Shown here: one piece after another, positions 1 to 64,000 of the stretch | Position numbering within the stretch: the stretch's first letter is position 1 | Layout: the number at the start of each line of letters is the position of its first letter | NCBI GenBank assembly: GCA_965243555.1 | Contig: OZ251575.1 | Span: 3,685,880 to 3,749,879, forward strand | Reading direction: 5' to 3' | From: Spirochaetia bacterium | GTDB taxonomy: Bacteria; Spirochaetota; Spirochaetia; SZUA-6; Bin103 | Length of the DNA stretch: 64,000 nucleotides | Program-made: the position numbers and the translations under genes | The notes under the pieces: model-generated | The model's input: only the letters and a program-made list of their open reading frames with translations | Databases searched by the model: none | Told to the model about the DNA's origin: nothing

Positions 1-2
1 CG

Positions 3-236
3 TCAGTCAAGGATCTCCAGAACCACGCGCTTGCCGGTCTTGGTGGCGGAGGCACTCAGAATCGTGCGAATCGACTTGGCGATGCGGCCATGCTTGCCGA
101 TCACCTTGCCGAGATCGCCGCCGGCGACGCGCAGTTCCAGAATCGTCGACTTCTCGCCTTCGATCACGTTCACCACGACCTCGTCCGGCTCGTCCACCAA
201 CGATCGCGCGATGAATTCTACCAGCTCCTTTTCCAC
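3..236 (-). CDS. KH-domain RNA-binding protein (YlqC/UPF0109-like)
   Basis: 77 aa; the '[18 protein letters not shown]' KH motif; sits directly downstream of rpsP in the conserved ffh-rpsP-KH arrangement. Confidence 0.7.
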
Positions 237-296
237 CTGATGCTCCTTGCCTGGGGTACGATGGCCGCGCGCGGCAGGGGTGTGCCCCGGCGGGCG

Positions 297-554
297 CTAG
301 CCGCTGGTAATCCGAACGTCCTTCTTGTTCAGAAGGCGCCGGACGGTCGGGCTGGGGCGCGCTCCGCGCTGCAGCCAGGCGCGTATCCGCTCCTCGTCGA
401 TGCGGATCTGCTGCTCCTCCGGCTCGATGGGATGGTACAGGCCGACCTCCTCGAGGGCGCGGCCGTCGCGGGGAGCGCGGGAATCCATGACCACCATCCG
501 ATAGTAGGGGCGCTTCCTGGTCCCGAAGCGCTTCAAGCGTATCTTGACACTCAA
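297..554 (-). CDS. rpsP: 30S ribosomal protein S16
   Basis: 85 aa beginning 'MSVKIRLKRFG..KRPYYRMVV', typical of S16; sits between ffh and the KH protein. Confidence 0.9.
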   Translation of the reverse strand: MSVKIRLKRFGTRKRPYYRMVVMDSRAPRDGRALEEVGLYHPIEPEEQQIRIDEERIRAWLQRGARPSPTVRRLLNKKDVRITSG

Positions 555-578
555 TCTGATCTGACTCCTCGGCGGCGT

Positions 579-1910
579 TCAGCCGCCCAACTGCGCCGCC
601 ATTTGTTGCTGCAGCTTCTTGTTCCTGGTCATCTTCTTCATCGCCAGCGCCATCTTGTCGAACCTGCGCACCAGCCGGTTCACCTCCGACACCGAGGTGC
701 CGCTGCCGCGCGCCACCCGCTTGCGCCGGCTGGGGCCGAGGATGCGCGGGTTTTCCCGTTCGCCGGGGGTCATGGAGAGCATGATCGCCTCCTCCCGCCG
801 CAACCCCTTCTCGTTGACCGCCCCGGAGGCGACCGCCGACTGCATGCCCGGCACCTTCTCGAGTACCGAAGTCAAGCTGCCCATCCGGCGCATCTCGACG
901 AGCTGCTCCAGATAGTCGGCCATGGTGAAGCGGCGGCGCTTCATCTTGCGCACCAGCCGTTGCGCCCGTTCCTGGTCGAAGGTCTCCTGCGCCTGCTCGA
1001 CCAGCGTGACGACGTCGCCCATCCCCAGAATCCGGGATGCCATCCGGTCGGGAAAGAACGGCTCCAACGCCGCGTGCGACTCGCCGGTACCGACGAACTT
1101 GATCGGCTTGCCGGTAGCCTCGCGAATCGACAGCGCCGCACCGCCGCGCGTATCGGAGTCCAACTTACTAAGAATGACTCCGCTGAGTCCCACCAGGCGA
1201 TCAAATTCTCCGGCCACCTCGACGGCGCTCTGGCCGGTCATGGCGTCGGCCACCAGCAACGTCTCCTGCGGCGCCGCGGCGGCATGGATGTCGCGCAGCT
1301 CGGCCATCAGTTCGGCGTCCACCTGCAGCCGTCCGGCGCTGTCGACCAGCGCCACGTCGCAGCCGAGCTCGCGCGCGCGGCGCAGCCCGCCGCGCGCCAC
1401 CGCCACCGCGGCGGCGCCGGGGGAGCCGGTGAACACCGGCACCTCCAGCGCGGCGCCGAGCTGCTGCAACTGCTCGACCGCGGCCGGGCGTACCCGGTCG
1501 GCGGCGATCAGCAGCGGCTTGCGGCCCTGCCCGCTCAGATAGTGCGCCAGCTTGGCGGTGGTGGTGGTCTTGCCCGATCCCTGCAGCCCGACCAGGAGAA
1601 TCACGGTCAGGGTGTCCGGGCCCTTGAGCGCCAGCTCGGACCGCGCCCCGCCCAGCAGGCCGGTCATGCGTTCCAGCACGATCTTGGTGAACTGCTGCCC
1701 GGGGGACACGTCGCGCAGCACGCGCGCGCCGAGGGCCTCCTCGGTGGTGCGGTTGACGAACCGGCGCACGACCCGCAGATTTACGTCCGCTTCGAGCAGG
1801 GCTACCTTGATCTCGCCGACGGCATCGCGGATGTTCTTCTCGGTGACGTGGGCCTTGCCGGAGACCTGGCGCATCACGTCCCCCAGCTTGTTGGTGAGCC
1901 CGTCGAACAT
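579..1910 (-). CDS. ffh: Signal recognition particle protein Ffh
   Basis: 443 aa. N-terminal 'MFDGLTNKL..', the SRP54 GTPase motifs ('GLQGSGKTTT', 'DSAGR'), and an M-domain rich in Met/Arg/Gly. Confidence 0.95.
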   Translation of the reverse strand: MFDGLTNKLGDVMRQVSGKAHVTEKNIRDAVGEIKVALLEADVNLRVVRRFVNRTTEEALGARVLRDVSPGQQFTKIVLERMTGLLGGARSELALKGPDTLTVILLVGLQGSGKTTTTAKLAHYLSGQGRKPLLIAADRVRPAAVEQLQQLGAALEVPVFTGSPGAAAVAVARGGLRRARELGCDVALVDSAGRLQVDAELMAELRDIHAAAAPQETLLVADAMTGQSAVEVAGEFDRLVGLSGVILSKLDSDTRGGAALSIREATGKPIKFVGTGESHAALEPFFPDRMASRILGMGDVVTLVEQAQETFDQERAQRLVRKMKRRRFTMADYLEQLVEMRRMGSLTSVLEKVPGMQSAVASGAVNEKGLRREEAIMLSMTPGERENPRILGPSRRKRVARGSGTSVSEVNRLVRRFDKMALAMKKMTRNKKLQQQMAAQLGG

Positions 1911-1989
1911 AGGTGTACTGATATAGCCGTCCCGTTATCCCCGTGTCAACGTGGAATTTTGCGGTCGATGCCGCCGCCGGGCTTCCCGG

Positions 1990-2018
1990 TTTACCGGCGC
2001 CGCGCGGTTCCGGTATCA
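1990..2018 (+). promoter_or_regulatory. Putative sigma70-like promoter (TTTACC, 18-nt spacer, TATCAT) upstream of the S41 protease gene
   Basis: Hexamers read directly in the divergent intergenic region; purely a sequence-pattern call. Confidence 0.25.
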
Positions 2019-2063
2019 TTGGCGCAGGCGTCAGCCCCGCCGGCCGGCGCCGGGGCTTGAACT

Positions 2064-3386
2064 ATGTCCGCGCGCACTACCCGCACCACCCCCGCCCTCC
2101 TGGCCGCGCTGCCGCTGATCGCGTTGCTCGCCGGCTGCGGCTCGCGTGACGAGCCGGCGGCGGAGAAGGCGCCGTTCACGGTCGCCGAGCAGGCGCAGAC
2201 GGTACGCAGCCAGGAGAGCAGCGACCCCACCCAGTCGCTGCTCAGCGTGCAGCTTCGCACCTTCGACGAGCTGATCGGCGCGCTGCGCGAGCACTACGTG
2301 TACAGCGAGCATCACGCGGTGCCGTGGGACGACCTGGAAAGCCGCTACCGCACCAAGGTGCTCGGTCTGCTGCGCGGCAACGAGTTTCCCGACGTGGTGC
2401 GGGAGATGATCGCCGAACTGCCGCCGGACGCGGCGACGTGGCAGTCGCGCGACGAACGCATCGACCTGCAATCCTCCGACGCCCGCACCTACGAGGGCAT
2501 CGGCGCCTACATTGCCTTCCGCGCCGAACCGGCGCCGCGCGTCATTCTGTTGTCGGTGCTGCCCGGCTCGCCCGCGGCCCAGGCCGGGTTGCGCGACCAC
2601 GACAGCCTGCTGGCGGTGGACGGCATCCCGGTGCGCCGCGAAGAGGGCGAAGAGGTGGTGACGCGCATTCGCGGGCCTGCCGGTTCGGTGGTGACCCTCA
2701 GCGTGCGCTCCCCGAACAAGCCGCCGCGCGACGTGGCGGTGACCCGCGGCCGGGTGCAGCTCACCGACGGAGCCAACCGCGTGCGCTACGCGCTGCTGCC
2801 CGAAGCCGACGTCGGCTATCTCCTGCTGCCGCGCCAGACCACGCCGGCGCTGGCCGGCGAAGTGGCCCAGGCGCTCCGCCTCCTGACCCAACAGACGGCG
2901 CTGCGCGGGGTGATCCTGGATCTGCGGATCGCGGCGCTGGGCGGCGGCTGGCCGCTGGACGAGATGCTCACCCTGTTCGGCGACGGCTCCCTGGGCGAGA
3001 TGTACTCCACCAAGGAGACCATGCCGGTGGTGGTGACGGGGCAGGACGTGGCCGGTTCGCAGTCCCTGCCGCTGGCGTTGCTGGTCGGCCCCGACACCGA
3101 GGGCCTGCCGGAGATTTTCGCCGCCGCGCTGCAGAGCAGCGGGCGCGCCGTCCTGTTCGGCGCCCGCACCGCCGGCGACATCGAACGCAACCATTTGGTA
3201 CAGCTCCCGGACGGCTCGCGGGTGCTGATTGCCAGTACCTCGTACCGCACCGCGGGCGGCCTGGACGTGGGCCTCGGCGGCCTGGAACCGAACCTCCCGG
3301 TGCGAGTCGATTGGGACGCGGTTACCGAGCAGGCGGATCCGGTGCGCGACGCGTCACAGTCGGCGCTGCTGCGGGTGGGCGGTTGA
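2064..3386 (+). CDS. C-terminal processing (tail-specific) peptidase, S41 family, with PDZ domain; lipoprotein
   Basis: 440 aa. Signal peptide with lipobox ('LLAGC'), a PDZ segment ('LLSVLPGSPAAQAGLRDHDSLLAVDG') and the S41 core ('ILDLR...GG'). Confidence 0.85.
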   Translation: MSARTTRTTPALLAALPLIALLAGCGSRDEPAAEKAPFTVAEQAQTVRSQESSDPTQSLLSVQLRTFDELIGALREHYVYSEHHAVPWDDLESRYRTKVLGLLRGNEFPDVVREMIAELPPDAATWQSRDERIDLQSSDARTYEGIGAYIAFRAEPAPRVILLSVLPGSPAAQAGLRDHDSLLAVDGIPVRREEGEEVVTRIRGPAGSVVTLSVRSPNKPPRDVAVTRGRVQLTDGANRVRYALLPEADVGYLLLPRQTTPALAGEVAQALRLLTQQTALRGVILDLRIAALGGGWPLDEMLTLFGDGSLGEMYSTKETMPVVVTGQDVAGSQSLPLALLVGPDTEGLPEIFAAALQSSGRAVLFGARTAGDIERNHLVQLPDGSRVLIASTSYRTAGGLDVGLGGLEPNLPVRVDWDAVTEQADPVRDASQSALLRVGG

Positions 3387-4756
3387 TGCGCGCCCGCCGG
3401 GGGCGCGGCGCCCCGGCGCGCCGCGCCGCGCCGCGGGCGCGGGCGGTGCGGCGCGGGCGCCAGGCCGGCGCGGGGCTGCTGGCGCTCGGCGCGCTGCTGC
3501 TGGCGGCCTGCTCCCGCGACGAGGTGACCATCGGCCAGAGCCCGCTGCTGCGCTTCGTGGAACCGAAGTCGGGCCGCATCGCGGTGATGGGCACCGACGG
3601 CAACATCTACACCATGGATCAGGCCGGGGGCGCGCTGGTGGCGGTAACCGAAGACGCCGTCGTGCGCGACGAAACCCAGGGATTGGTCCGCTACTACCAG
3701 TTTCCCGCCTGGGCGCCCGACGACTCGCGCCTGGCGTTCGTCGGCTACCAGGGCAACGACCGCTTCGCCACCACCACCAGCGTGTTCACCACGGCGCCGG
3801 ACGGCTCCAACGTGGTGCAGGCGTTCTCCAGCGGGCAGTACATGCCGCGCAACCTCTACTGGTCGCCGGACGGCGAGTGGCTCACCTTTCTCACCTCCAC
3901 CACCGGCAGCACCGCGTCGGCGCTGCAGATGGTGCCGGCCGCGGGCGGCGAGGCTACCCGCCTGGACGCCGGCAACCCGTTCTACTGGTCGTGGGCGCCG
4001 GATGGGCGCACCATCGTCGTGCACGCCGGGGGCGCGGGAATGGCCTACCGCTCGCGGCTCGCCTTTCTCAACGTCGACGGCGTGATCTACGAAGAGGGGA
4101 TGGCGTTGCGCCCCGCCGTGTTCCAGGCTCCCGCGTGGTCGCCGGACGGCACGCGCCTGCTGGTGGCGGCGCAGGCGGGCGACCAGGCCGAGCTGGTGGT
4201 GACCAACCGCGACGGTTCGCTGTACCGGGTGCTGGCCCGCGCCAGCGCCGCCTTTGCCTTCGCCTGGTCGCCGGACGGCCGCAAGGTGGCCTACGTGGCG
4301 CGCGACCGCGGCGAGTCGGGCCTGGTGGCGGACCTGGCGGTGATCGACCCGGAGGCGCGCGGCGCCGAGCCGGAGCTGCTCACCGAGGAGAGTTTCGTGC
4401 TGGGCTTCTTCTGGTCGCCGGACAGCCGGAAGATCGCCTACTTCGTGCCGGGCACCTACGTCAATCCCGAGGACGAGGAGCAGCAGACCATCTTTCTGAC
4501 CCTGCACGTAAACGACCTGCGCCGGCAGACGACCCGCGAAATTCACAGCTTTATCCCCACCTCGCAGTTCATGGCCGTGGTGCAGCAGTTCGATCAGTTC
4601 TACCTGGCGACCCGGGTGTGGTCGCCGGACAGCCGCAACATCCTGTTCGCGGCGCTGTCGCAGCAAGGCCCCGGGATCATGGTGGCGAAGGCGGACGGCA
4701 ACATTGCCCCGCGCCGGGTTACCGACGGCCTGATCGGCTTCTGGTCTTGGCGCTGA
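3386..4756 (+). CDS. PD40/TolB-like beta-propeller lipoprotein
   Basis: The ATG overlaps the upstream stop (ATGA). Arg-rich leader plus lipobox 'LLAAC'. 'W(S/A)PDG' propeller blades recur several times. The track ORF 2324..4756 carries a spurious N-terminal extension. Confidence 0.75.
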   Translation: MRARRGRGAPARRAAPRARAVRRGRQAGAGLLALGALLLAACSRDEVTIGQSPLLRFVEPKSGRIAVMGTDGNIYTMDQAGGALVAVTEDAVVRDETQGLVRYYQFPAWAPDDSRLAFVGYQGNDRFATTTSVFTTAPDGSNVVQAFSSGQYMPRNLYWSPDGEWLTFLTSTTGSTASALQMVPAAGGEATRLDAGNPFYWSWAPDGRTIVVHAGGAGMAYRSRLAFLNVDGVIYEEGMALRPAVFQAPAWSPDGTRLLVAAQAGDQAELVVTNRDGSLYRVLARASAAFAFAWSPDGRKVAYVARDRGESGLVADLAVIDPEARGAEPELLTEESFVLGFFWSPDSRKIAYFVPGTYVNPEDEEQQTIFLTLHVNDLRRQTTREIHSFIPTSQFMAVVQQFDQFYLATRVWSPDSRNILFAALSQQGPGIMVAKADGNIAPRRVTDGLIGFWSWR

Positions 4757-4896
4757 GGCGGGCGCGGGCGGCAACGGGGGCCGGCGGCCGCCGGGGCGCG
4801 GCCCACACCGCCGCCGCCCGCCGCACCACGCCTCATCGCACCACTGCCCGCCGCGCCACCGCCCGCGTGACTACCGCCCGCGCCCGCCGCGCCACG

Positions 4897-6234
4897 GTGC
4901 GCCGAGCCCTCCTGCCGGTGGCGCTGGCCGCGCTGGCCGGGGTGCTGCTGGCCGGGTGCGGGGAACGGCGGCTGCAGCTCCAGGCCAGCCCGCTGCTGCC
5001 GGCGCTGCAGCGCAGCGCCGGGCGCATCGGCTTTATCGGCCCGGACGGCAACGTGTACCGCATCGCGCAGAGCGGCGGCGAGCCGACGCCGGTGACCTCC
5101 GACGCCGGCGCCAACCGCGCGGAGCGCACCGCGGTGGCCTACCTGCAGCCCACCTGGGCGCCGGACGGCCGGCGCTTGGCGTTCGCCCGCACCGCGGTGA
5201 CCGGCCGCCGAACCATGCAGGCCTCGATCTGGGTGGCCGGCCGCGGCAACGACCCGCCCCGCGAGGTGTTCAGCACCAGTTCCCTGCGCCCCATCTATCT
5301 CTACTGGTCACCCGACGGCGAGCAACTCAGCGTGCTGTCGCAGCCGCTGGGCTCGGCCGAGCTGGAGCTGGGCGTCATCGCGTCGGACCAAGCGCCGGAC
5401 CGGGAGGCGTACCGGCCGCTGGACCAGGGGCAGCCCTACTACTGGAGCTGGCTGCCGGACACCAGCGCGCTGGTGGCGCACGTGGGCGGCGACGTGCGCC
5501 TCAACGCCGCGGCGCGCCTGTCGCTGGTGCCCCTCGACCCGTTGCGCAGCAAGTCCGACTTCAACCTGGCGCCGACCGCCTTCCAGTCGCCGGCGGTGTC
5601 GCCGGACGGCCGCTACCTGGCGTTCGTGACCACCACCGCGAACGGCGCCGGCCTGGTGGCGCGCGAGATTGAGGGGCCGGGCGAGCAACTGCTCACCGAG
5701 GTGCCGGCCTTCGCCTACTTTGCCTACGCGCCGCGCGGCGACCGCATCGCGGTGCTGAAGAGCGCCACCCCGGGGCCGGCCGCGGACGGCCAACTGTCGA
5801 TCATCGAAACCGGCAGCGGGAGCGAGACGCCGCTGCCGCATAACGACGTGATCGCCTTCTTCTGGGCGCCGAACGGGCAGCGCATCGCCTATCTGGTGCC
5901 GGCGCGCGCCGACGCCGAACAGGGGTTGGAGCTGGATCCGCGGTTTGCCCGCGAGCCGCGGTTGTTCTACGCCGAGTTGCGGGTGGCCGACGTGCGGCGC
6001 GGTAATTCGTGGCGGGTGGTGCAGTTCCCCCTGAGCGAGGGGTTTTTGCGTTTGCACCTGCCGTTCTTCGATCAGTACCTGCGCTCGACCTCGATCTGGT
6101 CGCCCAACAGCCGCTTCCTGACCTACGCCGCGCTCACCGCCGCCGGCCCGCCCGGCATCTTCGTTTCCGCGGCCAGCGGCACGCTGCGGCCGCAGTTCGT
6201 GGCCGCCGGCGACCTGGCCACCTGGTCGCCCTGA
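4897..6234 (+). CDS. PD40/TolB-like beta-propeller lipoprotein, paralog of the upstream gene
   Basis: In-frame GTG at 4897 (an alternative GTG lies at 4867). Lipobox 'LLAGC'. Same W(S/A)PDG repeat architecture. Lies inside the long track ORF 3229..6234. Confidence 0.7.
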   Translation: MRRALLPVALAALAGVLLAGCGERRLQLQASPLLPALQRSAGRIGFIGPDGNVYRIAQSGGEPTPVTSDAGANRAERTAVAYLQPTWAPDGRRLAFARTAVTGRRTMQASIWVAGRGNDPPREVFSTSSLRPIYLYWSPDGEQLSVLSQPLGSAELELGVIASDQAPDREAYRPLDQGQPYYWSWLPDTSALVAHVGGDVRLNAAARLSLVPLDPLRSKSDFNLAPTAFQSPAVSPDGRYLAFVTTTANGAGLVAREIEGPGEQLLTEVPAFAYFAYAPRGDRIAVLKSATPGPAADGQLSIIETGSGSETPLPHNDVIAFFWAPNGQRIAYLVPARADAEQGLELDPRFAREPRLFYAELRVADVRRGNSWRVVQFPLSEGFLRLHLPFFDQYLRSTSIWSPNSRFLTYAALTAAGPPGIFVSAASGTLRPQFVAAGDLATWSP

Positions 6235-6271
6235 GGCGGCCGCTGCCGCGGGCCGCGCGGCCGGCAGCGCG

Positions 6272-8269
6272 TTACCCGGCGGCGGATTCCTCCGGCCGGT
6301 CGCCGTGCTCCTTGGCCGGCAACGGCGCCGCCGCGGTCTCGGCAGCCGCGACTTCAGCCGCCGCCGGGGCCTCCGCGGGCGGCGCCTCCGGCGCTACCGG
6401 CGGGGGCGGCAGCAGCTCGGGCGGCGCCTCCGGCTTGTTGGGGCCGAGGATGGCGAGCACCTGCTTGGTACTGAGCGAATTGTGGTCCATCAGGTTTTCC
6501 GCCAGCGCGAGCAGCTCCGCCCGGTGGTCGCGCAGCAGCCGTTCGGTGCGCTCCTGCAGGTCGAGCCACATGCGCCGCAACGAGGCCTGGGCGTCGCGGT
6601 CGGCCACCGCGCCGCCGGTAGAGTCGCGCCCGGTGCGCCAATCCACCACCGGCGGGCCAAAGTAGCCCTCGTTGTAGAGCCGCCACAGCCGCTCCCGCAC
6701 CATCGGGTAGTCGCCGCCGGAGGCGCCGGTGTAGGACTCGCCGAGCACCACCCGCATCGCGGCCTGACCCGCCATGCACACCATCATGTCGCGCACGATG
6801 CGGCTCAGCGGCTGCGAGAAGATCTCCACCTCGTCCATCGGCAGCACGAAGCCGAGGGCGTCGCCGCGGCGCACGATGGTGATGTGAGCGATGCGGGTGT
6901 CGGGCATCAGGTAGTGCTGCGCCACCGCGTGGCCGGCCTCGTGCACGGCCACCTCCCAGCGCTGCCGGTCCTGCATCTCCTCAATCGGGTTCTCGATGCC
7001 CGTGTACTGCTGCAGGAACGCCTTCTCGATATCCTCCTGCGACACCGCGGAACGGTGGTCGAACAGGGCGATGCGCACCGCGTCCTTGGTGATGGCGGCC
7101 ATGATCTGCGCCGGGGTTGCCGCGCGGTTGTTCATGACGATCGCCTCGACGTCGACCGAGTCGTCGTGGTTCACGGTGCGCAGGTAGCCGTCCACGATCT
7201 CGCGGCGGCCGGTGCGGTCCGGCAGGTCCACCTTGATGAGTTGATCGAACCGTCCGGGCCGCTTCAGGGCCGGGTCCAGCACGTCGGGCCGGTTGGTGGA
7301 GCCCATGAACAGCACGTGCCAGTTACGGTCGGGCGGCTTCCTGCCCATGATCTGGAACAGCTTGCCCTTGAGCTTTTCCTTGAGGGTCTTGCTGTCGATG
7401 CCGTCCATCTCGTAGAGCAGGCGGGTCAGGGCGCCGGTGCCGGCGCCCATCATGCCGCCCATGCCGGCGCCGCCGTCACCGCCGCCGCCGCCCATCACCC
7501 CGCCGCGGCTCTGGCCCACCGCGTCGATCTCGTCGATGTAGGCGATGGCCGCGCCGTAGCGCTGCGCCAGCCGGCGCGCCTTGCGGATGAACCAGATCAT
7601 CTTCATCACGTCCACGCCCCAGAACATGGCGCGGAAACCCGATCCCTCGATCGACAGGAAGGCGACCCCGGCCTCGCCGGCCATTGCCTTGGCGAGCATG
7701 GTCTTGCCGGTGCCGGGGGGGCCGTAGAGCAGCAAACCGTTGATGTAGCGGCCGCCCATCTCCACGAACTGCTGGCGGTCGGAGAGCAGGCCCAGCCACT
7801 GGCGCACCAGCCGCTTGAGGCGCGGCTGCCCCCAGTAGTCGTCGAAGGTGATGATCTTGGGGTCCTCGGGCCGGATGCGCTCGATCTTGGAGCGCGACAT
7901 GAACCAGAACAGCGACCCGAACTGGACCAGCATGAACAGGATCGCGAACAGGAGCTGGCCCACGAAGCCAAGGAGCTGCAGGAAGATGTTGAGCAGCGTC
8001 TCGTTGGACCAGATCAGGACCGCGGCGCCCACCACCACCACCAGGGGCACCACCTTGCGGATGAGCTGGCGCATCTTCTTGGTCAGGCGGCGCTGCTGCT
8101 TGACCACCTCGATGCGGTGCTTGACCAGGTCGGGCACCCGCACGTTCTGCCAGAAGCTCGGCTGCTTGGCGGCGGGCGGACTGCCGTTCTGGGCCGCGCT
8201 CGGCTCTCCCGCGCCTGGCGGGGTTTGCGGACTCTCGGCGCCGCGCTCTTCGTTGGGCTTGTCGGACAT
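6272..8269 (-). CDS. FtsH-like AAA+ zinc metalloprotease, atypical
   Basis: Start 'MSDKPNEE' follows a GGAGAGGAAG ribosome-binding site. Two closely spaced transmembrane helices, AAA Walker A 'GPPGTGKT', the SRH region, M41 'HEAGHAV', a Gly-rich insert and a Pro/Ala-rich C-terminal tail. Confidence 0.8.
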
Positions 8270-8480
8270 ACTTCCTCTCCAGCGCCGCCGGTCGGCGGCA
8301 CTCACGGACAACGGTAGATAATCTACCAGATTTTGCCGCCTAGACAAGGGCGCGCGCGCAGTAAGGCCGCAGTCGCCGCGAAGCCCTTGCGCTGAGCGCC
8401 CGGCCGTGCTACAAGGCGGACGGTTGCCGGCACGTAATTTTGAGACCGCAGGCCTCCTGCAGGCGGCGGAGGAGCGGCAT

Positions 8481-8738
8481 ATGGCGCAACGCGGGGAGTT
8501 GTTCAGCTCGCGCGCGGACACGGCGAAACGGACCTATTTCTTCAACGTCAAGGAAAACCGCACCGGCGATCTGTTTCTCAACATCGTCGAGAGCCGCAAG
8601 CGGGCGGCGGGCCCCGGCGGCGCGGGGCGCGGCTTCGAGCGCCAGTCGCTGATGGTGTACGAGGAGGACCTGGCGGCGTTCGTCGACGCCTTCGACGAGG
8701 CCGTGGAGTTCGCCCGCCGCCGCCTCGGGCGGCGCTGA
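8481..8738 (+). CDS. PurA-like ssDNA/RNA-binding protein (DUF3276 family)
   Basis: 85 aa from an ATG preceded by GGAGGAG. 'KRTYFFNVKENRTGDLFLNIVESRKR' and 'LMVYEEDLAAFVDAFDEAVEF' match my recollection of bacterial Pur-alpha-like proteins. Confidence 0.55.
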   Translation: MAQRGELFSSRADTAKRTYFFNVKENRTGDLFLNIVESRKRAAGPGGAGRGFERQSLMVYEEDLAAFVDAFDEAVEFARRRLGRR

Positions 8739-8786
8739 CCACACCATTCCGCCGCCGGGCGCGGCCGCCGCGGGCCGCGCCGGTGT

Positions 8787-9341
8787 TCAGGAATCGATGC
8801 GGAACGAGTGGCGGTGAATCGGCGAGCGGCCGTGCAGGCGCACCAGGAAGCGGTGGCGCGGCGTGGCGTAGCCCTTGTGCTCCCGGAAGCGGTAGGCCGG
8901 CTCGATGCGCCCATAGCGGGTCATAAAGCGGTCGCGCTCGGTCTTGGCGATGATTGAGGCGGCCATGATCTCCGGCACCAGCGCGTCTCCCTTGACGATT
9001 GCCCGGCACGGCACGGTGAGCGGCAGGCGAAAGCGGCCGTCGATCAGCACCTCGCCGGGCTGCACCGGCAGGGCGCGTAGCGCGCGCCACATGGCCAGCA
9101 GCGACGCGTTGTGGATGTTGACGCGGTCGATTTCCTCGGCGGAGCACCAGCCGGTGGCCCAGGCCGTTGCCCGGTGCCGGATTACCGCGCCGGCGGCGGC
9201 GCGCTCCTCGGCGGTCATTTGCTTCGAGTCGTTCAGGTGGGCCACCGGAAACCCGCGCGGCAGCACCACCGCGGCGGCGGTAACCGGTCCGGCGAGCGGG
9301 CCGCGGCCGGCCTCGTCGATACCGCAACGCAGTACTGCCAC
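8787..9341 (-). CDS. rnhB: Ribonuclease HII
   Basis: 184 aa carrying 'GIDEAGRGPLAGPV' and 'DSK' active-site motifs. Confidence 0.9.
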   Translation of the reverse strand: MAVLRCGIDEAGRGPLAGPVTAAAVVLPRGFPVAHLNDSKQMTAEERAAAGAVIRHRATAWATGWCSAEEIDRVNIHNASLLAMWRALRALPVQPGEVLIDGRFRLPLTVPCRAIVKGDALVPEIMAASIIAKTERDRFMTRYGRIEPAYRFREHKGYATPRHRFLVRLHGRSPIHRHSFRIDS

Positions 9342-9505
9342 CCCGCCAGCATAACCGGCGCGCCCGCGCTTGCCAGCGGCGGCCCCCGCCGCCCGCCGCT
9401 CGTCCGCCCGCCGCGATCAATCGGCGCCGGCGCCGTCCGCCACCTGCCCGTAGCGCGTCGACCGCGTCCCCGCCGCCCCGCGCGCCCGCCCGGCGCCGCC
9501 GCGCG

Positions 9506-9534
9506 TTGACCGCGCCGCGCCGCCGGTGTACAGT
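9506..9534 (+). promoter_or_regulatory. Putative promoter (TTGACC, 17-nt spacer, TACAGT) upstream of smc
   Basis: Hexamers read directly about 20 bp upstream of the smc start. Confidence 0.3.
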
Positions 9535-9551
9535 CACCGGCGAACTGGGAG

Positions 9552-12329
9552 ATGGCCCTCCTCAAACGAGTCGAGTTGCTCGGCTTCAAATCGTTTCCTG
9601 AGCGGACCATCGTAGACTTCTCTGCGGGCATCTCGGCCGTCGTCGGCCCCAACGGCGGCGGCAAGAGCAACGTCGTCGATGCCATACGCTGGGCACTCGG
9701 CGAGCAGAACCCGCGCGCCCTGCGCGCCGAGCGCATGGAAGACGTGATCTTCGGCGGTACCGAAGACCGCAGTCGCGTGGGAGTGGCAGAGGTCACGCTG
9801 GTACTGGAGAACGACGATCAGTCGTTGCCGATCGACGTCACCGAGGTCGAGCTGCGCCGCCGGCTGTACCGGTCGGGCGAGAGCGAGTACCTGGTGAACC
9901 GCCGGCCGGTGCGGCTGCGCGACCTGCGCGAGCTGTTTCTGGACACCGGGGTCGGCAAGAACGCCTACTCGGTGATGGAGCAGGGGCGGATTGATCTGCT
10001 GCTCGCGGCCAAGCCCGAGGAGCGGCGGCAGGTATTCGACGAGGCGGCCGGAATCGCGCGGTACGGCGCGCGCGGGGTGGAAGCGGAGCGCAAGCTGCAG
10101 CAGACCCGCCGCAACATGAACCAGATCGAAGCGATCATCGCCGAGATCAAGCGTTCCCGCGACCTCCTCGCCGATCAGGTGGAACGCGCCAACCAGTACC
10201 GCAGTCTGCAGGAGCGGGTGTTCGGCGCCGAGCGCGACCTGGAGCTGATTCGCCTGCGCGAGATGCAAGCGCGGCAGGCTGCCGTCCAACGCGACCTGGC
10301 GCAGGCGCAGGCGCGCCACGACGAGTTGCGCGCCAAGCGCAGCCGGGCGCTGCAGGCGGCGCAGCAGGGCGAGAGCAGCATCCGCAGCATGGAAGCGGAG
10401 GTGGTGGAGCTCAAGCGCCAGCTCTACGGCGTGGACATTACCCGCGGCAACACCCGGGAACGGATGGCCGCGAGCCGGGAGCGAATCGCGGAGAGCGAGC
10501 GCAGCATGGCCGGCTACCGCGACCGGGACCGCGCCGCGGCCGCCAAGGTCGCGGAGTTGGAACGCCTGCGGAGCGGCCGCCAGGAGGCGATGCAGGCCGC
10601 CGCGGCGCAACTTGCGAGCCTGCAGGAGGCGCATACCGAGGCCAACGCCGCGGTGGGCGAGGTGGAGCGGGAGATGCGCGCCAACGACGCCGCGGTGGCG
10701 CAGGCCGGCCGCACCGCGCGCGAGGGCGACCAGCGGCTGGAGGAGCTGCGCGCCCGCCTGCGGGAGATTACCGACGACATCGTTACCAGCCTCGATTCCC
10801 GGCTGCAGGCCTCGGGCTACTCCCCCGAAGCGCGCGCCGCCGCGGAACAGGAAATCGCGCGCCTGCTGCGGGAGTTGACCGCCACCTTGAACGCGGACTC
10901 CGAGGACGCCGCCCGGCGCTTGGCGGTGGCCCGCGGGCAGGTGACGGAACTGGAGGGGATGATCCGCTCGTACGGTCAACTCGCGTCGGCGTTCATAGAC
11001 GACTTCCTCTCGCCGCGCGGCATCGTCACCCAGAAGCGGCGCCTCGACGAGGAACTTGGCGCCACCGTGGTGCGCATTGGCGAGGCCCGCGAGCGCGCCG
11101 AAGCGGGACGCCGCGCCAATCGCGAGTTGACCGACCGGCGCGAACACCTGCGGCGGCGGATTCACGACCTGCAGGTGGAACGCGCGCGCAACCACGCGCG
11201 CAAGGACAATCTCGCCGCCGAGAGCGGGCGCATCGACGGCGAGATCGGCGAACAGCAGGCGCGCCGCCGCGAACTGGCCAACGACGAACGCGGCGCCGCC
11301 AAGGCGGTAGCGGCCATGACCGCGGCGCTCGCCGACCTGGAGGCGCGGCAGGCGCAGTTGGAGCAGCAGGAGCGCGCGCTGCGGGAGCGCGGCGCCGAGC
11401 TGGACGCCGCGCTGCAGGGCGAGAGCGGCAAGCAGGCCGCCTACCGCCGCACGGTGCGGCAGTTGGAGGAGAAGCTGGAACGCGCCGCCGAGGCCATTGG
11501 CCGCCAGCAGCTACGCGACACCGAGGTCGCCACCGAGATTCGGACCACCTTGCGCAACTTCCAAGAGACCCACGGCCAGGATCTGGCCCAGTACGAGTTG
11601 GACTTTAACCAGGCCGGGTCGCGCGGCGAGTTGCGCGCCGCGCTGGCGCGATTGCGCGAGCAGGTGCGCCGCATCGGGCACGTAAACCTGATGGCGCCCG
11701 AACAGTTTCGGGAAGTGGACGAGCGCTATCAGTTTCTGCGCGGCCAACTTCACGACCTGGAAACCGCCTCCCGCGACCTGGAGCAGGTGACCGAGCAGAT
11801 CCGCGCCGAGTCGAGCGCGCTGTTCCGCAAGTCGTTTCAAGAGATCCGGGATGCATTTCAGGCGATGTTCCGGCGCCTGTTCGGCGGCGGGCGCACCGAG
11901 TTGAAGCTCACCGACCCGGACGACGTGCTGGGGTCCGGCATCGAGTTCTACGCCCAGCCGCCCGGCAAGAAGCTGGAGAACATCGCCCTCCTGTCCGGCG
12001 GCGAACGCGCTTTGACCGCGGTGGCGCTGCTGTTCGCCCTCTACCGCGTGCGCCCCTCCCCGTTCTGCATTCTCGACGAGATCGACGCCGCGCTGGACGA
12101 CGAGAACGTGGGCCGGCTGGTGGAGCTGCTCACCGAGTTCAGCGCCCAAACGCAGTTCCTGGTAATCACCCACAACAAGCGCACCGCGGCCGGGGCCGCG
12201 AACCTGTACGGCATCACCATGGAGGAACAGGGCGTGTCACGCTTGGTCACGCTCCGGCTCCCGCCCGCCGAACGCCGCGCCGCCGCCGCCAACGCCCCCG
12301 CCGAACGCCAACTGGCCGCAACCACCTAA
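9552..12329 (+). CDS. smc: SMC-family chromosome segregation ATPase
   Basis: 925 aa. N-terminal 'FKSFPERT...VVGPNGGGKSNVVDAIRWALGE', long coiled coils, C-terminal 'LSGGERALTAVALLFA...DEIDAALD'. I did not spot a hinge. Confidence 0.8.
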   Translation: MALLKRVELLGFKSFPERTIVDFSAGISAVVGPNGGGKSNVVDAIRWALGEQNPRALRAERMEDVIFGGTEDRSRVGVAEVTLVLENDDQSLPIDVTEVELRRRLYRSGESEYLVNRRPVRLRDLRELFLDTGVGKNAYSVMEQGRIDLLLAAKPEERRQVFDEAAGIARYGARGVEAERKLQQTRRNMNQIEAIIAEIKRSRDLLADQVERANQYRSLQERVFGAERDLELIRLREMQARQAAVQRDLAQAQARHDELRAKRSRALQAAQQGESSIRSMEAEVVELKRQLYGVDITRGNTRERMAASRERIAESERSMAGYRDRDRAAAAKVAELERLRSGRQEAMQAAAAQLASLQEAHTEANAAVGEVEREMRANDAAVAQAGRTAREGDQRLEELRARLREITDDIVTSLDSRLQASGYSPEARAAAEQEIARLLRELTATLNADSEDAARRLAVARGQVTELEGMIRSYGQLASAFIDDFLSPRGIVTQKRRLDEELGATVVRIGEARERAEAGRRANRELTDRREHLRRRIHDLQVERARNHARKDNLAAESGRIDGEIGEQQARRRELANDERGAAKAVAAMTAALADLEARQAQLEQQERALRERGAELDAALQGESGKQAAYRRTVRQLEEKLERAAEAIGRQQLRDTEVATEIRTTLRNFQETHGQDLAQYELDFNQAGSRGELRAALARLREQVRRIGHVNLMAPEQFREVDERYQFLRGQLHDLETASRDLEQVTEQIRAESSALFRKSFQEIRDAFQAMFRRLFGGGRTELKLTDPDDVLGSGIEFYAQPPGKKLENIALLSGGERALTAVALLFALYRVRPSPFCILDEIDAALDDENVGRLVELLTEFSAQTQFLVITHNKRTAAGAANLYGITMEEQGVSRLVTLRLPPAERRAAAANAPAERQLAATT

Positions 12330-12381
12330 TGGTGAGGGCCGGCCTCGTGGGCCGGCCCTCCGAAGAGCTACGGAAGGGGTG

Positions 12382-14412
12382 TTACTCGCGGTCGAACCAG
12401 AGTTGGTCGGCCCAGTACATCAGGTTGCCCTTCCAGTCGGTGTTGGAGACCGGAAACTCGGTCGGGACGTTGCGCAGGTCCTTGCTGGAGAGCAGTACCG
12501 CCGGCGCCTCGCCCACCGTACCGATGGCAAACACGTTGTCGCCGGTCCAGTCGTACATGCGCTGGGCCAGCTCGACCCACTCCGCGGAACCGAACTCGGA
12601 GAGGCGGAACTGGCGCTGCCACTCGAAGTAGCGCTGCCATTCCTCCGGCGGTTCGGTGCCCGGCAAGTCGCCGCCGAAGTCCTCGATCCGGCGCTCGCCC
12701 TTCTCGACCTCCACCCGCGCGGTCTCCCAGATGTCGTAGCTGCCGGCCATGTTGAAGTCGCCGTGCAGGCCGACGCCGCCGGAACCGGGGCCGTCGTTGA
12801 TCCAGTTCCAGAACTCGGTGATGGCGTCGATGACGCCCGGCTGAATCATGAACTCGTCCTGATTCTGATTCTCGGTCCAGGCGGCGCTGTCCACCAGGCG
12901 CGGCTGCACGCGCAGATCGACCTCCGCCCACTGCGCGATCTCGACCTCGAACAGCTTGCTGACGTCCACCGAACCGCCGGTTTGGGCGGCGACCTGGATG
13001 GTCAGATTGGAACCGTCCGGGAAAGTGCGAAAGCCGTCGCGGTCGCGCCCGTCGAGCCCGATTTCGTCGAGCAGCCGGCCCGCCAGCTCGGGATCGTAGG
13101 TGGCCCACAGGGTCTGCCACTCCGGCCTGTAGAAGCGCGCCCCGGAGTGGATGGTGGCCGCGGTGGGGCGGCCCAGGCCCAGGAAGTACACCTCGTTCAA
13201 CTCGTCGCGGTCCAGCGCCACCGACATGGCGCGCCGGAAGCGCACGTCCCGGAACAGATCGCGGTACTTCTCATCCTTGTAGGTGGGGTTGAAGCCGAAG
13301 GCGCGGCCCACGTCGATGCCGGGAACCAGCGTGATATTGTAGTTGCCGCGGTCCTCGTTCTCCTTGTAGTCGGGCAGCGACGCGAAGTTGGTCTGCGCGA
13401 TGGCCCAGTCCACCTCGCCGGCGATCGCCTTGAGGTTGAACACCTCCACGTCGGCGTTGGGCGTGGACAGCACGCGGTCGATGTAGGGAAGCTGCTGCCC
13501 CGCCGGGTCGACCTTCCAGAAGTAGGGGTTGCGCTCCCACACCTCGGCCTGAGCGCTGATGTCGGTGGGAACCCACGGGAACATGGTCGGCGTCTCCAGC
13601 AGGCCCACGCCGACGACGATGTTCCAGTGCGCGAACAACGCGTCCGCCCAGGTGTCGAAGCCCTCTTCCTCGGCCAGCTTCTGCGCGTCCGCGTTGTAGC
13701 GGATGTGCCACTGCTTGAGGAACGTGCTCGGCGCGTACTGCACGTAGTTGCCGCCCTTCCAGGTGGTCCAGCCGGGGATGATGACGTGGTCCTGCGCGGC
13801 GAGATGGAACTGCATCGTGTAATCGTCGACCCTGCTGACCCTGGTGGCGGTGGGCGGCGTCTCGCCGGTACGCCAGCCCGCGTTGACGCGGTCATCCCAC
13901 TTCATGTCCTCCATCACGAACATTATGTCGGCGACGGTGAACGGGTCGCCGTTGGACCACCTGGTGCCGGGCCGCAGCTCCAGGGTGACGGTCAGGCCGT
14001 CCGCGGACACGTCGTAGCCCTTGGCGATGTTGGGCAGGATTTCGCGCGTCTCCTGGTGCATCTTGAGCAGGTAGATGTCCACCTCCTGGTTGGTCATCTC
14101 ATGGCCGCGCCGATTCATGGCACCGACCGCGTCCGACACCCGCAACGTGCCGCCGTACTTGCCGACGCCGTCGCCAAGCATCTCCTGCACCACCGGCTCG
14201 ACGGCGATGCGTTCCTCCACCGGCGGCAGCTCGCCGGCCGCAACCATCGCCGCCAGCATCGGCGCCTCGCTGAACTGACCGCTCATCGCGGTCATGGCCG
14301 CGGCGGCGCTGCTGCCCTGTTCCTCGGTTTCGCCGCCCGCAAGAACCAGGACCGGCGCGCCCAGCGCCATACCCAGCGCCAGCGCTCGTTTCACGATATG
14401 CATCGCTTGCAT
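12382..14412 (-). CDS. ABC transporter substrate-binding protein, family 5 (peptide/oligosaccharide)
   Basis: 676 aa with an N-terminal signal peptide. Size and composition are typical of SBP_bac_5 proteins, Trp-rich C-terminal half included. Confidence 0.75.
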   Translation of the reverse strand: MQAMHIVKRALALGMALGAPVLVLAGGETEEQGSSAAAAMTAMSGQFSEAPMLAAMVAAGELPPVEERIAVEPVVQEMLGDGVGKYGGTLRVSDAVGAMNRRGHEMTNQEVDIYLLKMHQETREILPNIAKGYDVSADGLTVTLELRPGTRWSNGDPFTVADIMFVMEDMKWDDRVNAGWRTGETPPTATRVSRVDDYTMQFHLAAQDHVIIPGWTTWKGGNYVQYAPSTFLKQWHIRYNADAQKLAEEEGFDTWADALFAHWNIVVGVGLLETPTMFPWVPTDISAQAEVWERNPYFWKVDPAGQQLPYIDRVLSTPNADVEVFNLKAIAGEVDWAIAQTNFASLPDYKENEDRGNYNITLVPGIDVGRAFGFNPTYKDEKYRDLFRDVRFRRAMSVALDRDELNEVYFLGLGRPTAATIHSGARFYRPEWQTLWATYDPELAGRLLDEIGLDGRDRDGFRTFPDGSNLTIQVAAQTGGSVDVSKLFEVEIAQWAEVDLRVQPRLVDSAAWTENQNQDEFMIQPGVIDAITEFWNWINDGPGSGGVGLHGDFNMAGSYDIWETARVEVEKGERRIEDFGGDLPGTEPPEEWQRYFEWQRQFRLSEFGSAEWVELAQRMYDWTGDNVFAIGTVGEAPAVLLSSKDLRNVPTEFPVSNTDWKGNLMYWADQLWFDRE

Positions 14413-14668
14413 CGCTTCTCGTCTCCTTCTGTGTGGTCTCCGCCGCCCCCGCCCGCTGCACTGTCATCGGGAGAGGGTGACAGGCTACGATACCGATGGT
14501 TTGGAGATACGGTCAACCTTGCCTCGCTTTCGCTTTCCCAAGTGCTCGCCTTCGCGTGAGACCGCCGGCGGCAGGGGCCGGCACGGCGGCCGCGGAACGG
14601 GCGGTGCGCGGCCCGGCTTGCGCCGGCGCGCGGGCGCCGCGGGGGCGCTGCCGGGACTGGCGCGCGCC

Positions 14669-16336
14669 GTGCTGTGCGGCGCGGTGTCGCTGGGCGCCGC
14701 GGCGTGCGCGTCCCTGGGGCAGGAGTCCGCGCAGGAGCCGGCGCCCGGCGGCGCACCGGTCACGGTGACCGCGGTGCCGCTGGCGGCCGGGCAGTGCGGC
14801 GGCGGCTTCGCCGCCCACGACCTGCCGCACGAAATCGAGGTCGCCTCGCCGCGGGTGTTCAACTACGACTCGCTGGGCGCCGGACTGGCCGCCGGCGACC
14901 TGGACAACGACGGCGACGTCGATCTGGTGCTCGCCAACCTGGACGGCCCCACGGCGCTGCTGTGGAACGAGACCGAGCCGGGGGGGGGGCTGCGCTTTCG
15001 GCGCCGCGACCTGACCGGCGCCGAATCCAGCCGGCCCACCAGCGCCGTGCTGGCGGTCGACGCCACCGCCGACGGCTGGCTGGACCTGGCCTTTACCCAC
15101 ACCCGCCGCCCGCCCACGCTGTGGCGTAACGACCCGCTGCCCGGCGGCGCCGGGCGCACCTTCGTCCGCGACCCCGACTTTGCCGCCGGCTACTTTGCCC
15201 ACGTGATGGATTGGGCCGACCTGGACGCCGACGGCGACCTGGACATCGTCACCGCCACCTACGACTACCTGCTGGCCAAGGAGTTCGGCGGCTTTATCCC
15301 CGGCGGCGGGGTGGCCTACTACGAGAACCGCGGCCGCGGCCTGCTGCCGGCGCTGCTCACCTCCGGCGCCGACGCGCTGGCGGTGCTGGTGGAGGACCTG
15401 GACGGGGACGGCCGCCGGGAGATCATCGTCGGCAACGACTACGCGCGGCCCGACTACGTCTTTACCCGCGCCGGCGGCGCGGCGCCGCCCGGCTGGGCGC
15501 AGGTATCGCCGCTTGCCGCCACCCCCACCAACACCATGAGCTACGACGCCGGCGACGTCGACAACGACGGCCGCCTGGAGCTGTTCGCGGCCGACATGAA
15601 GCCGTACCGCGACGACGCGGAGACGCGCACGGCGTGGCGCGACCTCGCCGGCGGGGTGCCGCCGGACGACGTGCAGACCGACGCCAACGTGCTGCTGGCG
15701 GCGGCCGGCGACGGCAGCTACCGGGACCGCGCCCCGGCGGCGGGGGTGGATGCAACCGGCTGGAGCTGGTCGGCCAAGTTCGGCGACCTGGACCAGGACG
15801 GCTCCCTGGATCTGTACGTGGTCAACGGGGTTATCACGGTGGAGGTGTTCGCCCACCTGCCGGGCGACGAGCTGGTGGAGGAGAACCAGGCGCTGCGCGG
15901 CGACGGTCGCGGCGGCTTTGACGCGGCACCGCAGTGGGGCCTGGGCAGCACCCGTAGCGGGCGCGGCATGAGCATGGCCGACCTGGACGGCGACGGCGAC
16001 CTGGACGTCGTGGTGAGCAACCTGCGCGCGCCGTCGCAGGTGTTCGAGAACCGGCTGTGCGGCGGCGGCGCGCTGCTGATCGACCTGCGCCTGCCGGATA
16101 CGGCCAACACCCACGCCATCGGCGCCCGCGCGGTGCTGGAGAGCGCGGCGGGGGTGCGGCAGACGCGGGTGGTGCGGGCGCAGAGCGGCTATCTTTCGGG
16201 GGACACCAGCCGCCTGCACTTTGCAGCGCCGGCCGGCGATGCCCCGGCGCGCCTGGAGATTACCTGGCCGGACGGCGCGCGCTCGGCGGTGACGGAACTG
16301 GCGGCCGGGACGCGGCTCACCGTGACCCGCCGGTGA
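14669..16336 (+). CDS. CRTAC1-family protein (FG-GAP/VCBS repeats plus ASPIC/UnbV domain)
   Basis: Repeated 'GDLDNDGDxDLV' FG-GAP calcium-binding loops and a C-terminal 'ENRLCGG..LLIDLR' ASPIC/UnbV region. The start is uncertain because no in-frame ATG exists; a GTG at 14669 precedes the 'LGAAAC' lipobox-like motif. Confidence 0.65.
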   Translation: MLCGAVSLGAAACASLGQESAQEPAPGGAPVTVTAVPLAAGQCGGGFAAHDLPHEIEVASPRVFNYDSLGAGLAAGDLDNDGDVDLVLANLDGPTALLWNETEPGGGLRFRRRDLTGAESSRPTSAVLAVDATADGWLDLAFTHTRRPPTLWRNDPLPGGAGRTFVRDPDFAAGYFAHVMDWADLDADGDLDIVTATYDYLLAKEFGGFIPGGGVAYYENRGRGLLPALLTSGADALAVLVEDLDGDGRREIIVGNDYARPDYVFTRAGGAAPPGWAQVSPLAATPTNTMSYDAGDVDNDGRLELFAADMKPYRDDAETRTAWRDLAGGVPPDDVQTDANVLLAAAGDGSYRDRAPAAGVDATGWSWSAKFGDLDQDGSLDLYVVNGVITVEVFAHLPGDELVEENQALRGDGRGGFDAAPQWGLGSTRSGRGMSMADLDGDGDLDVVVSNLRAPSQVFENRLCGGGALLIDLRLPDTANTHAIGARAVLESAAGVRQTRVVRAQSGYLSGDTSRLHFAAPAGDAPARLEITWPDGARSAVTELAAGTRLTVTRR

Positions 16337-16557
16337 GGAGCGCGGCGCCGGCGGTGCCGGGGCGCCCGGGCCGCCGGAGGCCCCTGGGCGCCACGGCCTG
16401 CCGCGCTCGGGTTGTGGCCACCCCGGGTTACCGCCGCCGCGCGCGGGCGCCGGCGGCCCACGTATCTGCGGTCACCGCAGGGTCAGCCGGTCACCCCCGT
16501 GCGCGGGCTGCGGCGGAGGCGGTCCGGGGGGCGGCTGCGGCGCTGCTGCCGGCGCTG

Positions 16558-18216
16558 ATGGCGGCCTGCGCGTCGCACGCGCCGGGGCCGGACTCGGCGG
16601 ACGCGGTGCACCCGGCCCCGCCCTACGCGGTGACGCCGCTAACGGAGCCCGCGGCCTGCAACGGCGGCTTCACGGCCCGCGACCTCGACCACCGCATCCA
16701 GTGGCTCGGCGGCCGCATCACCAACTTCGACACCATCGGTTCGGGGCTCGCGGTCGGCGACCTGGACAACGACGGCGACCTCGACTTGGTGCTGGCTAAC
16801 CTCGCGCGCCCGAGTACCGTGTACCGGAACGACGGCGGGCTGCGCTTCCGCGCCGAGCCGCTGGCCACCGGCGCCGCGCGCGGCGTGAACGCCATCGACT
16901 TCGACGGCGACGGCTGGCTCGACCTGGCATTCACCCATCCCGCGGCGCCGCCCTCGTTGTGGCTGCAGCAGAGCCGCGCCGCGGCGGCGGGCGGCACCGC
17001 CCACGACCGGTTCCAGCGCGTGGCGCGCCTGGGCGCCGGCTACGTGGCCAACGCGATGGCCTGGGCCGACCTGGATGGCGACGGCGACCTGGATCTGGTC
17101 ACCGGTAGCTACAACAGCGAGCTGGTCCCCGCCGGCGGCGGCTTTGCCATCGGCGGCGGCGTGGCCTACTACGAAAACCGGGGCGAACGCCTCGTCCTGA
17201 CCGTGCTGGCGCCTACCGCCGAGGCGCTGGCGGTGCTGCTCACCGACCTCGACGGCGACGCCCGGCTCGACCTCGTGGTAGGCAACGACTACGACCATCC
17301 CGACCAGGTTTTTCTGCGCGACCCCGGCGCCGAACGCGGCTGGCGCGCGGCGCCGCTGTTCCGGGCCACCGCCACCAACACCATGAGCTACGACGCCGGC
17401 GACGTCGACAACGACGGCCGCGCCGAGCTGTTCGCCGCGGACATGAAGCCCTACCGGCGCGACCCGGCGGTGACCTACGCCTGGGAACGCATCACCATCC
17501 TGCCGCCGCCCGACGACGTGCAGGCCAATGAAAACGTGCTGCTGCTGGCGGGCGGCGGGAGCGGCGGAGGCGGCGCGGAGGGCTACGGCAACGCCGCCCC
17601 CGAGCGCGGGGTGGACGCCACCGGCTGGACCTGGTCGGCCAAGTTCGGCGATCTCGACAGCGACGGGTATCTGGATCTGTACGCGGTCAACGGGATGATC
17701 GACTCGCTGGTGTTCGGCCACCTGCCCGGCGACGAGCTGGTGGAGGAAAACCAGGCGCTACGCAACCGCGGCGACGGCACCTTCGCGCCGGCGACGCATT
17801 GGGGGCTGGGCAGCCGCCGTAGCGGGCGCGGCATGAGCATGGCCGACCTGGACGGCGACGGCGACCTGGACGTGGTGGTGAGCAACATGCGCGAGCCGTC
17901 GCAGGTGTTCGAGAATCGTATCTGCGGCGGTTCCAACCTGTTGATCGATCTCCGCCAGCCCCGCACCCGCAACACCCACGCCATCGGTGCGCAGGTAAGG
18001 TTGACCGGCGAGCACGCCGGCGGCGCGCCGCTCCGCCTGCTGCGGGAAGTGCGCTCGCAGAGCGGCTACCTGTCCGGCGACCCCAGCCGCCTGCACTTCG
18101 GCATCCCGCGCGGCGCAGTTCTGCATCACCTGCAGATTCGCTGGCCCGACGGCACGCGCTCCACCATCCCCAACCCCGCCGCCGGCACCCTGATCAGCGT
18201 CACCCACCCCTCCTGA
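16558..18216 (+). CDS. CRTAC1-family protein, tandem paralog
   Basis: Same architecture as the upstream gene, about 60% identical by eye ('VGDLDNDGDLDLVLANL', 'ENRICGG..LLIDLR'). The ATG at 16558 lies inside 'LMAAC'; the true start may be an upstream non-ATG codon. Confidence 0.7.
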   Translation: MAACASHAPGPDSADAVHPAPPYAVTPLTEPAACNGGFTARDLDHRIQWLGGRITNFDTIGSGLAVGDLDNDGDLDLVLANLARPSTVYRNDGGLRFRAEPLATGAARGVNAIDFDGDGWLDLAFTHPAAPPSLWLQQSRAAAAGGTAHDRFQRVARLGAGYVANAMAWADLDGDGDLDLVTGSYNSELVPAGGGFAIGGGVAYYENRGERLVLTVLAPTAEALAVLLTDLDGDARLDLVVGNDYDHPDQVFLRDPGAERGWRAAPLFRATATNTMSYDAGDVDNDGRAELFAADMKPYRRDPAVTYAWERITILPPPDDVQANENVLLLAGGGSGGGGAEGYGNAAPERGVDATGWTWSAKFGDLDSDGYLDLYAVNGMIDSLVFGHLPGDELVEENQALRNRGDGTFAPATHWGLGSRRSGRGMSMADLDGDGDLDVVVSNMREPSQVFENRICGGSNLLIDLRQPRTRNTHAIGAQVRLTGEHAGGAPLRLLREVRSQSGYLSGDPSRLHFGIPRGAVLHHLQIRWPDGTRSTIPNPAAGTLISVTHPS

Positions 18217-18264
18217 GCGCGAGCTTCACCCGCGGCCCAGCAACGTAACGGCGCTGAGAGCGCG

Positions 18265-19110
18265 TTGATTGACGGGCCGCTGCAACGCATGGATACTACC
18301 CACCGCAGGATGGCAGAACCGTATCAGCCGCCGCGCGACATCTGGGAGGTCAATCAGAGCGTACAGCTCGATGAGCACCTCGAAGCGGGGGATCCGCGCT
18401 GGGTGGACACCGAAGCGGCTCGCGGTGAGTACAGCCGGACCCGGTTCTGTAGGACGCTGGGCGTGGACCGCGCCAAGAGACGATTGGTCGCACCCGACCG
18501 CGGCTACTACCTGTTCTGCGGGCACCGCGGGTGCGGAAAGAGTACCGAGCTTCGCCGTATTGCCCGTGAGCTCCACCACGACGATCTCTACTACGTCCAC
18601 GGTGTCGAAGCGTATACCACGATGCGCGACATGCTGCATCGCCGCGCCGCATCCGAACTGTTCAACGAGGGAGTCGCCGACTACCTGATCGAGCACAGCG
18701 GAGGCCATCCGCGATCCCTGTTGCGGCTCCTGTTGAACGCGTTCGAGTACGCCGAGCATGATCGATTCGACGATCCATCGGCGCACCGGGCGGTACGCAA
18801 GATGGCGGTGGACTACCGGCGTATCCTGAGATCGGACGACTACCGCCTACTGGCGACGATCGACGCAGGCCAGTTTCCGGTGTCAGACTCCGGGCGCTTA
18901 AGCAATCTGCTCGACAACTTGGCCCTGCTGGAGTACGAATCTTCCTGGCGCAGCCACCCGGCCATTCGTACCACGCCGGAATACCAGGCCGCTCGCCAAG
19001 AAGTCACTGCCTCAGTCGCGCCGGCCGTCGCGAACGCCAGCTTGCAGCATTCTGCGCCAGCATGTGGTACATTGCGCTCGGCGACCGAGTCGCGGTCCGC
19101 ACGGGGTTGA
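18265..19110 (+). CDS. P-loop NTPase domain protein (hypothetical)
   Basis: 281 aa with Walker A 'CGHRGCGKSTEL'. Lower-GC region. The stop lies 4 nt before the next gene's ATG, so the two are translationally coupled. Confidence 0.45.
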   Translation: MIDGPLQRMDTTHRRMAEPYQPPRDIWEVNQSVQLDEHLEAGDPRWVDTEAARGEYSRTRFCRTLGVDRAKRRLVAPDRGYYLFCGHRGCGKSTELRRIARELHHDDLYYVHGVEAYTTMRDMLHRRAASELFNEGVADYLIEHSGGHPRSLLRLLLNAFEYAEHDRFDDPSAHRAVRKMAVDYRRILRSDDYRLLATIDAGQFPVSDSGRLSNLLDNLALLEYESSWRSHPAIRTTPEYQAARQEVTASVAPAVANASLQHSAPACGTLRSATESRSARG

Positions 19111-19114
19111 GCCG

Positions 19115-20191
19115 ATGTCAATCAATGGTCACCTACATCTTCCACAGCTAGCGATAGGCGGGTTTCGTGGTATCGACAATCTCGTTGTGCCCCGGTTGGG
19201 CCGAGTGACCCTGCTTGCCGGAAAAAACAGCGTGGGTAAGACGACCGTGCTGGACGCCGTGCGCCTGTATGCATCTCGGGGCCGGTACTCTACTCTGCAC
19301 GAACTCTTGAGGGATCGACACGAAGTCACCGAAACGGTCGACGAAGACGGCGACCGCGCTAATGAACTCGACTGGCGGGCGCTGTTTCATGGCCGAAGTC
19401 CGGGAGAGTTTGTGAGCATAATCGTTGGCCCGGACCACGCCGATCAGCTTGAGCTCCAATTGGTTGATGAGCCCCAGCAGGATATGTTTTCGGACGCTAT
19501 GACTTCTCAGCATCTCAAAGTTGTTTTCCGGGATCGAGAGTATTTGTTGGATCTCTCTCCAAGAAGACCTTACTTGTACCATCGCAGGCGTCCGTTAGGC
19601 AACGGGGATGAGCCGTCCCCCGCTCTGACTTGTGAGTACCTCGGACCAGGGATGTTGAACGAACGCCAAACGTCACGCCTTTGGGATCAGGTGGCGTTGA
19701 CCGACGATGAATCCCGGGTACTGGACGCCCTCAATTTGGTGATGAACGGTGAGGTATCCCGCGTCTCCATAGTTGGAGAAGGCAGAGAGGTGACCCGCCG
19801 ACCGCTTGTCAGGTTGAAGAGTCAGTCTCGGCCGGTTCCGCTAAGGAGTCTTGGTGATGGCGCGGTGAGGCTGTTCGGCATCGCATTGGCATTGGCCAAT
19901 AGCAGCGGAGGCTTTCTGCTCATCGACGAGGCGGAGAATGGGATCCACCATACGGTGCAGCGCGATCTCTGGAGCATGATTCTTCGGACGGCGCACGAGC
20001 ATGACATTCAAGTACTCGGCACAACGCATAGCTGGGACTGCGTGCGGGGGTTTGCTCGGGCCGCAACGGAGTTCGAGCATGGGGAGGGCGTTCTGATTCG
20101 TCTCGACAGGGATGCCGGCGAGTTGCAGGCCATTGACTATTCGGAGGATGATCTCAGGACAGCCGCAGAGCAGGGCGTCGAGGTAAGGTAG
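19115..20191 (+). CDS. AAA_21/AAA_15-type (OLD/ABC-like) ATPase typical of phage-defence ATPase components
   Basis: 358 aa. Walker A 'LLAGKNSVGKTTVLDAV', Walker B 'FLLIDEAENGIHHTVQRDLW' and a 'GTTHS' H-loop. The architecture resembles AriA, PtuA or GajA N-terminal ATPases. Confidence 0.7.
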   Translation: MSINGHLHLPQLAIGGFRGIDNLVVPRLGRVTLLAGKNSVGKTTVLDAVRLYASRGRYSTLHELLRDRHEVTETVDEDGDRANELDWRALFHGRSPGEFVSIIVGPDHADQLELQLVDEPQQDMFSDAMTSQHLKVVFRDREYLLDLSPRRPYLYHRRRPLGNGDEPSPALTCEYLGPGMLNERQTSRLWDQVALTDDESRVLDALNLVMNGEVSRVSIVGEGREVTRRPLVRLKSQSRPVPLRSLGDGAVRLFGIALALANSSGGFLLIDEAENGIHHTVQRDLWSMILRTAHEHDIQVLGTTHSWDCVRGFARAATEFEHGEGVLIRLDRDAGELQAIDYSEDDLRTAAEQGVEVR

Positions 20192-20308
20192 TCACGACAC
20201 GATGCTCAATGACGCGACGCCTCGGATAGACTTCGACGAGCCCACGTAACGCCGCCAAGCGCGCCTGCTCCGGCAGGTACCATAATCGATGGCCGACCGC
20301 GCATCGGC

Positions 20309-20599
20309 GTGTGGCTGATGCCCAACAATCAGTCGCGTGGCGAGCTCGAAGACTTTGTTGCAAGGATGATCCCGGAGGAGGACGCGGTGTGGCCGTTGTC
20401 GCAGGCTTACGTCGACGGCATACCTGCTTTGGAACGCAAGTTCGCCAGCGGCAAGATGCTCAGAGCCAAAGTGCACTCGTGGCTCGCTACGAGGGAATCT
20501 CCTCGAAAGATGGGCGCGGCTATCGGGGTCGGAGATCTGAACGCGTCGGCTACCGATGCGGCCCGCCTTGTGGCTTGGTTACAGCGGCTGTTTCGCTGA
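20309..20599 (+). CDS. Hypothetical 96-aa protein; possibly a truncated partner of the ATPase
   Basis: GTG start; the in-frame upstream region is open but holds no ATG. No recognisable nuclease motifs. Confidence 0.3.
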   Translation: MWLMPNNQSRGELEDFVARMIPEEDAVWPLSQAYVDGIPALERKFASGKMLRAKVHSWLATRESPRKMGAAIGVGDLNASATDAARLVAWLQRLFR

Positions 20600-21292
20600 A
20601 GGGTGCAGGAGGTGGGCGGCGGTTTGGAGTTGGGCGGCGGGGTCCTGGCCGAGGCGGCCGCGCCAGTGGGAAGCGAGTATCTGGTCGCGCGCGATGCACT
20701 GGTCGACGATCCGGGGGGCGAGGTCGCCGGTGAGTAGGCCGTACCAGTCGCCGGCGGGGTAGGCGATCAGGCAGCCGGCGAAGCGGTGGCCGCCCACGTG
20801 GCTGGAGCGGCGCACGGTTACGCCGCCGATGCCGCGCTCCCGGAGCTCGCGCTCGACCGCGGCGGCAAGCTGCGGGCCCTGGTCGCCGCAGCGCTGGTCG
20901 CGCGCCGCGTGCACACAAACGAACAGGTGGCGGCCGCTCAGCGGTTCGCTGGCCAGGCGCGGCGAGACGGAGCCGCCGAGCAGGTGGTCCTCCACCAGCG
21001 CCGCAACGTCGGCATCCGGGTGTTCCGCCCCTACGGCGCGGTAGCGCACCATGTCCGGGAACACCAGCACGTCGTGGCCGCGCGCCGCCGCGTTGCCGGT
21101 TGCAGCGGTCACCTTGACGCCGCCGAGGCGCTCGCCGTGGCCGGCAATCGCGGCCTGCAGGGAGCCGGCCAAGCCGTCCGCCTGGTCGATATGCGAGGGC
21201 CAGTCCGCCGCCGCGGTGAGCACCACCACGTGGCGGCGGTAGAGCTTGACGGTGCCGGCCAGTTGCTCGGCGCCGGTCTGCGGGTCACTCAT
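20579..21292 (-). CDS. Sucrase/ferredoxin-like (thioredoxin-like [2Fe-2S] ferredoxin family) protein
   Basis: 'HLFVCVHAARDQRCGDQG' and 'HVGGHRFAG' motifs. Start 'MSDPQTG' at 21292. Confidence 0.65.
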   Translation of the reverse strand: MSDPQTGAEQLAGTVKLYRRHVVVLTAAADWPSHIDQADGLAGSLQAAIAGHGERLGGVKVTAATGNAAARGHDVLVFPDMVRYRAVGAEHPDADVAALVEDHLLGGSVSPRLASEPLSGRHLFVCVHAARDQRCGDQGPQLAAAVERELRERGIGGVTVRRSSHVGGHRFAGCLIAYPAGDWYGLLTGDLAPRIVDQCIARDQILASHWRGRLGQDPAAQLQTAAHLLHPSAKQPL

Positions 21293-21374
21293 CGCAGTAA
21301 GTGAGCCCGCCATGCCGCCGCCTGTCAAATGGCGCGCGCGGGAGGATTGGGAGGGGGGCGCGCCCGAACACTGC

Positions 21375-22385
21375 ATGCGGAGCGCGCCGACCGCCGGTAT
21401 GCTCAAGGCCATCACCTGGAGGAAAACCGCCGTGGCCGATCATCAGTTCGTACCTGTCAGCTATCACACCACGCTTGGGCCGCACGATCCGGTGCTCACC
21501 ATCGAACCGGGCGACCGGGTGGCCACCACCACCGTGGATGCCGCCGGCTGCGACGCCGCCGGGAATGAGGTGACGCCCGCCGGCAACCCGCAGACCGGCC
21601 CGTTCCGGGTGGCCGGCGCCGCGCCCGGCGACACCCTGGCCGTGCACCTGGAGTCGATCCGCCCCAACCGCGCCCGCGGCTACACCAGGAGCTGGATAGC
21701 GCCCAACGTCCTCGACCCCGGCTTCCCCACTCTGCCCGGCGACCTGCCGGCGCGCGTCGAGTGGGCGGTGGACGCCGCCGCCGGCAGCGCCGCGCCCCTG
21801 GACCTGCCCGGCCTGGAACAGTGGCGGCTGCCCCTGGCGCCGATGATCGGCTGCTTCGGCGTGGCCCCGGAGCGGCAGCAGGCGATCTCCACCGCCACCT
21901 CCGACCGCCACGGCGGCAACATGGACTGGAACGGCTTCCGCGCCGGGGTCACCGCCCTGTTCCCGGTGTTCGAGCCCGGCGCCCTGTTCTCGCTCGGCGA
22001 CGTGCACGCCGCCCAGGGGGACGGCGAGATCGTCGGCACCGGCATTGAAATCTCCGCCGACGTGGTGTTCCGCGTCGAGTTGCTCAAGGGCCGCGCCATA
22101 GGTTGGCCGCGCGCGCGCACCGCGGCCGGCATCGCAACGCTCGGCAACGCCCGCCCCCTTGACCAGTGCGTGCAACACGCCACCACCGAGATGCTGCGCT
22201 GGCTGGCGCAGGACTACGGCCTCGACCGCCACTTGGCGCACGTCGTCCTTGGCCAGGCCGCCGGCTACCAGCTCGGCAACATGTTCGACCCCGCCTACAC
22301 GATGGTCTGCACCCTCTCCAAGGAGGTGCTCCGCGCGGTCTCGCCCGGCCCCCGCGCCGGCGCCGGGGAGGCGCGGCATGGCTGA
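21375..22385 (+). CDS. Acetamidase/formamidase (FmdA/AmdA) family amidohydrolase
   Basis: 'LTIEPGDRV', 'GNPQTGPFRVAGAAPGDTLAVHLESI' and 'FSLGDVHAAQGDGE' are characteristic. An alternative ATG lies at 21399. Confidence 0.8.
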   Translation: MRSAPTAGMLKAITWRKTAVADHQFVPVSYHTTLGPHDPVLTIEPGDRVATTTVDAAGCDAAGNEVTPAGNPQTGPFRVAGAAPGDTLAVHLESIRPNRARGYTRSWIAPNVLDPGFPTLPGDLPARVEWAVDAAAGSAAPLDLPGLEQWRLPLAPMIGCFGVAPERQQAISTATSDRHGGNMDWNGFRAGVTALFPVFEPGALFSLGDVHAAQGDGEIVGTGIEISADVVFRVELLKGRAIGWPRARTAAGIATLGNARPLDQCVQHATTEMLRWLAQDYGLDRHLAHVVLGQAAGYQLGNMFDPAYTMVCTLSKEVLRAVSPGPRAGAGEARHG

Positions 22386-24024
22386 ACCGCGCTGCCTCGG
22401 CATCGACTTCGGCACCGACTCGGTGCGCGTGGTGCTGGTCCGCGCCGACACCGGCGCCCAGGAGGCGCGCGCCGTGGCGGCCTACCCGCGGTGGAGCGAG
22501 GGGCGCTACTGCGACGCCGCGGCCAATCGGTTCCGCCAGCATCCCCTGGACTACCTCGAGAGCCTGGAGCGCGCCTGCCGCCAACTGACCGGCGCGCTGA
22601 GCGCGGCGCAGCGCGGCGGCATCATCGGTATCGGCGTCGCCACTACCGGCTCGACGGTCTGCGCGGTCGACGAAGCGGGCGCGCCGCTCGCCCTCGACGA
22701 ACGGTTCGCGGACAACCCCAACGCGATGTTCGTGCTGTGGAAGGATCACGTCGCGGTACGCGAGGCGGACGAGATCAACGCGCTGGCGCGCACTTGGGGC
22801 GGCCCCGACTACACCCGCTTCGAGGGCGGCGTCTACTCCTCGGAGTGGTTCTGGGCCAAGGTGCTGCACGTGCTGCGCGCCGACCCGGCGGTAGCCGCCG
22901 CGGCCTTTTCCTGGAGTGAGCACTGCGACTGGATTCCCGGCCTGCTGGTGGGGGACGCGGCGCCGGCGGCGTTGCGCCGCGGGCGGGCGGCCGCCGGTCA
23001 CAAGGCGATGTGGCACGAGTCGTGGGGCGGCCTGCCGAGCGCGCAGTTCCTGGGCCGCCTGGACCCGCGGCTGGCGGAGCTGCGCGGGCGGCTGTACGAG
23101 GTGTCCCACACCTGCGACCAACGCGCCGGCCTGCTGAGCGGCGAATGGGCGGAACGGTTGGGGCTGCCGGCCGGCATCGCGGTGGCGGTCGGCGGCTTCG
23201 ACGCCCACCTGGGCGCCGTGGGCGGCGGCATCCGTCCCGGCGCGTTGACCAAGATCCTGGGTACCTCCACCTGCGACATGATCGTGACCGGCGCCGCGGC
23301 GCTCGGCGACCGGGTGATTCCGGGCATCTGCGGGCAGGTGGACGGCTCCATCATCCCCGGGCAGGTGGGCCTGGAGGCGGGCCAGTCCGCCTACGGCGAC
23401 GTGTACGCCTGGTTCCGCGACCTGCTGTGCTGGCCGTTGCGCACCCTGCCGGCGGCCCAACGCGCGCCGCTGGGGGCGCGCCTGCTCGACGACCTGGCGG
23501 ACGCCGCCGCCGCCCTGCCGGTGGACCCGGCCGGCGTGCTGAGCCTGGACTGGTTCAACGGGCGCCGCACGCCCAACGCCGACGCCACGCTGCAGGCGGC
23601 GATTACCGGGCTCAGCCTCGGCGCCGGCGCCCCGGCGCTGTTCCGCTCGCTGGTGGAGGCCACCGCCTACGGCAGCCGCGCGATCAACGAACACTTCGCC
23701 GCCGCCGGCATCGCGGTGGACGAAATCATCGCCCTGGGCGGCATCTCGCAGCGTTCCGACTTCGCGGTGCAGGTGGCGGCCGACGTGCTCGGCATGCCGC
23801 TCAAGGTGGCCGCCACCGGGGAGGGCAGCGCGCTCGGCGCGGCCATGTGCGCGGCCACCGCCGCCGGCCACTACCCCACCGTGGAGGAGGCGCAGGCAGC
23901 GATGGGCGCCGGCTTCAAGGCCACCTACGAGCCGCACCCCGAGCGCGCCCGGCGCTACGCCGAAGGCTACCTGCGCTACCGCGAATTGGCGGCCGCGGTG
24001 GAGTCGGCTTCCTGGCGCAGGTAG
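22378..24024 (+). CDS. FGGY-family carbohydrate kinase (ribulokinase-like)
   Basis: 548 aa. 'CLGIDFGTDSVRVVLV' N-terminus, 'GTSTC' and a FGGY C-terminal domain. Length and motifs fit AraB-type kinases. Confidence 0.85.
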   Translation: MAEPRCLGIDFGTDSVRVVLVRADTGAQEARAVAAYPRWSEGRYCDAAANRFRQHPLDYLESLERACRQLTGALSAAQRGGIIGIGVATTGSTVCAVDEAGAPLALDERFADNPNAMFVLWKDHVAVREADEINALARTWGGPDYTRFEGGVYSSEWFWAKVLHVLRADPAVAAAAFSWSEHCDWIPGLLVGDAAPAALRRGRAAAGHKAMWHESWGGLPSAQFLGRLDPRLAELRGRLYEVSHTCDQRAGLLSGEWAERLGLPAGIAVAVGGFDAHLGAVGGGIRPGALTKILGTSTCDMIVTGAAALGDRVIPGICGQVDGSIIPGQVGLEAGQSAYGDVYAWFRDLLCWPLRTLPAAQRAPLGARLLDDLADAAAALPVDPAGVLSLDWFNGRRTPNADATLQAAITGLSLGAGAPALFRSLVEATAYGSRAINEHFAAAGIAVDEIIALGGISQRSDFAVQVAADVLGMPLKVAATGEGSALGAAMCAATAAGHYPTVEEAQAAMGAGFKATYEPHPERARRYAEGYLRYRELAAAVESASWRR

Positions 24025-25268
24025 GCGATGGTCAGCGGCCCTTCCGGCAGCACGCACAGCCGCCCGGGCTGCAGTTCCTCCAGGGTGGCCGCGAGGTCGC
24101 GGGTGGGGGTGAGCAGCGCGGCGCGGATCTCGGCGTCGGAGAGGCCGTCGCTGTACACGTAGACCTGGGCGTGGCGTTGGATCTGCGCCTGGATCTGCAC
24201 CTGCCACTGATCCTGCTCCGAGAACCCGGGCTGGCGCAGCAGCTCCAGGATCGCCTCCGGCGAACCCGCTTCGGCCAGCAGCTCGGCGTAGCGGCCGTGG
24301 CGCGGCAGGCCGTCCTCGCAGGCCGCGGCCAGCAAAATGGCGCCGCCGGGGCGCACGATGCCCTTGGCCGCCTGCATCCCCTTCACCGTCTGGTAGAGGT
24401 TCTGATCCAGCGGGTAGCCGCTGTTGGTGGTGACCACCGCGTCGAACGGCTCCGCCACCGGCACCATGGCGCTGCCGCGCACGAAGGCGCAGCCGCGGCG
24501 GTGCGCCTCCAGCACGTCGCCGGCGAACACGCCGGTGATCTCGCCGCCGGCGTTGAGGGTGACGTTGAGCAGGAACAGCGGTTCGATGAGGAGCGCCGCC
24601 TCGCGCATCTCCTCCCAGATCGGGTTGCCCTCGGTGGCGCCCCAGGTGGCGCGCGGGTCGCCGATCATGGCGTAGCCGTGGTTGGTGAGCACGCTCTCGT
24701 GGCCGGCCAGGGCGGGCAGCGCGCCCTTGGGGCCGCCGCTGAAGCCGGCGAAGAAGTGCGGCTCGATGAAGCCGGTAAAGATCACCAGGTCGGCTTCCAT
24801 CACGGCGCGGTTGAGGCGGATGGCGTTGCCGCGGCCGGTGGTACCGGCCGCCACCAGAGCGGCGTCGTCCCAGGCGTCGTGCTGCAGGCAGCGGTAGCGG
24901 GAGGCGATCTCGGCGCCGAGCATCTGCCGCAGCTCCGCCGCGGTCTGCCGGCGATGGGTGCCGAGGGCGTTGATCAGGGTGATGTCGCCGCGCGCCACGC
25001 CGGCCTGTTCCAGGGCCTGCAGCAGCACCGGCAGGATACGGTCGTTGGGAGTGGCGCGCGTTATGTCGCTGTGGGTCACCACCACGCGGCGCTTGCCGGC
25101 GGCCAACTGCGCCAGCGGGGGCGCCGCCACCGGGTCGGCCAGCGCCGCTTGCAGGGCGGCGCGCTCGTCGGCCACCCCGGCCACCGGCCGCGGGCGCAGC
25201 ACCTGCGCGTGGTCGGGTAGCTCGACGGTCAGCCCGTTGCGCCCGTAGGCCAGCTTCACGCGCTTCAT
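23976..25268 (-). CDS. LarA-like nickel-dependent racemase family protein (DUF2088)
   Basis: 430 aa. Resembles lactate racemase family members ('GTHRRQT', 'FIEPHFFAGFSGGPK'). Confidence 0.7.
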   Translation of the reverse strand: MKRVKLAYGRNGLTVELPDHAQVLRPRPVAGVADERAALQAALADPVAAPPLAQLAAGKRRVVVTHSDITRATPNDRILPVLLQALEQAGVARGDITLINALGTHRRQTAAELRQMLGAEIASRYRCLQHDAWDDAALVAAGTTGRGNAIRLNRAVMEADLVIFTGFIEPHFFAGFSGGPKGALPALAGHESVLTNHGYAMIGDPRATWGATEGNPIWEEMREAALLIEPLFLLNVTLNAGGEITGVFAGDVLEAHRRGCAFVRGSAMVPVAEPFDAVVTTNSGYPLDQNLYQTVKGMQAAKGIVRPGGAILLAAACEDGLPRHGRYAELLAEAGSPEAILELLRQPGFSEQDQWQVQIQAQIQRHAQVYVYSDGLSDAEIRAALLTPTRDLAATLEELQPGRLCVLPEGPLTIAYLRQEADSTAAANSR

Positions 25269-25495
25269 CGCCGGCCCACCACGCCTACGCCCACCCTGCC
25301 CGCGCCTGCCACGCGGAGCGCGCCGGTTCGCGGTTGCCGGTTCGCCGCCGGTTCATGCCGCGCCTGCCCTGTCGGCGCCTGCCCCCTTCGCGCCCGCCGC
25401 GCGGAGCTTGCCGGTTTCGCAGTATCCGGTTCGACGCCGGTTCGTGCCGCGCCTGCCCGCCCGGCGCTTGCCGGCGCCCGGCGCGGCGGTTGCCC

Positions 25496-26896
25496 TCACT
25501 TGCCGCCCCCGGCCTGCAGCCGTTGCGCGGCGCCGGGGTCGCCGATGTGCAGCGTGTCGTAGGCCTGCTGCGAGGAAGTAAACGGCCCGGTACCGGCGCT
25601 GCCGTGCCAGTCGCGCTGGTGCAGAATCGGCGCCGGCAACCCGGTGGCGCGCGTGCGCCGTTCGATCCATCCCTCCATGCGCGCGCGCAGAAACGCCGCC
25701 ACCTCCGGCAACTCGTCAGCCAGGTTGCGCAACTCGCCCGGGTCGTCGGTCAACCGGTACAGCTCCACCGGCGGCTTGAAGTGAAAGTCGGGCTCCAGCG
25801 CCACCATCAGCTTCCATTCCGGCGTGCGCCAGCCGTGCTTGCGCATCCACGTGCACTCGGTCAGATACAGCTCGCTGGCAAAGCTCGCCGCCTCGCCGCG
25901 CACCAGCGGCAGCAGACTGGCGCCGTCAAACCGCTCCCGTTCATGCGGCAATCCGGCCAACTCCAGCAGCGTCGGCACCAAGTCCTGGTGCTGGTTGTAG
26001 CCGGCCACCCGCACGCCGCGCGGCAGGCCGGGCGGATAGCGCAGGATCAGCGGCACGTGCAACACGTTGTCGTAGAGGCCGTGGTGATCGAACCAGCACT
26101 CGTGGTCGTACAGGGTCTCGCCGTGGTCGCCGTTCACCACCACGATGGTCTCGTCCAGCACGCCGCGCGCGGCCAGCGCATTGAAAATCCCCTGAATCGC
26201 CGCGTCCATGTAGGCGATGGCGCCGTCGTACTGGGCGATCACGTAGTCCTTGTCGGTGATTCCGGGCGGCATCCAGGCCGCGAAGTAATCGCGGAACGGC
26301 TTGAACGCCATCACCGGCTCCATGGAACGGTTGCCGGGGTCGCACTCGTCGCCGTGATAGAAGATGCGCTCGTAGGGGTGCGGCGGCAGATAGGGCGAAT
26401 GCGGATCCATGTGCCGCAGAAACAGCAGGAAGGGGTCGCCTGCGTCCAACAACCGATCCATCTCCGGCAGCGCCGCCTCGTTGAGGAGCTGCGCCTTGGG
26501 GGCGCGCCCGCTGGGATCGTTGCGCCACGCTTCGTAATCCAGGTAGGTGTCGAAGCCGCGCGAGCTGGGATTGCCGCTGAAGCCGATGCAGGTGCTGGCG
26601 TAGCCGTGCGGGCGCAGCATCTCCGGCAGGGTGGTCACCGCGGCGCCGAGCGGCCCTTTGTGGCGCAACGCCACCACCTGGGTGCTGAAGCAGTCCAGCC
26701 CGGAAAGCATGGAGCAGTAGGCCGGGGTGGTGGGAACCGCCGGCGAGAAGGTGCGTTCGAACAGCACGGCGTCGGCGGCGAAGCGATCCAGGTGGGGAGT
26801 GGTGAGCCGGTGATAGCCGTAGCTGCTCATGTGGCCGGCGCTCAGCGAGTCGATGCCGAGCAGGATGACGTTTGGTGGTTTCGCGGGTTTTGCCAC
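25496..26896 (-). CDS. Sulfatase-like (alkaline-phosphatase superfamily) hydrolase/transferase
   Basis: GTG start after a GGAGG ribosome-binding site. 'NVILLGIDSLSAGHMSSYGY' and 'VVVNGDHGE' match the sulfatase fold. The C-x-P-x-R formylglycine motif is absent ('PAYCSMLSG'). Confidence 0.75.
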   Translation of the reverse strand: MAKPAKPPNVILLGIDSLSAGHMSSYGYHRLTTPHLDRFAADAVLFERTFSPAVPTTPAYCSMLSGLDCFSTQVVALRHKGPLGAAVTTLPEMLRPHGYASTCIGFSGNPSSRGFDTYLDYEAWRNDPSGRAPKAQLLNEAALPEMDRLLDAGDPFLLFLRHMDPHSPYLPPHPYERIFYHGDECDPGNRSMEPVMAFKPFRDYFAAWMPPGITDKDYVIAQYDGAIAYMDAAIQGIFNALAARGVLDETIVVVNGDHGETLYDHECWFDHHGLYDNVLHVPLILRYPPGLPRGVRVAGYNQHQDLVPTLLELAGLPHERERFDGASLLPLVRGEAASFASELYLTECTWMRKHGWRTPEWKLMVALEPDFHFKPPVELYRLTDDPGELRNLADELPEVAAFLRARMEGWIERRTRATGLPAPILHQRDWHGSAGTGPFTSSQQAYDTLHIGDPGAAQRLQAGGGK

Positions 26897-26922
26897 GTCG
26901 TTATTCCTCCGGGTGCCGCGTG

Positions 26923-28395
26923 TTAGCGGTCCAGGTAGTCGCGCGCCCAGCTCCCGCCGGCGGCGCCGCTGCCGGGGGCGCGCCACAGCGCCTGCACCGC
27001 TTCGCCGGCGCCGTAGTCGCGCAAGGCTTGCAGAAACTGATCGTGCAGGTCGCGCACGGTTTCGGGGTTGGCGGCCGCCACGTCCTGCTCCGCCAGCGGG
27101 TCGGCGCTCAGGTCGAAGAGCTGCGGTTCGCCGCCGGGGCCGACCGGAGCGTACCCCCACTGCCCGGTGCGCAGGAACGGCGCCGAGGCGCGCGCGGGCA
27201 GCTCGTGCGGCGTGTCCGCCGCCGGCCGCGCGTGGGCGGCGGTGATTACGAGGTCGCGCAGCGGGCCGTTGCCGGCCAGCAGTTGCGGCGCGAAGGACTT
27301 GCCTTGCAGCGGTTGCGGCGGCGCGATGGTGACGCCGGCCAGCTCGCACAGGGTGGGCAGCAGGTCGTGAGGCTGCGCCATGAGATCGAGCTGGCCGCCG
27401 GCGGGCACAGCGCCTGCGGCGGCGGTGCCGGCGATCAGGCACAGTTCGTTGCTCAGTACCGGGTACAGCGGCCAGAAGCGCCCGTCGTCGGGGGTGATGT
27501 TGCTCTTGCCGCAGCAGTTGTGCTCGCCGATCGCCATGCCGTGGTCGGCCATCACCACCACCAGCGAGCGCTGCCACAGGTCGAGGTCGTCGAGCTTCTG
27601 CAGGATACGCCCTAGGTGGCGGTCCACCAACTCCGACTCGGCGGCGTAGTGCGCCCACAGGTTGCGCAACTCGGCGGCGTCGTAGCGGTCGGCCGGGCCG
27701 TAGTTGGGATGCAGCATCGGCGCGCCGGCGTAATCGGGATCGTAGCGCCGCACCAGGTACTCCGGCGGGTCCCACGGCTCGTGCGGGTCAAAGAAGTCCA
27801 CCCACAGGAAGAAGGGACCGGAGCGGTAGTTGCGCTCCAGCCAGGTGGAGGCGGTGAGCGCGGTGCGGGCGCAGAAGGTGTCGGCCTCGCTGCGGATGTC
27901 GTTGAGCCAGCGGTGCAGGTCGATCAGCGGGGCGCCGAAGGTCGCCGGCGCCTGGCGGGTCTTGGCGCGCGGCATCGCCTCGGTGATCGGGTCGTCCATG
28001 TGCAGCAGGGTCATGTCCCCTTCCTGGCCGCGGTGCTGGTAGCTGCCGTGGAAGCCCACCTGAAAGCCGGACTTGAACAGGTGCGGGCAGTCGCAGATGA
28101 GCTGCGTAAAGTAGCCCTGCTCGGCCAGCAGGGCGGCGGCGTGGTTGGGCGTGCTGTGGCTGATCGGCTGCCAGCCGTAGTGCGGCCAACCTACCCGGCC
28201 GCTGGCGAAGTCGGTGCGATGGGGGATGGTGGGGAAGCTGCTCATGGTGAGACCGGTGAGCTCGGTGGCGCGCTCCGCGGCGAAGCGGTCCAACTCCGGG
28301 GTGCGGACCGGACGCCGCGCCCGCGCGCCCAAGTTGTCGCGGCGAAAGGTGTCGGTGATAATGACGATGATGTTGGGGTGTTCCTGAGCTGCCAT
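26923..28395 (-). CDS. Sulfatase-like (alkaline-phosphatase superfamily) hydrolase/transferase, second copy
   Basis: 'MAAQEHPNIIVIITDTFRRDNLG' and 'VVVMADHGMAIGEH'. Alternative start at 28416. The track ORF is N-terminally over-extended. Confidence 0.75.
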   Translation of the reverse strand: MAAQEHPNIIVIITDTFRRDNLGARARRPVRTPELDRFAAERATELTGLTMSSFPTIPHRTDFASGRVGWPHYGWQPISHSTPNHAAALLAEQGYFTQLICDCPHLFKSGFQVGFHGSYQHRGQEGDMTLLHMDDPITEAMPRAKTRQAPATFGAPLIDLHRWLNDIRSEADTFCARTALTASTWLERNYRSGPFFLWVDFFDPHEPWDPPEYLVRRYDPDYAGAPMLHPNYGPADRYDAAELRNLWAHYAAESELVDRHLGRILQKLDDLDLWQRSLVVVMADHGMAIGEHNCCGKSNITPDDGRFWPLYPVLSNELCLIAGTAAAGAVPAGGQLDLMAQPHDLLPTLCELAGVTIAPPQPLQGKSFAPQLLAGNGPLRDLVITAAHARPAADTPHELPARASAPFLRTGQWGYAPVGPGGEPQLFDLSADPLAEQDVAAANPETVRDLHDQFLQALRDYGAGEAVQALWRAPGSGAAGGSWARDYLDR

Positions 28396-28568
28396 GCGCC
28401 AAGTGTACGCCATTCGCCCGCCCGCTGATACCGCCGCCGGGGCGGCGCCCGGAGTTGCCGCGCCCGCGCGCGCAACTGCCGGGGACACGCCCGCGCCCGC
28501 GGCCGCCGCGGGCGCAACCGGTCGGCGGCTGGCCGGTGCGCCGGAGCAGCTTCCCGCACGGCCGATCT

Positions 28569-29062
28569 TGTTCGTGGACGGCCAGTGCGTCTTGTGCCAG
28601 CGCACCGCCCGCTGGGTGATACGCCGCGACCGCCGCGGGCGGGTGGCGCTGGCCGCCCTGCAGGGCAGGACCGCGCGCCGGCTGCTGCCCCCGGCGCTGA
28701 TCGGGGAAGCCCTTGCGCCGCAGGAATCCGGCGTCGTGGAAAACGCGGCCGGCCCCAGGGAGCAGGCGCTTCGCGGGGAGGCCGGGGGCACCGCGCCGGC
28801 CGACACCGCCCCCGCCACACCCGGATCGCTGGTGTGGCGCGAGGTGGATGGCCAGATCCGTGTCCGGTCGGCGGCGGTGCTGGCCGTGGCGGCGGCGCTC
28901 GGCGGCCGCTACCGCGCAGGCGCGGCCCTGCTGCGGCTGGTGCCCGCGCCGTTGCGCGACGCCCTCTACTTGGCGCTCGCACGCCGCCGGCGGCGCTGGT
29001 TCGGCGCCACCGACCGCTGCCTCCTGCCAGCCGCCGCCGACCGCGGCCGCATGCTGGACTGA
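28569..29062 (+). CDS. DCC-family thiol-disulfide oxidoreductase (DUF393)
   Basis: 'ILFVDGQCVLCQRTARWVIRRDRRGRVALAALQ' and 'LVPAPLRDALYLALARRRRRWFG..DRCLLP'. The start is uncertain (TTG 28569 or GTG 28575). The track start at 28394 would collide with the sulfatase start. Confidence 0.6.
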
Positions 29063-29102
29063 AAGCGCCGCCGGGCGCGCTTCCGTAGTAAGATACGTAC
29101 GA

Positions 29103-29828
29103 ATGGTCACCGCCACGGGCGCCCAGATCATGCTGTTCCGGGACGGCAAGCGCGTGGTGCGCAACGGCGCCGCCACCAACGACTTGGTGCTGAGCGCCTA
29201 CGCGGACGGGAACGAGCACGTGTTCCCGCGCATCCTGGACCTGTACGTAAAGCGCGGCAGCGTCGTCGCAGACGTCACCTACGGCAAGGGCGTGTTCTGG
29301 CGCCACGTGGAGCCTGGAGACTACGACCTGCGCCCTACCGATCTCCTAAGCGGGGTGGACTGCCGCACTCTCCCCTACCGGGACGGAACGATCGATTGCG
29401 TCGTCCTCGATCCCCCGTACATGCACTCGCCGGGCGGAACCGCGCACTCCACCCACCGTCCGTTCGAGGAGCACTACCGCAACAACGAATCGGGCAACCG
29501 GACCGCGAGCAAGTATCACGAAGCGGTCCTCGACCTGTATCGGGACGCGGGCCGGGAGGCGCACCGGGTACTGCGCGAGCGCGGCGTCTTCATCGTCAAG
29601 TGCCAGGATGAGATCTGCTCCAACCGGCAGCGCTTCACGCACGTGGAGATCATGCGCGACTGCGAGCGGCTGGGCTTCGTCGCCGAAGATCTATTCGTCG
29701 TCGTGCGCAACAACCGCCCCGGCGTAAGCCGCACGGTCCGGCAGGTGCACGCCCGCAAGAATCACTCCTACTTCCTCGTCTTCTGGAAACGCGGCAAAGC
29801 AGGCACGTCGTGGGAACCGAGCGCGTGA
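29103..29828 (+). CDS. DNA methyltransferase (N6-adenine/N4-cytosine, DPPY motif), small orphan
   Basis: 241 aa with 'VVLDPPY' motif IV and an AdoMet-binding region. No adjacent restriction endonuclease gene. Confidence 0.65.
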   Translation: MVTATGAQIMLFRDGKRVVRNGAATNDLVLSAYADGNEHVFPRILDLYVKRGSVVADVTYGKGVFWRHVEPGDYDLRPTDLLSGVDCRTLPYRDGTIDCVVLDPPYMHSPGGTAHSTHRPFEEHYRNNESGNRTASKYHEAVLDLYRDAGREAHRVLRERGVFIVKCQDEICSNRQRFTHVEIMRDCERLGFVAEDLFVVVRNNRPGVSRTVRQVHARKNHSYFLVFWKRGKAGTSWEPSA

Positions 29829-30217
29829 ACGCCGAGGTCCTGTTTCTTATTGGCCGGTTGATGGCGGCGTTGATGTACCTGCTGCTGGGGATCAGCCACT
29901 TCGTGCAACTGCCCGGCCTGATTGACTACGCGGAGTCGCGGAGGGTGCCGCTGCCGCTGTTGACGGTGCCGCTGACGGGGTTGGCGCTGATCTCCGGCGC
30001 GTTGTCGATCGGCCTCGGGCTTTATCCGCGGGCGGGGGTGATCATCGTGGTCGCATTCCTGCTGCTGGCGGCTCTGGTGGCGCACCGGCCGAGCCCGCAG
30101 GACGACGAACGGGAATGGCACCGGGAGACGTTCAACTTCATGCGCAACATGGCGCTGGCCGGCACCACCCTGATGCTGCTGGCTACGCCGGAGTGGCCGT
30201 ACGCACTTACCCCGTAG
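29810..30217 (+). CDS. DoxX-family membrane protein
   Basis: 135 aa with four predicted transmembrane segments and a DoxX-like pattern. The start may be the GTG at about 29825. Confidence 0.6.
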   Translation: MGTERVNAEVLFLIGRLMAALMYLLLGISHFVQLPGLIDYAESRRVPLPLLTVPLTGLALISGALSIGLGLYPRAGVIIVVAFLLLAALVAHRPSPQDDEREWHRETFNFMRNMALAGTTLMLLATPEWPYALTP

Positions 30218-30266
30218 TAAGCGGGGCCACCGGTAACGGGAACGCGGCGCCGGGCCGGCTTGAGGC

Positions 30267-30608
30267 TTAGCGCGATTTCAGGCGGCGCGCGCCGCGGCGG
30301 AGCAAGCTGCCGACGAAGGAGATGCCGCCGGCGGCGATCAGGGCAATCCCGCCGACATGTACCAGACTCTGGAGCAGGGAGCCGAACAGCAGCATGATGC
30401 CGCCGCCGGCGACGCCGTACCATCCCGCACGGCGTATTTCGGGGCGGGTAAGGACGGTCCACAATCCCCATCCGACCGCCACCGCGACCAGAATCGTGCG
30501 CGACACCGGGTTCAACAGGATGCCGTTGAACAATAGAATGGCCAGTCCGCTACCGGCCAGAAACAGGGGGCCGGGGATTTCCCGCGCCAGTTGCCGCTGC
30601 TCATCCAT
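30267..30608 (-). CDS. Small membrane protein (hypothetical)
   Basis: 'MDEQRQLAREIPGPLFLAGSGLAILLFNG...' is hydrophobic (3-4 transmembrane segments). It is the C-terminal part of the long track ORF 30267..31970. Confidence 0.4.
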   Translation of the reverse strand: MDEQRQLAREIPGPLFLAGSGLAILLFNGILLNPVSRTILVAVAVGWGLWTVLTRPEIRRAGWYGVAGGGIMLLFGSLLQSLVHVGGIALIAAGGISFVGSLLRRGARRLKSR

Positions 30609-30640
30609 GGAGCAAAGGTACCCAACCGGCGTCGCTACGG

Positions 30641-31408
30641 CTACCGGCGGCCGGCGCGGCGCCTCAGCTCCGCTCCGGTCACGCTCGGACACCAGAACTG
30701 CTCGATGTAGCTCACCGCCAACTCCAGGCCGGCGGCGTGGCTGACGTAGGGCGGCCGCGCCGGGTTGTACATGCAGTCGGTCAGGTCGCGCACCAGGTAG
30801 ACCGGCATCCCCCAGCGCACCATCTGCTTGATGGCGAAGCTGCGGTCGAGCACGCACATGTTGGTGTGGACGCCGGCCACCAGTACGGTGTCGATGCCAC
30901 GCTGCCGGTAGCAGGCCAGCAGCTCGCACCCGTCGTCGCTGATGACGTCGCGCTCGGGATCGATCCGGACGCCCGGATGCTGGCGCGTCCAGCGACGGGT
31001 GCCGCCGGGCGCCGGGTCGCCGCCGGTGTCGGAGGAGTCGCGGCCGTCGATCGGCTGCGGCGGGTCCGGGTGTGGCCGCTCCTCGGGGACCGCTACCGGC
31101 GGGGCCTGCAGCGCGCGCCGGCGGGCGGGATGGTCCGCGTACCACTCCATCGTGTCCGAGGGGGCGTGCACCACCAGCATGCCCAGGCCGCGCGCCGCGC
31201 GCGCGGTGGCGTCGATCTGCGGCAGCAGCAACTCCAAGCGCTCCTCCGCGCCACGGCACCAGTGCCGGTCCCAGACGTCGCACAGCAGCAGCGCCGTGCG
31301 CGCCGGCTGCAGGGCGAGCGGTTCTTCGCGCAGCCGCCAGCCGCGGTAGCCGCGCTCGTCCAACGTCAGCTCCCGGCGCCGCGCAGTGAGTTGCAGTCGC
31401 GTCTCCAT
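30641..31408 (-). CDS. Isochorismatase-family cysteine hydrolase
   Basis: 'LLLCDVWDRHWC', 'MLVVHAPSD' and 'VLVAGVHTNMCV' fit the D-K-C triad layout of isochorismatase-like proteins. Confidence 0.7.
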   Translation of the reverse strand: METRLQLTARRRELTLDERGYRGWRLREEPLALQPARTALLLCDVWDRHWCRGAEERLELLLPQIDATARAARGLGMLVVHAPSDTMEWYADHPARRRALQAPPVAVPEERPHPDPPQPIDGRDSSDTGGDPAPGGTRRWTRQHPGVRIDPERDVISDDGCELLACYRQRGIDTVLVAGVHTNMCVLDRSFAIKQMVRWGMPVYLVRDLTDCMYNPARPPYVSHAAGLELAVSYIEQFWCPSVTGAELRRRAGRR

Positions 31409-31592
31409 GGCGCGGAGCGTACCACACCGCCGCCGGCTCCTGCCGCGCGGGCGCTCGCCCCATGCATCGCGGGAGGGTGGGGGCTGTCTGGCGCCGGTCC
31501 TCCCGCGCGGGGGCTCGCCCGCTCGCCCGTGCGGCGTTGTCAGGCGCGCCGGCGTGTGGCATGGTGCGCAGCCGTGGCGGTCGCGGAGCACC

Positions 31593-32411
31593 ATGCCTGA
31601 GCTGCCGGAAGTGGAGACCACCCGGCGCGGCATCAGGCCGCACTTGGTGGGGCGCCGCGTGCGGGCCGTGGTGGTGCGCCAGCGGCAACTGCGATGGCCG
31701 GTGCCGGCGGAGTTGGAGGCCGCGCTGCCGGGCCGCGCCATCCGCGACGTGGGGCGGCGCGCCAAGTACCTGCTGCTGGAGACGGCGCCGGCCGGCATCG
31801 TGCTGCTGCACCTGGGGATGTCCGGCAACCTGCGAATGATTCCGGCGCCCACCCCGGCCGCCAAGCACGATCACCTCGATCTGGTCCTGGACGACGGCCA
31901 CGCGTTGCGCTTTACCGACCCGCGCCGCTTCGGCGCCTGCCTCTGGCAACCGCCGGGCCGCGCCCTCCATCCGCTGCTGAGCAAGCTCGGCCCCGAACCG
32001 CTCGGCCCCGAGCTGACCGCCGACTACCTATACGCCCGCGCCCGCCGCCGCCGCAGCGCCGTCAAGACGCTGCTGATGGACTCCCGCATCGTCTGCGGCG
32101 TCGGCAACATCTACGCCAACGAGGCGCTGTTCCGCGCCGGCATCCACCCATTGCGCGCCGCCGGCAACATCTCGCGCCGCCGCTACGCCGCCCTGGTGGA
32201 GGAGGTGCGCGCCGTTCTCGAAGCGGCGATCGTGGCCGGCGGCACTACCCTGCGCGACTTCCGTGACGCCGGCGGCCGGCCCGGCTACTTCCGCGCCCGG
32301 CTGGCGGTCTACGGGCGCGCCGGGGAGCCGTGCCTCCGTTGCGGCAACGCCGTAAGGTTGGTGCGCGCCGGGCAGCGCAGCACCTACTACTGCCCCCGTT
32401 GCCAACACTGA
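31593..32411 (+). CDS. mutM: Formamidopyrimidine-DNA glycosylase
   Basis: 'MPELPEVETTRRG' N-terminal Pro catalytic start; H2TH 'GVGNIYANEALFRAGIHP'; C-terminal zinc finger 'CLRCG..YYCPRCQ'. Confidence 0.9.
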   Translation: MPELPEVETTRRGIRPHLVGRRVRAVVVRQRQLRWPVPAELEAALPGRAIRDVGRRAKYLLLETAPAGIVLLHLGMSGNLRMIPAPTPAAKHDHLDLVLDDGHALRFTDPRRFGACLWQPPGRALHPLLSKLGPEPLGPELTADYLYARARRRRSAVKTLLMDSRIVCGVGNIYANEALFRAGIHPLRAAGNISRRRYAALVEEVRAVLEAAIVAGGTTLRDFRDAGGRPGYFRARLAVYGRAGEPCLRCGNAVRLVRAGQRSTYYCPRCQH

Positions 32412-32430
32412 TGGAGCAACGGGAGCAACG

Positions 32431-33411
32431 ATGAAACAGGTTCGGTTGGGCCGCGGCGGCCCGCAGGTGAGCCGGCTGGCCTACGGTTGCGCGGCACTCG
32501 CCGGTCCGTGGGAAAGCGGTGAGTTGACCGCCGACCGGCGGCGGCAGGCGCTCAGCGCGCTCGAAGCGGCGCTGGAGGCGGGCGTCAATCACTTCGATCT
32601 GGCCGACGTCTATGCCTACGGCCGGGCCGAGCAGGCATTCTCCGCCATCTGGGAGATCGATCCTGGGCTGCGCTCCCGCGTCGTCCTCCAGACCAAGTGC
32701 GGGGTGGTGCGATCGCCCGCGGACTCCTCGCGCGCGGGGACCTACTACGACTCAAGCTACGATCACGTCCTGGCCGCGGCGCGCGGCAGCCTCAAGCGGC
32801 TGCGGGTCGAGTATCTCGATCTCCTGGTAATGCACCGGCCCGACGTACTGATGGAGCCGGCGGAGGTGGCGGCGGCGTTCGAGCGCCTGCACGCCGCAGG
32901 GGAGGTGCGCGGCTTCGGCGTGAGCAACTACGCGCCGGGCCAGGTCGAACTGCTGGCGGCGGCGCTGGACCGCCCGCTGCTGGTGAACCAGCTCCAGGTG
33001 AGTCTGGCCCACCCCGACCTTATCGACGACGCCATCGTGGTGAACGACGCGCTGCCGAACCGCCCGGTGCGCGGCTTCGGAACGCTGGCCTACTGCATGC
33101 AGGCCGGAATCACCGTGCAGGCGTGGGCGCCCCTCGGCGCCGGGCGGCTGGTACGGGACGACGAGGCCGGCTCGGACTCCCGGCTGCGCGCCATGCGCCG
33201 CGAACTGCGGGAGGTCGCACAGCAGCGCGGGGTGCCTCCTGCCGCGGTCGCCATCGCCTGGATACTCCGCCATCCCGCCGGAATTCAGCCGATTCTTGGC
33301 GGCCGCACCCCGGCCGAGATTCGCGAGGCGACGCAGGGCATCGCCCTCGCCCTCACCCGCAGCGAGTGGTACCGCCTGTTCAACGCCGCCCGCGGCGCCC
33401 CGGTCCCATGA
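32431..33411 (+). CDS. Aldo/keto reductase
   Basis: 326 aa. 'LGRGGPQVSRLAYGC', 'VNHFDLADVYAYGRAE' and 'YLDLLVMHRPD' are classic aldo/keto reductase motifs. Confidence 0.85.
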   Translation: MKQVRLGRGGPQVSRLAYGCAALAGPWESGELTADRRRQALSALEAALEAGVNHFDLADVYAYGRAEQAFSAIWEIDPGLRSRVVLQTKCGVVRSPADSSRAGTYYDSSYDHVLAAARGSLKRLRVEYLDLLVMHRPDVLMEPAEVAAAFERLHAAGEVRGFGVSNYAPGQVELLAAALDRPLLVNQLQVSLAHPDLIDDAIVVNDALPNRPVRGFGTLAYCMQAGITVQAWAPLGAGRLVRDDEAGSDSRLRAMRRELREVAQQRGVPPAAVAIAWILRHPAGIQPILGGRTPAEIREATQGIALALTRSEWYRLFNAARGAPVP

Positions 33412-33461
33412 GCGGCGCCACGAGGTCCTGCGGCACGTGCAAAAGCGCTGCTGTCGCGCGG

Positions 33462-33592
33462 CTGTTGATTGGTGTATCATGGGTCTAACTATGATCAAGC
33501 CGGCAGCGCTGCATGATTCTCGTACCTTGCCGTTCCGTCGGTCGCCGATACCGGCGGTCAACGTGGCCCGCGTTACGGAGATGATCTCGTGA
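33462..33592 (+). repeat. Inverted-duplication copy 1: remnant of a Dam-gene promoter and 5' end, encoding a 33-aa peptide 'MIKPAALHDSRTLPFRRSPIPAVNVARVTEMIS'
   Basis: About 120 bp are homologous, in inverted orientation, to 43775-43890. The 22-bp perfect core cgataccggcggtcaacgtggc lies at 33546-33567. The peptide aligns with the N-terminus of the Dam methyltransferase ('MRGGPAAPADARTAAFCRSTIPAVNVAAV'). Confidence 0.55.
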
Positions 33593-34749
33593 GGGAGGTC
33601 TACCTGGACTACAACGGCTCGGCCCCGCTTGATCCTCGCGTCGCCGCGGTTATGGTACCGATCCTGACCGACGAGTCAGGAAATGCCTCGTCCAATCACC
33701 GGTTCGGCCAACGCCAAGCGGCGGCAGTAGACGAAGCGCGAGAGCAAGTCGCTGCCCTGGTGGGCGGACGCCCATCGGGCGTCGTGTTCACCGCTGGCGC
33801 CACCGAGTCCAATAACCTGGCGCTCCGAGGCATCGTTGAGGGTTCTCCCGTCGATCGTCCAAGGATACTGGTCTCAGCGGTCGAGCACGCGTCGGTACGC
33901 GAGGCAGCCCGGCGGCTCGACGAGCAGAAGATGGCGAAGCTGGGCGTCATCCCTGTGGATGAAGGGGGAGCTGCCGACGTGGACGCATTGGAGTCGATGA
34001 TCGGCCCTGACGTACTGCTGGTTTCCGTGATGGCCGCCAACAGCGAGACCGGAGTGCTGAACCCGGTGGAGGAAGTCGCGGAGCTGGCGCATTCTGCCGG
34101 GGCGCTGTTCCATTGCGACGCGACGCAGGCAGTTGGTCGCTTGCCTTTCGACCTGGAACAGGTCGGCGCGGACTTGGTATCAGTAAGCAGCCACAAAATA
34201 TGCGGCCCGATGGGCGTAGGAGCCCTGGTCGGCACTCGCCGTGGGCTGCAACGGCTGCGTCCGATCATCCACGGCGGCGGACACGAGCGGGGGCTGCGGT
34301 CAGGTTCATTGAACGTCGCCGGCATCGTCGGGTTCGGCGCCGCGGCCCACATCGCTGCCGAGGAACGAGACTTCGAGGCGACGAGGGTGGTCACACTCCG
34401 CGACCGGCTGACGTCCGGCCTCAAGTCGGCGCTCGCAGCCGTCGTCGACGTCGGAGACCCGACGCGCAGGCTCCCGAACACCGCCAATCTCCGTTTTGTG
34501 GGTGCCGACGCGGACGCTGTCGTAGCCAACGTCGACCCTGTAGCGGTGTCAGCAGGCAGCGCCTGCAATTCCGGTGCGATAGAACCGTCCGAGGTGCTGC
34601 TTGCCATGGGAATCGCCCGCGACGCGGCCTTCGAGACGGTCAGGTTCAGCTTGGGACGCTTTACGACCAAAGAAGATATCGACTATTCAATCGAGCGGAC
34701 CGTGGCGGCCGTGAATCGTGTACGAACCATGACCCGGGAGTGTGCGTAG
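33589..34749 (+). CDS. Cysteine desulfurase (IscS/NifS/DndA/SspA-like, PLP-dependent)
   Basis: 386 aa. 'VYLDYNGSAPLDPRV', 'FTAGATESNNLAL', 'SVSSHKICGPMGVGAL' (PLP lysine) and the catalytic 'SAGSACNSG'. Its stop directly abuts the next gene's ATG. Confidence 0.85.
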   Translation: MREVYLDYNGSAPLDPRVAAVMVPILTDESGNASSNHRFGQRQAAAVDEAREQVAALVGGRPSGVVFTAGATESNNLALRGIVEGSPVDRPRILVSAVEHASVREAARRLDEQKMAKLGVIPVDEGGAADVDALESMIGPDVLLVSVMAANSETGVLNPVEEVAELAHSAGALFHCDATQAVGRLPFDLEQVGADLVSVSSHKICGPMGVGALVGTRRGLQRLRPIIHGGGHERGLRSGSLNVAGIVGFGAAAHIAAEERDFEATRVVTLRDRLTSGLKSALAAVVDVGDPTRRLPNTANLRFVGADADAVVANVDPVAVSAGSACNSGAIEPSEVLLAMGIARDAAFETVRFSLGRFTTKEDIDYSIERTVAAVNRVRTMTRECA

Positions 34750-35727
34750 ATGCGGCTCACTGACGCCGCCAGGCCGAAATTCGCCAAGCATGAGACGTTT
34801 TACCCTCACTACGGCTGGTTTCGGAAGGCGTACTCCGTTGTAGCGGACGACCCTGATATCTTTACGGCCGCCGACGCTCCCGTACAAATCGGAGTCGGCA
34901 AGAACATGGTCCGAGCAATCCGTTTCTGGGGACGTGCGGCTAAACTGATCGAGGAGGCATCCGCCCCCTCGAGACGCCGGTCCTCAAGCATGGCCCCGAC
35001 TGACTTCGGTGAACAAGTCTTCGGTGACACCGGGTGGGATCAGTACATGGAGGATCCGGGGACGCTGTGGCTGCTGCACTGGAAGCTGTTGGCCCGTCCC
35101 TGCGATCTGCCGGTATGGTGGCTGGCATTCAACGAGTTTCACGCAGTCGAGTTCACCGAAGATCAACTCGAAGAGGCGGTGGTACTTTATCTCGAAGGAG
35201 TGTCGGATTGGACGATCCCGAAGCGATCCTCGATTAGAAAGGATGTCAATGCTCTGCTGCGGACCTATACCGCAGCCCACCGCGCGCGCCGCATCGGAGT
35301 AGACGATAGACTCAACTGCCCGTTGCGAGAACTGAACCTGATAGGACGGTCAGTATCTGTTGATGGTTACCGTTTCAGCGTCGGGCCGAAACCCACGTTA
35401 CCATCGAAGATAGTTGCCTACGCCGTGCTCGACTACGTCGTACGCACCGGAGGCAGAGGAAACACGATCACGATCGCTCGCCTGACCCATGAACGGGGTT
35501 CCCCCGGGAAGGTGTTCAAGCTCAATGAGCCAGATCTGCTGGCCGCTCTCAGGCCGGCGATTGACGATTCGGAGGAAATCTCTCTGACCGTTACTACCGG
35601 AGCGATTCAGTTTTCATGGAACGGAGAACCGGAGAATATCGCGACAACGATTCTCGACAGATACTACCACCCAGACACCCCACATGAAGGCGCTCAGGCT
35701 GGCATTCGAGTGGTGACGAGCCGATGA
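34750..35727 (+). CDS. DUF4007-family protein (SspB-like, phosphorothioation-associated)
   Basis: 325 aa. The N-terminal 'FAKHETFYPHYGWFRKAY' matches the ETF..R.GW..K signature I recall for DUF4007. It is translationally coupled on both sides (ATGA overlap with the next gene). Confidence 0.55.
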   Translation: MRLTDAARPKFAKHETFYPHYGWFRKAYSVVADDPDIFTAADAPVQIGVGKNMVRAIRFWGRAAKLIEEASAPSRRRSSSMAPTDFGEQVFGDTGWDQYMEDPGTLWLLHWKLLARPCDLPVWWLAFNEFHAVEFTEDQLEEAVVLYLEGVSDWTIPKRSSIRKDVNALLRTYTAAHRARRIGVDDRLNCPLRELNLIGRSVSVDGYRFSVGPKPTLPSKIVAYAVLDYVVRTGGRGNTITIARLTHERGSPGKVFKLNEPDLLAALRPAIDDSEEISLTVTTGAIQFSWNGEPENIATTILDRYYHPDTPHEGAQAGIRVVTSR

Positions 35728-38700
35728 CGGTACTTGCGGATCACGTCACTGTTGCCGGTCGATTCGCTCGCTCGGCGAACCTCGAACGCGATGCCGGGCG
35801 GGCGGAGCCACTTGACGGATACGTGGTAACTGCACGAGCTCTTGATGCCGTGGATCGGATTGCGTCCGTTGCCGCCGAGGGGCCGGCGGGCGGCGCATGG
35901 TCCATTACCGGGCCGTACGGGTCTGGCAAATCGTCACTGGCACTTTTGCTCAATGCCGCCTTCGGTCCTCCGTGCGGTACACGAGAGATTTCATGGAACC
36001 TCATCGACCAGGTTTCTCCAGAGGTAGGGGAGCGAGTTCGGCAAGCCCATCAACGCCACCGAACCCGTGGAGCCGGGTTCCATCGCGCGTTGGTCACCGC
36101 CAACCGTGAGCCCCTCAATCACACCGTGCTCCGGGCGCTCCATGCGGCGGTCGTGTGTCGGTACGGCAAGATACCGCGCTCAGACCGATTCCCGGCGGCT
36201 GGAACGTTGACACGCGCCCTCTACGAAATGGCCGGGAACGATCCGAGCCGTACTGGCCCTTCTCCCACCGCGCTGGTCGAGATCGCGCGATGTCTGGCAG
36301 AGAAGGCACCCCTGTTGCTGATTATCGACGAGTTCGGCAAGAACCTCGAAGCCGTTGGAGACGGCCGCGGCACCGATCCGTATCTGCTGCAGCAACTGGC
36401 CGAGGCAGGTCAAGGAGCCGGGCTTCCCATCTTCGTGCTCACCTTGCAGCATCTGTCTTTCGAAGACCACGTGATCGGCGCAGACGATCCTCTGCGCCGA
36501 GAATGGGCCAAGGTGCAGGGCCGATTCGAGGACATCTCCTACGTAGACACCGCCCCGGCGACACGAGCCTTGATCGGTACGGTATTCAAGGTTGCCGACG
36601 ATAATCTCAGACACCGGATCAACTGTTGGGCAGTTCGGGCAGCCACGGAGATGCGGATACTAGGCGTCGCCGATCTAGCGGACCCGACTACGTTAGCTAC
36701 TTGCTATCCCCTGCATCCTCTCGTAACGATGGTTCTACCCGAGCTGTGCAGCCGCTATGGACAGCACGAGCGCACGTTGTTTTCTTTTCTCGCTGGTTCT
36801 GAGTCGGCGACTGCGGCGGCATTCCTTAAGACCACAAAGCTTCCGGCCGATGCTGATCTGCCTACCGTGGGCCTCGATGTAGTCTATGACTATTTTGTCG
36901 ACAGCGGTGTGCTTGCGCCGACTTCCGCGGGACGGTCGAGCCGATGGGCCGAAATCACTACCCGTATTCGGGATACTCACGGTCTTTCGACGCGGCAGTT
37001 GCGGATAGTCAAAACGGTCGCGTTGCTCAATCTGGTTTCGGTCGCCGGAACGATTCGCGCATCCTCCCGGGTGCTCGCTCTTGTCGATACCGAGGTTGGC
37101 GCGACGCTCGCGGCTCTTGACGAGGCCGGTATCGTTACCTATCGAGAATTCGCCGACGAGTACCGAATCTGGCAGGGGACGGATATCGACATCCGCCGTC
37201 TACTTGAATCCGCTGGCCATCAGGTACAGCGGCAGTCACTCGCGGACATTCTGCCGGCCTTGGACCGGCCTGGCCCTGTCGTGGCTGCGCGCCACAGCGC
37301 TGAACGCGACATACTCCGAGTATTCGCTAGGCGCTATGTCGAGGGTTCCGAGTGGGTCAAGCCACTTGACCCGTTTTCTCCCTACGACGGTGAGGTGCTG
37401 CTCGTCGTCGGATCAGGTGGGGCGACTCCGGCTGCGACGTGGACGCCCGGCACGGCAAAACCGGTTGTAGCAGCGATACCTGCCGACTTAAGCGCAGTCG
37501 ACCGCGCCGCGCGAGAGGCTGCGGCAGTCTCTGCTGTGCTGAAAGATCCTTCCGTCCAGGCCGACAGAGTCGCTCTGACCGAGATGAGCGAACGATTGGC
37601 AGAGACAAAGACCGCGGTCGAACATGAGCTCTCTGTCGCGTTCAGCGTTAATCCGTGCCGTTGGGTCTTGCTCGACGCTTCGGGCAATCAGCCATTGAAT
37701 AGCGGCCGCGGTACCGCCCCTCTCTCAGACGCGGCTGACCTTGCTTATCGTTCTACACCACAAGTACGCAACGAGATGCTCAATCGCGCTGAGCTAACGT
37801 CTCAGGGCGCGATGGCCCGGCGCCTACTGTTGGAAGGCATGATCGAGCGAGGCTCCGAGCAGAACCTCGGGCTTACCGGCTATGGCCCGGAAGTCGCCAT
37901 GTACCGAGCGTTCTTGGAAAAGACCAGACTTCACAGAATCGACCCCCACACCAAGACGATGGTATTTCGTAAGCCCAAAGACCCCTCCCTTCAACATGCT
38001 TGGGCGGTTGTAAAGAAAGCATTTAGAAGCGCCAGGACAAGCCGCATCAACCTTAACAACGTCTATGCATCCCTGTTGTCGCCGCCGATTGGGATGAAGC
38101 CCGGAGTCATTCCCGTATTTGTTACGGCGGCATTGCTCGTATTCAATGACGAGGTAGCTATCTACGAGCATGGAACCTTCAAGCCCTTGCTGACGCCCGA
38201 GATGTCTGAGCGAATGGTCCGGAACCCCGTCCACTTTGAAGTAAAACACTTCGCCAACACGACAGGAGCCCGTCGTCAGGTCATTGATGCGCTTGCCAAG
38301 GAGCTCGGTGTTCGGCCGGGATTCCGCAAGCATCGAGTCGCGAATGTGCTCTCTATCGTTGGGCACTTGGTGTCACGCATGAGGCACGTCGAGAACTATA
38401 CCTTGCACACATCGCAACTAGACTCAACAGTACGGACTGCGCTTGTGGCGGCCGTCGAGCCAGACAAACTGCTATTCTACAGCCTTCCGGATGCACTTGA
38501 GTTCCCCTCGGTGCCACCCAGTGCGAAGGTGTACATCTACGCCGAACGGTACGCCGCCGCAGTCCGAGCGGCGATCGATCACCTTACGCAGTGCTACCGG
38601 CGACTTCTAGAGAGTCTCCGCGATCTTTTCTTCGAGACGTGCGGCGAGACTGAACGAAGGGCGATTACCGGGCAAGCGGTCGCAATCGAGAAGGAGGTCT

Positions 38701-40838
38701 TCAACCCTTCTATACGCCCGTTTGTCCTTGCGCTGGGGAACGATGCGCTCGATACCGAGATCGACTGGATCGACCTGCGACGCTTCAAGTACGAGCTTCC
38801 GCGCCAGATTGCAGCATTCCAACGCATCGTCGCGCTCCACGCCGGCTACATGGCCACTGGCGGTGGGCCGTTCCAAGCGCTCCGACTGACTCTCACCCGT
38901 CCGGATGGCATCGAGTATAATCGTCTCGTCAGCGTTGACAAGAGTCACCGCGATCAGGTACTGTCGATCCTTGACAGCACGGTGGAGGCTACTACTCACG
39001 CTCTCGCTGAACTCATTGACAATTCGATCGAGAGTCAAGCGAACGTGATTGAGATATTCGGCGTGAGTAGGAAGGATCATCGTACTAGCCGATTTACGCT
39101 CGATGAATTGGCCGTTCTTGACAATGGTGACGGAATGGACCAAGCAACTCTCCGCGGAAGCCTGCGCTACGGTCATGGCACCCGCAGGGAAAGAACAGGA
39201 ATTGGGCGTTTTGGTCTCGGGCTTCCGAATTCGTCGATGTCGCAGGCCCGGCGTGTCGACGTTTGGTCGTGGCGATCTGGTGTAACGAACGCCCTTCACA
39301 CATGGCTCTCCATTGACGATGTGGAGGCTGGAGCCAGCGAGATACCAGAGCCCATATTGGAGCCGATTCCCATGCGGTACCGAGTGGGGAGCCGTCACGG
39401 GTTCGGCGAAACCGGCACGCTGGTCGTATGGACCGATCTCGATCGCGTTGAATGGAAGCAGGTATCCACGACTTTCAAGCATACTGAGAACCTACTCGGT
39501 AGGATATATCGGCGTTTTCTAGCCAAACCATCGGAGAGGCTCCACGCCGCCGACGTGCGCGCGGATGAGATTGGCACGCGACGCTCAATAACTTGCATCC
39601 CGATCCAGGAAGACGGCGAGGTCGGGACGGTCGTTGACTCCGATGTCGTCGAGGTGAGACCCAACGATCCACTGTACCTCATGACAGACACATCATGCCC
39701 GGAGGCGTTCGGACCAGGGCCGATGTTTATGGAGCTCGAAGGGAGTCCTTTTTCGGTTCCCGTGACCCACATGGGAAGGGAGTACCAAGTAATAGTCAGG
39801 GCCAGCTATGCTCACGCGCACGCTCGCGACTCGCTGGCTTCCGGCGCCGCATGGCCAGACGAATGGAAGGGACGCGCTCCGGGACATACACCGTGGGGGA
39901 AGCACGCTAACCAGAACATAGGAGTATCCTTAGTCCGGGCACACAGGGAGATCCAACTTGACGACTCGTGGATTAGCGGCGACGACCCGCGAGAACGCTG
40001 GTGGACCGTGGAGTTGGATTTTCCTACGGCTCTCGACGAGGTATTTGGTGTCGCAAACAACAAGCAGAGTACGGTCACGTTTCAGCGACTTGCCAGGTAC
40101 GAATGGGAACGAGAGGCGCTTCCAGGCGAGACCTCGAGCGGTGATGTCCGACGACGGATGGAGCAGGAGGGAGACCCCCGAACTCATCTTCTGGATCTAC
40201 GGAGGCAGATCAATAGGGTGATAGAGCTGATGCGTAGCCGCGTGCGGCAAGCACGGCAACGGCGTAGCCGGCGTCACGATCTTGATGAAGATCAGAAGGC
40301 GGATGCCAGAGCCACTGCCACAATCAAGCGGCGCATACAGGAGGGCTACCAGGGGGAGTCCGAACGTGCAGCAGAATCGGGCACTGACGAGGAACACAAG
40401 GACGCTCACGTTGAATCACTCGTCGACAGGCACCACCTTGATCGCGTTGACGCATTGCGGAGGATAGACGAGACTATCAAGGCCGGAAACCGAGTCCGTT
40501 GGATTCAGTCGTCGCAGTCGAGTGCCGCGTTCTTTGACGTTGAGCCACTGCCAAATGTGATACAGGTTGTACTCAACACTAATCATCCGGTGCACGGTCA
40601 TCTATACGAGGTAATGCATCCCGACATCGAGGACATGACCGAAGATGAGGTACGTGAACGACTCGCGAAATCCGCTGCAGCGTTTCGTATCTTGATTTAT
40701 TCGTGGGCGCGCTATGAGGAGGAGCAGAACGAACGGAACCGGCGACGCGTACGAGATGCGCGCATGGAGTGGGGCAAGTACGCGGAAGAGTTCTTCGATG
40801 ACGACGACGGGGCCGTCCCACCAACAGATTTAGTGTAG
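35724..40838 (+). CDS. 1704-aa fusion protein: N-terminal P-loop NTPase plus a C-terminal-half GHKL (Bergerat-fold, HATPase_c_3-like) ATPase with an acidic/coiled-coil tail
   Basis: Walker A 'ITGPYGSGKSSLALL' (~35910-35940) and Walker B 'LLLIIDEFGKNLE' (~36312-36350). GHKL N-box 'ELIDNSIES', G1 box 'VLDNGDGMD' and G2 box 'GIGRFGLGLPNS' (~39000-39230). Lower GC than the flanks. Confidence 0.8.
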   Translation: MTVLADHVTVAGRFARSANLERDAGRAEPLDGYVVTARALDAVDRIASVAAEGPAGGAWSITGPYGSGKSSLALLLNAAFGPPCGTREISWNLIDQVSPEVGERVRQAHQRHRTRGAGFHRALVTANREPLNHTVLRALHAAVVCRYGKIPRSDRFPAAGTLTRALYEMAGNDPSRTGPSPTALVEIARCLAEKAPLLLIIDEFGKNLEAVGDGRGTDPYLLQQLAEAGQGAGLPIFVLTLQHLSFEDHVIGADDPLRREWAKVQGRFEDISYVDTAPATRALIGTVFKVADDNLRHRINCWAVRAATEMRILGVADLADPTTLATCYPLHPLVTMVLPELCSRYGQHERTLFSFLAGSESATAAAFLKTTKLPADADLPTVGLDVVYDYFVDSGVLAPTSAGRSSRWAEITTRIRDTHGLSTRQLRIVKTVALLNLVSVAGTIRASSRVLALVDTEVGATLAALDEAGIVTYREFADEYRIWQGTDIDIRRLLESAGHQVQRQSLADILPALDRPGPVVAARHSAERDILRVFARRYVEGSEWVKPLDPFSPYDGEVLLVVGSGGATPAATWTPGTAKPVVAAIPADLSAVDRAAREAAAVSAVLKDPSVQADRVALTEMSERLAETKTAVEHELSVAFSVNPCRWVLLDASGNQPLNSGRGTAPLSDAADLAYRSTPQVRNEMLNRAELTSQGAMARRLLLEGMIERGSEQNLGLTGYGPEVAMYRAFLEKTRLHRIDPHTKTMVFRKPKDPSLQHAWAVVKKAFRSARTSRINLNNVYASLLSPPIGMKPGVIPVFVTAALLVFNDEVAIYEHGTFKPLLTPEMSERMVRNPVHFEVKHFANTTGARRQVIDALAKELGVRPGFRKHRVANVLSIVGHLVSRMRHVENYTLHTSQLDSTVRTALVAAVEPDKLLFYSLPDALEFPSVPPSAKVYIYAERYAAAVRAAIDHLTQCYRRLLESLRDLFFETCGETERRAITGQAVAIEKEVFNPSIRPFVLALGNDALDTEIDWIDLRRFKYELPRQIAAFQRIVALHAGYMATGGGPFQALRLTLTRPDGIEYNRLVSVDKSHRDQVLSILDSTVEATTHALAELIDNSIESQANVIEIFGVSRKDHRTSRFTLDELAVLDNGDGMDQATLRGSLRYGHGTRRERTGIGRFGLGLPNSSMSQARRVDVWSWRSGVTNALHTWLSIDDVEAGASEIPEPILEPIPMRYRVGSRHGFGETGTLVVWTDLDRVEWKQVSTTFKHTENLLGRIYRRFLAKPSERLHAADVRADEIGTRRSITCIPIQEDGEVGTVVDSDVVEVRPNDPLYLMTDTSCPEAFGPGPMFMELEGSPFSVPVTHMGREYQVIVRASYAHAHARDSLASGAAWPDEWKGRAPGHTPWGKHANQNIGVSLVRAHREIQLDDSWISGDDPRERWWTVELDFPTALDEVFGVANNKQSTVTFQRLARYEWEREALPGETSSGDVRRRMEQEGDPRTHLLDLRRQINRVIELMRSRVRQARQRRSRRHDLDEDQKADARATATIKRRIQEGYQGESERAAESGTDEEHKDAHVESLVDRHHLDRVDALRRIDETIKAGNRVRWIQSSQSSAAFFDVEPLPNVIQVVLNTNHPVHGHLYEVMHPDIEDMTEDEVRERLAKSAAAFRILIYSWARYEEEQNERNRRRVRDARMEWGKYAEEFFDDDDGAVPPTDLV

Positions 40839-40845
40839 GCGGACT

Positions 40846-41760
40846 GTGTCGGACAGCGACTATACTCAAGGAAGCCGTATTCGAGTTCTACTCGGCCGTG
40901 CTGTTCGGAATGTCGCAGTCATAGCACCGTTCGTCAAAGTCAATGCACTCCGATCGCTTCTCGACGCTATCCGCACAGATGTTCACGTACGCTGCGTTAC
41001 CCGCTGGCTTCCACGTGATGTAGCCGCGGGTGTCTCCGATCCGGAGATTATGGACGCACTCGAGGAGCGCGGCAACTTCAGCCTGTCGCTGGTTGACAGA
41101 CTGCATGCAAAGCTCTACGTCTCCGACGATAGGTGCCTTGTCGGCTCATCGAACGTGACCTTTGCCGGGATGGGTGAGCGAACGGATGACAGCAACATCG
41201 AGGTACTCGTAGAGACGGCCGCCGACGATCCGGCTGTCGTTGCCACGCTCCACGAAATCATGCAGGCAGAGCGCCCAGCGACACGATCCATCGCCTTGGC
41301 GGCACGCCGCTTGGCAGATAGTCTCCCAGCGGAGGCGAGAACGTCGGCGGACGCCGGTGCAACCTGGTTTCCGTGCAGCCGGCATCCGGAGTACGCATTC
41401 CACTTTCATAGCCAGCCGCCCAGCGGATACGTAAGAGCATCAGACAACGATCTTCTCGCAGACTTGGCTCGTTCCAACTTACACCCGGGTCTGAGCGAGG
41501 AGGAGTTCAGTTCGGCTATCCGATCGTTGCTTGCGACGATACCGGTTGCCACCATCATTCTCAGCTCCGAGGAGGACATGACGTTCACCCGTGCGGATGC
41601 TCAGTCGTACTTGGAGGGAATTGCAGGTGAGGAGTTCTCAGCAGGCGACCTGTGGAGCGCATTCGTCAACTGGATGGCCTATTTTTTCCCAGAATCAGTT
41701 ATAAGGCAAGAGATTTCGGAAATCGCACTTCGTCGGGCGCAGATTCTGAATGATCGATAG
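40846..41760 (+). CDS. Phospholipase D-family (single HKD) nuclease
   Basis: 304 aa. 'LHAKLYVSDDRCLVGSSNVTFAGM' is the H-x-K-x4-D-x6-G-S-x-N motif (41101-41170). One HKD per chain implies a dimeric Nuc/BfiI-like nuclease. It sits 7 bp after the giant ATPase. Confidence 0.75.
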   Translation: MSDSDYTQGSRIRVLLGRAVRNVAVIAPFVKVNALRSLLDAIRTDVHVRCVTRWLPRDVAAGVSDPEIMDALEERGNFSLSLVDRLHAKLYVSDDRCLVGSSNVTFAGMGERTDDSNIEVLVETAADDPAVVATLHEIMQAERPATRSIALAARRLADSLPAEARTSADAGATWFPCSRHPEYAFHFHSQPPSGYVRASDNDLLADLARSNLHPGLSEEEFSSAIRSLLATIPVATIILSSEEDMTFTRADAQSYLEGIAGEEFSAGDLWSAFVNWMAYFFPESVIRQEISEIALRRAQILNDR

Positions 41761-42149
41761 CGGTCAACCGGGACGTATACGAGATTCAGGCTTGCGGCCA
41801 CCACGGTACCCCCCGAGGCGCGGCGCTATGATCGGGATCGACACCGGCGCGCCGCCGCCTTCGCCTGTCGCCCTTTCGGCTCATCTGCTCGTGGAGATCA
41901 TATGCGAGGTCGGCTACCGTGTCCGCATTGTCAACAGATCGTCCGAACCGTCGTATCCGGTCGATAGCATACTGTGCGCCTTCTGGAGGTGGCGCTTCGA
42001 AGCAAGCAGAGATTCTTCGAAGATTGTCGACGATGGTCGACTCAGTTCGAATGCTACCGACAGGTCAGTGCCGCCACGCAGAGCCGCGACTCCCTCTCTA
42101 CTGCTCAAGACTGAATCAAGTTGGCGAAGGTGTGGATTCTGCGCTTCAA

Positions 42150-42947
42150 CTACGGGTGGTTGGTCCGCCTCTTGCTGCCGTACATCCACAGAAAGAGTTC
42201 TCCGAGCTCGGTTCTCCGCTCGACAGGAACCGGCTCAGTATCCTCGAACGAATAGTCCCACAGACCGATGAATTCTGATATTCCGGAATAGTCCAGGCCG
42301 GTATAGAGGTGAGAGAACGAGAAATGACTACGCCATCGGTCGGAGCGGCTGAACACTTTCATTCGCTCAGCTTGTTCGATAACGATGAGGCTCCGGAACA
42401 GTCGCTGGACGGTGCGGTGAGTGTCGCCGATCTGCCTGGCGATGCTATCAAGCGGTATGGAAAAGCCTTTGCGGATCTCTGCGATGTACCGGGCCTTCGC
42501 ATAGCTGCTCCACTTCGCGGGACCATTTATGTGCTTGAAGCCAAGATGGCGCCACGAATCCTCCCGATTGCTGAACAGGACCGGCAGCTTGTTGAGGTCC
42601 TTCTTCGCTTCCCCGGTAATCTCCGGTATATCCGTTGCGAATCCGAAAGACTCAGGATCCAATAAGATTCTGACTGCGGCCAGGCGGCGGTTACCTTCAA
42701 CGACTACGTTCTTTCCATTTTCCGCAGCGACGATCAACGGTTCATGGCTGAAGAACCCGCTGGCCGCAATGGAGAGGACCAACTCCCGGACGTCCATTGC
42801 GTCCCACAGCACCTTGATAACGTCTGAATCCGTGGAGTTATCGGTCAGCTCAAACTCCGGCAACCGAGGGTTCGCAAAATCGAAGATGAGCTCCGCGACC
42901 GCCACCGTCTCTACGGAAGCAGCAGCACTCTTCGAACGTGGTATCAT
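42150..42947 (-). CDS. ParB-like nuclease domain protein
   Basis: 265 aa. 'VVVEGNRRLAAVRILL' is the ParB/Srx GxRR box. Lies 16 bp downstream of the Dam gene on the same strand. Confidence 0.6.
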   Translation of the reverse strand: MIPRSKSAAASVETVAVAELIFDFANPRLPEFELTDNSTDSDVIKVLWDAMDVRELVLSIAASGFFSHEPLIVAAENGKNVVVEGNRRLAAVRILLDPESFGFATDIPEITGEAKKDLNKLPVLFSNREDSWRHLGFKHINGPAKWSSYAKARYIAEIRKGFSIPLDSIARQIGDTHRTVQRLFRSLIVIEQAERMKVFSRSDRWRSHFSFSHLYTGLDYSGISEFIGLWDYSFEDTEPVPVERRTELGELFLWMYGSKRRTNHP

Positions 42948-42963
42948 TCGGAACCTCCGTATT

Positions 42964-43860
42964 TCACGTGAACAGGCGGTCCTTGGTGATGATCAGTTCG
43001 GCGATGCGGGCGTGATGGCCGTTCTTCATTTCGACTACCGCGGCGTGGAACTTGAACCTGTCCACCAGATCGACGATTTCCTCGCTGCAGTCGTAGGTCA
43101 TCAGAAAGTCGGCTTCGCTATCTGCCAGCACGCGGAATACACGTTGGTGATCTACTTCATTGTGAGCGTAGAGGCGGGAGCCGGCGCGCTTGCCGCCGGC
43201 CGCGGTGTATGGCGGATCGACGAAGAAGCGCACCTCCCGGCGCTGCTCGGCGAGTGTCTCCATAATCCGCACGCCGTCGCCCTCGCGGAAGGTAAATCGG
43301 TTCGAGTAGGCCGCGATCGCGCGCAGGCGCTGCTCCAGGGTAGCGGGATACCAGCGCGAAGCAACGCCCTGGCCGTTCTCGCCATTTCTGGTGAGCGCTG
43401 CCCCCGGTGCGAGTACGCCGCCGCGCCGCGTGCGATTCAACACCAGAGTGCGAAATCCATGTTCCAGCACGTTTTCGGGAGCACGTCGCGCCAGCGCTTC
43501 CACGCTTTCCCGATCGGGGAAGAAGCGACGTATCGACGTTATCAGTTCGGCGCTGTGCTCCAAAGCAGCGCGCCAGAACGCAGCCACGTCGCGGTCCAGA
43601 TCAACCAGATACGCTCGCTCTGACAGCTCTTCCATAACGGCGGTCAAGGAGACGATGGCCCCGCCGGCGAACGGCTCGACGAGCAGCTCGGTGTGGCGGT
43701 CGCGCAGCCAATGCCGGATGTGCGGAACCAGCCACGTTTTACCGCCGGGGTACCGCAACGGGCTGCGTTGGGGAACGGCCGCCACGTTGACCGCCGGTAT
43801 CGTCGATCGGCAGAACGCCGCGGTGCGCGCGTCAGCCGGTGCTGCCGGTCCTCCCCTCAC
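42964..43860 (-). CDS. Dam-family (D12 class) N6-adenine DNA methyltransferase
   Basis: 'SPLRYPGGKTWLVPHI' (motif X), 'VEPFAGGAIVSL' (motif I) and 'FVDPPYT' (motif IV). GTG start at 43860, or the internal GTG at 43786. Confidence 0.8.
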   Translation of the reverse strand: MRGGPAAPADARTAAFCRSTIPAVNVAAVPQRSPLRYPGGKTWLVPHIRHWLRDRHTELLVEPFAGGAIVSLTAVMEELSERAYLVDLDRDVAAFWRAALEHSAELITSIRRFFPDRESVEALARRAPENVLEHGFRTLVLNRTRRGGVLAPGAALTRNGENGQGVASRWYPATLEQRLRAIAAYSNRFTFREGDGVRIMETLAEQRREVRFFVDPPYTAAGGKRAGSRLYAHNEVDHQRVFRVLADSEADFLMTYDCSEEIVDLVDRFKFHAAVVEMKNGHHARIAELIITKDRLFT

Positions 43861-43890
43861 TGCCTACGGACGATACATCAAATTAGGCGG
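43775..43890 (-). repeat. Inverted-duplication copy 2 (native Dam promoter and 5' end)
   Basis: The reverse complement of 43781-43802 is identical to 33546-33567. The flanks are about 65% identical over roughly 120 bp. Confidence 0.55.
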
Positions 43891-44004
43891 CCGCAACAGC
43901 AACCGGCGTGACCCGGCCGGCAGTGCGCGCGAGTGGCGGCGTCCGTGGTCAGCGCGGCCCGCGCGCGAGAGGAAACGGGCGGGCGGGTTGCAGGTAGGGG
44001 GCTC

Positions 44005-46947
44005 TCAGTCGTCGAGGAGGCCGAGTTCGCGGAGGGGCTCCAGGACGTTGTGCTCCAGTTTGGCGGAGTCGAGGGGGCCGGCCGGGTTGGCGGCCTTGAT
44101 GCTGATGGTGACTTCGCCGGCCAGTTCGGCGAGGTTGGCGAGGGCGCGCCACGCCTCGTACAGCTCGCCGCTGCCGGCGGTGAACGAGATTGCCACGTCG
44201 CCGGCAGTTCCGGGGGCGGAGCGCGGGGGATCATCGGGACCGCCGGCGGTTCCGGTACCGGCGCCGGTGGGTTGGCGGACTTCGCCTCCGGTGGCGGCAA
44301 TGCCCTGCAGCGTCTGCGCCGGCGCGGGACCGCCGGCCCCGGCCCCGGTCGCGGTCGGGACGGCCGGCGCTGGCGCTACGGCGGGTTTCGGCAGCGCGGC
44401 GGGCAGGATGAGGAAGCCGGAGTCGAGGTCGATCTCGTCAGCGGCAACGGCGCGCTCGAAGGCGATGCGGCTGCGGTCAAGGCGGTAGCGGCCGTCCTCG
44501 CCGAGTGGCGGGCGGGCGGTGGCGTAGCCGAACAGGCCGGTCTCCACGCCGCGGGCGATGGCGGCGCGCACCACGCCGGTGGAGCGCAGGCGCGGGAAGC
44601 CGAGGAACGAGAAGAAGCCGGCGACCACCTCGGCGGTCGGGATGCCGGGCGCGGCGCCGTCCCGGCCGACGTTGAACAACTCGATGATCTTGCCCGGCGC
44701 GACGGTGTCGAAGACCAGGCGTCTCACCTCCGCCAGCAGCTCCATCAGCCGCTGGTGAATCAGGGCGTGCTTGCCGGCGCCGAGGGTGTTCCGCAACGGG
44801 CGCCCGCCCATGGCGACGGTTTCCAGGACAAGCGCGCCGGCGCCCGACTCCGGCAGCAGCACTGCCGCGTACAGCCCCAGCAGCGCCGACTCGGCGGCGG
44901 TCTCCTCGGTCGCCGCCCGCTCCTTGAGCTGGCTGCGCTGCGCCGCGGTGAGGTTGTGCTGCCGCGACCGTTCGCGCACCTGCTCCACGGCCAGCGCATA
45001 GCGCACCGCGCGGCGCAACCCCCGGATGCGGTCCGGGTCGGGCACGGCGAGCGCCAGACCGTTGCGGTACTCGCGCGCCCGCGGTCCGTGGTTCTCGCAC
45101 AGATCGCGCGCGGCCGCCTGCTGCTCGGCCGCAGAGCCGGCGGCGAACTCCAACGGCAGGTAGGCGATCAGAAAACGCGCGTCGCGGTCCGGCACGTCGG
45201 CCGAGCGCTCCGGCCAGATGATGGCCGGCTGGCCGGCAAGCCGTTCTTCGATCAGCGCCCGGATGCGGGCGCGCACGCGGCCCTCGTCCCGCGCGTCCGC
45301 CTCCTGCTCGACCAGCAGCGTCACGTTGGGGTCGCGCTTGAAGCAGTAGCGCGCGCCGTCGAAGTGGAGATACAGGCACTGCTCCCGCAGCTCCTTGAGG
45401 CACGCCTGCGCGGTGGTGCTGTCCAGGTCGGGACCGATGCTCACCCCCAGCAGCTCGGACTCGGTGATGCCGGGGGGCAGCGGGTCGCCCTCATCGTCAT
45501 CGCTCCCCGCCCGGCGCAGCCCGCCGAACGAGTAGAGCAGCATGATGGTCGCCAGGCGGGTGGCCGGTTCCCTGCCGGCCTCCGACGTCACCTCCCGCGC
45601 GCGCCGCCGGTCGATGCGCGGCGCGCGCGCGTTGCCGCCCACGAAGTCGTGCTCCAGACACGCCTGAAAATCCTCCCGCTGCCCCACCTCCTTGAAGAAC
45701 GCGAGGCGCACCTCGGCGTCCCGCAACGGCACGTCGCCGGGGCCGAGCAGCAGGCGCGACCGGCCCGCGCGGTGCGCGGCGCGCAGGCAGGCCGCCAGAA
45801 AGCGCAGGGCGCCGCGCGTGCGCTGGAAGTCCGGCACCGCCGCCCAGCGTTCCCGCATCAGGTCGATCAGCGCGGGATGAAAGGGGTAGGCGGCGCTGAT
45901 CCGGTCGCGCAACGCCATGCCTTCCTCCTCCGCCTGCCGCCGTTCGGCGTCGCCCTGCGCGTACGCCTGCCGCATCCGCGTGAACACCTGCCGGTACGCT
46001 TCGGCCACGCTCCCCGCGGCGTTCGCGTCCGGCGCCGCGGCCAGCAGCCGCCGCCGGATCACGTGGAGGATTTCGTTGCCGGCGACCGGCTCCCGCCGCT
46101 GGTCCTTGCGGGCGGCCAGGTGCTCGACGGTCTGCAGCAGCCCCGTGTACTCAAGCGACTCGCGCGCGCTCGACTGCAGCGAGTACACCAGCACCGCGTC
46201 ATCGACGGCGCCGACCGCCACGGTGAGCCGCTTCAGGAACGACAACGTCTCGTCGCGCAGGGTGGTCTGGCCCACGCGCACGCCGCCGGCGCTGATCAGG
46301 TATTCCAGGATTTCATCGAGGAGGATGAGGCTCGGCCCGCGCCGCAGCAGCTCGATCAGCACGTCGCCGCCGGGCGCCACGCGCGCTTCGTCCTGGCGCC
46401 GCAGCAGGGCGTAGCCGCCCGCCCCGCCGAGCGCCCAGCCGATCCATCCCCAGATCGTGCGCGCCGTCACCTCCGCCTGCGGCGCGCGCTTGCCGGCGGT
46501 GGCGTCGAAGAGCTGGCCGTCCACGACCGCCGCCCGCACCCGCTCCGGGCGCGGCAGGCCGGCCGCTTCCGGCAGCGCGGCGAGCGCGTCCCGCGACCGG
46601 GCGGCGTGCAGCAGCGCGGCGAGCGTGTGCGACTTGCCGCCGCCGAACGGGGTCATCAGCTTGAGCACGCGGTTGCCGCGCGCGCCGGCCAGCCGGCTCA
46701 GCACGTCGTCGAGCAGCGAGCGCAGCCCGGCGGTGAGGTAGGAGGCGGCGAAGAAGCTGCCGGGGTCGCGGTAGACGGCGGGCACGCGCGGCAACTCGGC
46801 GTCCGGCGCGCCCCGCTCCCTGCCGGTCAGATAATCGGACAACGCCCCCAGGTCGAGCGCGAATACGTCGTCGGAAAACTCGTCCGCCAGGACGTCCGGG
46901 TGCAGGGCGGCGCATTCGATCCAGGGCCGTAGCGGCGTGCCGTTCAT
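44005..46947 (-). CDS. DUF499-family ATPase (component of the DUF499/DUF1156/helicase restriction-modification-like system)
   Basis: 980 aa. Walker A-like 'KLMTPFGGGKSHTLAAL', Walker B 'SLILLDEILEY' and an Ala/Pro/Gly-rich linker before the C-terminal domain. Adjacent to the DUF1156 methyltransferase. Confidence 0.7.
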   Translation of the reverse strand: MNGTPLRPWIECAALHPDVLADEFSDDVFALDLGALSDYLTGRERGAPDAELPRVPAVYRDPGSFFAASYLTAGLRSLLDDVLSRLAGARGNRVLKLMTPFGGGKSHTLAALLHAARSRDALAALPEAAGLPRPERVRAAVVDGQLFDATAGKRAPQAEVTARTIWGWIGWALGGAGGYALLRRQDEARVAPGGDVLIELLRRGPSLILLDEILEYLISAGGVRVGQTTLRDETLSFLKRLTVAVGAVDDAVLVYSLQSSARESLEYTGLLQTVEHLAARKDQRREPVAGNEILHVIRRRLLAAAPDANAAGSVAEAYRQVFTRMRQAYAQGDAERRQAEEEGMALRDRISAAYPFHPALIDLMRERWAAVPDFQRTRGALRFLAACLRAAHRAGRSRLLLGPGDVPLRDAEVRLAFFKEVGQREDFQACLEHDFVGGNARAPRIDRRRAREVTSEAGREPATRLATIMLLYSFGGLRRAGSDDDEGDPLPPGITESELLGVSIGPDLDSTTAQACLKELREQCLYLHFDGARYCFKRDPNVTLLVEQEADARDEGRVRARIRALIEERLAGQPAIIWPERSADVPDRDARFLIAYLPLEFAAGSAAEQQAAARDLCENHGPRAREYRNGLALAVPDPDRIRGLRRAVRYALAVEQVRERSRQHNLTAAQRSQLKERAATEETAAESALLGLYAAVLLPESGAGALVLETVAMGGRPLRNTLGAGKHALIHQRLMELLAEVRRLVFDTVAPGKIIELFNVGRDGAAPGIPTAEVVAGFFSFLGFPRLRSTGVVRAAIARGVETGLFGYATARPPLGEDGRYRLDRSRIAFERAVAADEIDLDSGFLILPAALPKPAVAPAPAVPTATGAGAGGPAPAQTLQGIAATGGEVRQPTGAGTGTAGGPDDPPRSAPGTAGDVAISFTAGSGELYEAWRALANLAELAGEVTISIKAANPAGPLDSAKLEHNVLEPLRELGLLDD

Positions 46948-46962
46948 CGTACTCGTACTCCC

Positions 46963-49770
46963 TTACTCCAAGGACTCCCAGGCGAGTTTCCGTTGACCGG
47001 TCAGGCGGTCGGTTTCGTCGGCGAGCGAAGCGTGTTCGATGACGCTCCGCCAGTTGGCGTTGAGCCGGGCGCAGGCGCGCTGCTCGGCGCTGGCGGCGGC
47101 GCCGGTTTCCCGCAGCTCGGAGCGGCCGTGCACGGGGCCCGACAGCGCCTCGGTCACCAGGCGAAGCTGCTCCTGGTTGGGGCGCGCCGCGGCGAGATAC
47201 TCCTGCAGCTCCGCCGGCCGGTTGTCGAGCAGCCAGAGCACGCGGTGGAGGACGTCGACGAGCGGCGCCGCCCGGTCCTGCCCGGCGCGCCCGACGGAGG
47301 CGTGGCCGCCGCGCTCCTCATAGGTGCGCACGCGGAACTTCGTACCGGCCTTTTCGACCGGCGCCGGCGGCGGCCCGGCGGTTCCGCCGGCGCCGCCGAT
47401 CTCGATGCCCTGCGCCTGGCAGAAGACGTAGGCTTCGCCGGCGTCGATGCTCCACTCCCGGTAGCTGAAGCGCCACAGGATGTAGAACCGCGTGAGCGCG
47501 TCGACCGACCCGACCGCCGCCTGCGGCAGCCCGAAGATTTCCTCGAGAATCACCTCCAGGACCGCGCCTTCCACTTCCCTCAAAAAACGCTCGGCAGGGA
47601 CTGGCTCGCCGTTCGCGTACTCGACGGCGGCGAAGCGGGTGTAGGCGCGCAGGCCGGCGCCGACCGCGGCCATCAGCAGGTCGGCGCCGCCGATGCCGGA
47701 ACCGCCGGCCCAGAGGGTCCGCACCCGTTCGCGGGCGATGCGGTGCAGTTCCGGCGCCACTTCGGTCTCGTAGCGGCCGGCCGCCGCCTCCTCCCGCCGG
47801 CGGGCGACGAAGAAGATGCTGTCGGACAGCGCCGCGGCGCCGTGCGCGTTGACGCGGCCGCGTGACTCGGTCTGCACCGGCCACGCTTCGGTGACGGTGA
47901 GCCCGGCGTCGATCAGGGCGCGGATCAAGGTGGCCCAGCCGGCGGTGGTGCGATGCGCGTAGACGCAGACCAGCGGCGCCCCCGGCTTGAGGACGCGCCG
48001 CATCTCGGCGAAGGAGCGGCGCATCAGTTCCTGGTAGTGCGCGTCCGCCCTCGCGGCGTCGCCGCCGTGCTGGCTCGGTTGCGCGACTGCTTCGCGGCGC
48101 TTGGGCGGCGCCGGGAGCGTAAAGTGTTCGGGGTAGAGGTCGCCGAGGATGCGCTTCAACCAGACGTAGAAGAACGCCGACAGGTCGGCGTAGTAGATGC
48201 TGCTGTAGTACGGCGGATCGGTAATCACCGCATCGAAAGTTTCGTCAGCGTAGAACAGCTTCTCCGCGTTGCCGCGGGTCACGACCGCCGGAGTTCCGAT
48301 CCTGGCAAGCTCGCGAATGCAGTACGCCTCCCGGTCAAAGGCATGCTGAAGGCAGCCCTCTGTCGGAGCGAGGAAGTTGATCTCCGAGAATCCGTAGATC
48401 ATTTTCAGCGCCTGACGATCGCCGACAGCACCTTTGGTACGCTGCCCTGCCGGCTCCCACCGCGCAAACTTGTTGAACGCAATGACCAAGCGGCCGAACG
48501 CCATTCCGAAGTACGCCGCCAGCGCCAGCGCTCGCTCCCGGTCCATCCCCGCTTGGCACATCTCGCTGTGGATGCCTCGTATGTGCTTGATAAGGGTGTA
48601 GAGAACCAGCAGTTGCCGAGGCGTGAACAGATCTTGGTAGCGTTCCACGCCGTAACCCGGCAGCTGGTCGCGGAGCTTTCCCTGCAAAGCCTCACTCGGA
48701 CGGTTGCAGCCGAGTTCCCGTTCCAGTCTCGACAGGCGATGTTCCAGTTTCTCCTCTGCAGGAAACGTGGTCACTTCCGGGCTCAGGTACAGCCTGGGAT
48801 GCTGCTGGGCTACCACGGCCGCAAGTGACTCCCCCATCCGTCCGGCCGCTGCCATCTCCTTGACGTGAGAGGAGGGCGCCGGCGTGTTGCATGCAACGCA
48901 CACGGCTTGGCCGGCACGGGTCTGCTCGGTCTGCTCCGCCACGTCGCGGGCGTCCTTGCCCGATACGATGTCCCAGATCAGCCGGTTATTGGCGTCAATG
49001 CGGGGAACCGCGGCCACGGCGCCGCCCATCAGCTTGCGCAGCCACGTTTGCCTGACCAGCGGCACCGGTGCGGCGCAGCCGGGACGCCGGCAGGGGACGG
49101 TGCGCGCCCAGATGTAGGCGATCGGCTCGGTGAGGCGGTCGTGGGCAGCTTCGCCGCCGAACAGGAGTGTCTGCGCGGCTACCGCCGGGTCCGCCTCGGG
49201 GACCGAGATCGGGGGATAGATGTCGCCAACGTCCCGCCGCATCCGCTCCTTCAGGACTTCGCTCCACCGTTCGAAATCATCGGCAAGCCTGGCGCCGAAC
49301 TGCTGCGGGTACACCAGCGTGCATAACTCGATCAGATGCGCCACCGGGTTGTAGTCGATGGCGTGGCTCTCGCAGCCGAGGCGCGCCGCCTCCAGCGGTA
49401 TCGCACCGCCGCCGGCAAACGGATCGAGCACTTTCGGCGCTCGCCCGCCGTTGAGTTCCCTGATGCGAACGGCGGCCTTGCTGACCGTCTCCGGCTCCGG
49501 CCGGTACGCCGCCAACTGCCCGACGAACCCCGCAGCCTCCTCACGTTCCTCGTCGCTACGCGGCATCGGCGCGAGCGCCGCATAAATCGCTGCGCGCATC
49601 GCCGTAATCGGCTTCCGTCCAGGCCAGTAATGCACCAGCGCCACGTACCGCCGCGGATGCAGCTTCTCCCGCGACGCGATCTCGCTGAGCACGTTCAACG
49701 GCAGATAATCCTCGATCAGCCGCCGATCTTCGCCCGGCAACGTCACCCGGCCGGTCGTCCGGCGACGCAC
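46963..49770 (-). CDS. DUF1156-family DNA methyltransferase (N6-adenine type, 'DPPY')
   Basis: 935 aa. N-terminal 'IEDYLPLNVLSEIASREK', AdoMet motif 'VLDPFAGGGAIPLEAARLG', motif IV 'VITDPPYY', and a Cys cluster 'CRRPGC..CVAC' consistent with a Zn ribbon. Confidence 0.75.
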   Translation of the reverse strand: MRRRTTGRVTLPGEDRRLIEDYLPLNVLSEIASREKLHPRRYVALVHYWPGRKPITAMRAAIYAALAPMPRSDEEREEAAGFVGQLAAYRPEPETVSKAAVRIRELNGGRAPKVLDPFAGGGAIPLEAARLGCESHAIDYNPVAHLIELCTLVYPQQFGARLADDFERWSEVLKERMRRDVGDIYPPISVPEADPAVAAQTLLFGGEAAHDRLTEPIAYIWARTVPCRRPGCAAPVPLVRQTWLRKLMGGAVAAVPRIDANNRLIWDIVSGKDARDVAEQTEQTRAGQAVCVACNTPAPSSHVKEMAAAGRMGESLAAVVAQQHPRLYLSPEVTTFPAEEKLEHRLSRLERELGCNRPSEALQGKLRDQLPGYGVERYQDLFTPRQLLVLYTLIKHIRGIHSEMCQAGMDRERALALAAYFGMAFGRLVIAFNKFARWEPAGQRTKGAVGDRQALKMIYGFSEINFLAPTEGCLQHAFDREAYCIRELARIGTPAVVTRGNAEKLFYADETFDAVITDPPYYSSIYYADLSAFFYVWLKRILGDLYPEHFTLPAPPKRREAVAQPSQHGGDAARADAHYQELMRRSFAEMRRVLKPGAPLVCVYAHRTTAGWATLIRALIDAGLTVTEAWPVQTESRGRVNAHGAAALSDSIFFVARRREEAAAGRYETEVAPELHRIARERVRTLWAGGSGIGGADLLMAAVGAGLRAYTRFAAVEYANGEPVPAERFLREVEGAVLEVILEEIFGLPQAAVGSVDALTRFYILWRFSYREWSIDAGEAYVFCQAQGIEIGGAGGTAGPPPAPVEKAGTKFRVRTYEERGGHASVGRAGQDRAAPLVDVLHRVLWLLDNRPAELQEYLAAARPNQEQLRLVTEALSGPVHGRSELRETGAAASAEQRACARLNANWRSVIEHASLADETDRLTGQRKLAWESLE

Positions 49771-49795
49771 ACGACGCCGGTGGCGGCAGTCGGCA

Positions 49796-50646
49796 CTATT
49801 CCTTCTCGACGTCCGGCCGGCGGCTCAGCAGCGCCTCGAGTTCGGCAAGCCGCGCCTCCGCCGCCCGGCGCGCGGCCGCTTCCTGCCGGCGCGCAGCCGT
49901 TTCCTGCCGCAGGCGGGCTTCCGCCGCCTGACGCGCGGCCGCTTCCTCCCGGCGGGCGGCCGCTTCTTGCCGGACGCGGTCCTCCGCCGCTTGTCGTGCG
50001 GCCGCTTCTTCCCGGCGCGCGGCCGCTTCCTGCAGGAGTTGGTCGTCGGTCTCCGCCAAGTCCGGCAGATCCTCCCCCGTCTGCGGATCGTGGAACCGCA
50101 GCCGCTCCTCCGCCACCTGCGCCCGCAACTCCAGTCCCAGCACCTCGCTCCGCAGCGCCAGCGTTCCGTCCGCCAACTCCCGCACCGGCAGCGGCTCGTA
50201 GTCGCGGTCCGCCAACGCCAACCCCTGCAGCGGCGGGTCCAGATAGTCCCGCGTCGGATCGTACTGGCAGTACTCCCGCACCCCCAGCCGCCGATACAAC
50301 CGCCGCTTCTCGTGGTCCTCCCGCCACGTACTCTTCGACGTGATCTCCAACACGAAGTCCGGCGCCTTCGGTTCCTTCCACAGAAAGTACGACGAGCGCT
50401 TGACGTCGCGCGCCCCGAACACCACGAACACGTCCGGCGCCACACTCTTGCGTTCGTTGTCCTCTTCGTAATAGATCAACAGGTTCCCGGATACGTACAC
50501 GTCCGGGTCGTTGCGAAAGTAGCGCCGCAGCCGGTCCACGGCGTAGATGAGCGGGTGCAGTTGAAAGTCGCTTTCGGCCATCGGCTTGCCGTCGGAACTG
50601 GGGTAGTCAACCGCCGCCGCTACCGGCGCGCTGAGTGAACTTGCCA
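49796..50646 (-). CDS. Uma2-family (DUF820, PD-(D/E)XK) endonuclease with a C-terminal coiled-coil repeat tail
   Basis: 'DYPSSDGKPMAESDFQ', 'PDVFVVFG' and 'DFVLEITSKST' form the Uma2 core. The C-terminus carries three 21-aa repeats. Confidence 0.7.
49847..50035 (-). repeat. Three tandem 63-bp repeats encoding (R/L)QEAAARREEAAARQAAE(A/D)R(L/V) inside the Uma2 gene
   Basis: The periodicity is visible directly in both DNA (gcggccgcttcctgccggcg...) and protein. Confidence 0.6.
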
Positions 50647-50649
50647 TCG

Positions 50650-50965
50650 ACCACGCCTCCTGACGCCGCCCATCATAGCACGCCGCCCCCCGCCGCAACA
50701 GGGCGGATGACCTGCGGGCCTTCATCGCCGAGCACGCCGCCGTGCTCAAGACCATCGACGGAAGCTGACCAATCAGGCGAGCCGCCGGCCGAGATCGACC
50801 GGCGGACGGCGGCGGCGGGGAACGGCGCGCGCTGCCGCAGGGCCAGCTCGCGGCAGAAGGTCCAGAACGGCAGCACGCGGGCGATGACTCGTCGCTCCCG
50901 GCGCCGAGCAGCGACAGCGCGAAGGTCGTCTTGCCGACTTGGCGCGGGCCGCCCACGAACACCAT
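50650..50965 (-). pseudogene. Fragment of an AAA ATPase (DUF4143/AAA_14-like N-terminus 'VFVGGPRQVGKTTFALSLL') without the rest of the protein
   Basis: Only about 25 residues of recognisable Walker A context. The remainder of the frame is Ser/Pro/Ala-rich low complexity. It runs into the Uma2 gene. Confidence 0.3.
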
Positions 50966-51074
50966 GCGCGCGGCAAGGTCGGCGGTGACCGCGGGGGCGA
51001 GGTAGCGGGGCGCTGATGGTTTGGTTGGTCGTGGTGGATTGACGATCGGACCCGGTCAAGGTAGAAGTGTGGGC

Positions 51075-51665
51075 ATGGCGGTCACGAGCCAGCCGGCGCC
51101 GGCGGCGCCGACAGCGTCCCTGTTGCGCGGTGAGCGGGAATATCTGCGGCTTACCGACCACACCAATCGCGTGGTCGAGCTCGCCGGCGGCCGCATGCAG
51201 GAGTTGTCCATGCCGACCGATACGCATCAGGCCGTGCTCCTGTTCCTGTACCTGCGGTTCCACGGCTACCTGGAACCGCGCGGCGGCGTCGTCAGAGTCG
51301 CCCCGTTGCGCCTGCGAGTCCGCGAAGGCACGTTCCGCGAACCGGACGTGCTGCTCCTCCGCGACCGCTCCGACCCGCGCCGCCAGGACCGCTACTGGTT
51401 GGGCGCGGATCTGGTGGTAGAGGTCGTGAGCCCGGATGACCCGGACCGCGACCTGGTGGAGAAGCGCGCCGACTACGCCGCGGCCGGCATCCCGGAGTAC
51501 TGGATCGCCGACCCGCGCGGCGAGTCCGTCACGGTCCTCACCTTGCAGGGCATCTACGTTGAGCACGGCACTTTCGCGCGGGGGGAGACGGCTACCTCAC
51601 CGTTGCTGCCCGGTTTCACCGCGGACGTCGGCGCGGTCTTCGACGCCCCGGAGTCCGGCGCCTGA
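51075..51665 (+). CDS. Uma2-family (DUF820) endonuclease
   Basis: 196 aa. 'REPDVLLL', 'ADLVVEVVSPDD' and 'EKRADYAAAGIPEYWIADP' form the PD-(D/E)XK core of Uma2 proteins. Divergent to the other Uma2 gene. Confidence 0.7.
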   Translation: MAVTSQPAPAAPTASLLRGEREYLRLTDHTNRVVELAGGRMQELSMPTDTHQAVLLFLYLRFHGYLEPRGGVVRVAPLRLRVREGTFREPDVLLLRDRSDPRRQDRYWLGADLVVEVVSPDDPDRDLVEKRADYAAAGIPEYWIADPRGESVTVLTLQGIYVEHGTFARGETATSPLLPGFTADVGAVFDAPESGA

Positions 51666-51721
51666 ACGGCGTTTGGCGACCGCCGTCCCGCCGTAGAGCG
51701 CGTAGGTATGCCCCACACTGG

Positions 51722-53644
51722 TCACTCGTCGGCATGATCGGCGGCATTGCCGAGGCATCCCATCTCCCGGAGAAATCGTGACGGCTCCTTTCTCCATCCC
51801 CGGTACGACCGCGCCCGCGACAGAATCAACCGCTGCCGGACGCGGGTGATAGCCACGAAACACTCTCGGCGCTCTTCCTCGATGCCAGCCTCACTCTTGA
51901 TGCTGCGCCAGGATGGCAGGATTTCCTCCGCCAATCCGATCAGGTATACGGTGTCGAATTCCCGCCCCTTGGCGCGATGAATGGTCATCAGCGAGGGTGC
52001 GCCCGATGGCGGTCCGGCTTCCTTTGTTCGCAAGTGAAGCTCCTGCAGGAAACGGTCGAGCGAGGAATGCCCGTGAACGCCGCGGATTTCGCGGGAGAGT
52101 CGCCGCCACGCACTCAGGTCATCCTTGAGGTCGTCGTCCGGATCGTGGCGCTCGAAGTACGTGAGCACCTGGCCGACAGCGGCGGCGGGCGTAATGGCTC
52201 CGGCGGCGAGTTGCGCGATCGGGGCAACCAGGGATTGGCCGCCGCCTGCGGCTCCGGCTTCTTCGACGCCGTCAATCCATGCCGACAGCCACGTGACGCC
52301 TTCGGATTCCGATCTGGACGCGATCTTCCCCCGGTCCACCTGCGCTTCTGAGAACTGTTCGAACGACCGGAGGAGCACCGCCATGTTGCGCCGGTCCATC
52401 GGGCGCTGAACCTGCTCCAGGCAGGCGACGAGCCAGCGCATTTCGGCGGAAGCGAAGTCCCCGCGCCGCACGTCGAGATACGCCGCAACGTTGCGCTTTC
52501 TCAGGGCGTCACGGATGGTCTGCAGCGGCGCCCGGTTTCGGGCCAGCACTGCGGCGCCGCTCCGCTCCGTGGGGCGCAGGCCTGCGATCTCGTCGGCAAC
52601 ACCGGCGATTTCTTGCGCGTCGGTGGCGAACTCCAGGCATCGGATCGGCGCACCGTTCGGGCTCGCGGAATGGCCGATCGTTGCGGTCGCCGGGCGCTTC
52701 GCTCGCACGCGGTTGGCGTTGTAGACGACCAGGCGATTCGCGGCCTCGACGATGTCCGGCGGACAGCGGAAGTTCGTCGGCAGTTGAATCACCTCGCAGC
52801 CGAAGTCCCGCACCAGGTCGCGGATGCGGCGCACGTTGGCGCCGTTCCATTCGTAGATCGTCTGATCGTCGTCGGCGACGGCCATGACTTCGCGGAAGCC
52901 CCCGCCCGCCATGCGCCGAAACAGCTCGTACTGGGCGCGGTTGGTGTCCTGGAATTCGTCGACCAGCCAATACCGGTAGGCCGTCTGGTAGTGCCTGGCC
53001 ATTGCCGGGTAGCCGAACAGCCGATGCGCCTCCAGGAGGAGCGAGCCGAAGTCCAGCGCGTTGGCGCGGCGGAGTTCGTCCTCGTACCGGCGGTAGGCTT
53101 GCGCGACGCGGGCGGCATTCTCGGCTACCTCGCCGTTCATGGCCGCCAGATGCCGTTCCGCCTGCTCCGGCTCCACGAGCCGGTCCTTGAGATGATCTAT
53201 CCACGGCAGCAGCCACCCGGCGTCGCTCGTATGCCGTGCGCCGCCGCGGCGCAACGCGTCGCTCAGTACCGCGTGCCGGTCCGCCGGCTGCGAATAGATC
53301 GCGAAGTCGGTCTTGATGCCGAGGTGGACACCGTGCAGCCGCAGCACTTCGGCGCAGAAGCTATGGAAGGTGGCGATGGTGGCGCGTCCTTCGAGCCCGG
53401 GCGCCAAGTTGGCGACCCGGCTTGCCATCGCGTGCGCCGCGGCGTTGGAGAAGGTCAGCGCAAGGATACGGAACCGCCGGTCGCGGGACGCATCGAGCAG
53501 GCGGGCAACGCGGCACGTGAGCACGCGCGTCTTGCCGGAGCCCGGGCCGGCCAGCACAAGGAGGGGGCCGCCGTTCCAATCCACGGCTTGGCGCTGGATG
53601 TCGGTCAATTCGGCGAGCGACGATTCCAGCGGGGCGCCTGTCAC
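51722..53644 (-). CDS. UvrD/Rep-family DNA helicase
   Basis: 640 aa. 'LVLAGPGSGKTRVLT' (motif I), 'YWLVDEFQDTN' (motif II), 'DDDQTIYEWNGA' and 'TIHRAKGREFD' (motif VI). Confidence 0.85.
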   Translation of the reverse strand: MTGAPLESSLAELTDIQRQAVDWNGGPLLVLAGPGSGKTRVLTCRVARLLDASRDRRFRILALTFSNAAAHAMASRVANLAPGLEGRATIATFHSFCAEVLRLHGVHLGIKTDFAIYSQPADRHAVLSDALRRGGARHTSDAGWLLPWIDHLKDRLVEPEQAERHLAAMNGEVAENAARVAQAYRRYEDELRRANALDFGSLLLEAHRLFGYPAMARHYQTAYRYWLVDEFQDTNRAQYELFRRMAGGGFREVMAVADDDQTIYEWNGANVRRIRDLVRDFGCEVIQLPTNFRCPPDIVEAANRLVVYNANRVRAKRPATATIGHSASPNGAPIRCLEFATDAQEIAGVADEIAGLRPTERSGAAVLARNRAPLQTIRDALRKRNVAAYLDVRRGDFASAEMRWLVACLEQVQRPMDRRNMAVLLRSFEQFSEAQVDRGKIASRSESEGVTWLSAWIDGVEEAGAAGGGQSLVAPIAQLAAGAITPAAAVGQVLTYFERHDPDDDLKDDLSAWRRLSREIRGVHGHSSLDRFLQELHLRTKEAGPPSGAPSLMTIHRAKGREFDTVYLIGLAEEILPSWRSIKSEAGIEEERRECFVAITRVRQRLILSRARSYRGWRKEPSRFLREMGCLGNAADHADE

Positions 53645-53755
53645 CGGAGCCCCCTCAAGTCGCCGACTGCCTCGCGGAACGCACGAACACTGTGGTTTCG
53701 CCCAGATCGACGGCGAGGTGACGGATCGATCGGAAGTTGCGGATCTCGATCCGGG

Positions 53756-57331
<3,576 letters not shown>

Positions 57332-57433
57332 GGCCCGCAAATATAACCCGGAACGTGCGGAACAGACAGAACGGCGCCCGGCGGCGGCTTGGCGTTGTCC
57401 GTGCAAGACAATAGAATAGACCTGTGCGGCGGC

Positions 57434-58300
57434 ATGATCCGGATCGGGATTGACACCGGGGGGACGTTCACCGATCTGGTGGCGTTCGCGCCGGACGGCG
57501 GGAGCCTGGCGTTCCATAAGGTGGCGTCCACGCCGGACGACCCGGCGCGCGGCATAATTCGCGGCATCCGGGAAATCGTGGACCGCATCGGCGCCCGCGC
57601 GGAGGAGATCGAGCTGCTGGTGCACGGCACCACGGTGGCGACCAACGCGGTGCTGCAGCGCGCCGGCGCGCGGGTGGCGTTGATCACGACCGCCGGCTTC
57701 CGCGACGTGCTGCAGATCCATCGGCAGGACCGCCCGCGGCTGTACGACCTGCGCGGCCGGCGCGCCCGGCCGCTGGTGCCGCGCGCGTTGCGCTACGAGT
57801 TGCGCGAGCGCGTGCGCTTCGACGGCAGCGTGCAGACGCCGCTCGACCACGCGCAGCTGGACGGCCTGATCGACGCGTTGCGCCGGGAGGGGGTGGACGC
57901 GGTTGCCGTGGGGCTGCTGCACAGCTACGCCAACCCCGCGCACGAGCAGGCGGTGGGCCGGGCGCTCGCCGAACGCCTGCCGGAGGCGGCGGTGTGCCTG
58001 TCGCATGAGCTGGCCGGCGAGCAGGGCGAGTACGAGCGCTTCAGTACTTGCGCCATGAACGCCTTCGTGCAGCCGGTGGTCGCGCGCTATCTGGGGCGGC
58101 TGGAACGGAGCCTGGCCGCGCACGGCGCCGCCGCGCCGCTGTTCATCATGAAGTCCAGCGGCGGCGTGACCTCGGCGCAGGCCGCCGCCCGCCGCGCCGT
58201 GGAGACCGTGCTGTCGGGCCCGGCGGGCGGCATCGTGGCCGGCGCCGCGGTGGCGCGCGGGGACGCCGACTACCGCAACCTGATTACCGCAGACATGGCC
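57434..58300 (+). pseudogene. hyuA (hydantoinase/oxoprolinase A) N-terminal fragment, truncated after 'NLITADM'
   Basis: 'MIRIGIDTGGTFTDLVAF' start and hydantoinase-A motifs up to 'SGPAGGIVAGA...ITADM'. The frame then departs from the family consensus (expected 'GGTTTD'). Confidence 0.6.
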
Positions 58301-58313
58301 CGGAGAACGCCTC

Positions 58314-58490
58314 ATGAGCACGCCGCCCCCGCCGGATCCGGTCACCCTGGAGATCATGCGCAACCGTTGGAAGGGAATCGCCGAAGAGTGCTGCGCGGCG
58401 CTGGTGCGGGCGAGCCATTCGACCAACATCAAGGACCGCCGCGACTGCTCGGGTCGAAGCTGTCGATCCACAGGAAGAACGGCCGCATAG
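58314..58490 (+). pseudogene. hyuB (hydantoinase B) N-terminal fragment
   Basis: 'MSTPPPPDPVTLEIMRNRWKGIAEECCAALVRASHSTNIKDRRDCS' is a typical HyuB start; it then runs into a stop after 58 codons. Confidence 0.5.
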
Positions 58491-59100
58491 CGTGGTTGTC
58501 GTCGAGCCAGTCGCACGCCGCGCGGAAGACGCGCGCGCAACTGTAGTCGTCCGCCGACCGCCGGTGGCGCTGATTGAGCAGATAGTTGACCAGCGCCGCT
58601 CCGTCGGTTCCACGGCTCGTTCGGTGACTGTGTTGATTTGCGACTGCAATCAGTCCCCATAGCGCTATAGCGAGCTCGGCTCGGCATTGCGAAGTAAGGG
58701 GCGCCGACTTCTTATCGTGGGCACCTGCTATCGGTTGGCTACCAGCCATCCGGGTCGATTTGTCGAAGCACCAGCTAGCGTATCGGCATCCGATTTGTCC
58801 GCTTTCGGGACACTCAAGAGGAAGTTTTTTCCGGGCGCCACAGAACCCGATGATGTTGTATCGTTATCTTCCGCTTGCTCGGGGAGCCCTAACAACAGGC
58901 ATAGCAACGGAAGCGCGAAGCGAAGAGGGTGAGCTGCGAGAGCGCGCTCATCACGTGCCACAGTATACGACTGAGTCTTCTTCTTTGACCCAGCCGTTGG
59001 TTGAGTTGGGTCTGGTACCGCCGACTCGGAAATTGTTCCAAGATAGTGACACCCATCAATCGGAACCGATATCTTGCGGTTCTAACGACTCAATGTGGAA

Positions 59101-59450
59101 TTAGACTTCCCCTCTCGGTGCCGAAGTGCACGCGGCGTCGTCCTGCCACAGCTTGAGTTGCACCAGTTGCTCCGGTTCGTCGATCCGGTCGCTGTACTCC
59201 AGCCGCACCCCCGTCCCGCCCGGCGCCAGCCGCCAATTCGGCGCCAACGGCACCCGCCCCTCGCGGTCCGCGTCCGCCGGCAGCAGCGACGCCAGCACCG
59301 CCGCCCGCGTCGCCACCAGCGGGCGCCGCGTCCACCAGACGTGCAGGTAGTAGGTGGGAGGCAGCGCCGTCATCGACCGGCGCTCGCGGATGCTCTCCTC
59401 CCCAAGCGCCCCAATCGGCAGCCACCGCTCAATCAGCCGCGTATCACTCA
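59101..59450 (-). pseudogene. N-terminal remnant (116 aa) of a second, divergent DUF1156-type methyltransferase
   Basis: 'MSDTRLIERWLPIGALGEESIRERRS...YYLHVWWTRRPLVATRAAVLASLLP' parallels the N-terminus of the intact DUF1156 gene ('LIEDYLPLNVLSEIASREK...HYWPGRKPITAMRAAIYAAL'). A premature stop follows, into low-GC DNA. Confidence 0.5.
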
Positions 59451-59510
59451 TATCCCAGGTACCGCAATGGCGAGCCGTGTCAAATACACGTTCGGAGGGC
59501 CGGCGGCTGT

Positions 59511-60530
59511 TTACGACGTCCAGTCGAAGACTACGCCTACGTACTCGTCTTTGCGGGTGCGCAGGCTGGCGTAGACCGCGGGGGCGTCGTCGGGGCTCAC
59601 GACGTGGGTGATCAGCTCGCGCATCCGCAGCCGGCCGGTCTGCTGCAGCCACCACGCGACGCGCGAGTTGCGCTCCAGGGAGTGCTTGACGTTGGGATCG
59701 TGCAGGACGGGATAGCGCCACTCGTGCGCTCCCTTGAGGGTGACGCAGCCCTGCGGCCAGAGATGCACGCCCTGCAGCAACGCCGTGAGGTCGCCCTGCG
59801 CCTCTCCCCGCGGCGTGCCCAGGAGGATCAACTCTCCCCGCTTGCCCACCCATTCCATCTCGCCGGCGATGGCGCGCGGGTTGCCCGTGGCGTCGATCAC
59901 GGCGGCGGCGCCCTCACCGCCGGTCAGCTCCTCGAGGCGCGCCGCGGCGTCTTCCTGCGCGGCGTTGACGGTCTGCTCAATGCCGCACTTCCGGGCCAGG
60001 GCGATGCGCCCGGCGCTCACGTCCACTCCGATCACGCGGCCGCCCTGGATCTGCGCGAGCTGCGCCGCCAGATTCCCCACCGCGCCGAGTCCGGCCACCG
60101 CCACGAAGTCGCCGGCTTCTATGTCGGAGACCCGGATGCTGGTGAACGCAACCGTGGCCAGGCGCGTCATCGCCGCCACCGCTCCGTCGATTCCCTCCGG
60201 CACCGGCAGCAGGAAGTCACCCTGCTTGCGGCGGTTGTATGACTGGTGGCCGCCGTAGTGCAGCACTACCTCGCCTTCGCGCAAACCGCTCACGGCGCCG
60301 CCCAGCGCCGCGACGCGCCCGACCGTCGCGTAGCCCGGCACGCGCGGCAGCGAGAACCAGGCTTCCCTGCCGGCAAGGCAGGCGAGCTCGGTGCCGGCGC
60401 TCACCACCGAGTAGAGCGACTCGATGAGAAGCTCGTCCCGGCCCAGGCCATCGGTACTGACCTCTTCCTGCTGAACCTCCACCGTCTGCGGCGCGGTAAA
60501 GACGATCTTGCGGTTGCTGCGTTGCATCAC
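59511..60530 (-). CDS. Zinc-type alcohol dehydrogenase-like (MDR superfamily) protein
   Basis: 339 aa with a 'GAGAVG'-type Rossmann segment ('VAGLGAVGNLAAQLAQ') and GroES-like N-terminal domain. Confidence 0.75.
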   Translation of the reverse strand: MMQRSNRKIVFTAPQTVEVQQEEVSTDGLGRDELLIESLYSVVSAGTELACLAGREAWFSLPRVPGYATVGRVAALGGAVSGLREGEVVLHYGGHQSYNRRKQGDFLLPVPEGIDGAVAAMTRLATVAFTSIRVSDIEAGDFVAVAGLGAVGNLAAQLAQIQGGRVIGVDVSAGRIALARKCGIEQTVNAAQEDAAARLEELTGGEGAAAVIDATGNPRAIAGEMEWVGKRGELILLGTPRGEAQGDLTALLQGVHLWPQGCVTLKGAHEWRYPVLHDPNVKHSLERNSRVAWWLQQTGRLRMRELITHVVSPDDAPAVYASLRTRKDEYVGVVFDWTS

Positions 60531-60541
60531 GGAACAGTAGC

Positions 60542-60922
60542 CTAACTGCGCGGCTTGCGGGAGTTGTACTCCTCGTGGGTTTCAACTCGCGCCGGCGTCA
60601 CGGTGCCGTTGGAAACGCGGCACACCATGCGGTAGCTGCGCGTCACCGGGATGCTGACGATGTTGCGGTCATGCTGCAGCCGTTTGCCGGTAAACTCGCG
60701 GTAGTCGCGTCCCTCCGCAAGCGCCTGAATAATCTCCCGAGACTTTTCCACGATGTTGCGCGGTAGCTTGGTCAGGTCAATCGGGTCCGCGGCGAAGGTC
60801 TGCTTCCACTCGTCCTTCTGCTGCCGCTTCAGACGCCGGCCCTGCTCCTGCTTGGCGCATTGGTGACAGAACTGCCCAAAACCGCGATGACCACAAGGAA
60901 AGGTGCGTTTTCGCTTCGGCAT
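60542..60922 (-). CDS. Hypothetical Zn-ribbon protein with a possible RelE/ParE-like C-terminus
   Basis: 126 aa. N-terminal 'CGHRGFGQFCHQC'. C-terminal 'REFTGKRLQHDRNIVSIPVTRSYRMVCRVSNGTV' is reminiscent of RelE/ParE toxins, but the match is weak. Confidence 0.35.
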   Translation of the reverse strand: MPKRKRTFPCGHRGFGQFCHQCAKQEQGRRLKRQQKDEWKQTFAADPIDLTKLPRNIVEKSREIIQALAEGRDYREFTGKRLQHDRNIVSIPVTRSYRMVCRVSNGTVTPARVETHEEYNSRKPRS

Positions 60923-60931
60923 AGCGGATAC

Positions 60932-61831
60932 CTACTCTGCGCCGCCGGCGGCGGCCGCCGCCAGATGGCGGGCGAGCTGGTCGCGGAAACGCACCTCGCT
61001 GTTGTCGCGCGGCGCGTAACCGATGACGCGGCGCGCGTTGGCGATACTCCAGAAGGCGTGGGAGTTGTTGCTGATGCCGTAGAACACCTGAAACGGCACC
61101 CCGCGCTCGTCGCGGACGTCCTCGGTCTCAATGCTCTTGACGATGAGCTGCACCAGGTCGCGGCGGCTCAGGTACACCGCCAGCCCGCGCCGCACTTGGC
61201 GCATGTTGCCCGGTTCGGCCCGCTCCAGATCATCCTCCCGCGGCCCGCCGATCCGAATCTGCACGTTCTCCACCGCCGGCGCGTCGGGTGCGCCCTGGGC
61301 GAAGATGAACCCCAGGTGCTCATAGGTAGCCTTGGCCCAGCCGTAATAGCCGACCGCGCGCTCCTGCATCTCCGGTGTGACCACGTCCCAGGAGCCGTCC
61401 AGGATCAACGACTCGTAGTAGTCAGCGGCGTGGTTGGAGCTGATCATCACCACCCGCCGCACCCCTTCCTCGCGCGCCGTCTGACAGACGTTGTAGGCCA
61501 TCGCCACGTTGGTGAACTCGGAGCGGAACCGCGCTTCGTTCTGCGCGGCTATGCCGCCGTCTCCCGCCGGCGCCCCCGGGTGCACGAACGCGCAATGCAC
61601 CACCGCGTCCGCGCCGGCGAAGTGGGCGCGGTAAGTGTCGCGGTCCTGTTTCGTCAGGTCCGCCACCTCCACCCCCTCCACCGGATTGCCGTTGCGGTCC
61701 TCCCGGCGCAGGTCCAGCAAGGTCGGGTCGTAGCGGCGGCGCAGGTCCGGCAGCATCAGGCCGGCAACGTAGCCGGCGGCGCCGGTAATCACCACCCGCC
61801 GCCGCGCTGCTTTCGCAGTTGGGTTACTCAT
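60932..61831 (-). CDS. NAD-dependent epimerase/dehydratase (extended SDR) family protein
   Basis: 'VVITGAAGYVAG' Rossmann motif and 'YGWAK' (YxxxK) catalytic motif. Confidence 0.8.
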   Translation of the reverse strand: MSNPTAKAARRRVVITGAAGYVAGLMLPDLRRRYDPTLLDLRREDRNGNPVEGVEVADLTKQDRDTYRAHFAGADAVVHCAFVHPGAPAGDGGIAAQNEARFRSEFTNVAMAYNVCQTAREEGVRRVVMISSNHAADYYESLILDGSWDVVTPEMQERAVGYYGWAKATYEHLGFIFAQGAPDAPAVENVQIRIGGPREDDLERAEPGNMRQVRRGLAVYLSRRDLVQLIVKSIETEDVRDERGVPFQVFYGISNNSHAFWSIANARRVIGYAPRDNSEVRFRDQLARHLAAAAAGGAE

Positions 61832-61833
61832 CG

Positions 61834-62940
61834 CTACGGTACCAGCACCACGCGGCCGTCGACGCGGCCGGCGTGCAGCTCGGCGAACACCTCGTTCACC
61901 TCCGCCAGCGGCCGGCGCGATATTGGCGGCGGCTCGATGCGGCCGGCGCGGCGCAGTTCGATCAGCTCGCGCAGGTCCTCGGGGGTACCCAGGTGCGAAC
62001 CGCGCACCGCCAGCAGCTTGTAGACGTAATCGGGCACCGGCACGGAAAGCGCCCCGCCGAACATGCCCACCACCACGTGGGTGCCGCCGCGCCGCAACGA
62101 GTCAATCGCCATCTGCGAAGTATCCGGCTTGCCCACGAAGTCCACCGAGGCGGCGACGCCGGCCCCGCCACCGCTCTGCTCCTTGAGGCGGCGCCCGGCG
62201 TCCGGGTCGGCGGAGTCGATGGCGGCGTCCGCGCCGTTGGCCTCGGCCAGCGCCCGCTTCGCGGGGCTGACGTCAGCCACCACGATGCGCGCCTCGGTCA
62301 TGATGCGGGCAACGCGCAAGGCGCTCAACCCGACGCCGCCGGCGCCCACCAGCAGCAGCGTGTCGCCGGCGCCGATGCGGCCCAGCGTGCCGGTGCTCTC
62401 CGGGTTGGTGGTGAGGGCGCGCTTCACCGCCGCGTACCCGGTGATGCCGGCGCAGGCGTAGGTAGCGGCCACCTCCGCGGCAACGCCGTCGTGCGGCTGC
62501 AGGTAGCGCGGGTGCGGCACCAGCAGGTAGTCGCTGAAGCCGCCGTCCACGCGCGCCCCCAGGTAGCGCCCGCGCTCGCACAGGATGTCCTCCTCGCGCA
62601 GGCACGCCGCGCAACCCCGGCATCCGACCCACGGCCACACCACCCGGGGCGCGCCGACCGCCACTCCCGCGGCCGCCGGATCGTCCACCTCCGGCCCCAC
62701 CGCGGCCACGGTGCCGACCGGCTCGTGCCCGAGGGTGAGCGGAAGCCGCACCCCCAGGTCGGCCAGCACGCGCCGGCGGCCGCCGCCCAGGCCGAAGTAC
62801 CCCTCGTGGATGTGCAGGTCGCTGTGGCACACGCCGCACGTCTCCACCTGCAGCAGCACCTCCGTGCCCTGCGGGTCGGGCGTGGGATAGGTGCGTCTCT
62901 CCAGCGGCCGGCCCCACTCCACCACCTGATAACTAGTCAT
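61834..62940 (-). CDS. Zinc-dependent alcohol dehydrogenase
   Basis: 'CGVCHSDLH' zinc motif, a second Zn site 'CRGCAAC' and 'LVGAGGVG' Rossmann motif. Start 'MTSYQ' at 62940; the track ORF is over-extended. Confidence 0.85.
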   Translation of the reverse strand: MTSYQVVEWGRPLERRTYPTPDPQGTEVLLQVETCGVCHSDLHIHEGYFGLGGGRRRVLADLGVRLPLTLGHEPVGTVAAVGPEVDDPAAAGVAVGAPRVVWPWVGCRGCAACLREEDILCERGRYLGARVDGGFSDYLLVPHPRYLQPHDGVAAEVAATYACAGITGYAAVKRALTTNPESTGTLGRIGAGDTLLLVGAGGVGLSALRVARIMTEARIVVADVSPAKRALAEANGADAAIDSADPDAGRRLKEQSGGGAGVAASVDFVGKPDTSQMAIDSLRRGGTHVVVGMFGGALSVPVPDYVYKLLAVRGSHLGTPEDLRELIELRRAGRIEPPPISRRPLAEVNEVFAELHAGRVDGRVVLVP

Positions 62941-63250
62941 GCCCCGATCATAGCACCCCGCCATTGTCCGCGTCACGGGGAGGCCCGCCGGGGCCGGGCA
63001 CGCCTGCAATGTTCGGCCCCAGCCGGTTGAGCAACGGCTTGCCGGCATGCCACCGTGGCACGATGAAGGCACGGAGCATCGAGTACCAGCCGGGCGGCGG
63101 CGTGCGGCTGGTGGAGGTCGCCGCATCGCCGTGGTCGGCTGCGGCTTCATGGGGCTGATGCTGTTGCAAGGGCGTCGTCACCCTCGACTCATGATGGCCG
63201 AAACGACCGGATTGAAGCGCAGGTGACGCAAGGCGCATGATAGACAACAG

Positions 63251-64000
63251 ATGACACGAACCAAGCCGCGCGCTGCCCCGCGCACGTTCTCGACCGTGGA
63301 CGCGCGGCCAACGCCGCACGGAGTCCTTGCCTCCCTTGCCGTCGACCGTACGTCACTCCCTCAGAGCAGTCTCGACATCGCCCATCGCGTACGTACCAAC
63401 CCGTTTCCGTGGACCGGCCAGTTTTCTCCGCAGCTCGTTCAGCAGCTATTGGAGGCCTATGCGCCGCCCGCCGGGGTAGTCCTGGACCCGTTCGTGGGCA
63501 GTGGCACGTCCCTGATCGAGTCGGCGCGGCTGGGGCTCGCGGCCTACGGAAGCGAACTCAACCCCGCGGCGGCGATACTTTCCCAGGTGTATGAAGCGGT
63601 CAACCTGGACTCCCGTCATCGGGCCGAGGCGCTCGCCGTCGTTCGCGAGCGTCTCTTTGACGCGATCGGCTCGCCGTACGGTCCGTTGTTCTGCGATCGG
63701 GCGCCCGGTCCGGCTGACCGAGCCGCTCTCGAGGCCGCGCTCGTGCGCCTGTGGCGCGATTCAGCGACCGGCATAACGCGAAAGCTGGCCGCGGCCCTGA
63801 TCGTGCTGTGCGACTTTCATCAACGACACCTCGATGCGGACAAGGTGCGCAAGACGTGGTCGCGGCTTGAAGACACCGTGCGCGGCCTGCCGGAGTCGCC
63901 GTGCCCCGTCGTCGCGCGCCACGCCGACGCCCGAGCGCTGCCGGTCGAGTCGGGCACGATCGACATGGTACTTACTTCGCCGCCATACATCAACGTCCAC
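63251..64000 (+). CDS. DNA methyltransferase (N6-adenine/N4-cytosine family), 3'-partial at the window edge
   Basis: Open frame from the ATG at 63251 to the end of the window with no stop, so it is absent from the ORF track. 'VLDPFVGSGTSLIESARLG' (AdoMet motif I) and the terminal 'MVLTSPPY' (motif IV). Confidence 0.55.
   Translation, partial: MTRTKPRAAPRTFSTVDARPTPHGVLASLAVDRTSLPQSSLDIAHRVRTNPFPWTGQFSPQLVQQLLEAYAPPAGVVLDPFVGSGTSLIESARLGLAAYGSELNPAAAILSQVYEAVNLDSRHRAEALAVVRERLFDAIGSPYGPLFCDRAPGPADRAALEAALVRLWRDSATGITRKLAAALIVLCDFHQRHLDADKVRKTWSRLEDTVRGLPESPCPVVARHADARALPVESGTIDMVLTSPPYINVH

Follow-up and report, generated by a model that had tools for sequence, protein, structure and literature searches.

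A chimeric SspC–GHKL reading frame in a probably decayed Ssp-type phosphorothioation locus of a Spirochaetia bacterium

Results

Gene content and surroundings of the operon

The analyzed stretch of DNA (64,000 nucleotides of a Spirochaetia contig, hereafter the window) contains an operon of four ORFs, all in the same direction. The coupling of the genes is tight (sspA ends with TAG immediately before the ATG of sspB, sspB and the following 1704-aa ORF share an ATGA overlap, and TAG, 7 nt and GTG separate this ORF from the PLD gene). This layout had already been recognized in a preliminary description made from the sequence alone, as had the GC content below the background (0.594 in the operon vs 0.704 in the remainder of the window) and the defence-island setting. 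Indeed, genes for PD-Lambda-5 A/B, HmaA/B/C, Uma2 and a GajB-like helicase are located around the operon. The start proposed there, position 33462, is however not a gene start, as the first gene opens with GTG at 33589, with GGAG just 5' of it. The low-GC island is bounded by a 75-nt inverted repeat, the arms of which are 76% complementary with a perfect core of 22 nt; Rfam and RNA folding revealed nothing in these arms. Promoter and terminator scans gave background levels, and a plasmid megablast with the flank gave no match.

Table 1. Features of the operon and of the inverted repeat bounding the low-GC island (positions in the window).
Feature	Position	Strand	Remarks
sspA	33589..34749	+	cysteine desulfurase, IscS/NifS/DndA-type; 386 aa; intact
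sspB	34750..35727	+	DUF4007 protein; 325 aa; intact
chimeric ORF, 1704 aa	35724..40838	+	SspC residues 1-1088, hybrid Ala1089, GHKL residues 32-646
sspC portion of chimera	35724..38988	+	BrxC/PglY-like AAA+ ATPase; Walker A GPYGSGKS; without last 53 residues
deletion junction	38988..38989	+	...GTGGAGG / CTACTACT...
GHKL portion of chimera	38989..40838	+	MORC-like HATPase_c_3; without first 30 residues of the usual 646-aa protein
PLD-family nuclease (predicted), single HKD, C-terminal helical domain	40846..41760	+	304 aa; intact
inverted repeat, 75 nt, imperfect	left arm 33500..33574, right arm 43774-43848	.	repeat search

The first two genes were proposed to form the front end of an Ssp-type system, and Pfam and PADLOC profiles agree on this for both SspA (Aminotran_5, 8.4e-75; PADLOC SspA, 6.1e-129) and SspB (DUF4007, 4.8e-85; PADLOC SspB, 1.2e-101). 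SspA is 80.6% identical on the amino acid level to SspA of the intact related locus L004. The reported absence of SspD/DndC from the window was borne out as well: the SGGxDS motif is found in none of the six frames of the whole 64 kb, the PAPS_reduct profile (Pfam) has no match in the 1704-aa ORF, and five diverse SspD proteins used as tblastn queries against the window gave a best E value of 0.2. The preliminary description named a DndC-like domain hidden inside the giant protein as a finding that would speak against it; we looked for such a PAPS-reductase/DndC domain, and none was found by Pfam, NCBIfam, PADLOC, motif scan or tblastn. Related loci do possess SspD (PADLOC SspD, 1.3e-107 for L004). 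Besides SspD, neither the cognate helicase nor an SspE-like gene was found in the 64-kb window, tblastn with the relatives' GmrSD_N and DndB-like proteins detected nothing there, and PADLOC gave no match in the operon to SspE (DUF262/GmrSD-type) or SspF/G/H beside the ssp genes. A full-length SspC encoded by a separate gene is also missing from the window.

The 1704-aa ORF consists of parts of two genes

The 1704-aa ORF has a two-gene origin, and in all relatives each of its halves corresponds to a gene of its own. The preliminary description rightly saw a P-loop and a GHKL domain in this protein; the designed or recurring fusion architecture that it assumed could not be upheld, and the ORF appears to be a chimera produced by a deletion. 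Its N-terminal "P-loop NTPase" is SspC by PADLOC (1.3e-283, residues 16-1084, profile positions 2-1101 of 1104). On the nucleotide level, window positions 37418-38988 are 94% identical to positions 1-1625 of the related locus L001, in which sspC extends 161 nt further. The GHKL half (residues 1090-1704; Pfam HATPase_c_3, 8.8e-18, at 1091-1209) is 97.1% identical, without gaps, to residues 31-646 of the GHKL protein of the closest relative, L021. This 646-aa protein is of a widespread stand-alone type. The lost N-terminal GHKL residues (FSI.D..MT...MRD.GY.S) show a conservation of at least 90% across the GHKL family.

The SspC–GHKL fusion is unique among the proteins searched. With the C-terminal 620 aa as query, 2,866 proteins were matched; the best 120 of these are stand-alone proteins of 623-790 aa (72-95% identity), and none of the 120 has a length of ~1700 aa. 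A 401-aa query spanning the junction retrieved from 5.8 billion clusters only half-coverage matches (52-59%) of at most 649 aa, and an exhaustive phmmer search with residues 600-1704 against 1.84 billion representatives resulted in two disjoint classes of matches, with no match spanning position 490. No record of the exact 1704-aa protein was found, a scan of viral contigs found nothing, and a scan of genome contigs with a single GHKL sequence yielded only irrelevant distant loci.

GHKL ATPase and PLD protein

The back end of the operon was described as a GHKL ATPase and a single-HKD PLD protein, and both assignments hold; all three Pfam matches predicted for the operon (DUF4007, HATPase_c_3, PLDc_2) were in fact obtained. 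The GHKL motifs ELIDNS, DNGDGMD and GRFGLGL, which do not vary within the family alignment, correspond to the Bergerat fold (N box ExxxNxxD, G1 DxGxG, G2). The family profile matches the N-terminal ATPase region of MORC2 (6e-8), which is the nearest solved relative. Neither a stand-alone GHKL protein of ~600-650 aa with the conserved N-terminus nor a helicase gene directly upstream of the GHKL gene is present in the window; a PLD gene for a ~300-aa protein does directly follow, 7 nt after the GHKL stop. The PLD protein (PLDc_2, 5.6e-7; PLDc, 2.7e-5) contains the motif HxK(x)4D(x)6GSxN once (HAKLYVSD...GSSN, HAKLYVSDDRCLVGSSN), with H87, K89, G100, S101 and N103 being invariant, and is 95% identical on the amino acid level to the PLD protein P0151 of L021. 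Foldseek with an AF2 model (pLDDT 73) retrieved Nuc (1byr), NucT (6ehi) and Zucchini (4gel) with E values of 1e-3 to 1e-2 and TM scores (target) of ~0.5-0.57. Based on its motif and modelled fold, we regard the protein as a putative single-HKD nuclease of the Nuc/NucT/Zucchini type.

Intact relatives of the locus

In 17 independent related loci, intact sspD and SF2 helicase genes are present as separate genes beside the GHKL gene, and in an 18th (L020) sspD is split by an IS66 element. In all these 18 loci, i.e., the related loci with enough flank, from which the helicase–GHKL–PLD trio was defined, sspD adjoins sspC and the helicase gene adjoins the GHKL gene. The gene order in L004 is SspA-SspB-SspC (1157 aa)-SspD-helicase (532 aa)-GHKL (646 aa)-PLD (303 aa), and the same core is found in L002, L010-L014 and L017-L019; some relatives possess an extra SspE/DndB-like gene between sspC and the GHKL gene. 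Furthermore, helicase and GHKL genes are located next to SspB/C/D genes in six plasmid loci of Alphaproteobacteria, Cyanobacteria and Bacteroidota (GHKL identity 31-36%). The linkage of the trio with sspBCD is thus conserved elsewhere, across four phyla, from Actinobacteria-like high-GC hosts to plasmids of Cyanobacteria, Bacteroidota and Alphaproteobacteria. L020, a natural case of sspD loss, retains an intact trio alongside its broken sspD; therefore, the trio may be tolerated where PT is lacking, or may even be of use there. The helicases of L017 and L020, which seemed truncated (364-aa gene calls), proved to be full length by tblastn. A continuation of a short ParB-like gene in another frame was considered and rejected, the peptide encoded downstream having no PADLOC match.

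The deletion breakpoint

Comparison with the relatives located the exact deletion junction between positions 38988 and 38989. Window positions 33588-38961 align to L004 1913-7361, and 38991-41743 align to L004 10094-12849. In L021, positions 1-66 correspond to window 38923-38988 and positions 4642-7430 to window 38989-41776 (96.6% nucleotide identity), and L021 67-4641 (4,575 bp) are missing from the window, i.e., there is a single clean deletion. The junction shows no microhomology.

Discussion

A probably decayed Ssp locus

The locus is most probably a decayed copy of an ordinary seven-to-nine-gene Ssp locus rather than a system of a new kind. In the proposed scenario, an Ssp-type DNA-phosphorothioation (PT) defence locus would have been acquired horizontally and would then have lost its middle part. 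The ancestral order was presumably sspA, sspB, sspC, sspD, optionally one or more SspE/DndB-like genes, an SF2 DEAD/ResIII helicase, a MORC-like GHKL ATPase of 646 aa and a PLD/HKD nuclease. One blunt, microhomology-free deletion of ~4.6 kb (measured vs L021) would have removed the last 53 codons of sspC, the whole of sspD, an SspE-like pair, the helicase gene and the first 30 codons of the GHKL gene; the ends would have met in frame by chance, for which the expectation is 1/3, and created the 1704-aa chimeric ORF. As all remaining ORFs are intact, the deletion appears to be recent.

The preliminary description proposed that the four genes form a working, undescribed defence system in which SspA and SspB act with a dedicated P-loop–GHKL ATPase and a PLD protein and without a PT-inserting enzyme, either sensing modification or acting independently of PT. 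The operon does sit in a defence island, its ORFs are intact and translationally coupled, the catalytic motifs are preserved, the substitution counts in the window lineage and L021 are alike (Fisher p=1), and the GHKL/PLD pair is absent from PADLOC and NCBIfam. However, the fusion was met nowhere else among ~5.8 billion clusters and 1.84 billion representatives, the junction lies inside both parent genes (SspC being shorter by 53 residues and GHKL by 30 conserved ones), the 96.6% identical L021 carries the missing 4.6 kb, and all other loci examined have a helicase gene beside that for GHKL. We therefore consider such a system very unlikely. The idea of a system working without SspD conflicts with the intact sspD in 17 related loci and with the 4,575-bp deletion that distinguishes the window from L021, and the alternatives offered in the preliminary description left out precisely this deletion of sspD, the one that applies here. 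It is similarly improbable that the chimera, together with SspA, SspB and the PLD protein, was retained as a newly born, SspD- and helicase-independent defence or toxin module.

The operon could also be complemented by sspD and an SF2 helicase encoded elsewhere, since our search covered 64 kb of the genome; in some Ssp systems the cysteine desulfurase is indeed supplied in trans, e.g., by iscS in Vibrio anguillarum FF-93 (PMC8092258). We regard activity in trans as highly doubtful: sspD adjoins sspC, and the helicase gene the GHKL gene, in all 18 loci with enough flank, published surveys score sspBCD as present only if the genes are adjacent (PMC12914056), and SspC and GHKL are themselves damaged in the chimera. 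An assembly or sequencing error that mimics a deletion in an actually intact locus is hardly credible, as the junction has no repeat or microhomology able to collapse an assembly and the sequence on both sides is continuous and in frame, even though the genome sequence was not found in the searched collections.

Comparison with named systems

SspA, SspB and SspC of the window are clear members of the families known from SspABCD–SspE (Xiong et al. 2020; PMC9646914) and SspABCD–SspFGH (PMC8092258). The intact relatives possess sspD and often an SspE/DndB-like gene, whereas the window lacks sspD, SspE and SspFGH. SspE, a DUF262/GTPase-nickase, is unrelated to the GHKL and PLD proteins of the window and to the SF2 helicase of the relatives. 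The same is true for SspFGH, which are Walker A and FtsK-like proteins (PMC8092258), and an assignment of the downstream genes as SspFGH was rejected for this reason.

The MORC/paraMORC operons (Iyer, Abhiman & Aravind 2008, PMC2292703), laterally mobile and resembling restriction-modification systems, share the theme of GHKL ATPase, SF2 helicase and nuclease (sometimes HKD). They are however linked to DNA methylases, and PMC2292703 mentions neither a PAPS reductase or cysteine desulfurase nor a Dnd/Ssp partner. In PbeABCD ("dnd_restrict_1"; PMC10853773), located beside a PT modification module, PbeA is an HKD nuclease fused to an SF2 helicase; the matches of the relatives' helicase are weak (PbeA, 1e-21; TIGR04095, 7.6e-11) and far under the family cut-offs. 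In contrast to Pbe, helicase and HKD protein are separate in the trio, with GHKL between them, and PbeB/C/D are missing. BREX type 4, a PT system with BrxP, BrxC, PglZ and BrxL (PMC12914056, PMC12839542), has DUF4007 and a cysteine desulfurase in common with our locus, and SspC is homologous to BrxC/PglY (PADLOC BrxC, 9.5e-89); BrxP, PglZ and BrxL were not found among the genes scanned.

The resemblance to DISARM DrmC, Azaca ZacB, Mokosh MkoB and Dpd DpdK is restricted to the PLD fold (E values 1e-5 to 1e-9) and that to MZA MzaB to the GHKL fold (NF041932, 61.4 bits vs a cut-off of 850, confined to the ATPase domain). Membership in these families was rejected, as the matches are on the domain level (DrmC, 18.7 vs a cut-off of 133) and no partner genes are adjacent.

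Present state of the locus

Since sspBCD is treated as the minimal set for PT synthesis (PMC12914056), the locus can probably no longer phosphorothioate DNA. In an intact system, SspABCD would write the PT marks and the trio would serve as the ATP-dependent restriction half attacking unmarked DNA. Judging from domains and gene context, GHKL may be its dimerising clamp or looping motor, translocation may fall to the SF2 helicase, and the HKD dimer may provide the nuclease activity. In the window this restriction half would be disabled, with the conserved N-terminal strap of GHKL apparently replaced by 1088 SspC residues and the helicase gene missing. The locus is thus probably a recent inactive remnant, and losing modification and restriction together in one step would be a tolerated route to loss. 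Several points speak against decay: none of the four ORFs is disrupted, the two parts of the fusion share one frame, and the catalytic motifs (Walker A/B in SspC, the three GHKL motifs, HxK(x)4D in the PLD protein) are kept. Furthermore, with regard to relaxed selection, the lineage-specific changes are alike in the window (30 synonymous/10 nonsynonymous) and in L021 (19/6; Fisher p=1), and therefore a residual function of the locus is possible.

We recommend annotating the locus as a degraded Ssp system that contains a chimeric, pseudogene-like ORF, and advise against listing it as a new defence system or as a case in which DUF4007 and cysteine desulfurase are used "SspD-less". The locus provides a clean natural example of a modification–restriction locus disarmed in one step, in that a single deletion removes both the modification enzyme and some of the restriction genes.

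The helicase–GHKL–PLD trio

The preliminary description did not recognize the combination of genes from named systems. The GHKL/PLD pair is indeed part of no named system in PADLOC v2 or NCBIfam, and the SspA/SspB/SspC half is Ssp. Neither PADLOC v2 nor NCBIfam 2026 has a model of the trio, and no named helicase–GHKL–PLD partner of Ssp was found in the freely accessible literature searched. Next to SspE and SspFGH, the intact trio may be a third restriction partner for SspABCD that has so far gone undescribed. This is much likelier than an SspD-independent module built on the chimera, and we see the chances as evenly balanced that the trio works and, at the same time, still lacks a name in the literature. 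For about 85% of sspBCD modules no restriction partner is known (PMC8092258), and the trio could account for some of them.

Gene content of the operon

The operon comprises four ORFs (see the table) in a region with a GC content of ~0.60 between ~33.5 and 43.85 kb, compared with 0.70 elsewhere in the window. The gene junctions given in the preliminary description (TAG directly followed by ATG, an ATGA overlap, and TAG followed by 7 nt and GTG) proved accurate, and profile searches bore out its assignment of the first two genes as SspA-type desulfurase and DUF4007/SspB. However, there is no gene start at 33462, where it had placed the beginning of the operon; the first gene starts with GTG at 33589, with GGAG upstream. 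The reported absence of SspD/DndC from the 64 kb was confirmed, as six-frame translation contained no SGGxDS motif, and tblastn with five diverse SspD proteins returned nothing better than E=0.2.

Features of the operon and its surroundings (window positions, unless residues are indicated)
Feature	Position	Strand	Description
Inverted repeat arms	33500-33574 and 43774-43848		75 nt, imperfect, 76% complementary; perfect 22-nt core GATACCGGCGGTCAACGTGGC
ORF 1	33589-34749	same as ORFs 2-4	386 aa; SspA/DndA-type cysteine desulfurase, PADLOC SspA 6e-129
ORF 2	34750-35727	same	325 aa; SspB/DUF4007, profile search 1e-101
ORF 3	35724-40838	same	1704 aa
ORF 3, N-terminal match	residues 16-1084		SspC 1.3e-283; also BrxC/PglY 9.5e-89 (profile searches)
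ORF 3, C-terminal match	residues 1091-1209		HATPase_c_3 8.8e-18; MzaB-like 61 bits (cut-off 850)
Chimera part 1	SspC residues 1-1088		53 C-terminal residues lost
Chimera part 2	position 1089		hybrid Ala codon
Chimera part 3	GHKL residues 32-646		97.1% identical to L021, ungapped
ORF 4	40846-41760	same	304 aa; PLD/HKD domain, weak match, motif complete
PD-Lambda-5-like pair	42150-42947 and 42964-43860	both -	ParB-like PD-Lambda-5_A and PD-Lambda-5_B methyltransferase
Hma (helicase-methylase-ATPase) system	44005-58687	-	HmaC 44005-46947, HmaB 46963-49770, HmaA 53756-58687
Uma2-family gene interrupting Hma	49796-50965	-	
Uma2-family gene interrupting Hma	51021-51665	+	
GajB-like UvrD helicase interrupting Hma	51722-53644		PADLOC GajB 3e-207

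The third ORF is a deletion chimera

In a search of 5.8 billion protein clusters, the C-terminal 620 residues of the third ORF had 2,866 relatives; the best 120 of these are stand-alone proteins of 623-790 aa (72-95% identical), none of them of ~1700 aa. The best 150 matches of an exhaustive phmmer search with residues 600-1704 against 1.84 billion representatives fell into two separate classes, GHKL proteins of ~600-650 aa aligned to query positions ~478-1105 and SspC proteins of ~1100-1190 aa aligned to positions 1 to ~490, and none of these 150 crossed position 490. With the 401 residues centred at the junction as query, matches were at most 649 aa long and covered 52-59% of it (the GHKL half), and exact look-up of the 1704-aa protein returned no record. 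By these searches, the SspC-GHKL fusion is unique. Some GHKL homologues exceed 646 aa (P0096, P0098 and P0112, 721-723 aa; P0055, 790 aa); a Helicase_C domain is additionally present in P0055, which could be a helicase-GHKL read-through or fusion.

Nucleotide alignment pairs window 33588-38961 with positions 1913-7361 of the intact locus L004, and window 38991-41743 with its positions 10094-12849. The closest relative, L021, was reached via its PLD protein P0151 (95% amino acid identity). Its positions 1-66 correspond to window 38923-38988 and its positions 4642-7430 to window 38989-41776 (96.6% nucleotide identity). The preliminary description had read the ORF as a P-loop-GHKL fusion; however, the two halves are separate genes in the relatives, and 4,575 bp of L021 (67-4641) are absent from the window, whose junction reads ...GTGGAGG followed directly by CTACTACT... 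Judged from these alignments, a deletion has fused two genes into the giant ORF. The lack of microhomology between the deleted ends (window versus L021) suggests illegitimate end-joining. The N-terminal 30 residues of the GHKL protein, lost in the chimera, include positions with a conservation of 90% or more across the family. In MutL, GyrB, MORC and similar GHKL ATPases, the N-terminal segment contributes to ATP-driven dimerisation.

Intact relatives carry a helicase-GHKL-PLD trio

In L004, the genes follow in the order SspA, SspB, SspC (1157 aa), SspD (PAPS_reduct, 282 aa), DEAD/ResIII helicase (532 aa), GHKL (646 aa) and PLD (303 aa). L002 has the same order plus a DndB-like gene, and L021 contains the end of SspC, SspD, a GmrSD_N/DUF262 protein, a 253-aa protein, helicase, GHKL and PLD. 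Tblastn panels and annotated records provided 18 loci whose flanks were long enough (L001, L002, L004, L010-L013, L017-L021, L023-L028). In all 18, the helicase gene lies directly upstream of the GHKL gene with the sspBCD cluster alongside, and in 17 the PLD gene follows (the exception is L026). The trio of DEAD/ResIII helicase, GHKL protein (~600-650 aa) and PLD protein (~300 aa) is always found beside sspBCD (L001-L004, L010-L013, L017-L021, L023-L028), at GHKL identities from 31% to 97%, in four phyla and also on plasmids; the linkage holds at just 31-36% GHKL identity in Pannonibacter, Trichormus, Hymenobacter, Aminobacter, Roseobacter and Mesorhizobium plasmids. An intact example is the Pannonibacter phragmitetus p.BB_2 locus (NZ_CP032314.1, 69.8-79.5 kb). 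The Ssp proteins of L011-L013 share just 27-35% identity with their L004 counterparts, whereas identity for the trio is 51-68%. In three plasmids, the trio and the ssp operon are in convergent orientation; the trio therefore represents a separate module. As in the window, the cassette of the relatives has a low GC content in its host (0.56-0.64 versus 0.64-0.69 in the flanks).

The only damaged relative is L020 (on a 6.0-Mb genome contig), where an IS66-family element splits sspD (5153-8391; residues 9-212 and 210-291 on opposite sides). The adjacent trio is intact, so it may be tolerated without phosphorothioation.

A second GHKL protein (HATPase_c_3, 786 aa) with a 621-aa protein of no known family lies beside the Ssp/trio locus on two unrelated contigs, L001 (2669-6891, with sspD on one side and the helicase on the other) and L011 (13961-18060, minus strand). 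The two pairs share 50% and 37% identity, and PADLOC assigns no system to them.

PADLOC v2.0.0 and NCBIfam 20.0 (2026) contain no dedicated model for the trio, and PGAP gives its proteins generic names only. No paper naming it as an Ssp partner was found in the literature covered, which left out many subscription articles, among them the original Ssp paper of 2020. The trio may represent a third restriction partner for SspABCD, and the intact trio in other genomes is the lead worth pursuing.

Proposed function of the intact system

In the intact system, SspABCD would write phosphorothioate (PT) marks and the trio would act as the ATP-dependent restriction half. The GHKL ATPase is MORC-like (best solved-structure match MORC2, 6e-8), and the SF2 helicase of the relatives is weakly similar to RadD, XPB, type I HsdR and PbeA. 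The predicted model of the N-domain of the single-HKD nuclease matches Nuc, NucT and Zucchini. Residues ~180-304 of the window PLD protein form a conserved all-helical domain (W270, F273 and W276 are among the invariant residues), which had no match in a PDB fold search and may read DNA or the PT mark. The trio fits the theme of GHKL ATPase, SF2 helicase and nuclease reported for MORC/paraMORC restriction operons (PMC2292703) and resembles PbeA, an HKD-helicase adjoining Dnd genes (PMC10853773).

State of the window locus

SspA, SspB and the shortened SspC of the window are members of the Ssp family, but SspD is missing, and the locus is therefore not a complete Ssp system. As phosphorothioation is accepted to require at least sspBCD (PMC12914056), the locus should be unable to phosphorothioate DNA. 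The restriction half is probably dead as well, because the helicase is missing and the GHKL N-terminus has been exchanged for SspC; the absence of sspD and helicase holds within the 64-kb window. One deletion taking both functions would be a tolerated route to losing such a system. The surviving ORFs are intact and show no nonsynonymous excess (30 synonymous/10 nonsynonymous changes versus 19/6 in L021, p=1), implying either that the deletion is recent or that the remainder is still under selection.

That the operon is a new system working without SspD, as originally proposed, is very improbable. The operon itself stood as described (ORFs, junctions, domains and SspD absence); its apparent strangeness is explained by one deletion. 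The feature is a known kind of locus in degraded form. Its identification as SspE or SspFGH was rejected, as was BREX type 4 (no BrxP, PglZ or BrxL among the genes scanned); MZA, DISARM, Azaca, Mokosh and Dpd matched at the domain level only and were also rejected.

Surroundings of the operon

The defence-gene neighbourhood noted previously is real, with PD-Lambda-5, Hma, Uma2 and GajB-like genes beside the operon. The Dam-like methyltransferase PD-Lambda-5_B looks complete (5e-45). PD-Lambda-5_A (265 aa) covers profile positions 14-173 of 473 and may thus be truncated; the frame downstream of it had no match. No GajA was seen in the window beside the GajB-like helicase.

The arms of the inverted repeat enclose the entire low-GC island, their positions matching its GC boundaries. 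Two operons face inward here, and the first gene of each (sspA in one, the PD-Lambda-5_B methyltransferase in the other) has an arm immediately upstream. Neither an Rfam match nor an unusual fold was found for the arms, which could represent a shared operator/leader or terminal repeats delimiting a mobile cassette of 10.3 kb.

Follow-up and report, generated by a model that had tools for sequence, protein, structure and literature searches.

The 64,000-nt stretch of DNA analysed here (the window) carries two related sequences in inverted orientation on either side of a defence cassette. One of them, copy 2, is the genuine promoter-proximal 5′ end of an intact D12-class adenine methylase gene, MTase2. 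The other, copy 1, very probably derives from a second, diverged allele of that gene (MTase1, about 79% nucleotide identity) whose body was lost by in-frame deletion, the remaining stub being an ordinary relic that now leads sspA. The main value of this reading is corrective: an apparent regulatory or recombination site is in fact a conserved coding block cut by a deletion. The pattern that misleads is the combination of a perfect core, diverged flanks and inverted geometry around a defence cassette.

Two methylase 5′ ends in inverted orientation

Positions 33500-33574 are the reverse complement of 43774-43848 over 75 nt (76% complementary, 10,199 nt between the arms), and a repeat search returned them as by far the longest inverted pair within 32000-46000. 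At their centre the 22-mer CGATACCGGCGGTCAACGTGGC is exact in both arms. In copy 1 (33546..33567, plus strand) it encodes (P)IPAVNVA and is followed immediately on its 3′ side by a deletion breakpoint; in copy 2 (43781..43802, minus strand) it encodes (T)IPAVNVA inside a functional gene. Outside the core, 35 of 53 positions are identical (66%), and weaker similarity persists 5′ of both start codons (for example, TTGGTGTATCAT versus TTGATGTATCGT). The original prediction had described the inverted similarity of the 33.5-kb and 43.8-kb segments, put the flank identity at about 65% and quoted the two encoded peptides, and all three agree with our alignment and with the translation of both copies. 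The 22-mer occurs twice in the 64-kb window even when three mismatches are allowed, against no match in 100 shuffles, and no exact match was found in JGI metagenome contigs; on these grounds a generic repeat was rejected.

MTase2 (42964..43860, minus strand; GTG start at 43860) encodes a 298-aa protein that is 97% identical to P0001. Its assignment to the D12-class N6-adenine DNA methyltransferases follows from a Pfam PF02086 match over residues 37-272 (2.5e-13) and the presence of RYPGGKTW and FFVDPPYT, and it also matches PADLOC PD-Lambda-5_B (5e-45). The promoter-like region ahead of it (43861..43905, minus strand) has a -10-like TATCGT at 43875-43870, 9 nt before the GTG, and is conserved in three related contigs (L002, L003, L004). 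The methylase family spans many phyla of sponge symbionts at 56-70% amino-acid identity and may itself merit study. Two of its alleles, P0004 and P0009, are mosaic.

Copy 1 is an open reading frame of 33 codons and a stop (33491..33592, plus strand; MIKPAALHDSRTLPFRRSPIPAVNVARVTEMIS*), recognized by translation, by blastn to L005 and by tblastn of the methylase P0006, which matches 33479-33574. MTase1 codons 1-26 are joined in frame to seven C-terminal codons, followed by the stop codon of the original gene. The deletion took RYPGGK, DPPY and the entire domain; copy 1 is a remnant and not a member of the D12-class N6-adenine DNA methyltransferases. The C-terminal scrap (33568..33592, plus strand) reads ARVTEMIS*, comparable to ARIAELIITRDRLFS*, as judged from the alignment with L086-L089 and from the C termini of P0006 and the window methylase. 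An alternative alignment of 33568-33584 as an internal methylase segment was set aside, as L086-L089 favour the C-terminal assignment. The TGA of the stub overlaps the GTG of sspA (GTGA), with GGAG at 33577-33580, 8 nt before that GTG.

Upstream of the stub, a promoter-like region (33441..33490, plus strand) carries a -10-like TATCAT at 33475-33480, 10 nt before the ATG at 33491. This region aligns with L005 1339-1393, which precedes the intact MTase1; it is shared with L086-L089 at 97% identity and includes a TG(G/A)TGTAT(C/G)(A/G)T block that is common to copy 2 and L001. A sigma-70 consensus scan called neither upstream region, and the promoter activity that we ascribe to both is predicted from homology and position.

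The copy 1 peptide resembles the alleles P0010, P0008 and P0006 more closely than it does the resident MTase2. What had been taken for a duplication of the Dam promoter and 5′ end did not arise by duplication in this genome; the copies are two diverged alleles, one of them mostly deleted. Gene conversion between the copies was also rejected, since L005 and L002-L004 have the same 22-mer in other contexts, with allele-specific bases on either side of it.

Deletion history of MTase1 ahead of sspA

Comparison with sister contigs shows what the stub once was. The gene order in L005 is AKR, an intact 301-aa methylase, sspA (overlapping the methylase), sspB and sspC, and L090 has the same arrangement with a methylase that translates intact. 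In both, MTase1 occupies this chromosomal site and immediately precedes sspA, the stop codon of one overlapping the start codon of the other. By blastn, window positions 32103-33567 correspond to L005 1-1465 (89%) and positions 33585-36355 to L005 2275-5039 (87%). L005 1466-2274, the methylase body, is missing from the window, and the left breakpoint at 33567 is the exact end of the 22-mer. Four further assemblies (L086-L089) share the large deletion and hold an intermediate form, ...NVARVTELIITRDRLFS*; they retain 21 nt that are absent from the window, which marks a second deletion found in the window only. Both deletions are in frame and both keep the GTGA overlap with sspA.

These comparisons show the following course. 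In sister genomes intact MTase1 heads the ssp operon, and its stop codon overlaps the start of sspA. In the lineage of the window, an in-frame deletion of ~770 bp took out everything from codon 27 of MTase1 up to 15 codons short of its stop, and the second in-frame deletion of 21 nt, specific to the window, left the 33-codon open reading frame. The stub still has the MTase1 upstream region and start codon, and its stop overlaps the sspA start as in the intact gene. The presence of MTase2 (84% amino-acid identity in the body) probably made the loss of MTase1 tolerable. The 21-nt deletion and the sspC fusion described below were found in the window alone, and either may be an assembly error.

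The window matches the backbone of L091, whose order is AKR, ParB, NotI-like gene, MTase2 and HmaC with no ssp block, plus the segment 33408-41846. The inverted orientation and 10-kb separation of the copies follow from the convergent arrangement of two adjacent methylase-led modules, the ssp block (33408-41846) and MTase2 with its ParB-like gene (41847-43905). The original prediction had offered three explanations for the repeat: a shared operator, a crossover site for inversion, and the fossil of an event that captured a Dam promoter for the defence operon. The last comes closest to the truth and is essentially upheld, with the correction that the fossil is a whole methylase gene before sspA, intact in L005 and L090, whose body was lost later by in-frame deletion.

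The present sole use of the stub would be as promoter and translation-initiation leader of sspA. Transcription may start a few nucleotides before the ATG, with translation of the short reading frame ending at the sspA GTG. The second deletion would also have set GGAG 8 nt ahead of that GTG. The stub resembles a truncated-paralogue remnant at an operon head: it comprises a 5′ fragment, the upstream region and a few 3′ codons, sister genomes hold an intact orthologue at the same position, and the genome itself has another, intact paralogue. It differs in that neither of the two successive deletions disturbed the frame or the stop/start overlap, and in that the stub may be a translated leader. 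On the other side, two in-frame deletions could be due to chance (about 1 in 9), and the three stub substitutions between the window and L086-L089 all change the amino acid, which gives no sign of a conserved peptide.

A stronger proposal is that the methylase head (promoter and first 26 codons) is a portable expression or recombination module, behind which sponge-symbiont defence cassettes have repeatedly been placed and at which they have been swapped. On this view selection would have kept the in-frame stub as a translated leader through which ssp expression responds to the signals of the surviving methylase, and the stub would not be neutral debris. We consider this very unlikely.

A methylase or stub precedes sspA in none of 80 other metagenomic Ssp loci. 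The idea that the methylase is a general first gene of Ssp operons was likewise rejected on this count and on the pairing's occurrence in almost none of 80 methylase loci.

The 22-mer as a coding block

The original prediction had read the perfect core in diverged flanks as a sign of selection on the DNA itself. The translation of the 22-mer, IPAVNVA, is a motif kept in this methylase family across many phyla, and the N termini of 120 homologues share F.xS.IPAVNVAxVPQRSPLRYPGGKTW, which places copy 2 in coding sequence under protein constraint. The synonymous sites of the IPAVNVA codons vary freely in 80 other genomes. Moreover, exact runs of 22-42 nt are routine between alleles over the entire methylase gene: MTase2 and the L005 methylase, at 79% nucleotide identity, share runs of 26, 25 and 23 nt, and MTase2 and L001 share runs of 42, 29 and 24 nt. 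The synonymous variation and the equally long runs elsewhere in the gene led us to reject DNA-level selection on the 22-mer. The match in the core is perfect since this is the family's first strongly conserved stretch of coding sequence. The variable N-terminal tail lies on its 5′ side and the deletion junction on its 3′ side; the 3′ "flank" of copy 1 is that junction.

The same observations weigh on the shared operator, in which a single regulator, such as the ParB-like protein, would bind the 22-mer or the homologous block upstream and co-regulate both convergent operons. Both 5′ regions do come from one ancestral promoter region and share TG(G/A)TGTAT(C/G)(A/G)T about 10 nt before the start codon, so that a factor acting on one could act on the other, and the core contains a short palindrome, ACCG-G-CGGT. 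However, the 22-mer lies inside coding sequence that specifies a family-wide protein motif, with free synonymous sites and exact runs of equal length elsewhere in the gene. The ParB-like gene is frameshifted in the window, most members of the methylase family are solitary, with no ParB-like partner nearby, and neither module holds an HTH regulator gene of the kind that would go with a C-box. We regard a shared operator as distinctly improbable.

It is also highly unlikely that the methylase 5′ end serves as a homology patch for the exchange of defence modules between strains, with the stub as an exchange scar and not a simple deletion. The gene content beside MTase2 differs between strains at the same locus, mosaic methylase alleles exist, and the breakpoint falls exactly at the end of the 22-mer, all of which speaks for such a patch. 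Yet to the right of the junction lies the C terminus of MTase1 itself, as an internal deletion would leave it and foreign exchange would not, and the variable segments start at the methylase stop codon and not at its 5′ end.

Recombination between the inverted copies, flipping the 10.2-kb segment as a switch, has only a very slight probability. The segment is bounded at both ends by inverted repeats (75 nt, 76%, 22-nt exact core) in the same codon phase, and the earlier statement that both products would stay in frame is correct. The repeat nevertheless offers only 22 exact bases within 76% identity, and allele-specific bases reach right up to the 22-mer in the assemblies compared. Only parental junctions were found in the five stub assemblies (the window and L086-L089) and in four other MTase2 contigs (L002, L003, L004, L091). 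Judging from the geometry, an inversion would leave both operons with a promoter and the methylase with an intact N terminus, so that nothing would be switched. Pfam, PADLOC and NCBIfam scans of the open reading frames between 579 and 63150 found no recombinase, integrase or transposase domain, in accord with the earlier remark that the window has no recombinase gene, and this too speaks against an invertible site. Known invertible switches (fimS, hin, shufflons, hsdS inversion) similarly have inverted repeats flanking a multi-kb segment that includes promoters, but here the scanned reading frames hold no recombinase, the repeats are only 76% identical, related assemblies show one orientation, and inversion would leave expression unaltered.

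Least credible is a structured RNA leader or functional leader peptide common to both transcripts: although both mRNAs would start with about 75-110 nt of homologous sequence, folding z-scores are +0.85 and +1.0 (neither better than shuffled), an Rfam scan of 32500-45000 at E<=1 gave no relevant match and one chance miRNA match, all three stub substitutions alter the amino acid, and in 80 other Ssp loci sspA has no leader of this kind; a structured cis-regulatory RNA was rejected accordingly.

Erosion of the adjoining defence modules

The deleted methylase is not the only loss, and the ssp locus is otherwise eroded too. The window holds sspA, a cysteine desulfurase gene (33589..34749, plus strand; PADLOC SspA 6e-129, Pfam Aminotran_5), and sspB, a DUF4007 gene (34750..35727, plus strand; PADLOC SspB 1e-101, Pfam DUF4007 5e-85). 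The next reading frame (35724..40838, plus strand), previously described as a giant PLD gene, is an in-frame deletion fusion of SspC and a HATPase_c_3 protein, with PADLOC SspC over residues 16-1084 (1e-283) and HATPase_c_3 over residues 1091-1209. SspC, from residue 1 up to about residue 1109, is followed in it by residues about 18-646 of the HATPase_c_3 protein, with the junction near 38961-38991, so that SspC lacks about its last 50 residues. The PLD-family nuclease-like protein is encoded by a separate reading frame, the last of the plus-strand block (40846..41760; Pfam PLDc_2, PLDc), and the same gene follows the HATPase gene in L090. Absent from the window is L090 13283-17884, which contains the end of sspC, sspD, a GmrSD_N gene and a DEAD helicase gene.

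SspA, SspB (DUF4007) and SspC, all three matched by PADLOC models, lie in one operon, as they do in the SspABCD phosphorothioate modification module. As in the SspABCD-SspE phosphorothioation defence (PMC8092258, PMC9646914), sspA, sspB and sspC are in canonical order with strong profile matches, and the close relatives L086 and L090 continue with sspD and a GmrSD_N (SspE-like) gene. SspD, the PAPS-reductase-family ATP pyrophosphatase, directly follows sspC in L086 and in 45 of 80 other loci, whereas tblastn with L086 SspD and the 252-aa L090 homologue gave no match in the 64-kb window. The window thus differs from that system in the deletion of sspD and the SspE-like gene and in the fusion of sspC to the HATPase_c_3 protein; a D12 methylase or stub before sspA is particular to this clade. 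Because sspD is missing, annotation of this module as a functional phosphorothioation system is unwarranted. The genome probably has another ssp locus elsewhere. Across related strains, the island preserves a stepwise record of erosion, from intact gene to large in-frame deletion to second in-frame deletion.

The module of MTase2 is damaged as well. The original prediction had described a ParB-Dam operon; its methylase is intact, but the ParB-like gene (41867..42947, minus strand) carries two frameshifts, with tblastn of P0242 matching in three frames. Its only intact reading frame is 42150-42947 (265 aa), against 366-369 aa in homologues. The candidate gene orf173 (41750-42271, plus strand) was rejected as an antisense shadow of the frameshifted ParB-like 3′ part. 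The pairing of a D12 methylase with a downstream protein that has a ParB N-terminal domain recalls PD-lambda-5. Gene B is matched over its full length (PD-Lambda-5_B 5.1e-45, MTase2 residues 32-296 versus profile positions 5-273 of 291), whereas the match to gene A (PD-Lambda-5_A) covers the N-terminal domain only (residues 15-171 versus profile positions 14-173 of 473) in a frameshifted gene, and the close relative L091 differs further in having a NotI-like endonuclease gene between methylase and ParB.

The neighbours of MTase2 vary by strain at the same locus: BrnT and a 1469-aa helicase in L002 and L004, the NotI-like gene and ParB in L091, and ParB and the ssp block in the window. On its upstream side, outside the repeat and given here as context, the window has an HmaC-like DUF499 ATPase gene (44005-46947, minus strand) and an HmaB-like DUF1156 methylase gene (46963-49770, minus strand).

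Inverted repeat and the coding sequence within it

The repeat search returned an inverted pair of 75 nt (33500-33574 versus 43774-43848; 76% complementary, arms 10,199 nt apart), the longest within 32000-46000. Its core, the 22-mer CGATACCGGCGGTCAACGTGGC, matches exactly at 33546-33567 (+) and 43781-43802 (-). A search of the 64-kb window allowing 3 mismatches gave these two copies only, which argues against a generic repeat, and 100 shuffles gave 0 matches. The inverted repeat described in the original prediction is therefore real, and its peptides appear in translation as quoted. Identity beyond the core is 35/53 (66%, close to the predicted 65% or so), and similarity extends, more weakly, upstream of both start codons.

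Copy 2 is the 5′ end of MTase2, an intact D12 adenine methylase gene (42964-43860, -). Its relatives number thousands; in the best 120, the segment preceding the catalytic RYPGGK motif reads F.xS.IPAVNVAxVPQRSPLRYPGGKTW and the residues before it are variable. The 22-mer thus encodes a family-wide protein motif, which makes copy 2 a normal stretch of coding DNA. Across 80 genomes of many phyla, synonymous positions of the IPAVNVA codons vary freely (ATT/ATC/ATA, CCT/CCG/CCC/CCA, GTC/GTG/GTT/GTA, AAC/AAT), so there is no constraint on the 22-mer DNA itself, and the selection on DNA invoked to explain a perfect core between diverged flanks is not borne out. MTase1, the methylase allele behind copy 1, is 79% identical to MTase2 in nucleotides over the gene, with exact runs of 26, 25 and 23 nt; MTase2 and the L001 allele share runs of 42, 29 and 24 nt. 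The 22-mer is simply the first of the exact blocks common to the alleles. The variable N-terminal tail precedes it, and in copy 1 a deletion junction follows it. Within the methylase gene, the 21 nt at 43634-43654 also resemble the 22-mer region when that is reverse-complemented (17/21), probably by chance, as GC-rich sequence here contains many such pairs.

Copy 1 and the missing methylase

Copy 1 lies between an aldo/keto reductase gene (AKR; 32431-33411, +) and sspA (33589-34749, +). In the sister contig L005, the same AKR gene is followed by a methylase of 301 aa (P0006), intact and 83% identical to MTase2, whose stop codon overlaps the sspA start, and then by sspA, sspB and sspC. By blastn, window 32103-33567 corresponds to L005 1-1465 (89%) and 33585-36355 to L005 2275-5039 (87%), so that exactly the methylase body is missing from the window; on the left, the break falls at the final base of the 22-mer. 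The 63-kb contig L090 shares the L005 arrangement, and its methylase translates intact. Four assemblies (L086-L089), with SspB 98% identical to that of the window, carry the large deletion and retain 21 nt absent from the window. Their stub, MVKPVALHDSRTLPFRRSPIPAVNVARVTELIITRDRLFS followed by a stop, joins 26 N-terminal codons in frame to the last 15 methylase codons (P0006 ends in HHARIAELIITRDRLFS); the window stub, after a second, in-frame 21-nt deletion, ends in NVARVTEMIS. Both forms keep the GTGA stop/start overlap with sspA.

These alignments make it very probable that copy 1 is the remnant of MTase1, a second methylase allele that formerly headed the ssp operon. The suggestion of a fossil of promoter capture was close to correct, except that L005, L090 and L086-L089 show the fossil to be of a whole methylase gene heading that operon. 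Each of the two convergent modules begins with a methylase allele of its own, and their 5′ ends thus necessarily face outward. A recent duplication inside this genome is excluded because the copy-1 peptide is nearer to other alleles (P0010, P0008 and P0006) than to MTase2 itself. In L086 (7826-8056; L087 and L088 likewise), the stub is immediately preceded by two small fragments that correspond to the fpg end (window 32131-32254) and the AKR start (window 32469-32577); these ssp blocks thus retain, in an otherwise different neighbourhood, what heavy deletion has left of the flank on the AKR side.

A recombination scar from module exchange is unlikely, since the sequence to the right of the junction is still that methylase gene, at its C-terminus. 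The originally proposed operator shared by both operons is not supported: the site is coding with free synonymous positions, the ParB-like gene carries frameshifts, and methylases of this family are mostly solitary. Nor is inversion of the cassette between the copies, given the poor repeat, parental junctions only in 9 related assemblies and, as first noted, no recombinase domain in any ORF scanned across the window; inversion would moreover leave a promoter on both operons and the methylase N-terminus intact. A structured RNA leader is excluded as far as the tools used allow.

Possible role of the stub

Hexamers resembling a -10 element, TATCAT (33475-33480) and TATCGT (43875-43870), stand 10 and 9 nt upstream of the respective start codons; a sigma-70 consensus scan made no call at either upstream block. 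As putative promoters, they would yield nearly leaderless transcripts. Both deletions preserved the reading frame as well as the overlap of stop and start codons, so the stub may continue to be translated and may deliver ribosomes to sspA; through the second deletion, GGAG (33577-33580) also came to lie 8 nt ahead of the sspA GTG. The presence of MTase2 probably made the loss of MTase1 tolerable. All three substitutions between the window and L086-L089 stubs are non-synonymous, which counts against selection on the peptide. We put the chance that the stub serves as a translated leader for sspA at about even.

A decaying defence island

Copy 1 is of a familiar kind: the remains of a gene within a defence island in decay. 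Downstream of sspA lie sspB (DUF4007; 34750-35727, +), a 1704-aa ORF (35724-40838, +) and a PLD-family gene (40846-41760, +). The ORF matches SspC over residues 16-1084, followed by a HATPase_c_3 domain. Relative to the window, L090 has an additional segment of about 4.6 kb (13283-17884, with the last part of sspC, then sspD, a GmrSD_N (SspE-like) gene and a DEAD helicase), whose loss fuses SspC (residues 1 to ~1109) in frame to the HATPase_c_3 protein (residues ~18-646) near 38961-38991. The window module therefore lacks sspD, which follows sspC in 80 other Ssp loci wherever the contig extends that far; judged from its gene content, it is incomplete. The methylase or its IPAVNVA remnant occurs in 0/80 of those loci, so the methylase-led arrangement is specific to this clade. 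Outside the window, a second SspB paralogue (P0369, 94% identical to window SspB) was found; the source genome probably holds another ssp locus, which may be complete, and may also hold a third copy of the stub.

Compared with its full-length homologues of 366-369 aa, among them P0242 with 93% identity, the ParB-like gene (41867-42947, -; intact ORF part 42150-42947) has two frameshifts, real or sequencing errors, and the plus-strand orf173 (41750-42271) is only its antisense shadow.

Gene content at this chromosomal site differs between related strains. L091 has no ssp genes: there, AKR is followed on the opposite strand by a ParB-like gene, a NotI-like endonuclease gene and MTase2, after which comes a DUF499 gene. 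Window 28884-33407, 41847-42962 and 42956-45508 match it at 95-98%; the window is therefore the L091 backbone plus an 8.4-kb block (33408-41846), without the NotI-like gene. That gene (PF12183; L091 2553-3372) lies between methylase and ParB-like gene, where the window has 16 nt only (42947-42964), so MTase2 lacks its likely restriction partner. L002 and L004 have BrnT and a 1469-aa helicase between AKR and MTase2.

A minus-strand defence cluster (44005-58687) holds a DUF499 ATPase and DUF1156 methylase of Hma type (44005-49770), two Uma2-family genes, a UvrD-like helicase and a SNF2/ResIII helicase of 1643 aa that carries a NOV_C domain (Hma-like). This cluster, the ssp module and the methylase module make up a single defence island adjoining fpg and AKR. 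sspA and the methylase have a third-position GC of ~0.74-0.75, and most of the housekeeping genes around them have 0.85-0.95, consistent with a foreign origin of the defence modules.

We found no paper describing this D12 methylase family (L006-L085, P0001-P0120). Usually solitary, it shows 56-70% protein identity between MAGs from a great many phyla. Almost all of these MAGs can be recognised as symbionts of marine sponges (Poriferisodalis, Entotheonella, Tectimicrobiota, Porisulfidus, sponge Synechococcus and others), a pattern that suggests wide horizontal transfer within sponge microbiomes. The alleles P0004 and P0009 are mosaic, near-identical to MTase2 in the first half and clearly diverged in the second, indicating recombination between methylase alleles in the population.

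What the first reader, a model, noticed from the sequence alone, without database searches (positions are those of the whole stretch)
35724..40838. 1704-aa protein fusing a P-loop NTPase with a GHKL (Bergerat-fold) ATPase
Walker A 'GPYGSGKSS' and Walker B 'IIDEFGK' sit within the first ~220 residues. About 850 residues later comes a complete GHKL signature: 'ELIDNSIES' N-box, 'LDNGDGMD' G1 box and 'GIGRFGLGL' G2 box. A long acidic, coiled-coil C-terminus follows ('RRSRRHDLDEDQKADARATATIKRRIQEGYQGESERAAESGTDEEHKD').

Fusing two different ATPase engines in one polypeptide recalls MORC-like and condensin-like defence proteins, but I cannot place this combination in a described family. The ~650-aa middle region and the ~500-aa C-terminal region carry no motifs I recognise and may hold the DNA- or modification-sensing domains.
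Basis: seen in the sequence. Interest (0 to 1): 0.75.

Follow-up and report, generated by a model that had tools for sequence, protein, structure and literature searches.

The report
Deletion-made SspC–MORC ATPase chimera
The 1704-residue "two-engine" protein is real in the sequence, but it is a one-off chimera: a roughly 4.6-kb deletion inside a phosphorothioate DNA-modification defence cassette welded the SspC ATPase gene to a neighbouring MORC-like ATPase gene, and it is most likely a disabled remnant, not a new protein family.

Summary
The ORF (35724-40838, +, 1704 aa) and all quoted motifs are there. Residues 1-1088 are SspC, the BrxC-like P-loop ATPase of the SspABCD phosphorothioate (PT) modification system. 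Residues 1090-1704 are a MORC-like GHKL ATPase.

The fusion is not a family architecture. All 120 best SspC relatives are about 1155 aa, and all 120 best GHKL relatives are stand-alone proteins, nearly all 644-646 aa. A syntenic relative (L003) carries sspA-sspB-sspC-sspD-sspE-like-SF2 helicase-GHKL-PLD. The window matches it on both sides but lacks about 4.6 kb in between.

The deletion removed:
- the SspC tail;
- sspD, which PT synthesis needs;
- the sspE-like gene;
- the helicase;
- the conserved first 31 residues of the GHKL protein.

The join is in frame, with at most 2 nt of microhomology. A second 54-nt in-frame deletion removes a conserved SspC motif. No sspD or helicase remains in the window. 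None of 36 reference genomes or about 240 listed homologues shows the fusion.

Verdict: a lineage-specific deletion scar in a decaying defence cassette. Interest is low.

Side lead: the intact helicase-GHKL-PLD trio flanks ssp genes in 34 of 34 evaluable loci, and dnd genes in one distant relative. It may be an undescribed PT-linked restriction module.

The parts
33589..34749 (+). sspA: cysteine desulfurase (IscS/DndA-like), 386 aa, intact
   Evidence: PADLOC SspA E=6e-129. Pfam Aminotran_5 E=8e-75. Same length as in relatives L001 and L003.
34750..35727 (+). sspB: DUF4007 protein, 325 aa, intact; its stop overlaps the start of the chimeric ORF
   Evidence: PADLOC SspB E=1.2e-101. Pfam DUF4007 E=4.8e-85.
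35724..40838 (+). Chimeric ORF, 1704 aa: SspC lacking its C-terminus joined to a MORC-like GHKL ATPase lacking its N-terminus
35724..38987 (+). SspC-derived segment (residues 1-1088) with Walker A (63-71) and Walker B (200-206); lacks the last ~53 residues (~161 nt) that the closest relative P0001/L001 carries after the breakpoint
   Evidence: PADLOC SspC PDLC02781, residues 16-1084, E=1.3e-283. 88% identical to the 1162-aa P0001. blastn to L001 stops at window 38988, which is 161 nt before L001's sspC stop.
38765..38776 (+). Scar of a second, 54-nt in-frame deletion inside the SspC part (between 38770 and 38771). It removes 'EALATVVxGKAPAEWxxD', a motif kept in all relatives compared.
   Evidence: Protein and DNA alignments. 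The deleted block is flanked by a CGA repeat. The surrounding DNA is 96-97.5% identical to L001.
38982..38992 (+). Junction of the ~4.6-kb deletion (codons ~1087-1090, '...TVE|A|TTHALAEL...'), with at most 2 nt of microhomology
   Evidence: Window 33585-38961 aligns to L003 7849-13282 and window 38991-41760 aligns to L003 17885-20651. Junction alignments with L001, L003 and L004.
38988..40838 (+). GHKL-derived segment (chimera residues 1089-1704, equal to residues 31/32-646 of the stand-alone protein). GHKL plus S5/transducer module covers about 1090-1481. A long charged helix covers about 1486-1539. A C-terminal helical/beta domain runs to 1704. The conserved N-terminal 31 residues, including helix 17-27, are missing.
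   Evidence: Pfam HATPase_c_3 E=8.8e-18. 95% identical over 100% of its length to the 646-aa P0121. AF2 model of P0121 has mean pLDDT 89.5. Foldseek top hits are MORC2, SMCHD1, MORC3/4 and MutL over about 440-460 columns. N-terminal conservation is shown.
40846..41760 (+). PLD/HKD-family putative nuclease, 304 aa, intact; the third gene of the ancestral helicase-GHKL-PLD trio
   Evidence: Pfam PLDc_2 and PLDc. Weak PADLOC hits to ZacB and DrmC. It follows the GHKL gene in L003-L007 and in 35 of 36 reference loci.
42964..43860 (-). Dam-like (D12 class) DNA methyltransferase. In relative L003 this gene lies directly upstream of sspA; here it is relocated and inverted. It may belong to the ancestral cassette.
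   Evidence: blastn: window 42964-43817 aligns to L003 7856-7003, reversed, 82% identity. Pfam MethyltransfD12. PADLOC PD-Lambda-5_B and MTase_II.

Best explanation
The ORF is a chimeric gene made by an illegitimate-recombination deletion inside a phosphorothioate (PT) restriction-modification-like cassette.

The ancestral cassette is seen intact in relatives. It is sspA (cysteine desulfurase), sspB (DUF4007 DNA-binding protein), sspC (BrxC-like P-loop ATPase, about 1155 aa), sspD (PAPS-reductase-like PP-loop enzyme), an optional sspE-like DUF262 gene, an SF2 helicase (about 510-590 aa), a MORC-like GHKL ATPase (646 aa) and a PLD/HKD nuclease (about 302 aa).

In this genome about 4.6 kb is missing. 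Codon ~1088 of sspC is joined in frame to codon 32 of the GHKL gene.

Shown:
- the polarity of the event (separate genes are ancestral);
- the breakpoints;
- the loss of sspD, the sspE-like gene and the helicase;
- the loss of the SspC tail and of the conserved GHKL N-terminal helix;
- a second in-frame deletion that removes a conserved SspC motif.

Inferred:
- Without sspD the locus cannot insert sulfur into DNA.
- Without the helicase and the GHKL N-terminus the restriction trio is crippled.
- The 1704-aa product is therefore an inert or decaying remnant, not a two-engine machine.
- One deletion that removes the modification enzyme and part of the restriction module together is the safe way to lose such a system, because losing modification alone would expose the host DNA to its own restriction module.
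For: (1) Architecture. All 120 best hits to the full protein are about 1092-1209 aa and cover only 60-68% of it (the SspC part). The best, P0001, is 88% identical and 1162 aa. All 120 best hits to residues 1089-1704 cover 95-100% of it, and almost all are 644-646 aa stand-alone proteins. In a scan of 1.84 billion cluster representatives, 474 relatives reach E<=1e-30, and none of the 150 listed exceeds 685 aa.

(2) Synteny. L003 shares fpg, an aldo-keto reductase, sspA, sspB and sspC with the window. It then carries sspD, a GmrSD_N gene, a helicase, the GHKL gene and the PLD gene. blastn shows that the window skips L003 13283-17884.

(3) Junction. It is mapped to window ~38985-38990, with at most 2 nt of microhomology. 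Both sides are 96-97.5% identical to the closest separate-gene relatives.

(4) Missing genes. No PP-loop SGGxDS motif exists in any of the six frames of the 64-kb window. tblastn finds no SspD or helicase in the window. SspD is present in the relatives (PADLOC SspD E=8e-109).

(5) Reference loci. In 36 reference-genome loci from at least 10 phyla the genes are always separate. The helicase is present in all 36 and overlaps the GHKL start in most of them.

(6) Lost GHKL residues. The missing N-terminal residues are conserved. S11-S31 is nearly invariant among close relatives. R25, G28 and Y29 are at least 90% conserved among 82 relatives at 28-52% identity. Helix 17-27 is modelled with pLDDT 85-92.

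(7) Further decay. A 54-nt in-frame deletion removes the conserved KAPxEW motif of SspC, and there is also a 9-nt indel.

(8) Local instability. The same region shows other rearrangements relative to L003: a 15.7-kb island insertion, relocation of the methyltransferase and an internal deletion in the hydantoinase gene.
Against: - The reading frame is preserved over 1704 codons. The 54-nt and 9-nt deletions are also in frame, which could hint at selection to keep the ORF open. Chance alone gives about 1/3 for each event.
- Branch-specific substitution counts show no clear relaxation of constraint. SspC part: 38 synonymous and 27 non-synonymous on the window branch, against 41 and 27 on the L001 branch. 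GHKL part: 19 and 11 against 32 and 8, Fisher p=0.17. The deletion is therefore either recent or the product is still constrained.
- sspA, sspB and the PLD gene are intact.
- The SspC tail that was lost is the least conserved part of the family.
- An sspD or helicase copy could exist outside the 64-kb window.
- The junction was not found in any other assembly, so the deletion allele has no independent confirmation.
Confidence: 0.8

Rival explanations
1. Functional neo-fusion. After the deletion, the chimera was retained because tethering the SspB-guided SspC DNA-scanning ATPase to the MORC-like clamp ATPase, with the PLD nuclease downstream, gives a working defence or DNA-surveillance protein that no longer needs PT.
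For: The ORF is open across 1704 codons and all catalytic motifs of both engines are intact. There is no significant excess of non-synonymous change on the window branch. sspA, sspB and the PLD gene are intact, and the gene starts remain overlapped or closely spaced. The lost SspC tail is poorly conserved.
Against: It is a singleton: there are no other fusions among about 240 listed homologues, the 150 listed representatives or 36 genome loci. The conserved GHKL N-terminal helix is gone. By analogy with MutL, GyrB and MORC (established knowledge, not tested here), this segment contributes to ATP-driven dimerisation. The helicase, present in all 36 reference loci, is gone. A conserved SspC motif is deleted.
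Confidence: 0.08
2. Assembly artefact or minority variant. The join was produced by mis-assembly of a metagenome or MAG, or it represents a rare deletion allele, and the organism's predominant genome carries the intact cassette.
For: The closest relatives come from metagenome assemblies. The exact junction sequence is absent from GTDB representative genomes and from JGI metagenome contigs. The window also shows other precise deletions relative to L003.
Against: The two parental sequences share no repeat of k-mer length at the junction. There are only 0-2 nt of microhomology and a 6-nt GACAGC 12 nt upstream, so an assembler has no overlap on which to mis-join. The flanks are collinear with L003 on both sides. 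The separate 54-nt deletion, with its CGA microhomology, looks like a genuine slippage event.
Confidence: 0.08
3. One reading: a bona fide, conserved two-engine (P-loop plus GHKL) defence protein family not yet described.
For: Both domains are real and sit in a defence island.
Against: No homologue with this architecture was found in searches of 5.8 billion proteins or 1.84 billion cluster representatives. The separate-gene state is universal and ancestral.
Confidence: 0.01

Closest known systems
SspC of the SspABCD(-SspE / -SspFGH) single-strand DNA phosphorothioation systems (Xiong et al. 2020, as cited in PMC8092258 and PMC10853773)
   Same: Residues 16-1084 match an SspC profile end to end (E=1.3e-283). 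Walker A and Walker B are present. The gene is preceded by sspA and sspB (DUF4007) in the canonical order.
   Different: The C-terminal ~53 residues (relative to P0001) are replaced by another protein. An internal conserved motif (KAPxEW) is deleted. No sspD follows it or lies anywhere in the window.
BrxC/PglY (DUF499-type ATPase of BREX). The SspC/BrxC homology is noted in PMC12839542.
   Same: PADLOC BrxC-PglY profile hit over residues 9-1003 (E=9.5e-89).
   Different: It scores far below SspC. In the ssp operon (33.5-41.8 kb), scanned with PADLOC and Pfam, none of the genes is PglZ-, PglX- or BrxL-like.
Prokaryotic MORC/paraMORC GHKL+S5 ATPases in operons with SF-II helicases and nucleases (Iyer, Abhiman and Aravind 2008, PMC2292703)
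   Same: The stand-alone parent of the C-terminal half has a GHKL plus transducer module whose best matches are MORC2, SMCHD1, MORC3/4 and MutL. In relatives it sits between an SF2 helicase and an HKD/PLD nuclease, which is the theme that paper describes.
   Different: In the window the helicase is deleted and the ATPase has lost its N-terminal 31 residues. I did not find the link of this particular family to ssp or dnd PT-modification genes described anywhere. A term search of the 2024 PT reappraisal (PMC10853773) finds no occurrence of 'MORC', 'GHKL', 'HATPase' or 'MutL'.
SspE and SspFGH, the two described restriction partners of SspABCD (PMC8092258)
   Same: The helicase-GHKL-PLD trio occupies the same genomic position, immediately downstream of sspD or sspE, as these modules. 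It can co-occur with an SspE-like DUF262 gene, just as SspFGH co-occurs with SspE.
   Different: There is no sequence relationship. SspF is reported with only a Walker A motif and SspH with an FtsK-like C-terminus. The trio consists of an SF2 helicase, a GHKL ATPase and a PLD nuclease, and it has no dedicated PADLOC model.
MzaB (GHKL ATPase of the Mza system)
   Same: Weak domain-level similarity over the GHKL fold (PADLOC E=2.6e-12; NCBIfam 61 bits).
   Different: The NCBIfam score is far below the family cut-off (61 against 850). The partner genes are different.

Membership tests
SspC (SspABCD PT-modification system) | Full-length match to an SspC family profile, with P-loop Walker A and Walker B | tested here: met
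   PADLOC PDLC02781 matches residues 16-1084 to profile positions 2-1101 of 1104, E=1.3e-283. GPYGSGKSS is at 63-71 and IIDEFGK at 200-206.
SspC (SspABCD PT-modification system) | Operon partners sspB (DUF4007) and sspD (PAPS-reductase-like PP-loop enzyme) | tested here: not met
   sspB is present. sspD is absent: no SGGxDS motif in six frames and no tblastn hit in 64 kb. Relatives have sspD directly after sspC.
SspC (SspABCD PT-modification system) | Complete polypeptide of about 1155 aa, with conserved motifs intact | tested here: not met
   The C-terminal ~53 residues present in P0001 are missing, and 18 residues containing the conserved KAPxEW motif are deleted.
SspC (SspABCD PT-modification system) | Supports PT modification of DNA | not testable with these tools
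   This needs LC-MS/MS of PT dinucleotides or iodine-cleavage mapping.
MORC-like / paraMORC GHKL+S5 ATPase | Bergerat-fold motifs (N-box, G1, G2) scoring above the Pfam threshold | tested here: met
   HATPase_c_3 scores 65.1 bits against a cut-off of 25, E=8.8e-18. A PDB profile search gives MORC2 at E=2e-11.
MORC-like / paraMORC GHKL+S5 ATPase | GHKL domain followed by an S5/transducer domain | tested here: met
   The AF2 model of the 95%-identical stand-alone P0121 has mean pLDDT 89.5. Foldseek aligns about 440-460 columns to the MORC2, SMCHD1 and MutL ATPase modules, E about 1e-13. This was tested on the parent protein, not on the chimera itself.
MORC-like / paraMORC GHKL+S5 ATPase | Family-conserved N-terminal segment (residues 1-31, helix 17-27; R25, G28, Y29) | tested here: not met
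   The chimera begins at the equivalent of T32. The lost residues are at least 90% conserved in 82 diverse relatives.
MORC-like / paraMORC GHKL+S5 ATPase | Operon with an SF-II helicase and a nuclease (Iyer 2008 theme) | tested here: not met
   The PLD nuclease is present at 40846-41760, but the helicase is absent from the window. It is present in all 36 reference loci.
   There are no such fusions among the 120 plus 120 listed homologues, the 150 listed representatives or the 36 genome loci.
MzaB (Mza system) | NCBIfam equivalog score at or above the cut-off | tested here: not met
   NF041932 scores 61.4 bits against a cut-off of 850.
BrxC/PglY (BREX) | BREX partner genes (PglZ, PglX/BrxX, BrxL) in the same operon | tested here: not met
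   The operon genes at 33.5-41.8 kb are sspA, sspB, the chimera and the PLD gene only. The BrxC profile hit is much weaker than the SspC hit.

The most novel reading that the evidence does not exclude
The most novel reading not excluded is that the chimera is a working neo-fusion. In it, SspC's DNA-scanning P-loop ATPase (guided by SspB) is covalently tethered to a MORC-like GHKL clamp that gates the downstream PLD nuclease. That would make a PT-independent defence or DNA-surveillance machine born from a single deletion. A separate and more probable lead (my estimate about 0.5-0.6) concerns the intact relatives: their helicase-MORC-like GHKL-PLD/HNH trio may be an undescribed restriction module that reads Ssp- or Dnd-made phosphorothioate marks.
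Probability: 0.06. Interest if true: 0.7.

Novelty: new member of a known kind. Interest (0 to 1): 0.3.

Why it matters
For the finding itself, this is a cautionary result. A striking 'two-engine' giant protein turns out to be a deletion scar. The case also shows how a modification-plus-restriction cassette can be switched off safely by one deletion that removes the modification enzyme (sspD) and part of the restriction machinery together.

The comparison that exposed the scar also gives a useful lead. A highly conserved SF2 helicase-MORC-like GHKL ATPase-PLD nuclease trio is glued to sspBCD genes in many phyla, and a distant member lies next to dndABCDE. The sspBCD survey (PMC8092258) reports most sspBCD clusters without a recognised restriction partner, quoting 2,211 of 2,678 (83.9%), so the trio is a candidate to fill part of that gap. 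It would also link MORC-type ATPases, which read epigenetic marks in eukaryotes, to a backbone epigenetic mark in bacteria.

Tried and rejected
- SspFGH identity for the downstream genes: rejected. SspF, SspG and SspH are described without helicase, GHKL or PLD features.
- A named PADLOC or NCBIfam system for the helicase-GHKL-PLD trio: none found. There are only domain-level hits to PbeA, MzaB, ZacB and DrmC.
- Literature searches for a GHKL/MORC partner of Ssp or Dnd systems: nothing beyond the general 2008 MORC-helicase-nuclease theme. The library holds only open-access papers.
- Exact junction sequence in GTDB representative genomes and in JGI metagenome contigs: no match. The deletion allele is therefore not independently confirmed and the source organism is not identified.
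- PDB sequence search with the SspC part: no solved relative.
- First AF2 model from a shallow alignment of 21 sequences: mean pLDDT 51, unusable. It was replaced by a model from 82 sequences with pLDDT 89.5.
- Branch-specific synonymous and non-synonymous counts as a test of relaxed selection: inconclusive.
- Promoter and terminator scan of 33.3-42.4 kb: no more sites than in shuffled sequence, so uninformative.
- Contexts of three more distant GHKL relatives (L047-L049): the contigs are too short to say whether PT genes are nearby.
- An alternative junction model in which recombination used the chance similarity between SspC 'LDxTVE' and GHKL 'VDSRMTVEA': considered and rejected as less parsimonious, because it needs two extra small deletions.

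Full report
OBSERVATION

The + strand ORF 35724-40838 encodes 1704 residues without an internal stop.
- Walker A, residues 63-71
- Walker B, 200-206
- GHKL N-box, 1096-1104
- G1 box, 1132-1139
- G2 box, 1159-1167
- the charged stretch, 1513-1560

The GHKL assignment is statistically solid: Pfam HATPase_c_3 scores 65.1 bits against a cut-off of 25, E=8.8e-18, over residues 1091-1209.

WHAT THE TWO HALVES ARE

Residues 16-1084 match a PADLOC SspC profile from end to end (positions 2-1101 of 1104, E=1.3e-283). A weaker hit goes to BrxC/PglY (E=9.5e-89).

The two genes upstream are:
- sspA, a cysteine desulfurase (33589-34749; PADLOC SspA E=6e-129)
- sspB, a DUF4007 protein (34750-35727; PADLOC SspB E=1e-101, Pfam DUF4007 E=5e-85)

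So the 'P-loop NTPase plus unexplained 650-aa middle region' is simply SspC, the ATPase of the SspABCD single-strand DNA phosphorothioation system.

The C-terminal 616 residues are 95% identical, over their whole length, to a 646-aa stand-alone protein, P0121. I built a high-confidence AlphaFold model of P0121 from 82 diverse relatives (mean pLDDT 89.5, pTM 0.77). Its features are:
- a GHKL domain plus transducer (S5-like) module, residues ~1-423
- a 54-residue charged helix, 428-481
- a mixed helical/beta C-terminal domain

Foldseek places it next to the ATPase modules of MORC2, SMCHD1, MORC3/4 and MutL, with about 440-460 aligned columns and E about 1e-13. PDB sequence-profile searches agree: MORC2 at E=2e-11, then MORC4, MORC3, SMCHD1 and MutL.

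THE FUSION IS A DELETION CHIMERA

I searched 5.8 billion proteins with the whole ORF. All 120 best hits are about 1092-1209 aa (mostly about 1155) and cover only 60-68% of the query. The best, P0001, is 88% identical and 1162 aa long. I then searched with residues 1089-1704. All 120 best hits cover 95-100% of the query, and almost all are 644-646 aa. A full scan of 1.84 billion cluster representatives with P0121 finds 474 relatives at E<=1e-30, and none of the 150 listed is longer than 685 aa. Nothing resembles the fusion.

The contig carrying P0002 (L003, 82% identical SspC) shares the window's chromosomal flank (fpg, then an aldo-keto reductase). Its gene order is:

sspA - sspB - sspC (1159 aa) - sspD (with the PP-loop motif SGGKDS) - a 360-aa GmrSD_N/DUF262 gene - an SF2 helicase (588 aa) - the GHKL gene (646 aa) - a PLD gene (303 aa) - hydantoinase

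blastn aligns the two sequences as follows:
- window 33585-38961 to L003 7849-13282
- window 38991-41760 to L003 17885-20651

The window therefore lacks about 4.6 kb. The missing stretch carries the 3' end of sspC, all of sspD, the sspE-like gene, the helicase, and the first 31 codons of the GHKL gene.

The still closer relative L001 (93% nucleotide identity) loses similarity at window 38988, which is 161 nt before its own sspC stop.

Junction alignments give this picture:
- The window follows sspC through '...GACAGCACGGTGGAGG'.
- It then continues with the GHKL gene from 'ACTACTCACGC...' (T32 T33 H34).
- There are at most 2 nt of microhomology.

Within about 200-400 nt on either side, the window is 96-97.5% identical to the nearest separate-gene relatives.

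The polarity of the event is unambiguous. The separate-gene state is found in every relative, including ones far outside the window's clade, and the window's sequence nests inside that clade.

WHAT WAS LOST

- No sspD. No SGGxDS PP-loop motif occurs in any of the six frames of the 64-kb window, and tblastn with SspD finds nothing. Relatives carry a clear SspD (PADLOC E=8e-109).
- No helicase.
- The N-terminal 31 residues of the GHKL protein. They are nearly invariant among close relatives. R25, G28 and Y29 are at least 90% conserved among 82 relatives at only 28-52% identity. Helix 17-27 is confidently modelled. By analogy with MutL, GyrB and MORC (established knowledge, not tested here), this N-terminal segment contributes to ATP-driven dimerisation.
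- The SspC tail. It is the least conserved part of that family.
- A conserved SspC motif. The SspC part carries a second lesion: a 54-nt in-frame deletion at 38770/38771, flanked by a CGA repeat. It removes 'EALATVVxGKAPAEWxxD', a motif retained even in relatives that are only 47% identical. There is also a 9-nt indel.

MOST LIKELY MECHANISM

In the intact relatives, established knowledge of Ssp systems (PMC8092258, PMC10853773) says SspA mobilises sulfur, SspB and SspC find the sites, and SspD inserts the sulfur. By inference, the helicase-GHKL-PLD trio is the restriction arm.

In the window, one deletion removed the catalytic modification enzyme and part of the restriction arm together. That is the non-lethal route to losing such a cassette. 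As a comparison, expressing SspFGH without PT modification is toxic.

I therefore read the 1704-aa ORF as an inert or decaying remnant (confidence about 0.8).

Caveats:
- The frame is preserved across the whole ORF.
- Branch-specific substitution counts show no clear relaxation of constraint. The SspC part has 38 synonymous and 27 non-synonymous changes on the window branch, against 41 and 27 on the L001 branch. The GHKL part has 19 and 11 against 32 and 8 (p=0.17). The event may simply be recent.
- A functional neo-fusion cannot be excluded (about 0.06-0.08).
- An assembly artefact is unlikely (about 0.08), because the two parents share no k-mer-length repeat at the join. However, the junction has no independent confirmation.

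CONTEXT

The ssp region (34-44 kb) has 58-61% G+C against 70-74% in the flanks, so it is probably a horizontally acquired island.

Relative to L003, a 15.7-kb block (41761-57426) is inserted between the PLD gene and the hydantoinase gene. It carries:
- a PD-Lambda-5-like gene pair
- an Hma system (HmaC 44005-46947, HmaB 46963-49770, HmaA within 53756-58687)
- a Uma2 nuclease
- a GajB-like UvrD helicase

The Dam-like methyltransferase that precedes sspA in L003 is relocated and inverted here (42964-43860). The hydantoinase gene has an internal deletion. This is a rearrangement-prone defence island.

SIDE LEAD FROM THE RELATIVES

A scan of GTDB representative genomes with the GHKL family found 36 loci, all in MAGs. 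They come from Latescibacterota, Acidobacteriota, Gemmatimonadota, Gamma- and Alphaproteobacteria, Poribacteria, Nitrospirales, Spirochaetia, Rhodothermales, Acidimicrobiales and others.

tblastn on these loci shows the following:
- The helicase lies directly upstream of the GHKL gene in all 36 loci, overlapping its start in most of them.
- The PLD gene lies downstream in 35 of 36.
- sspB, sspC and sspD lie adjacent in 34 of 34 loci that have enough upstream sequence. The other two contigs are truncated.
- The linkage holds where SspC is only about 25% identical to the window's clade.
- It also holds where the ssp genes are divergently oriented (L028, L029, L033).

Two more distant members add to this. 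One at 41% identity again follows sspABCD (L046). One at 35% identity sits in a helicase-GHKL-HNH module beside dndA, dndE, dndD, dndC and dndB, with a PLD gene nearby (L044/L045).

The trio is not SspE or SspFGH. It has no dedicated PADLOC model. I did not find it described as a PT-linked module. The general theme of a MORC ATPase with an SF-II helicase and a nuclease in an R-M-like operon was predicted in 2008 (PMC2292703).

Sample codes such as ENGE20-1 and PANK22-1, and MAG names such as SB0661_bin_7, suggest sponge microbiomes. That reading rests on my memory only and was not tested.

VERDICT

- The 'fusion' itself is a lineage-specific deletion scar in a decaying Ssp cassette, not a new family.
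- Interest in the finding is low (0.3).
- The retained value lies in the Ssp/Dnd-linked helicase-MORC-like ATPase-nuclease module seen in the intact relatives.

Noticed in passing
L003 16032-20651; L005-L043 (helicase ~8478-10007, GHKL 10001-11938, PLD ~11950-12850 in locus coordinates); L046; L044/L045: A conserved trio of SF2 helicase, MORC-like GHKL ATPase (646 aa) and PLD nuclease lies next to sspBCD in 34 of 34 evaluable reference loci from at least 10 phyla. This holds even with very divergent or oppositely oriented ssp genes. A relative at 35% identity sits in a helicase-GHKL-HNH module beside dndABCDE. The trio is not SspE or SspFGH and has no PADLOC model. It is a candidate new PT-linked restriction module.
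   Followed up: partly
window 38770/38771 and ~38429: A 54-nt in-frame deletion (flanked by a CGA repeat) removes the conserved 'KAPAEW' motif of SspC, and there is a 9-nt in-frame indel. Both lie in DNA that is otherwise 96-97.5% identical to relative L001.
   Followed up: yes
window 41761-57426: A 15.7-kb block is inserted between the PLD gene and the hydantoinase gene, relative to L003. It carries a PD-Lambda-5-like pair, an Hma system (HmaC 44005-46947, HmaB 46963-49770, HmaA), a Uma2-family nuclease (49796-50965) and a GajB-like UvrD helicase (51722-53644). It is a second layer of the defence island.
   Followed up: partly
window 42964-43860 (-): This Dam-like D12-class methyltransferase is 82% identical to the gene that sits directly upstream of sspA in L003 (7003-7856). 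Here it is relocated downstream and inverted, next to a 265-aa ParB-like ORF (42150-42947). That ORF matches only the first ~170 positions of the ~470-position PD-Lambda-5_A profile and is probably truncated.
   Followed up: partly
window 57427-58452 and ORF 53756-58687 (-): A hydantoinase-A remnant has an internal deletion of about 1.16 kb relative to L003 (21528-22683). The 1643-aa 'HmaA' ORF on the opposite strand runs across this remnant, so its N-terminal ~450-500 codons are probably a spurious high-GC extension. The PADLOC HmaA hit covers only residues 504-1592.
   Followed up: no
window 34000-44000: G+C drops to 0.58-0.61 across the ssp/GHKL/PLD region, against 0.70-0.74 in the flanks. 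This fits horizontal acquisition. GHKL proteins that are 62-79% identical occur across many phyla, which implies recent inter-phylum transfer. The hosts may be sponge-associated MAGs, but that is inferred from sample names only.
   Followed up: no
window 59101-59853 (-): A 250-aa ORF carries a DUF1156 N-terminal domain, a fragment like the start of HmaB or a DUF1156 methyltransferase. It lies outside the Hma operon and may be the remnant of another DUF1156 methyltransferase system.
   Followed up: no
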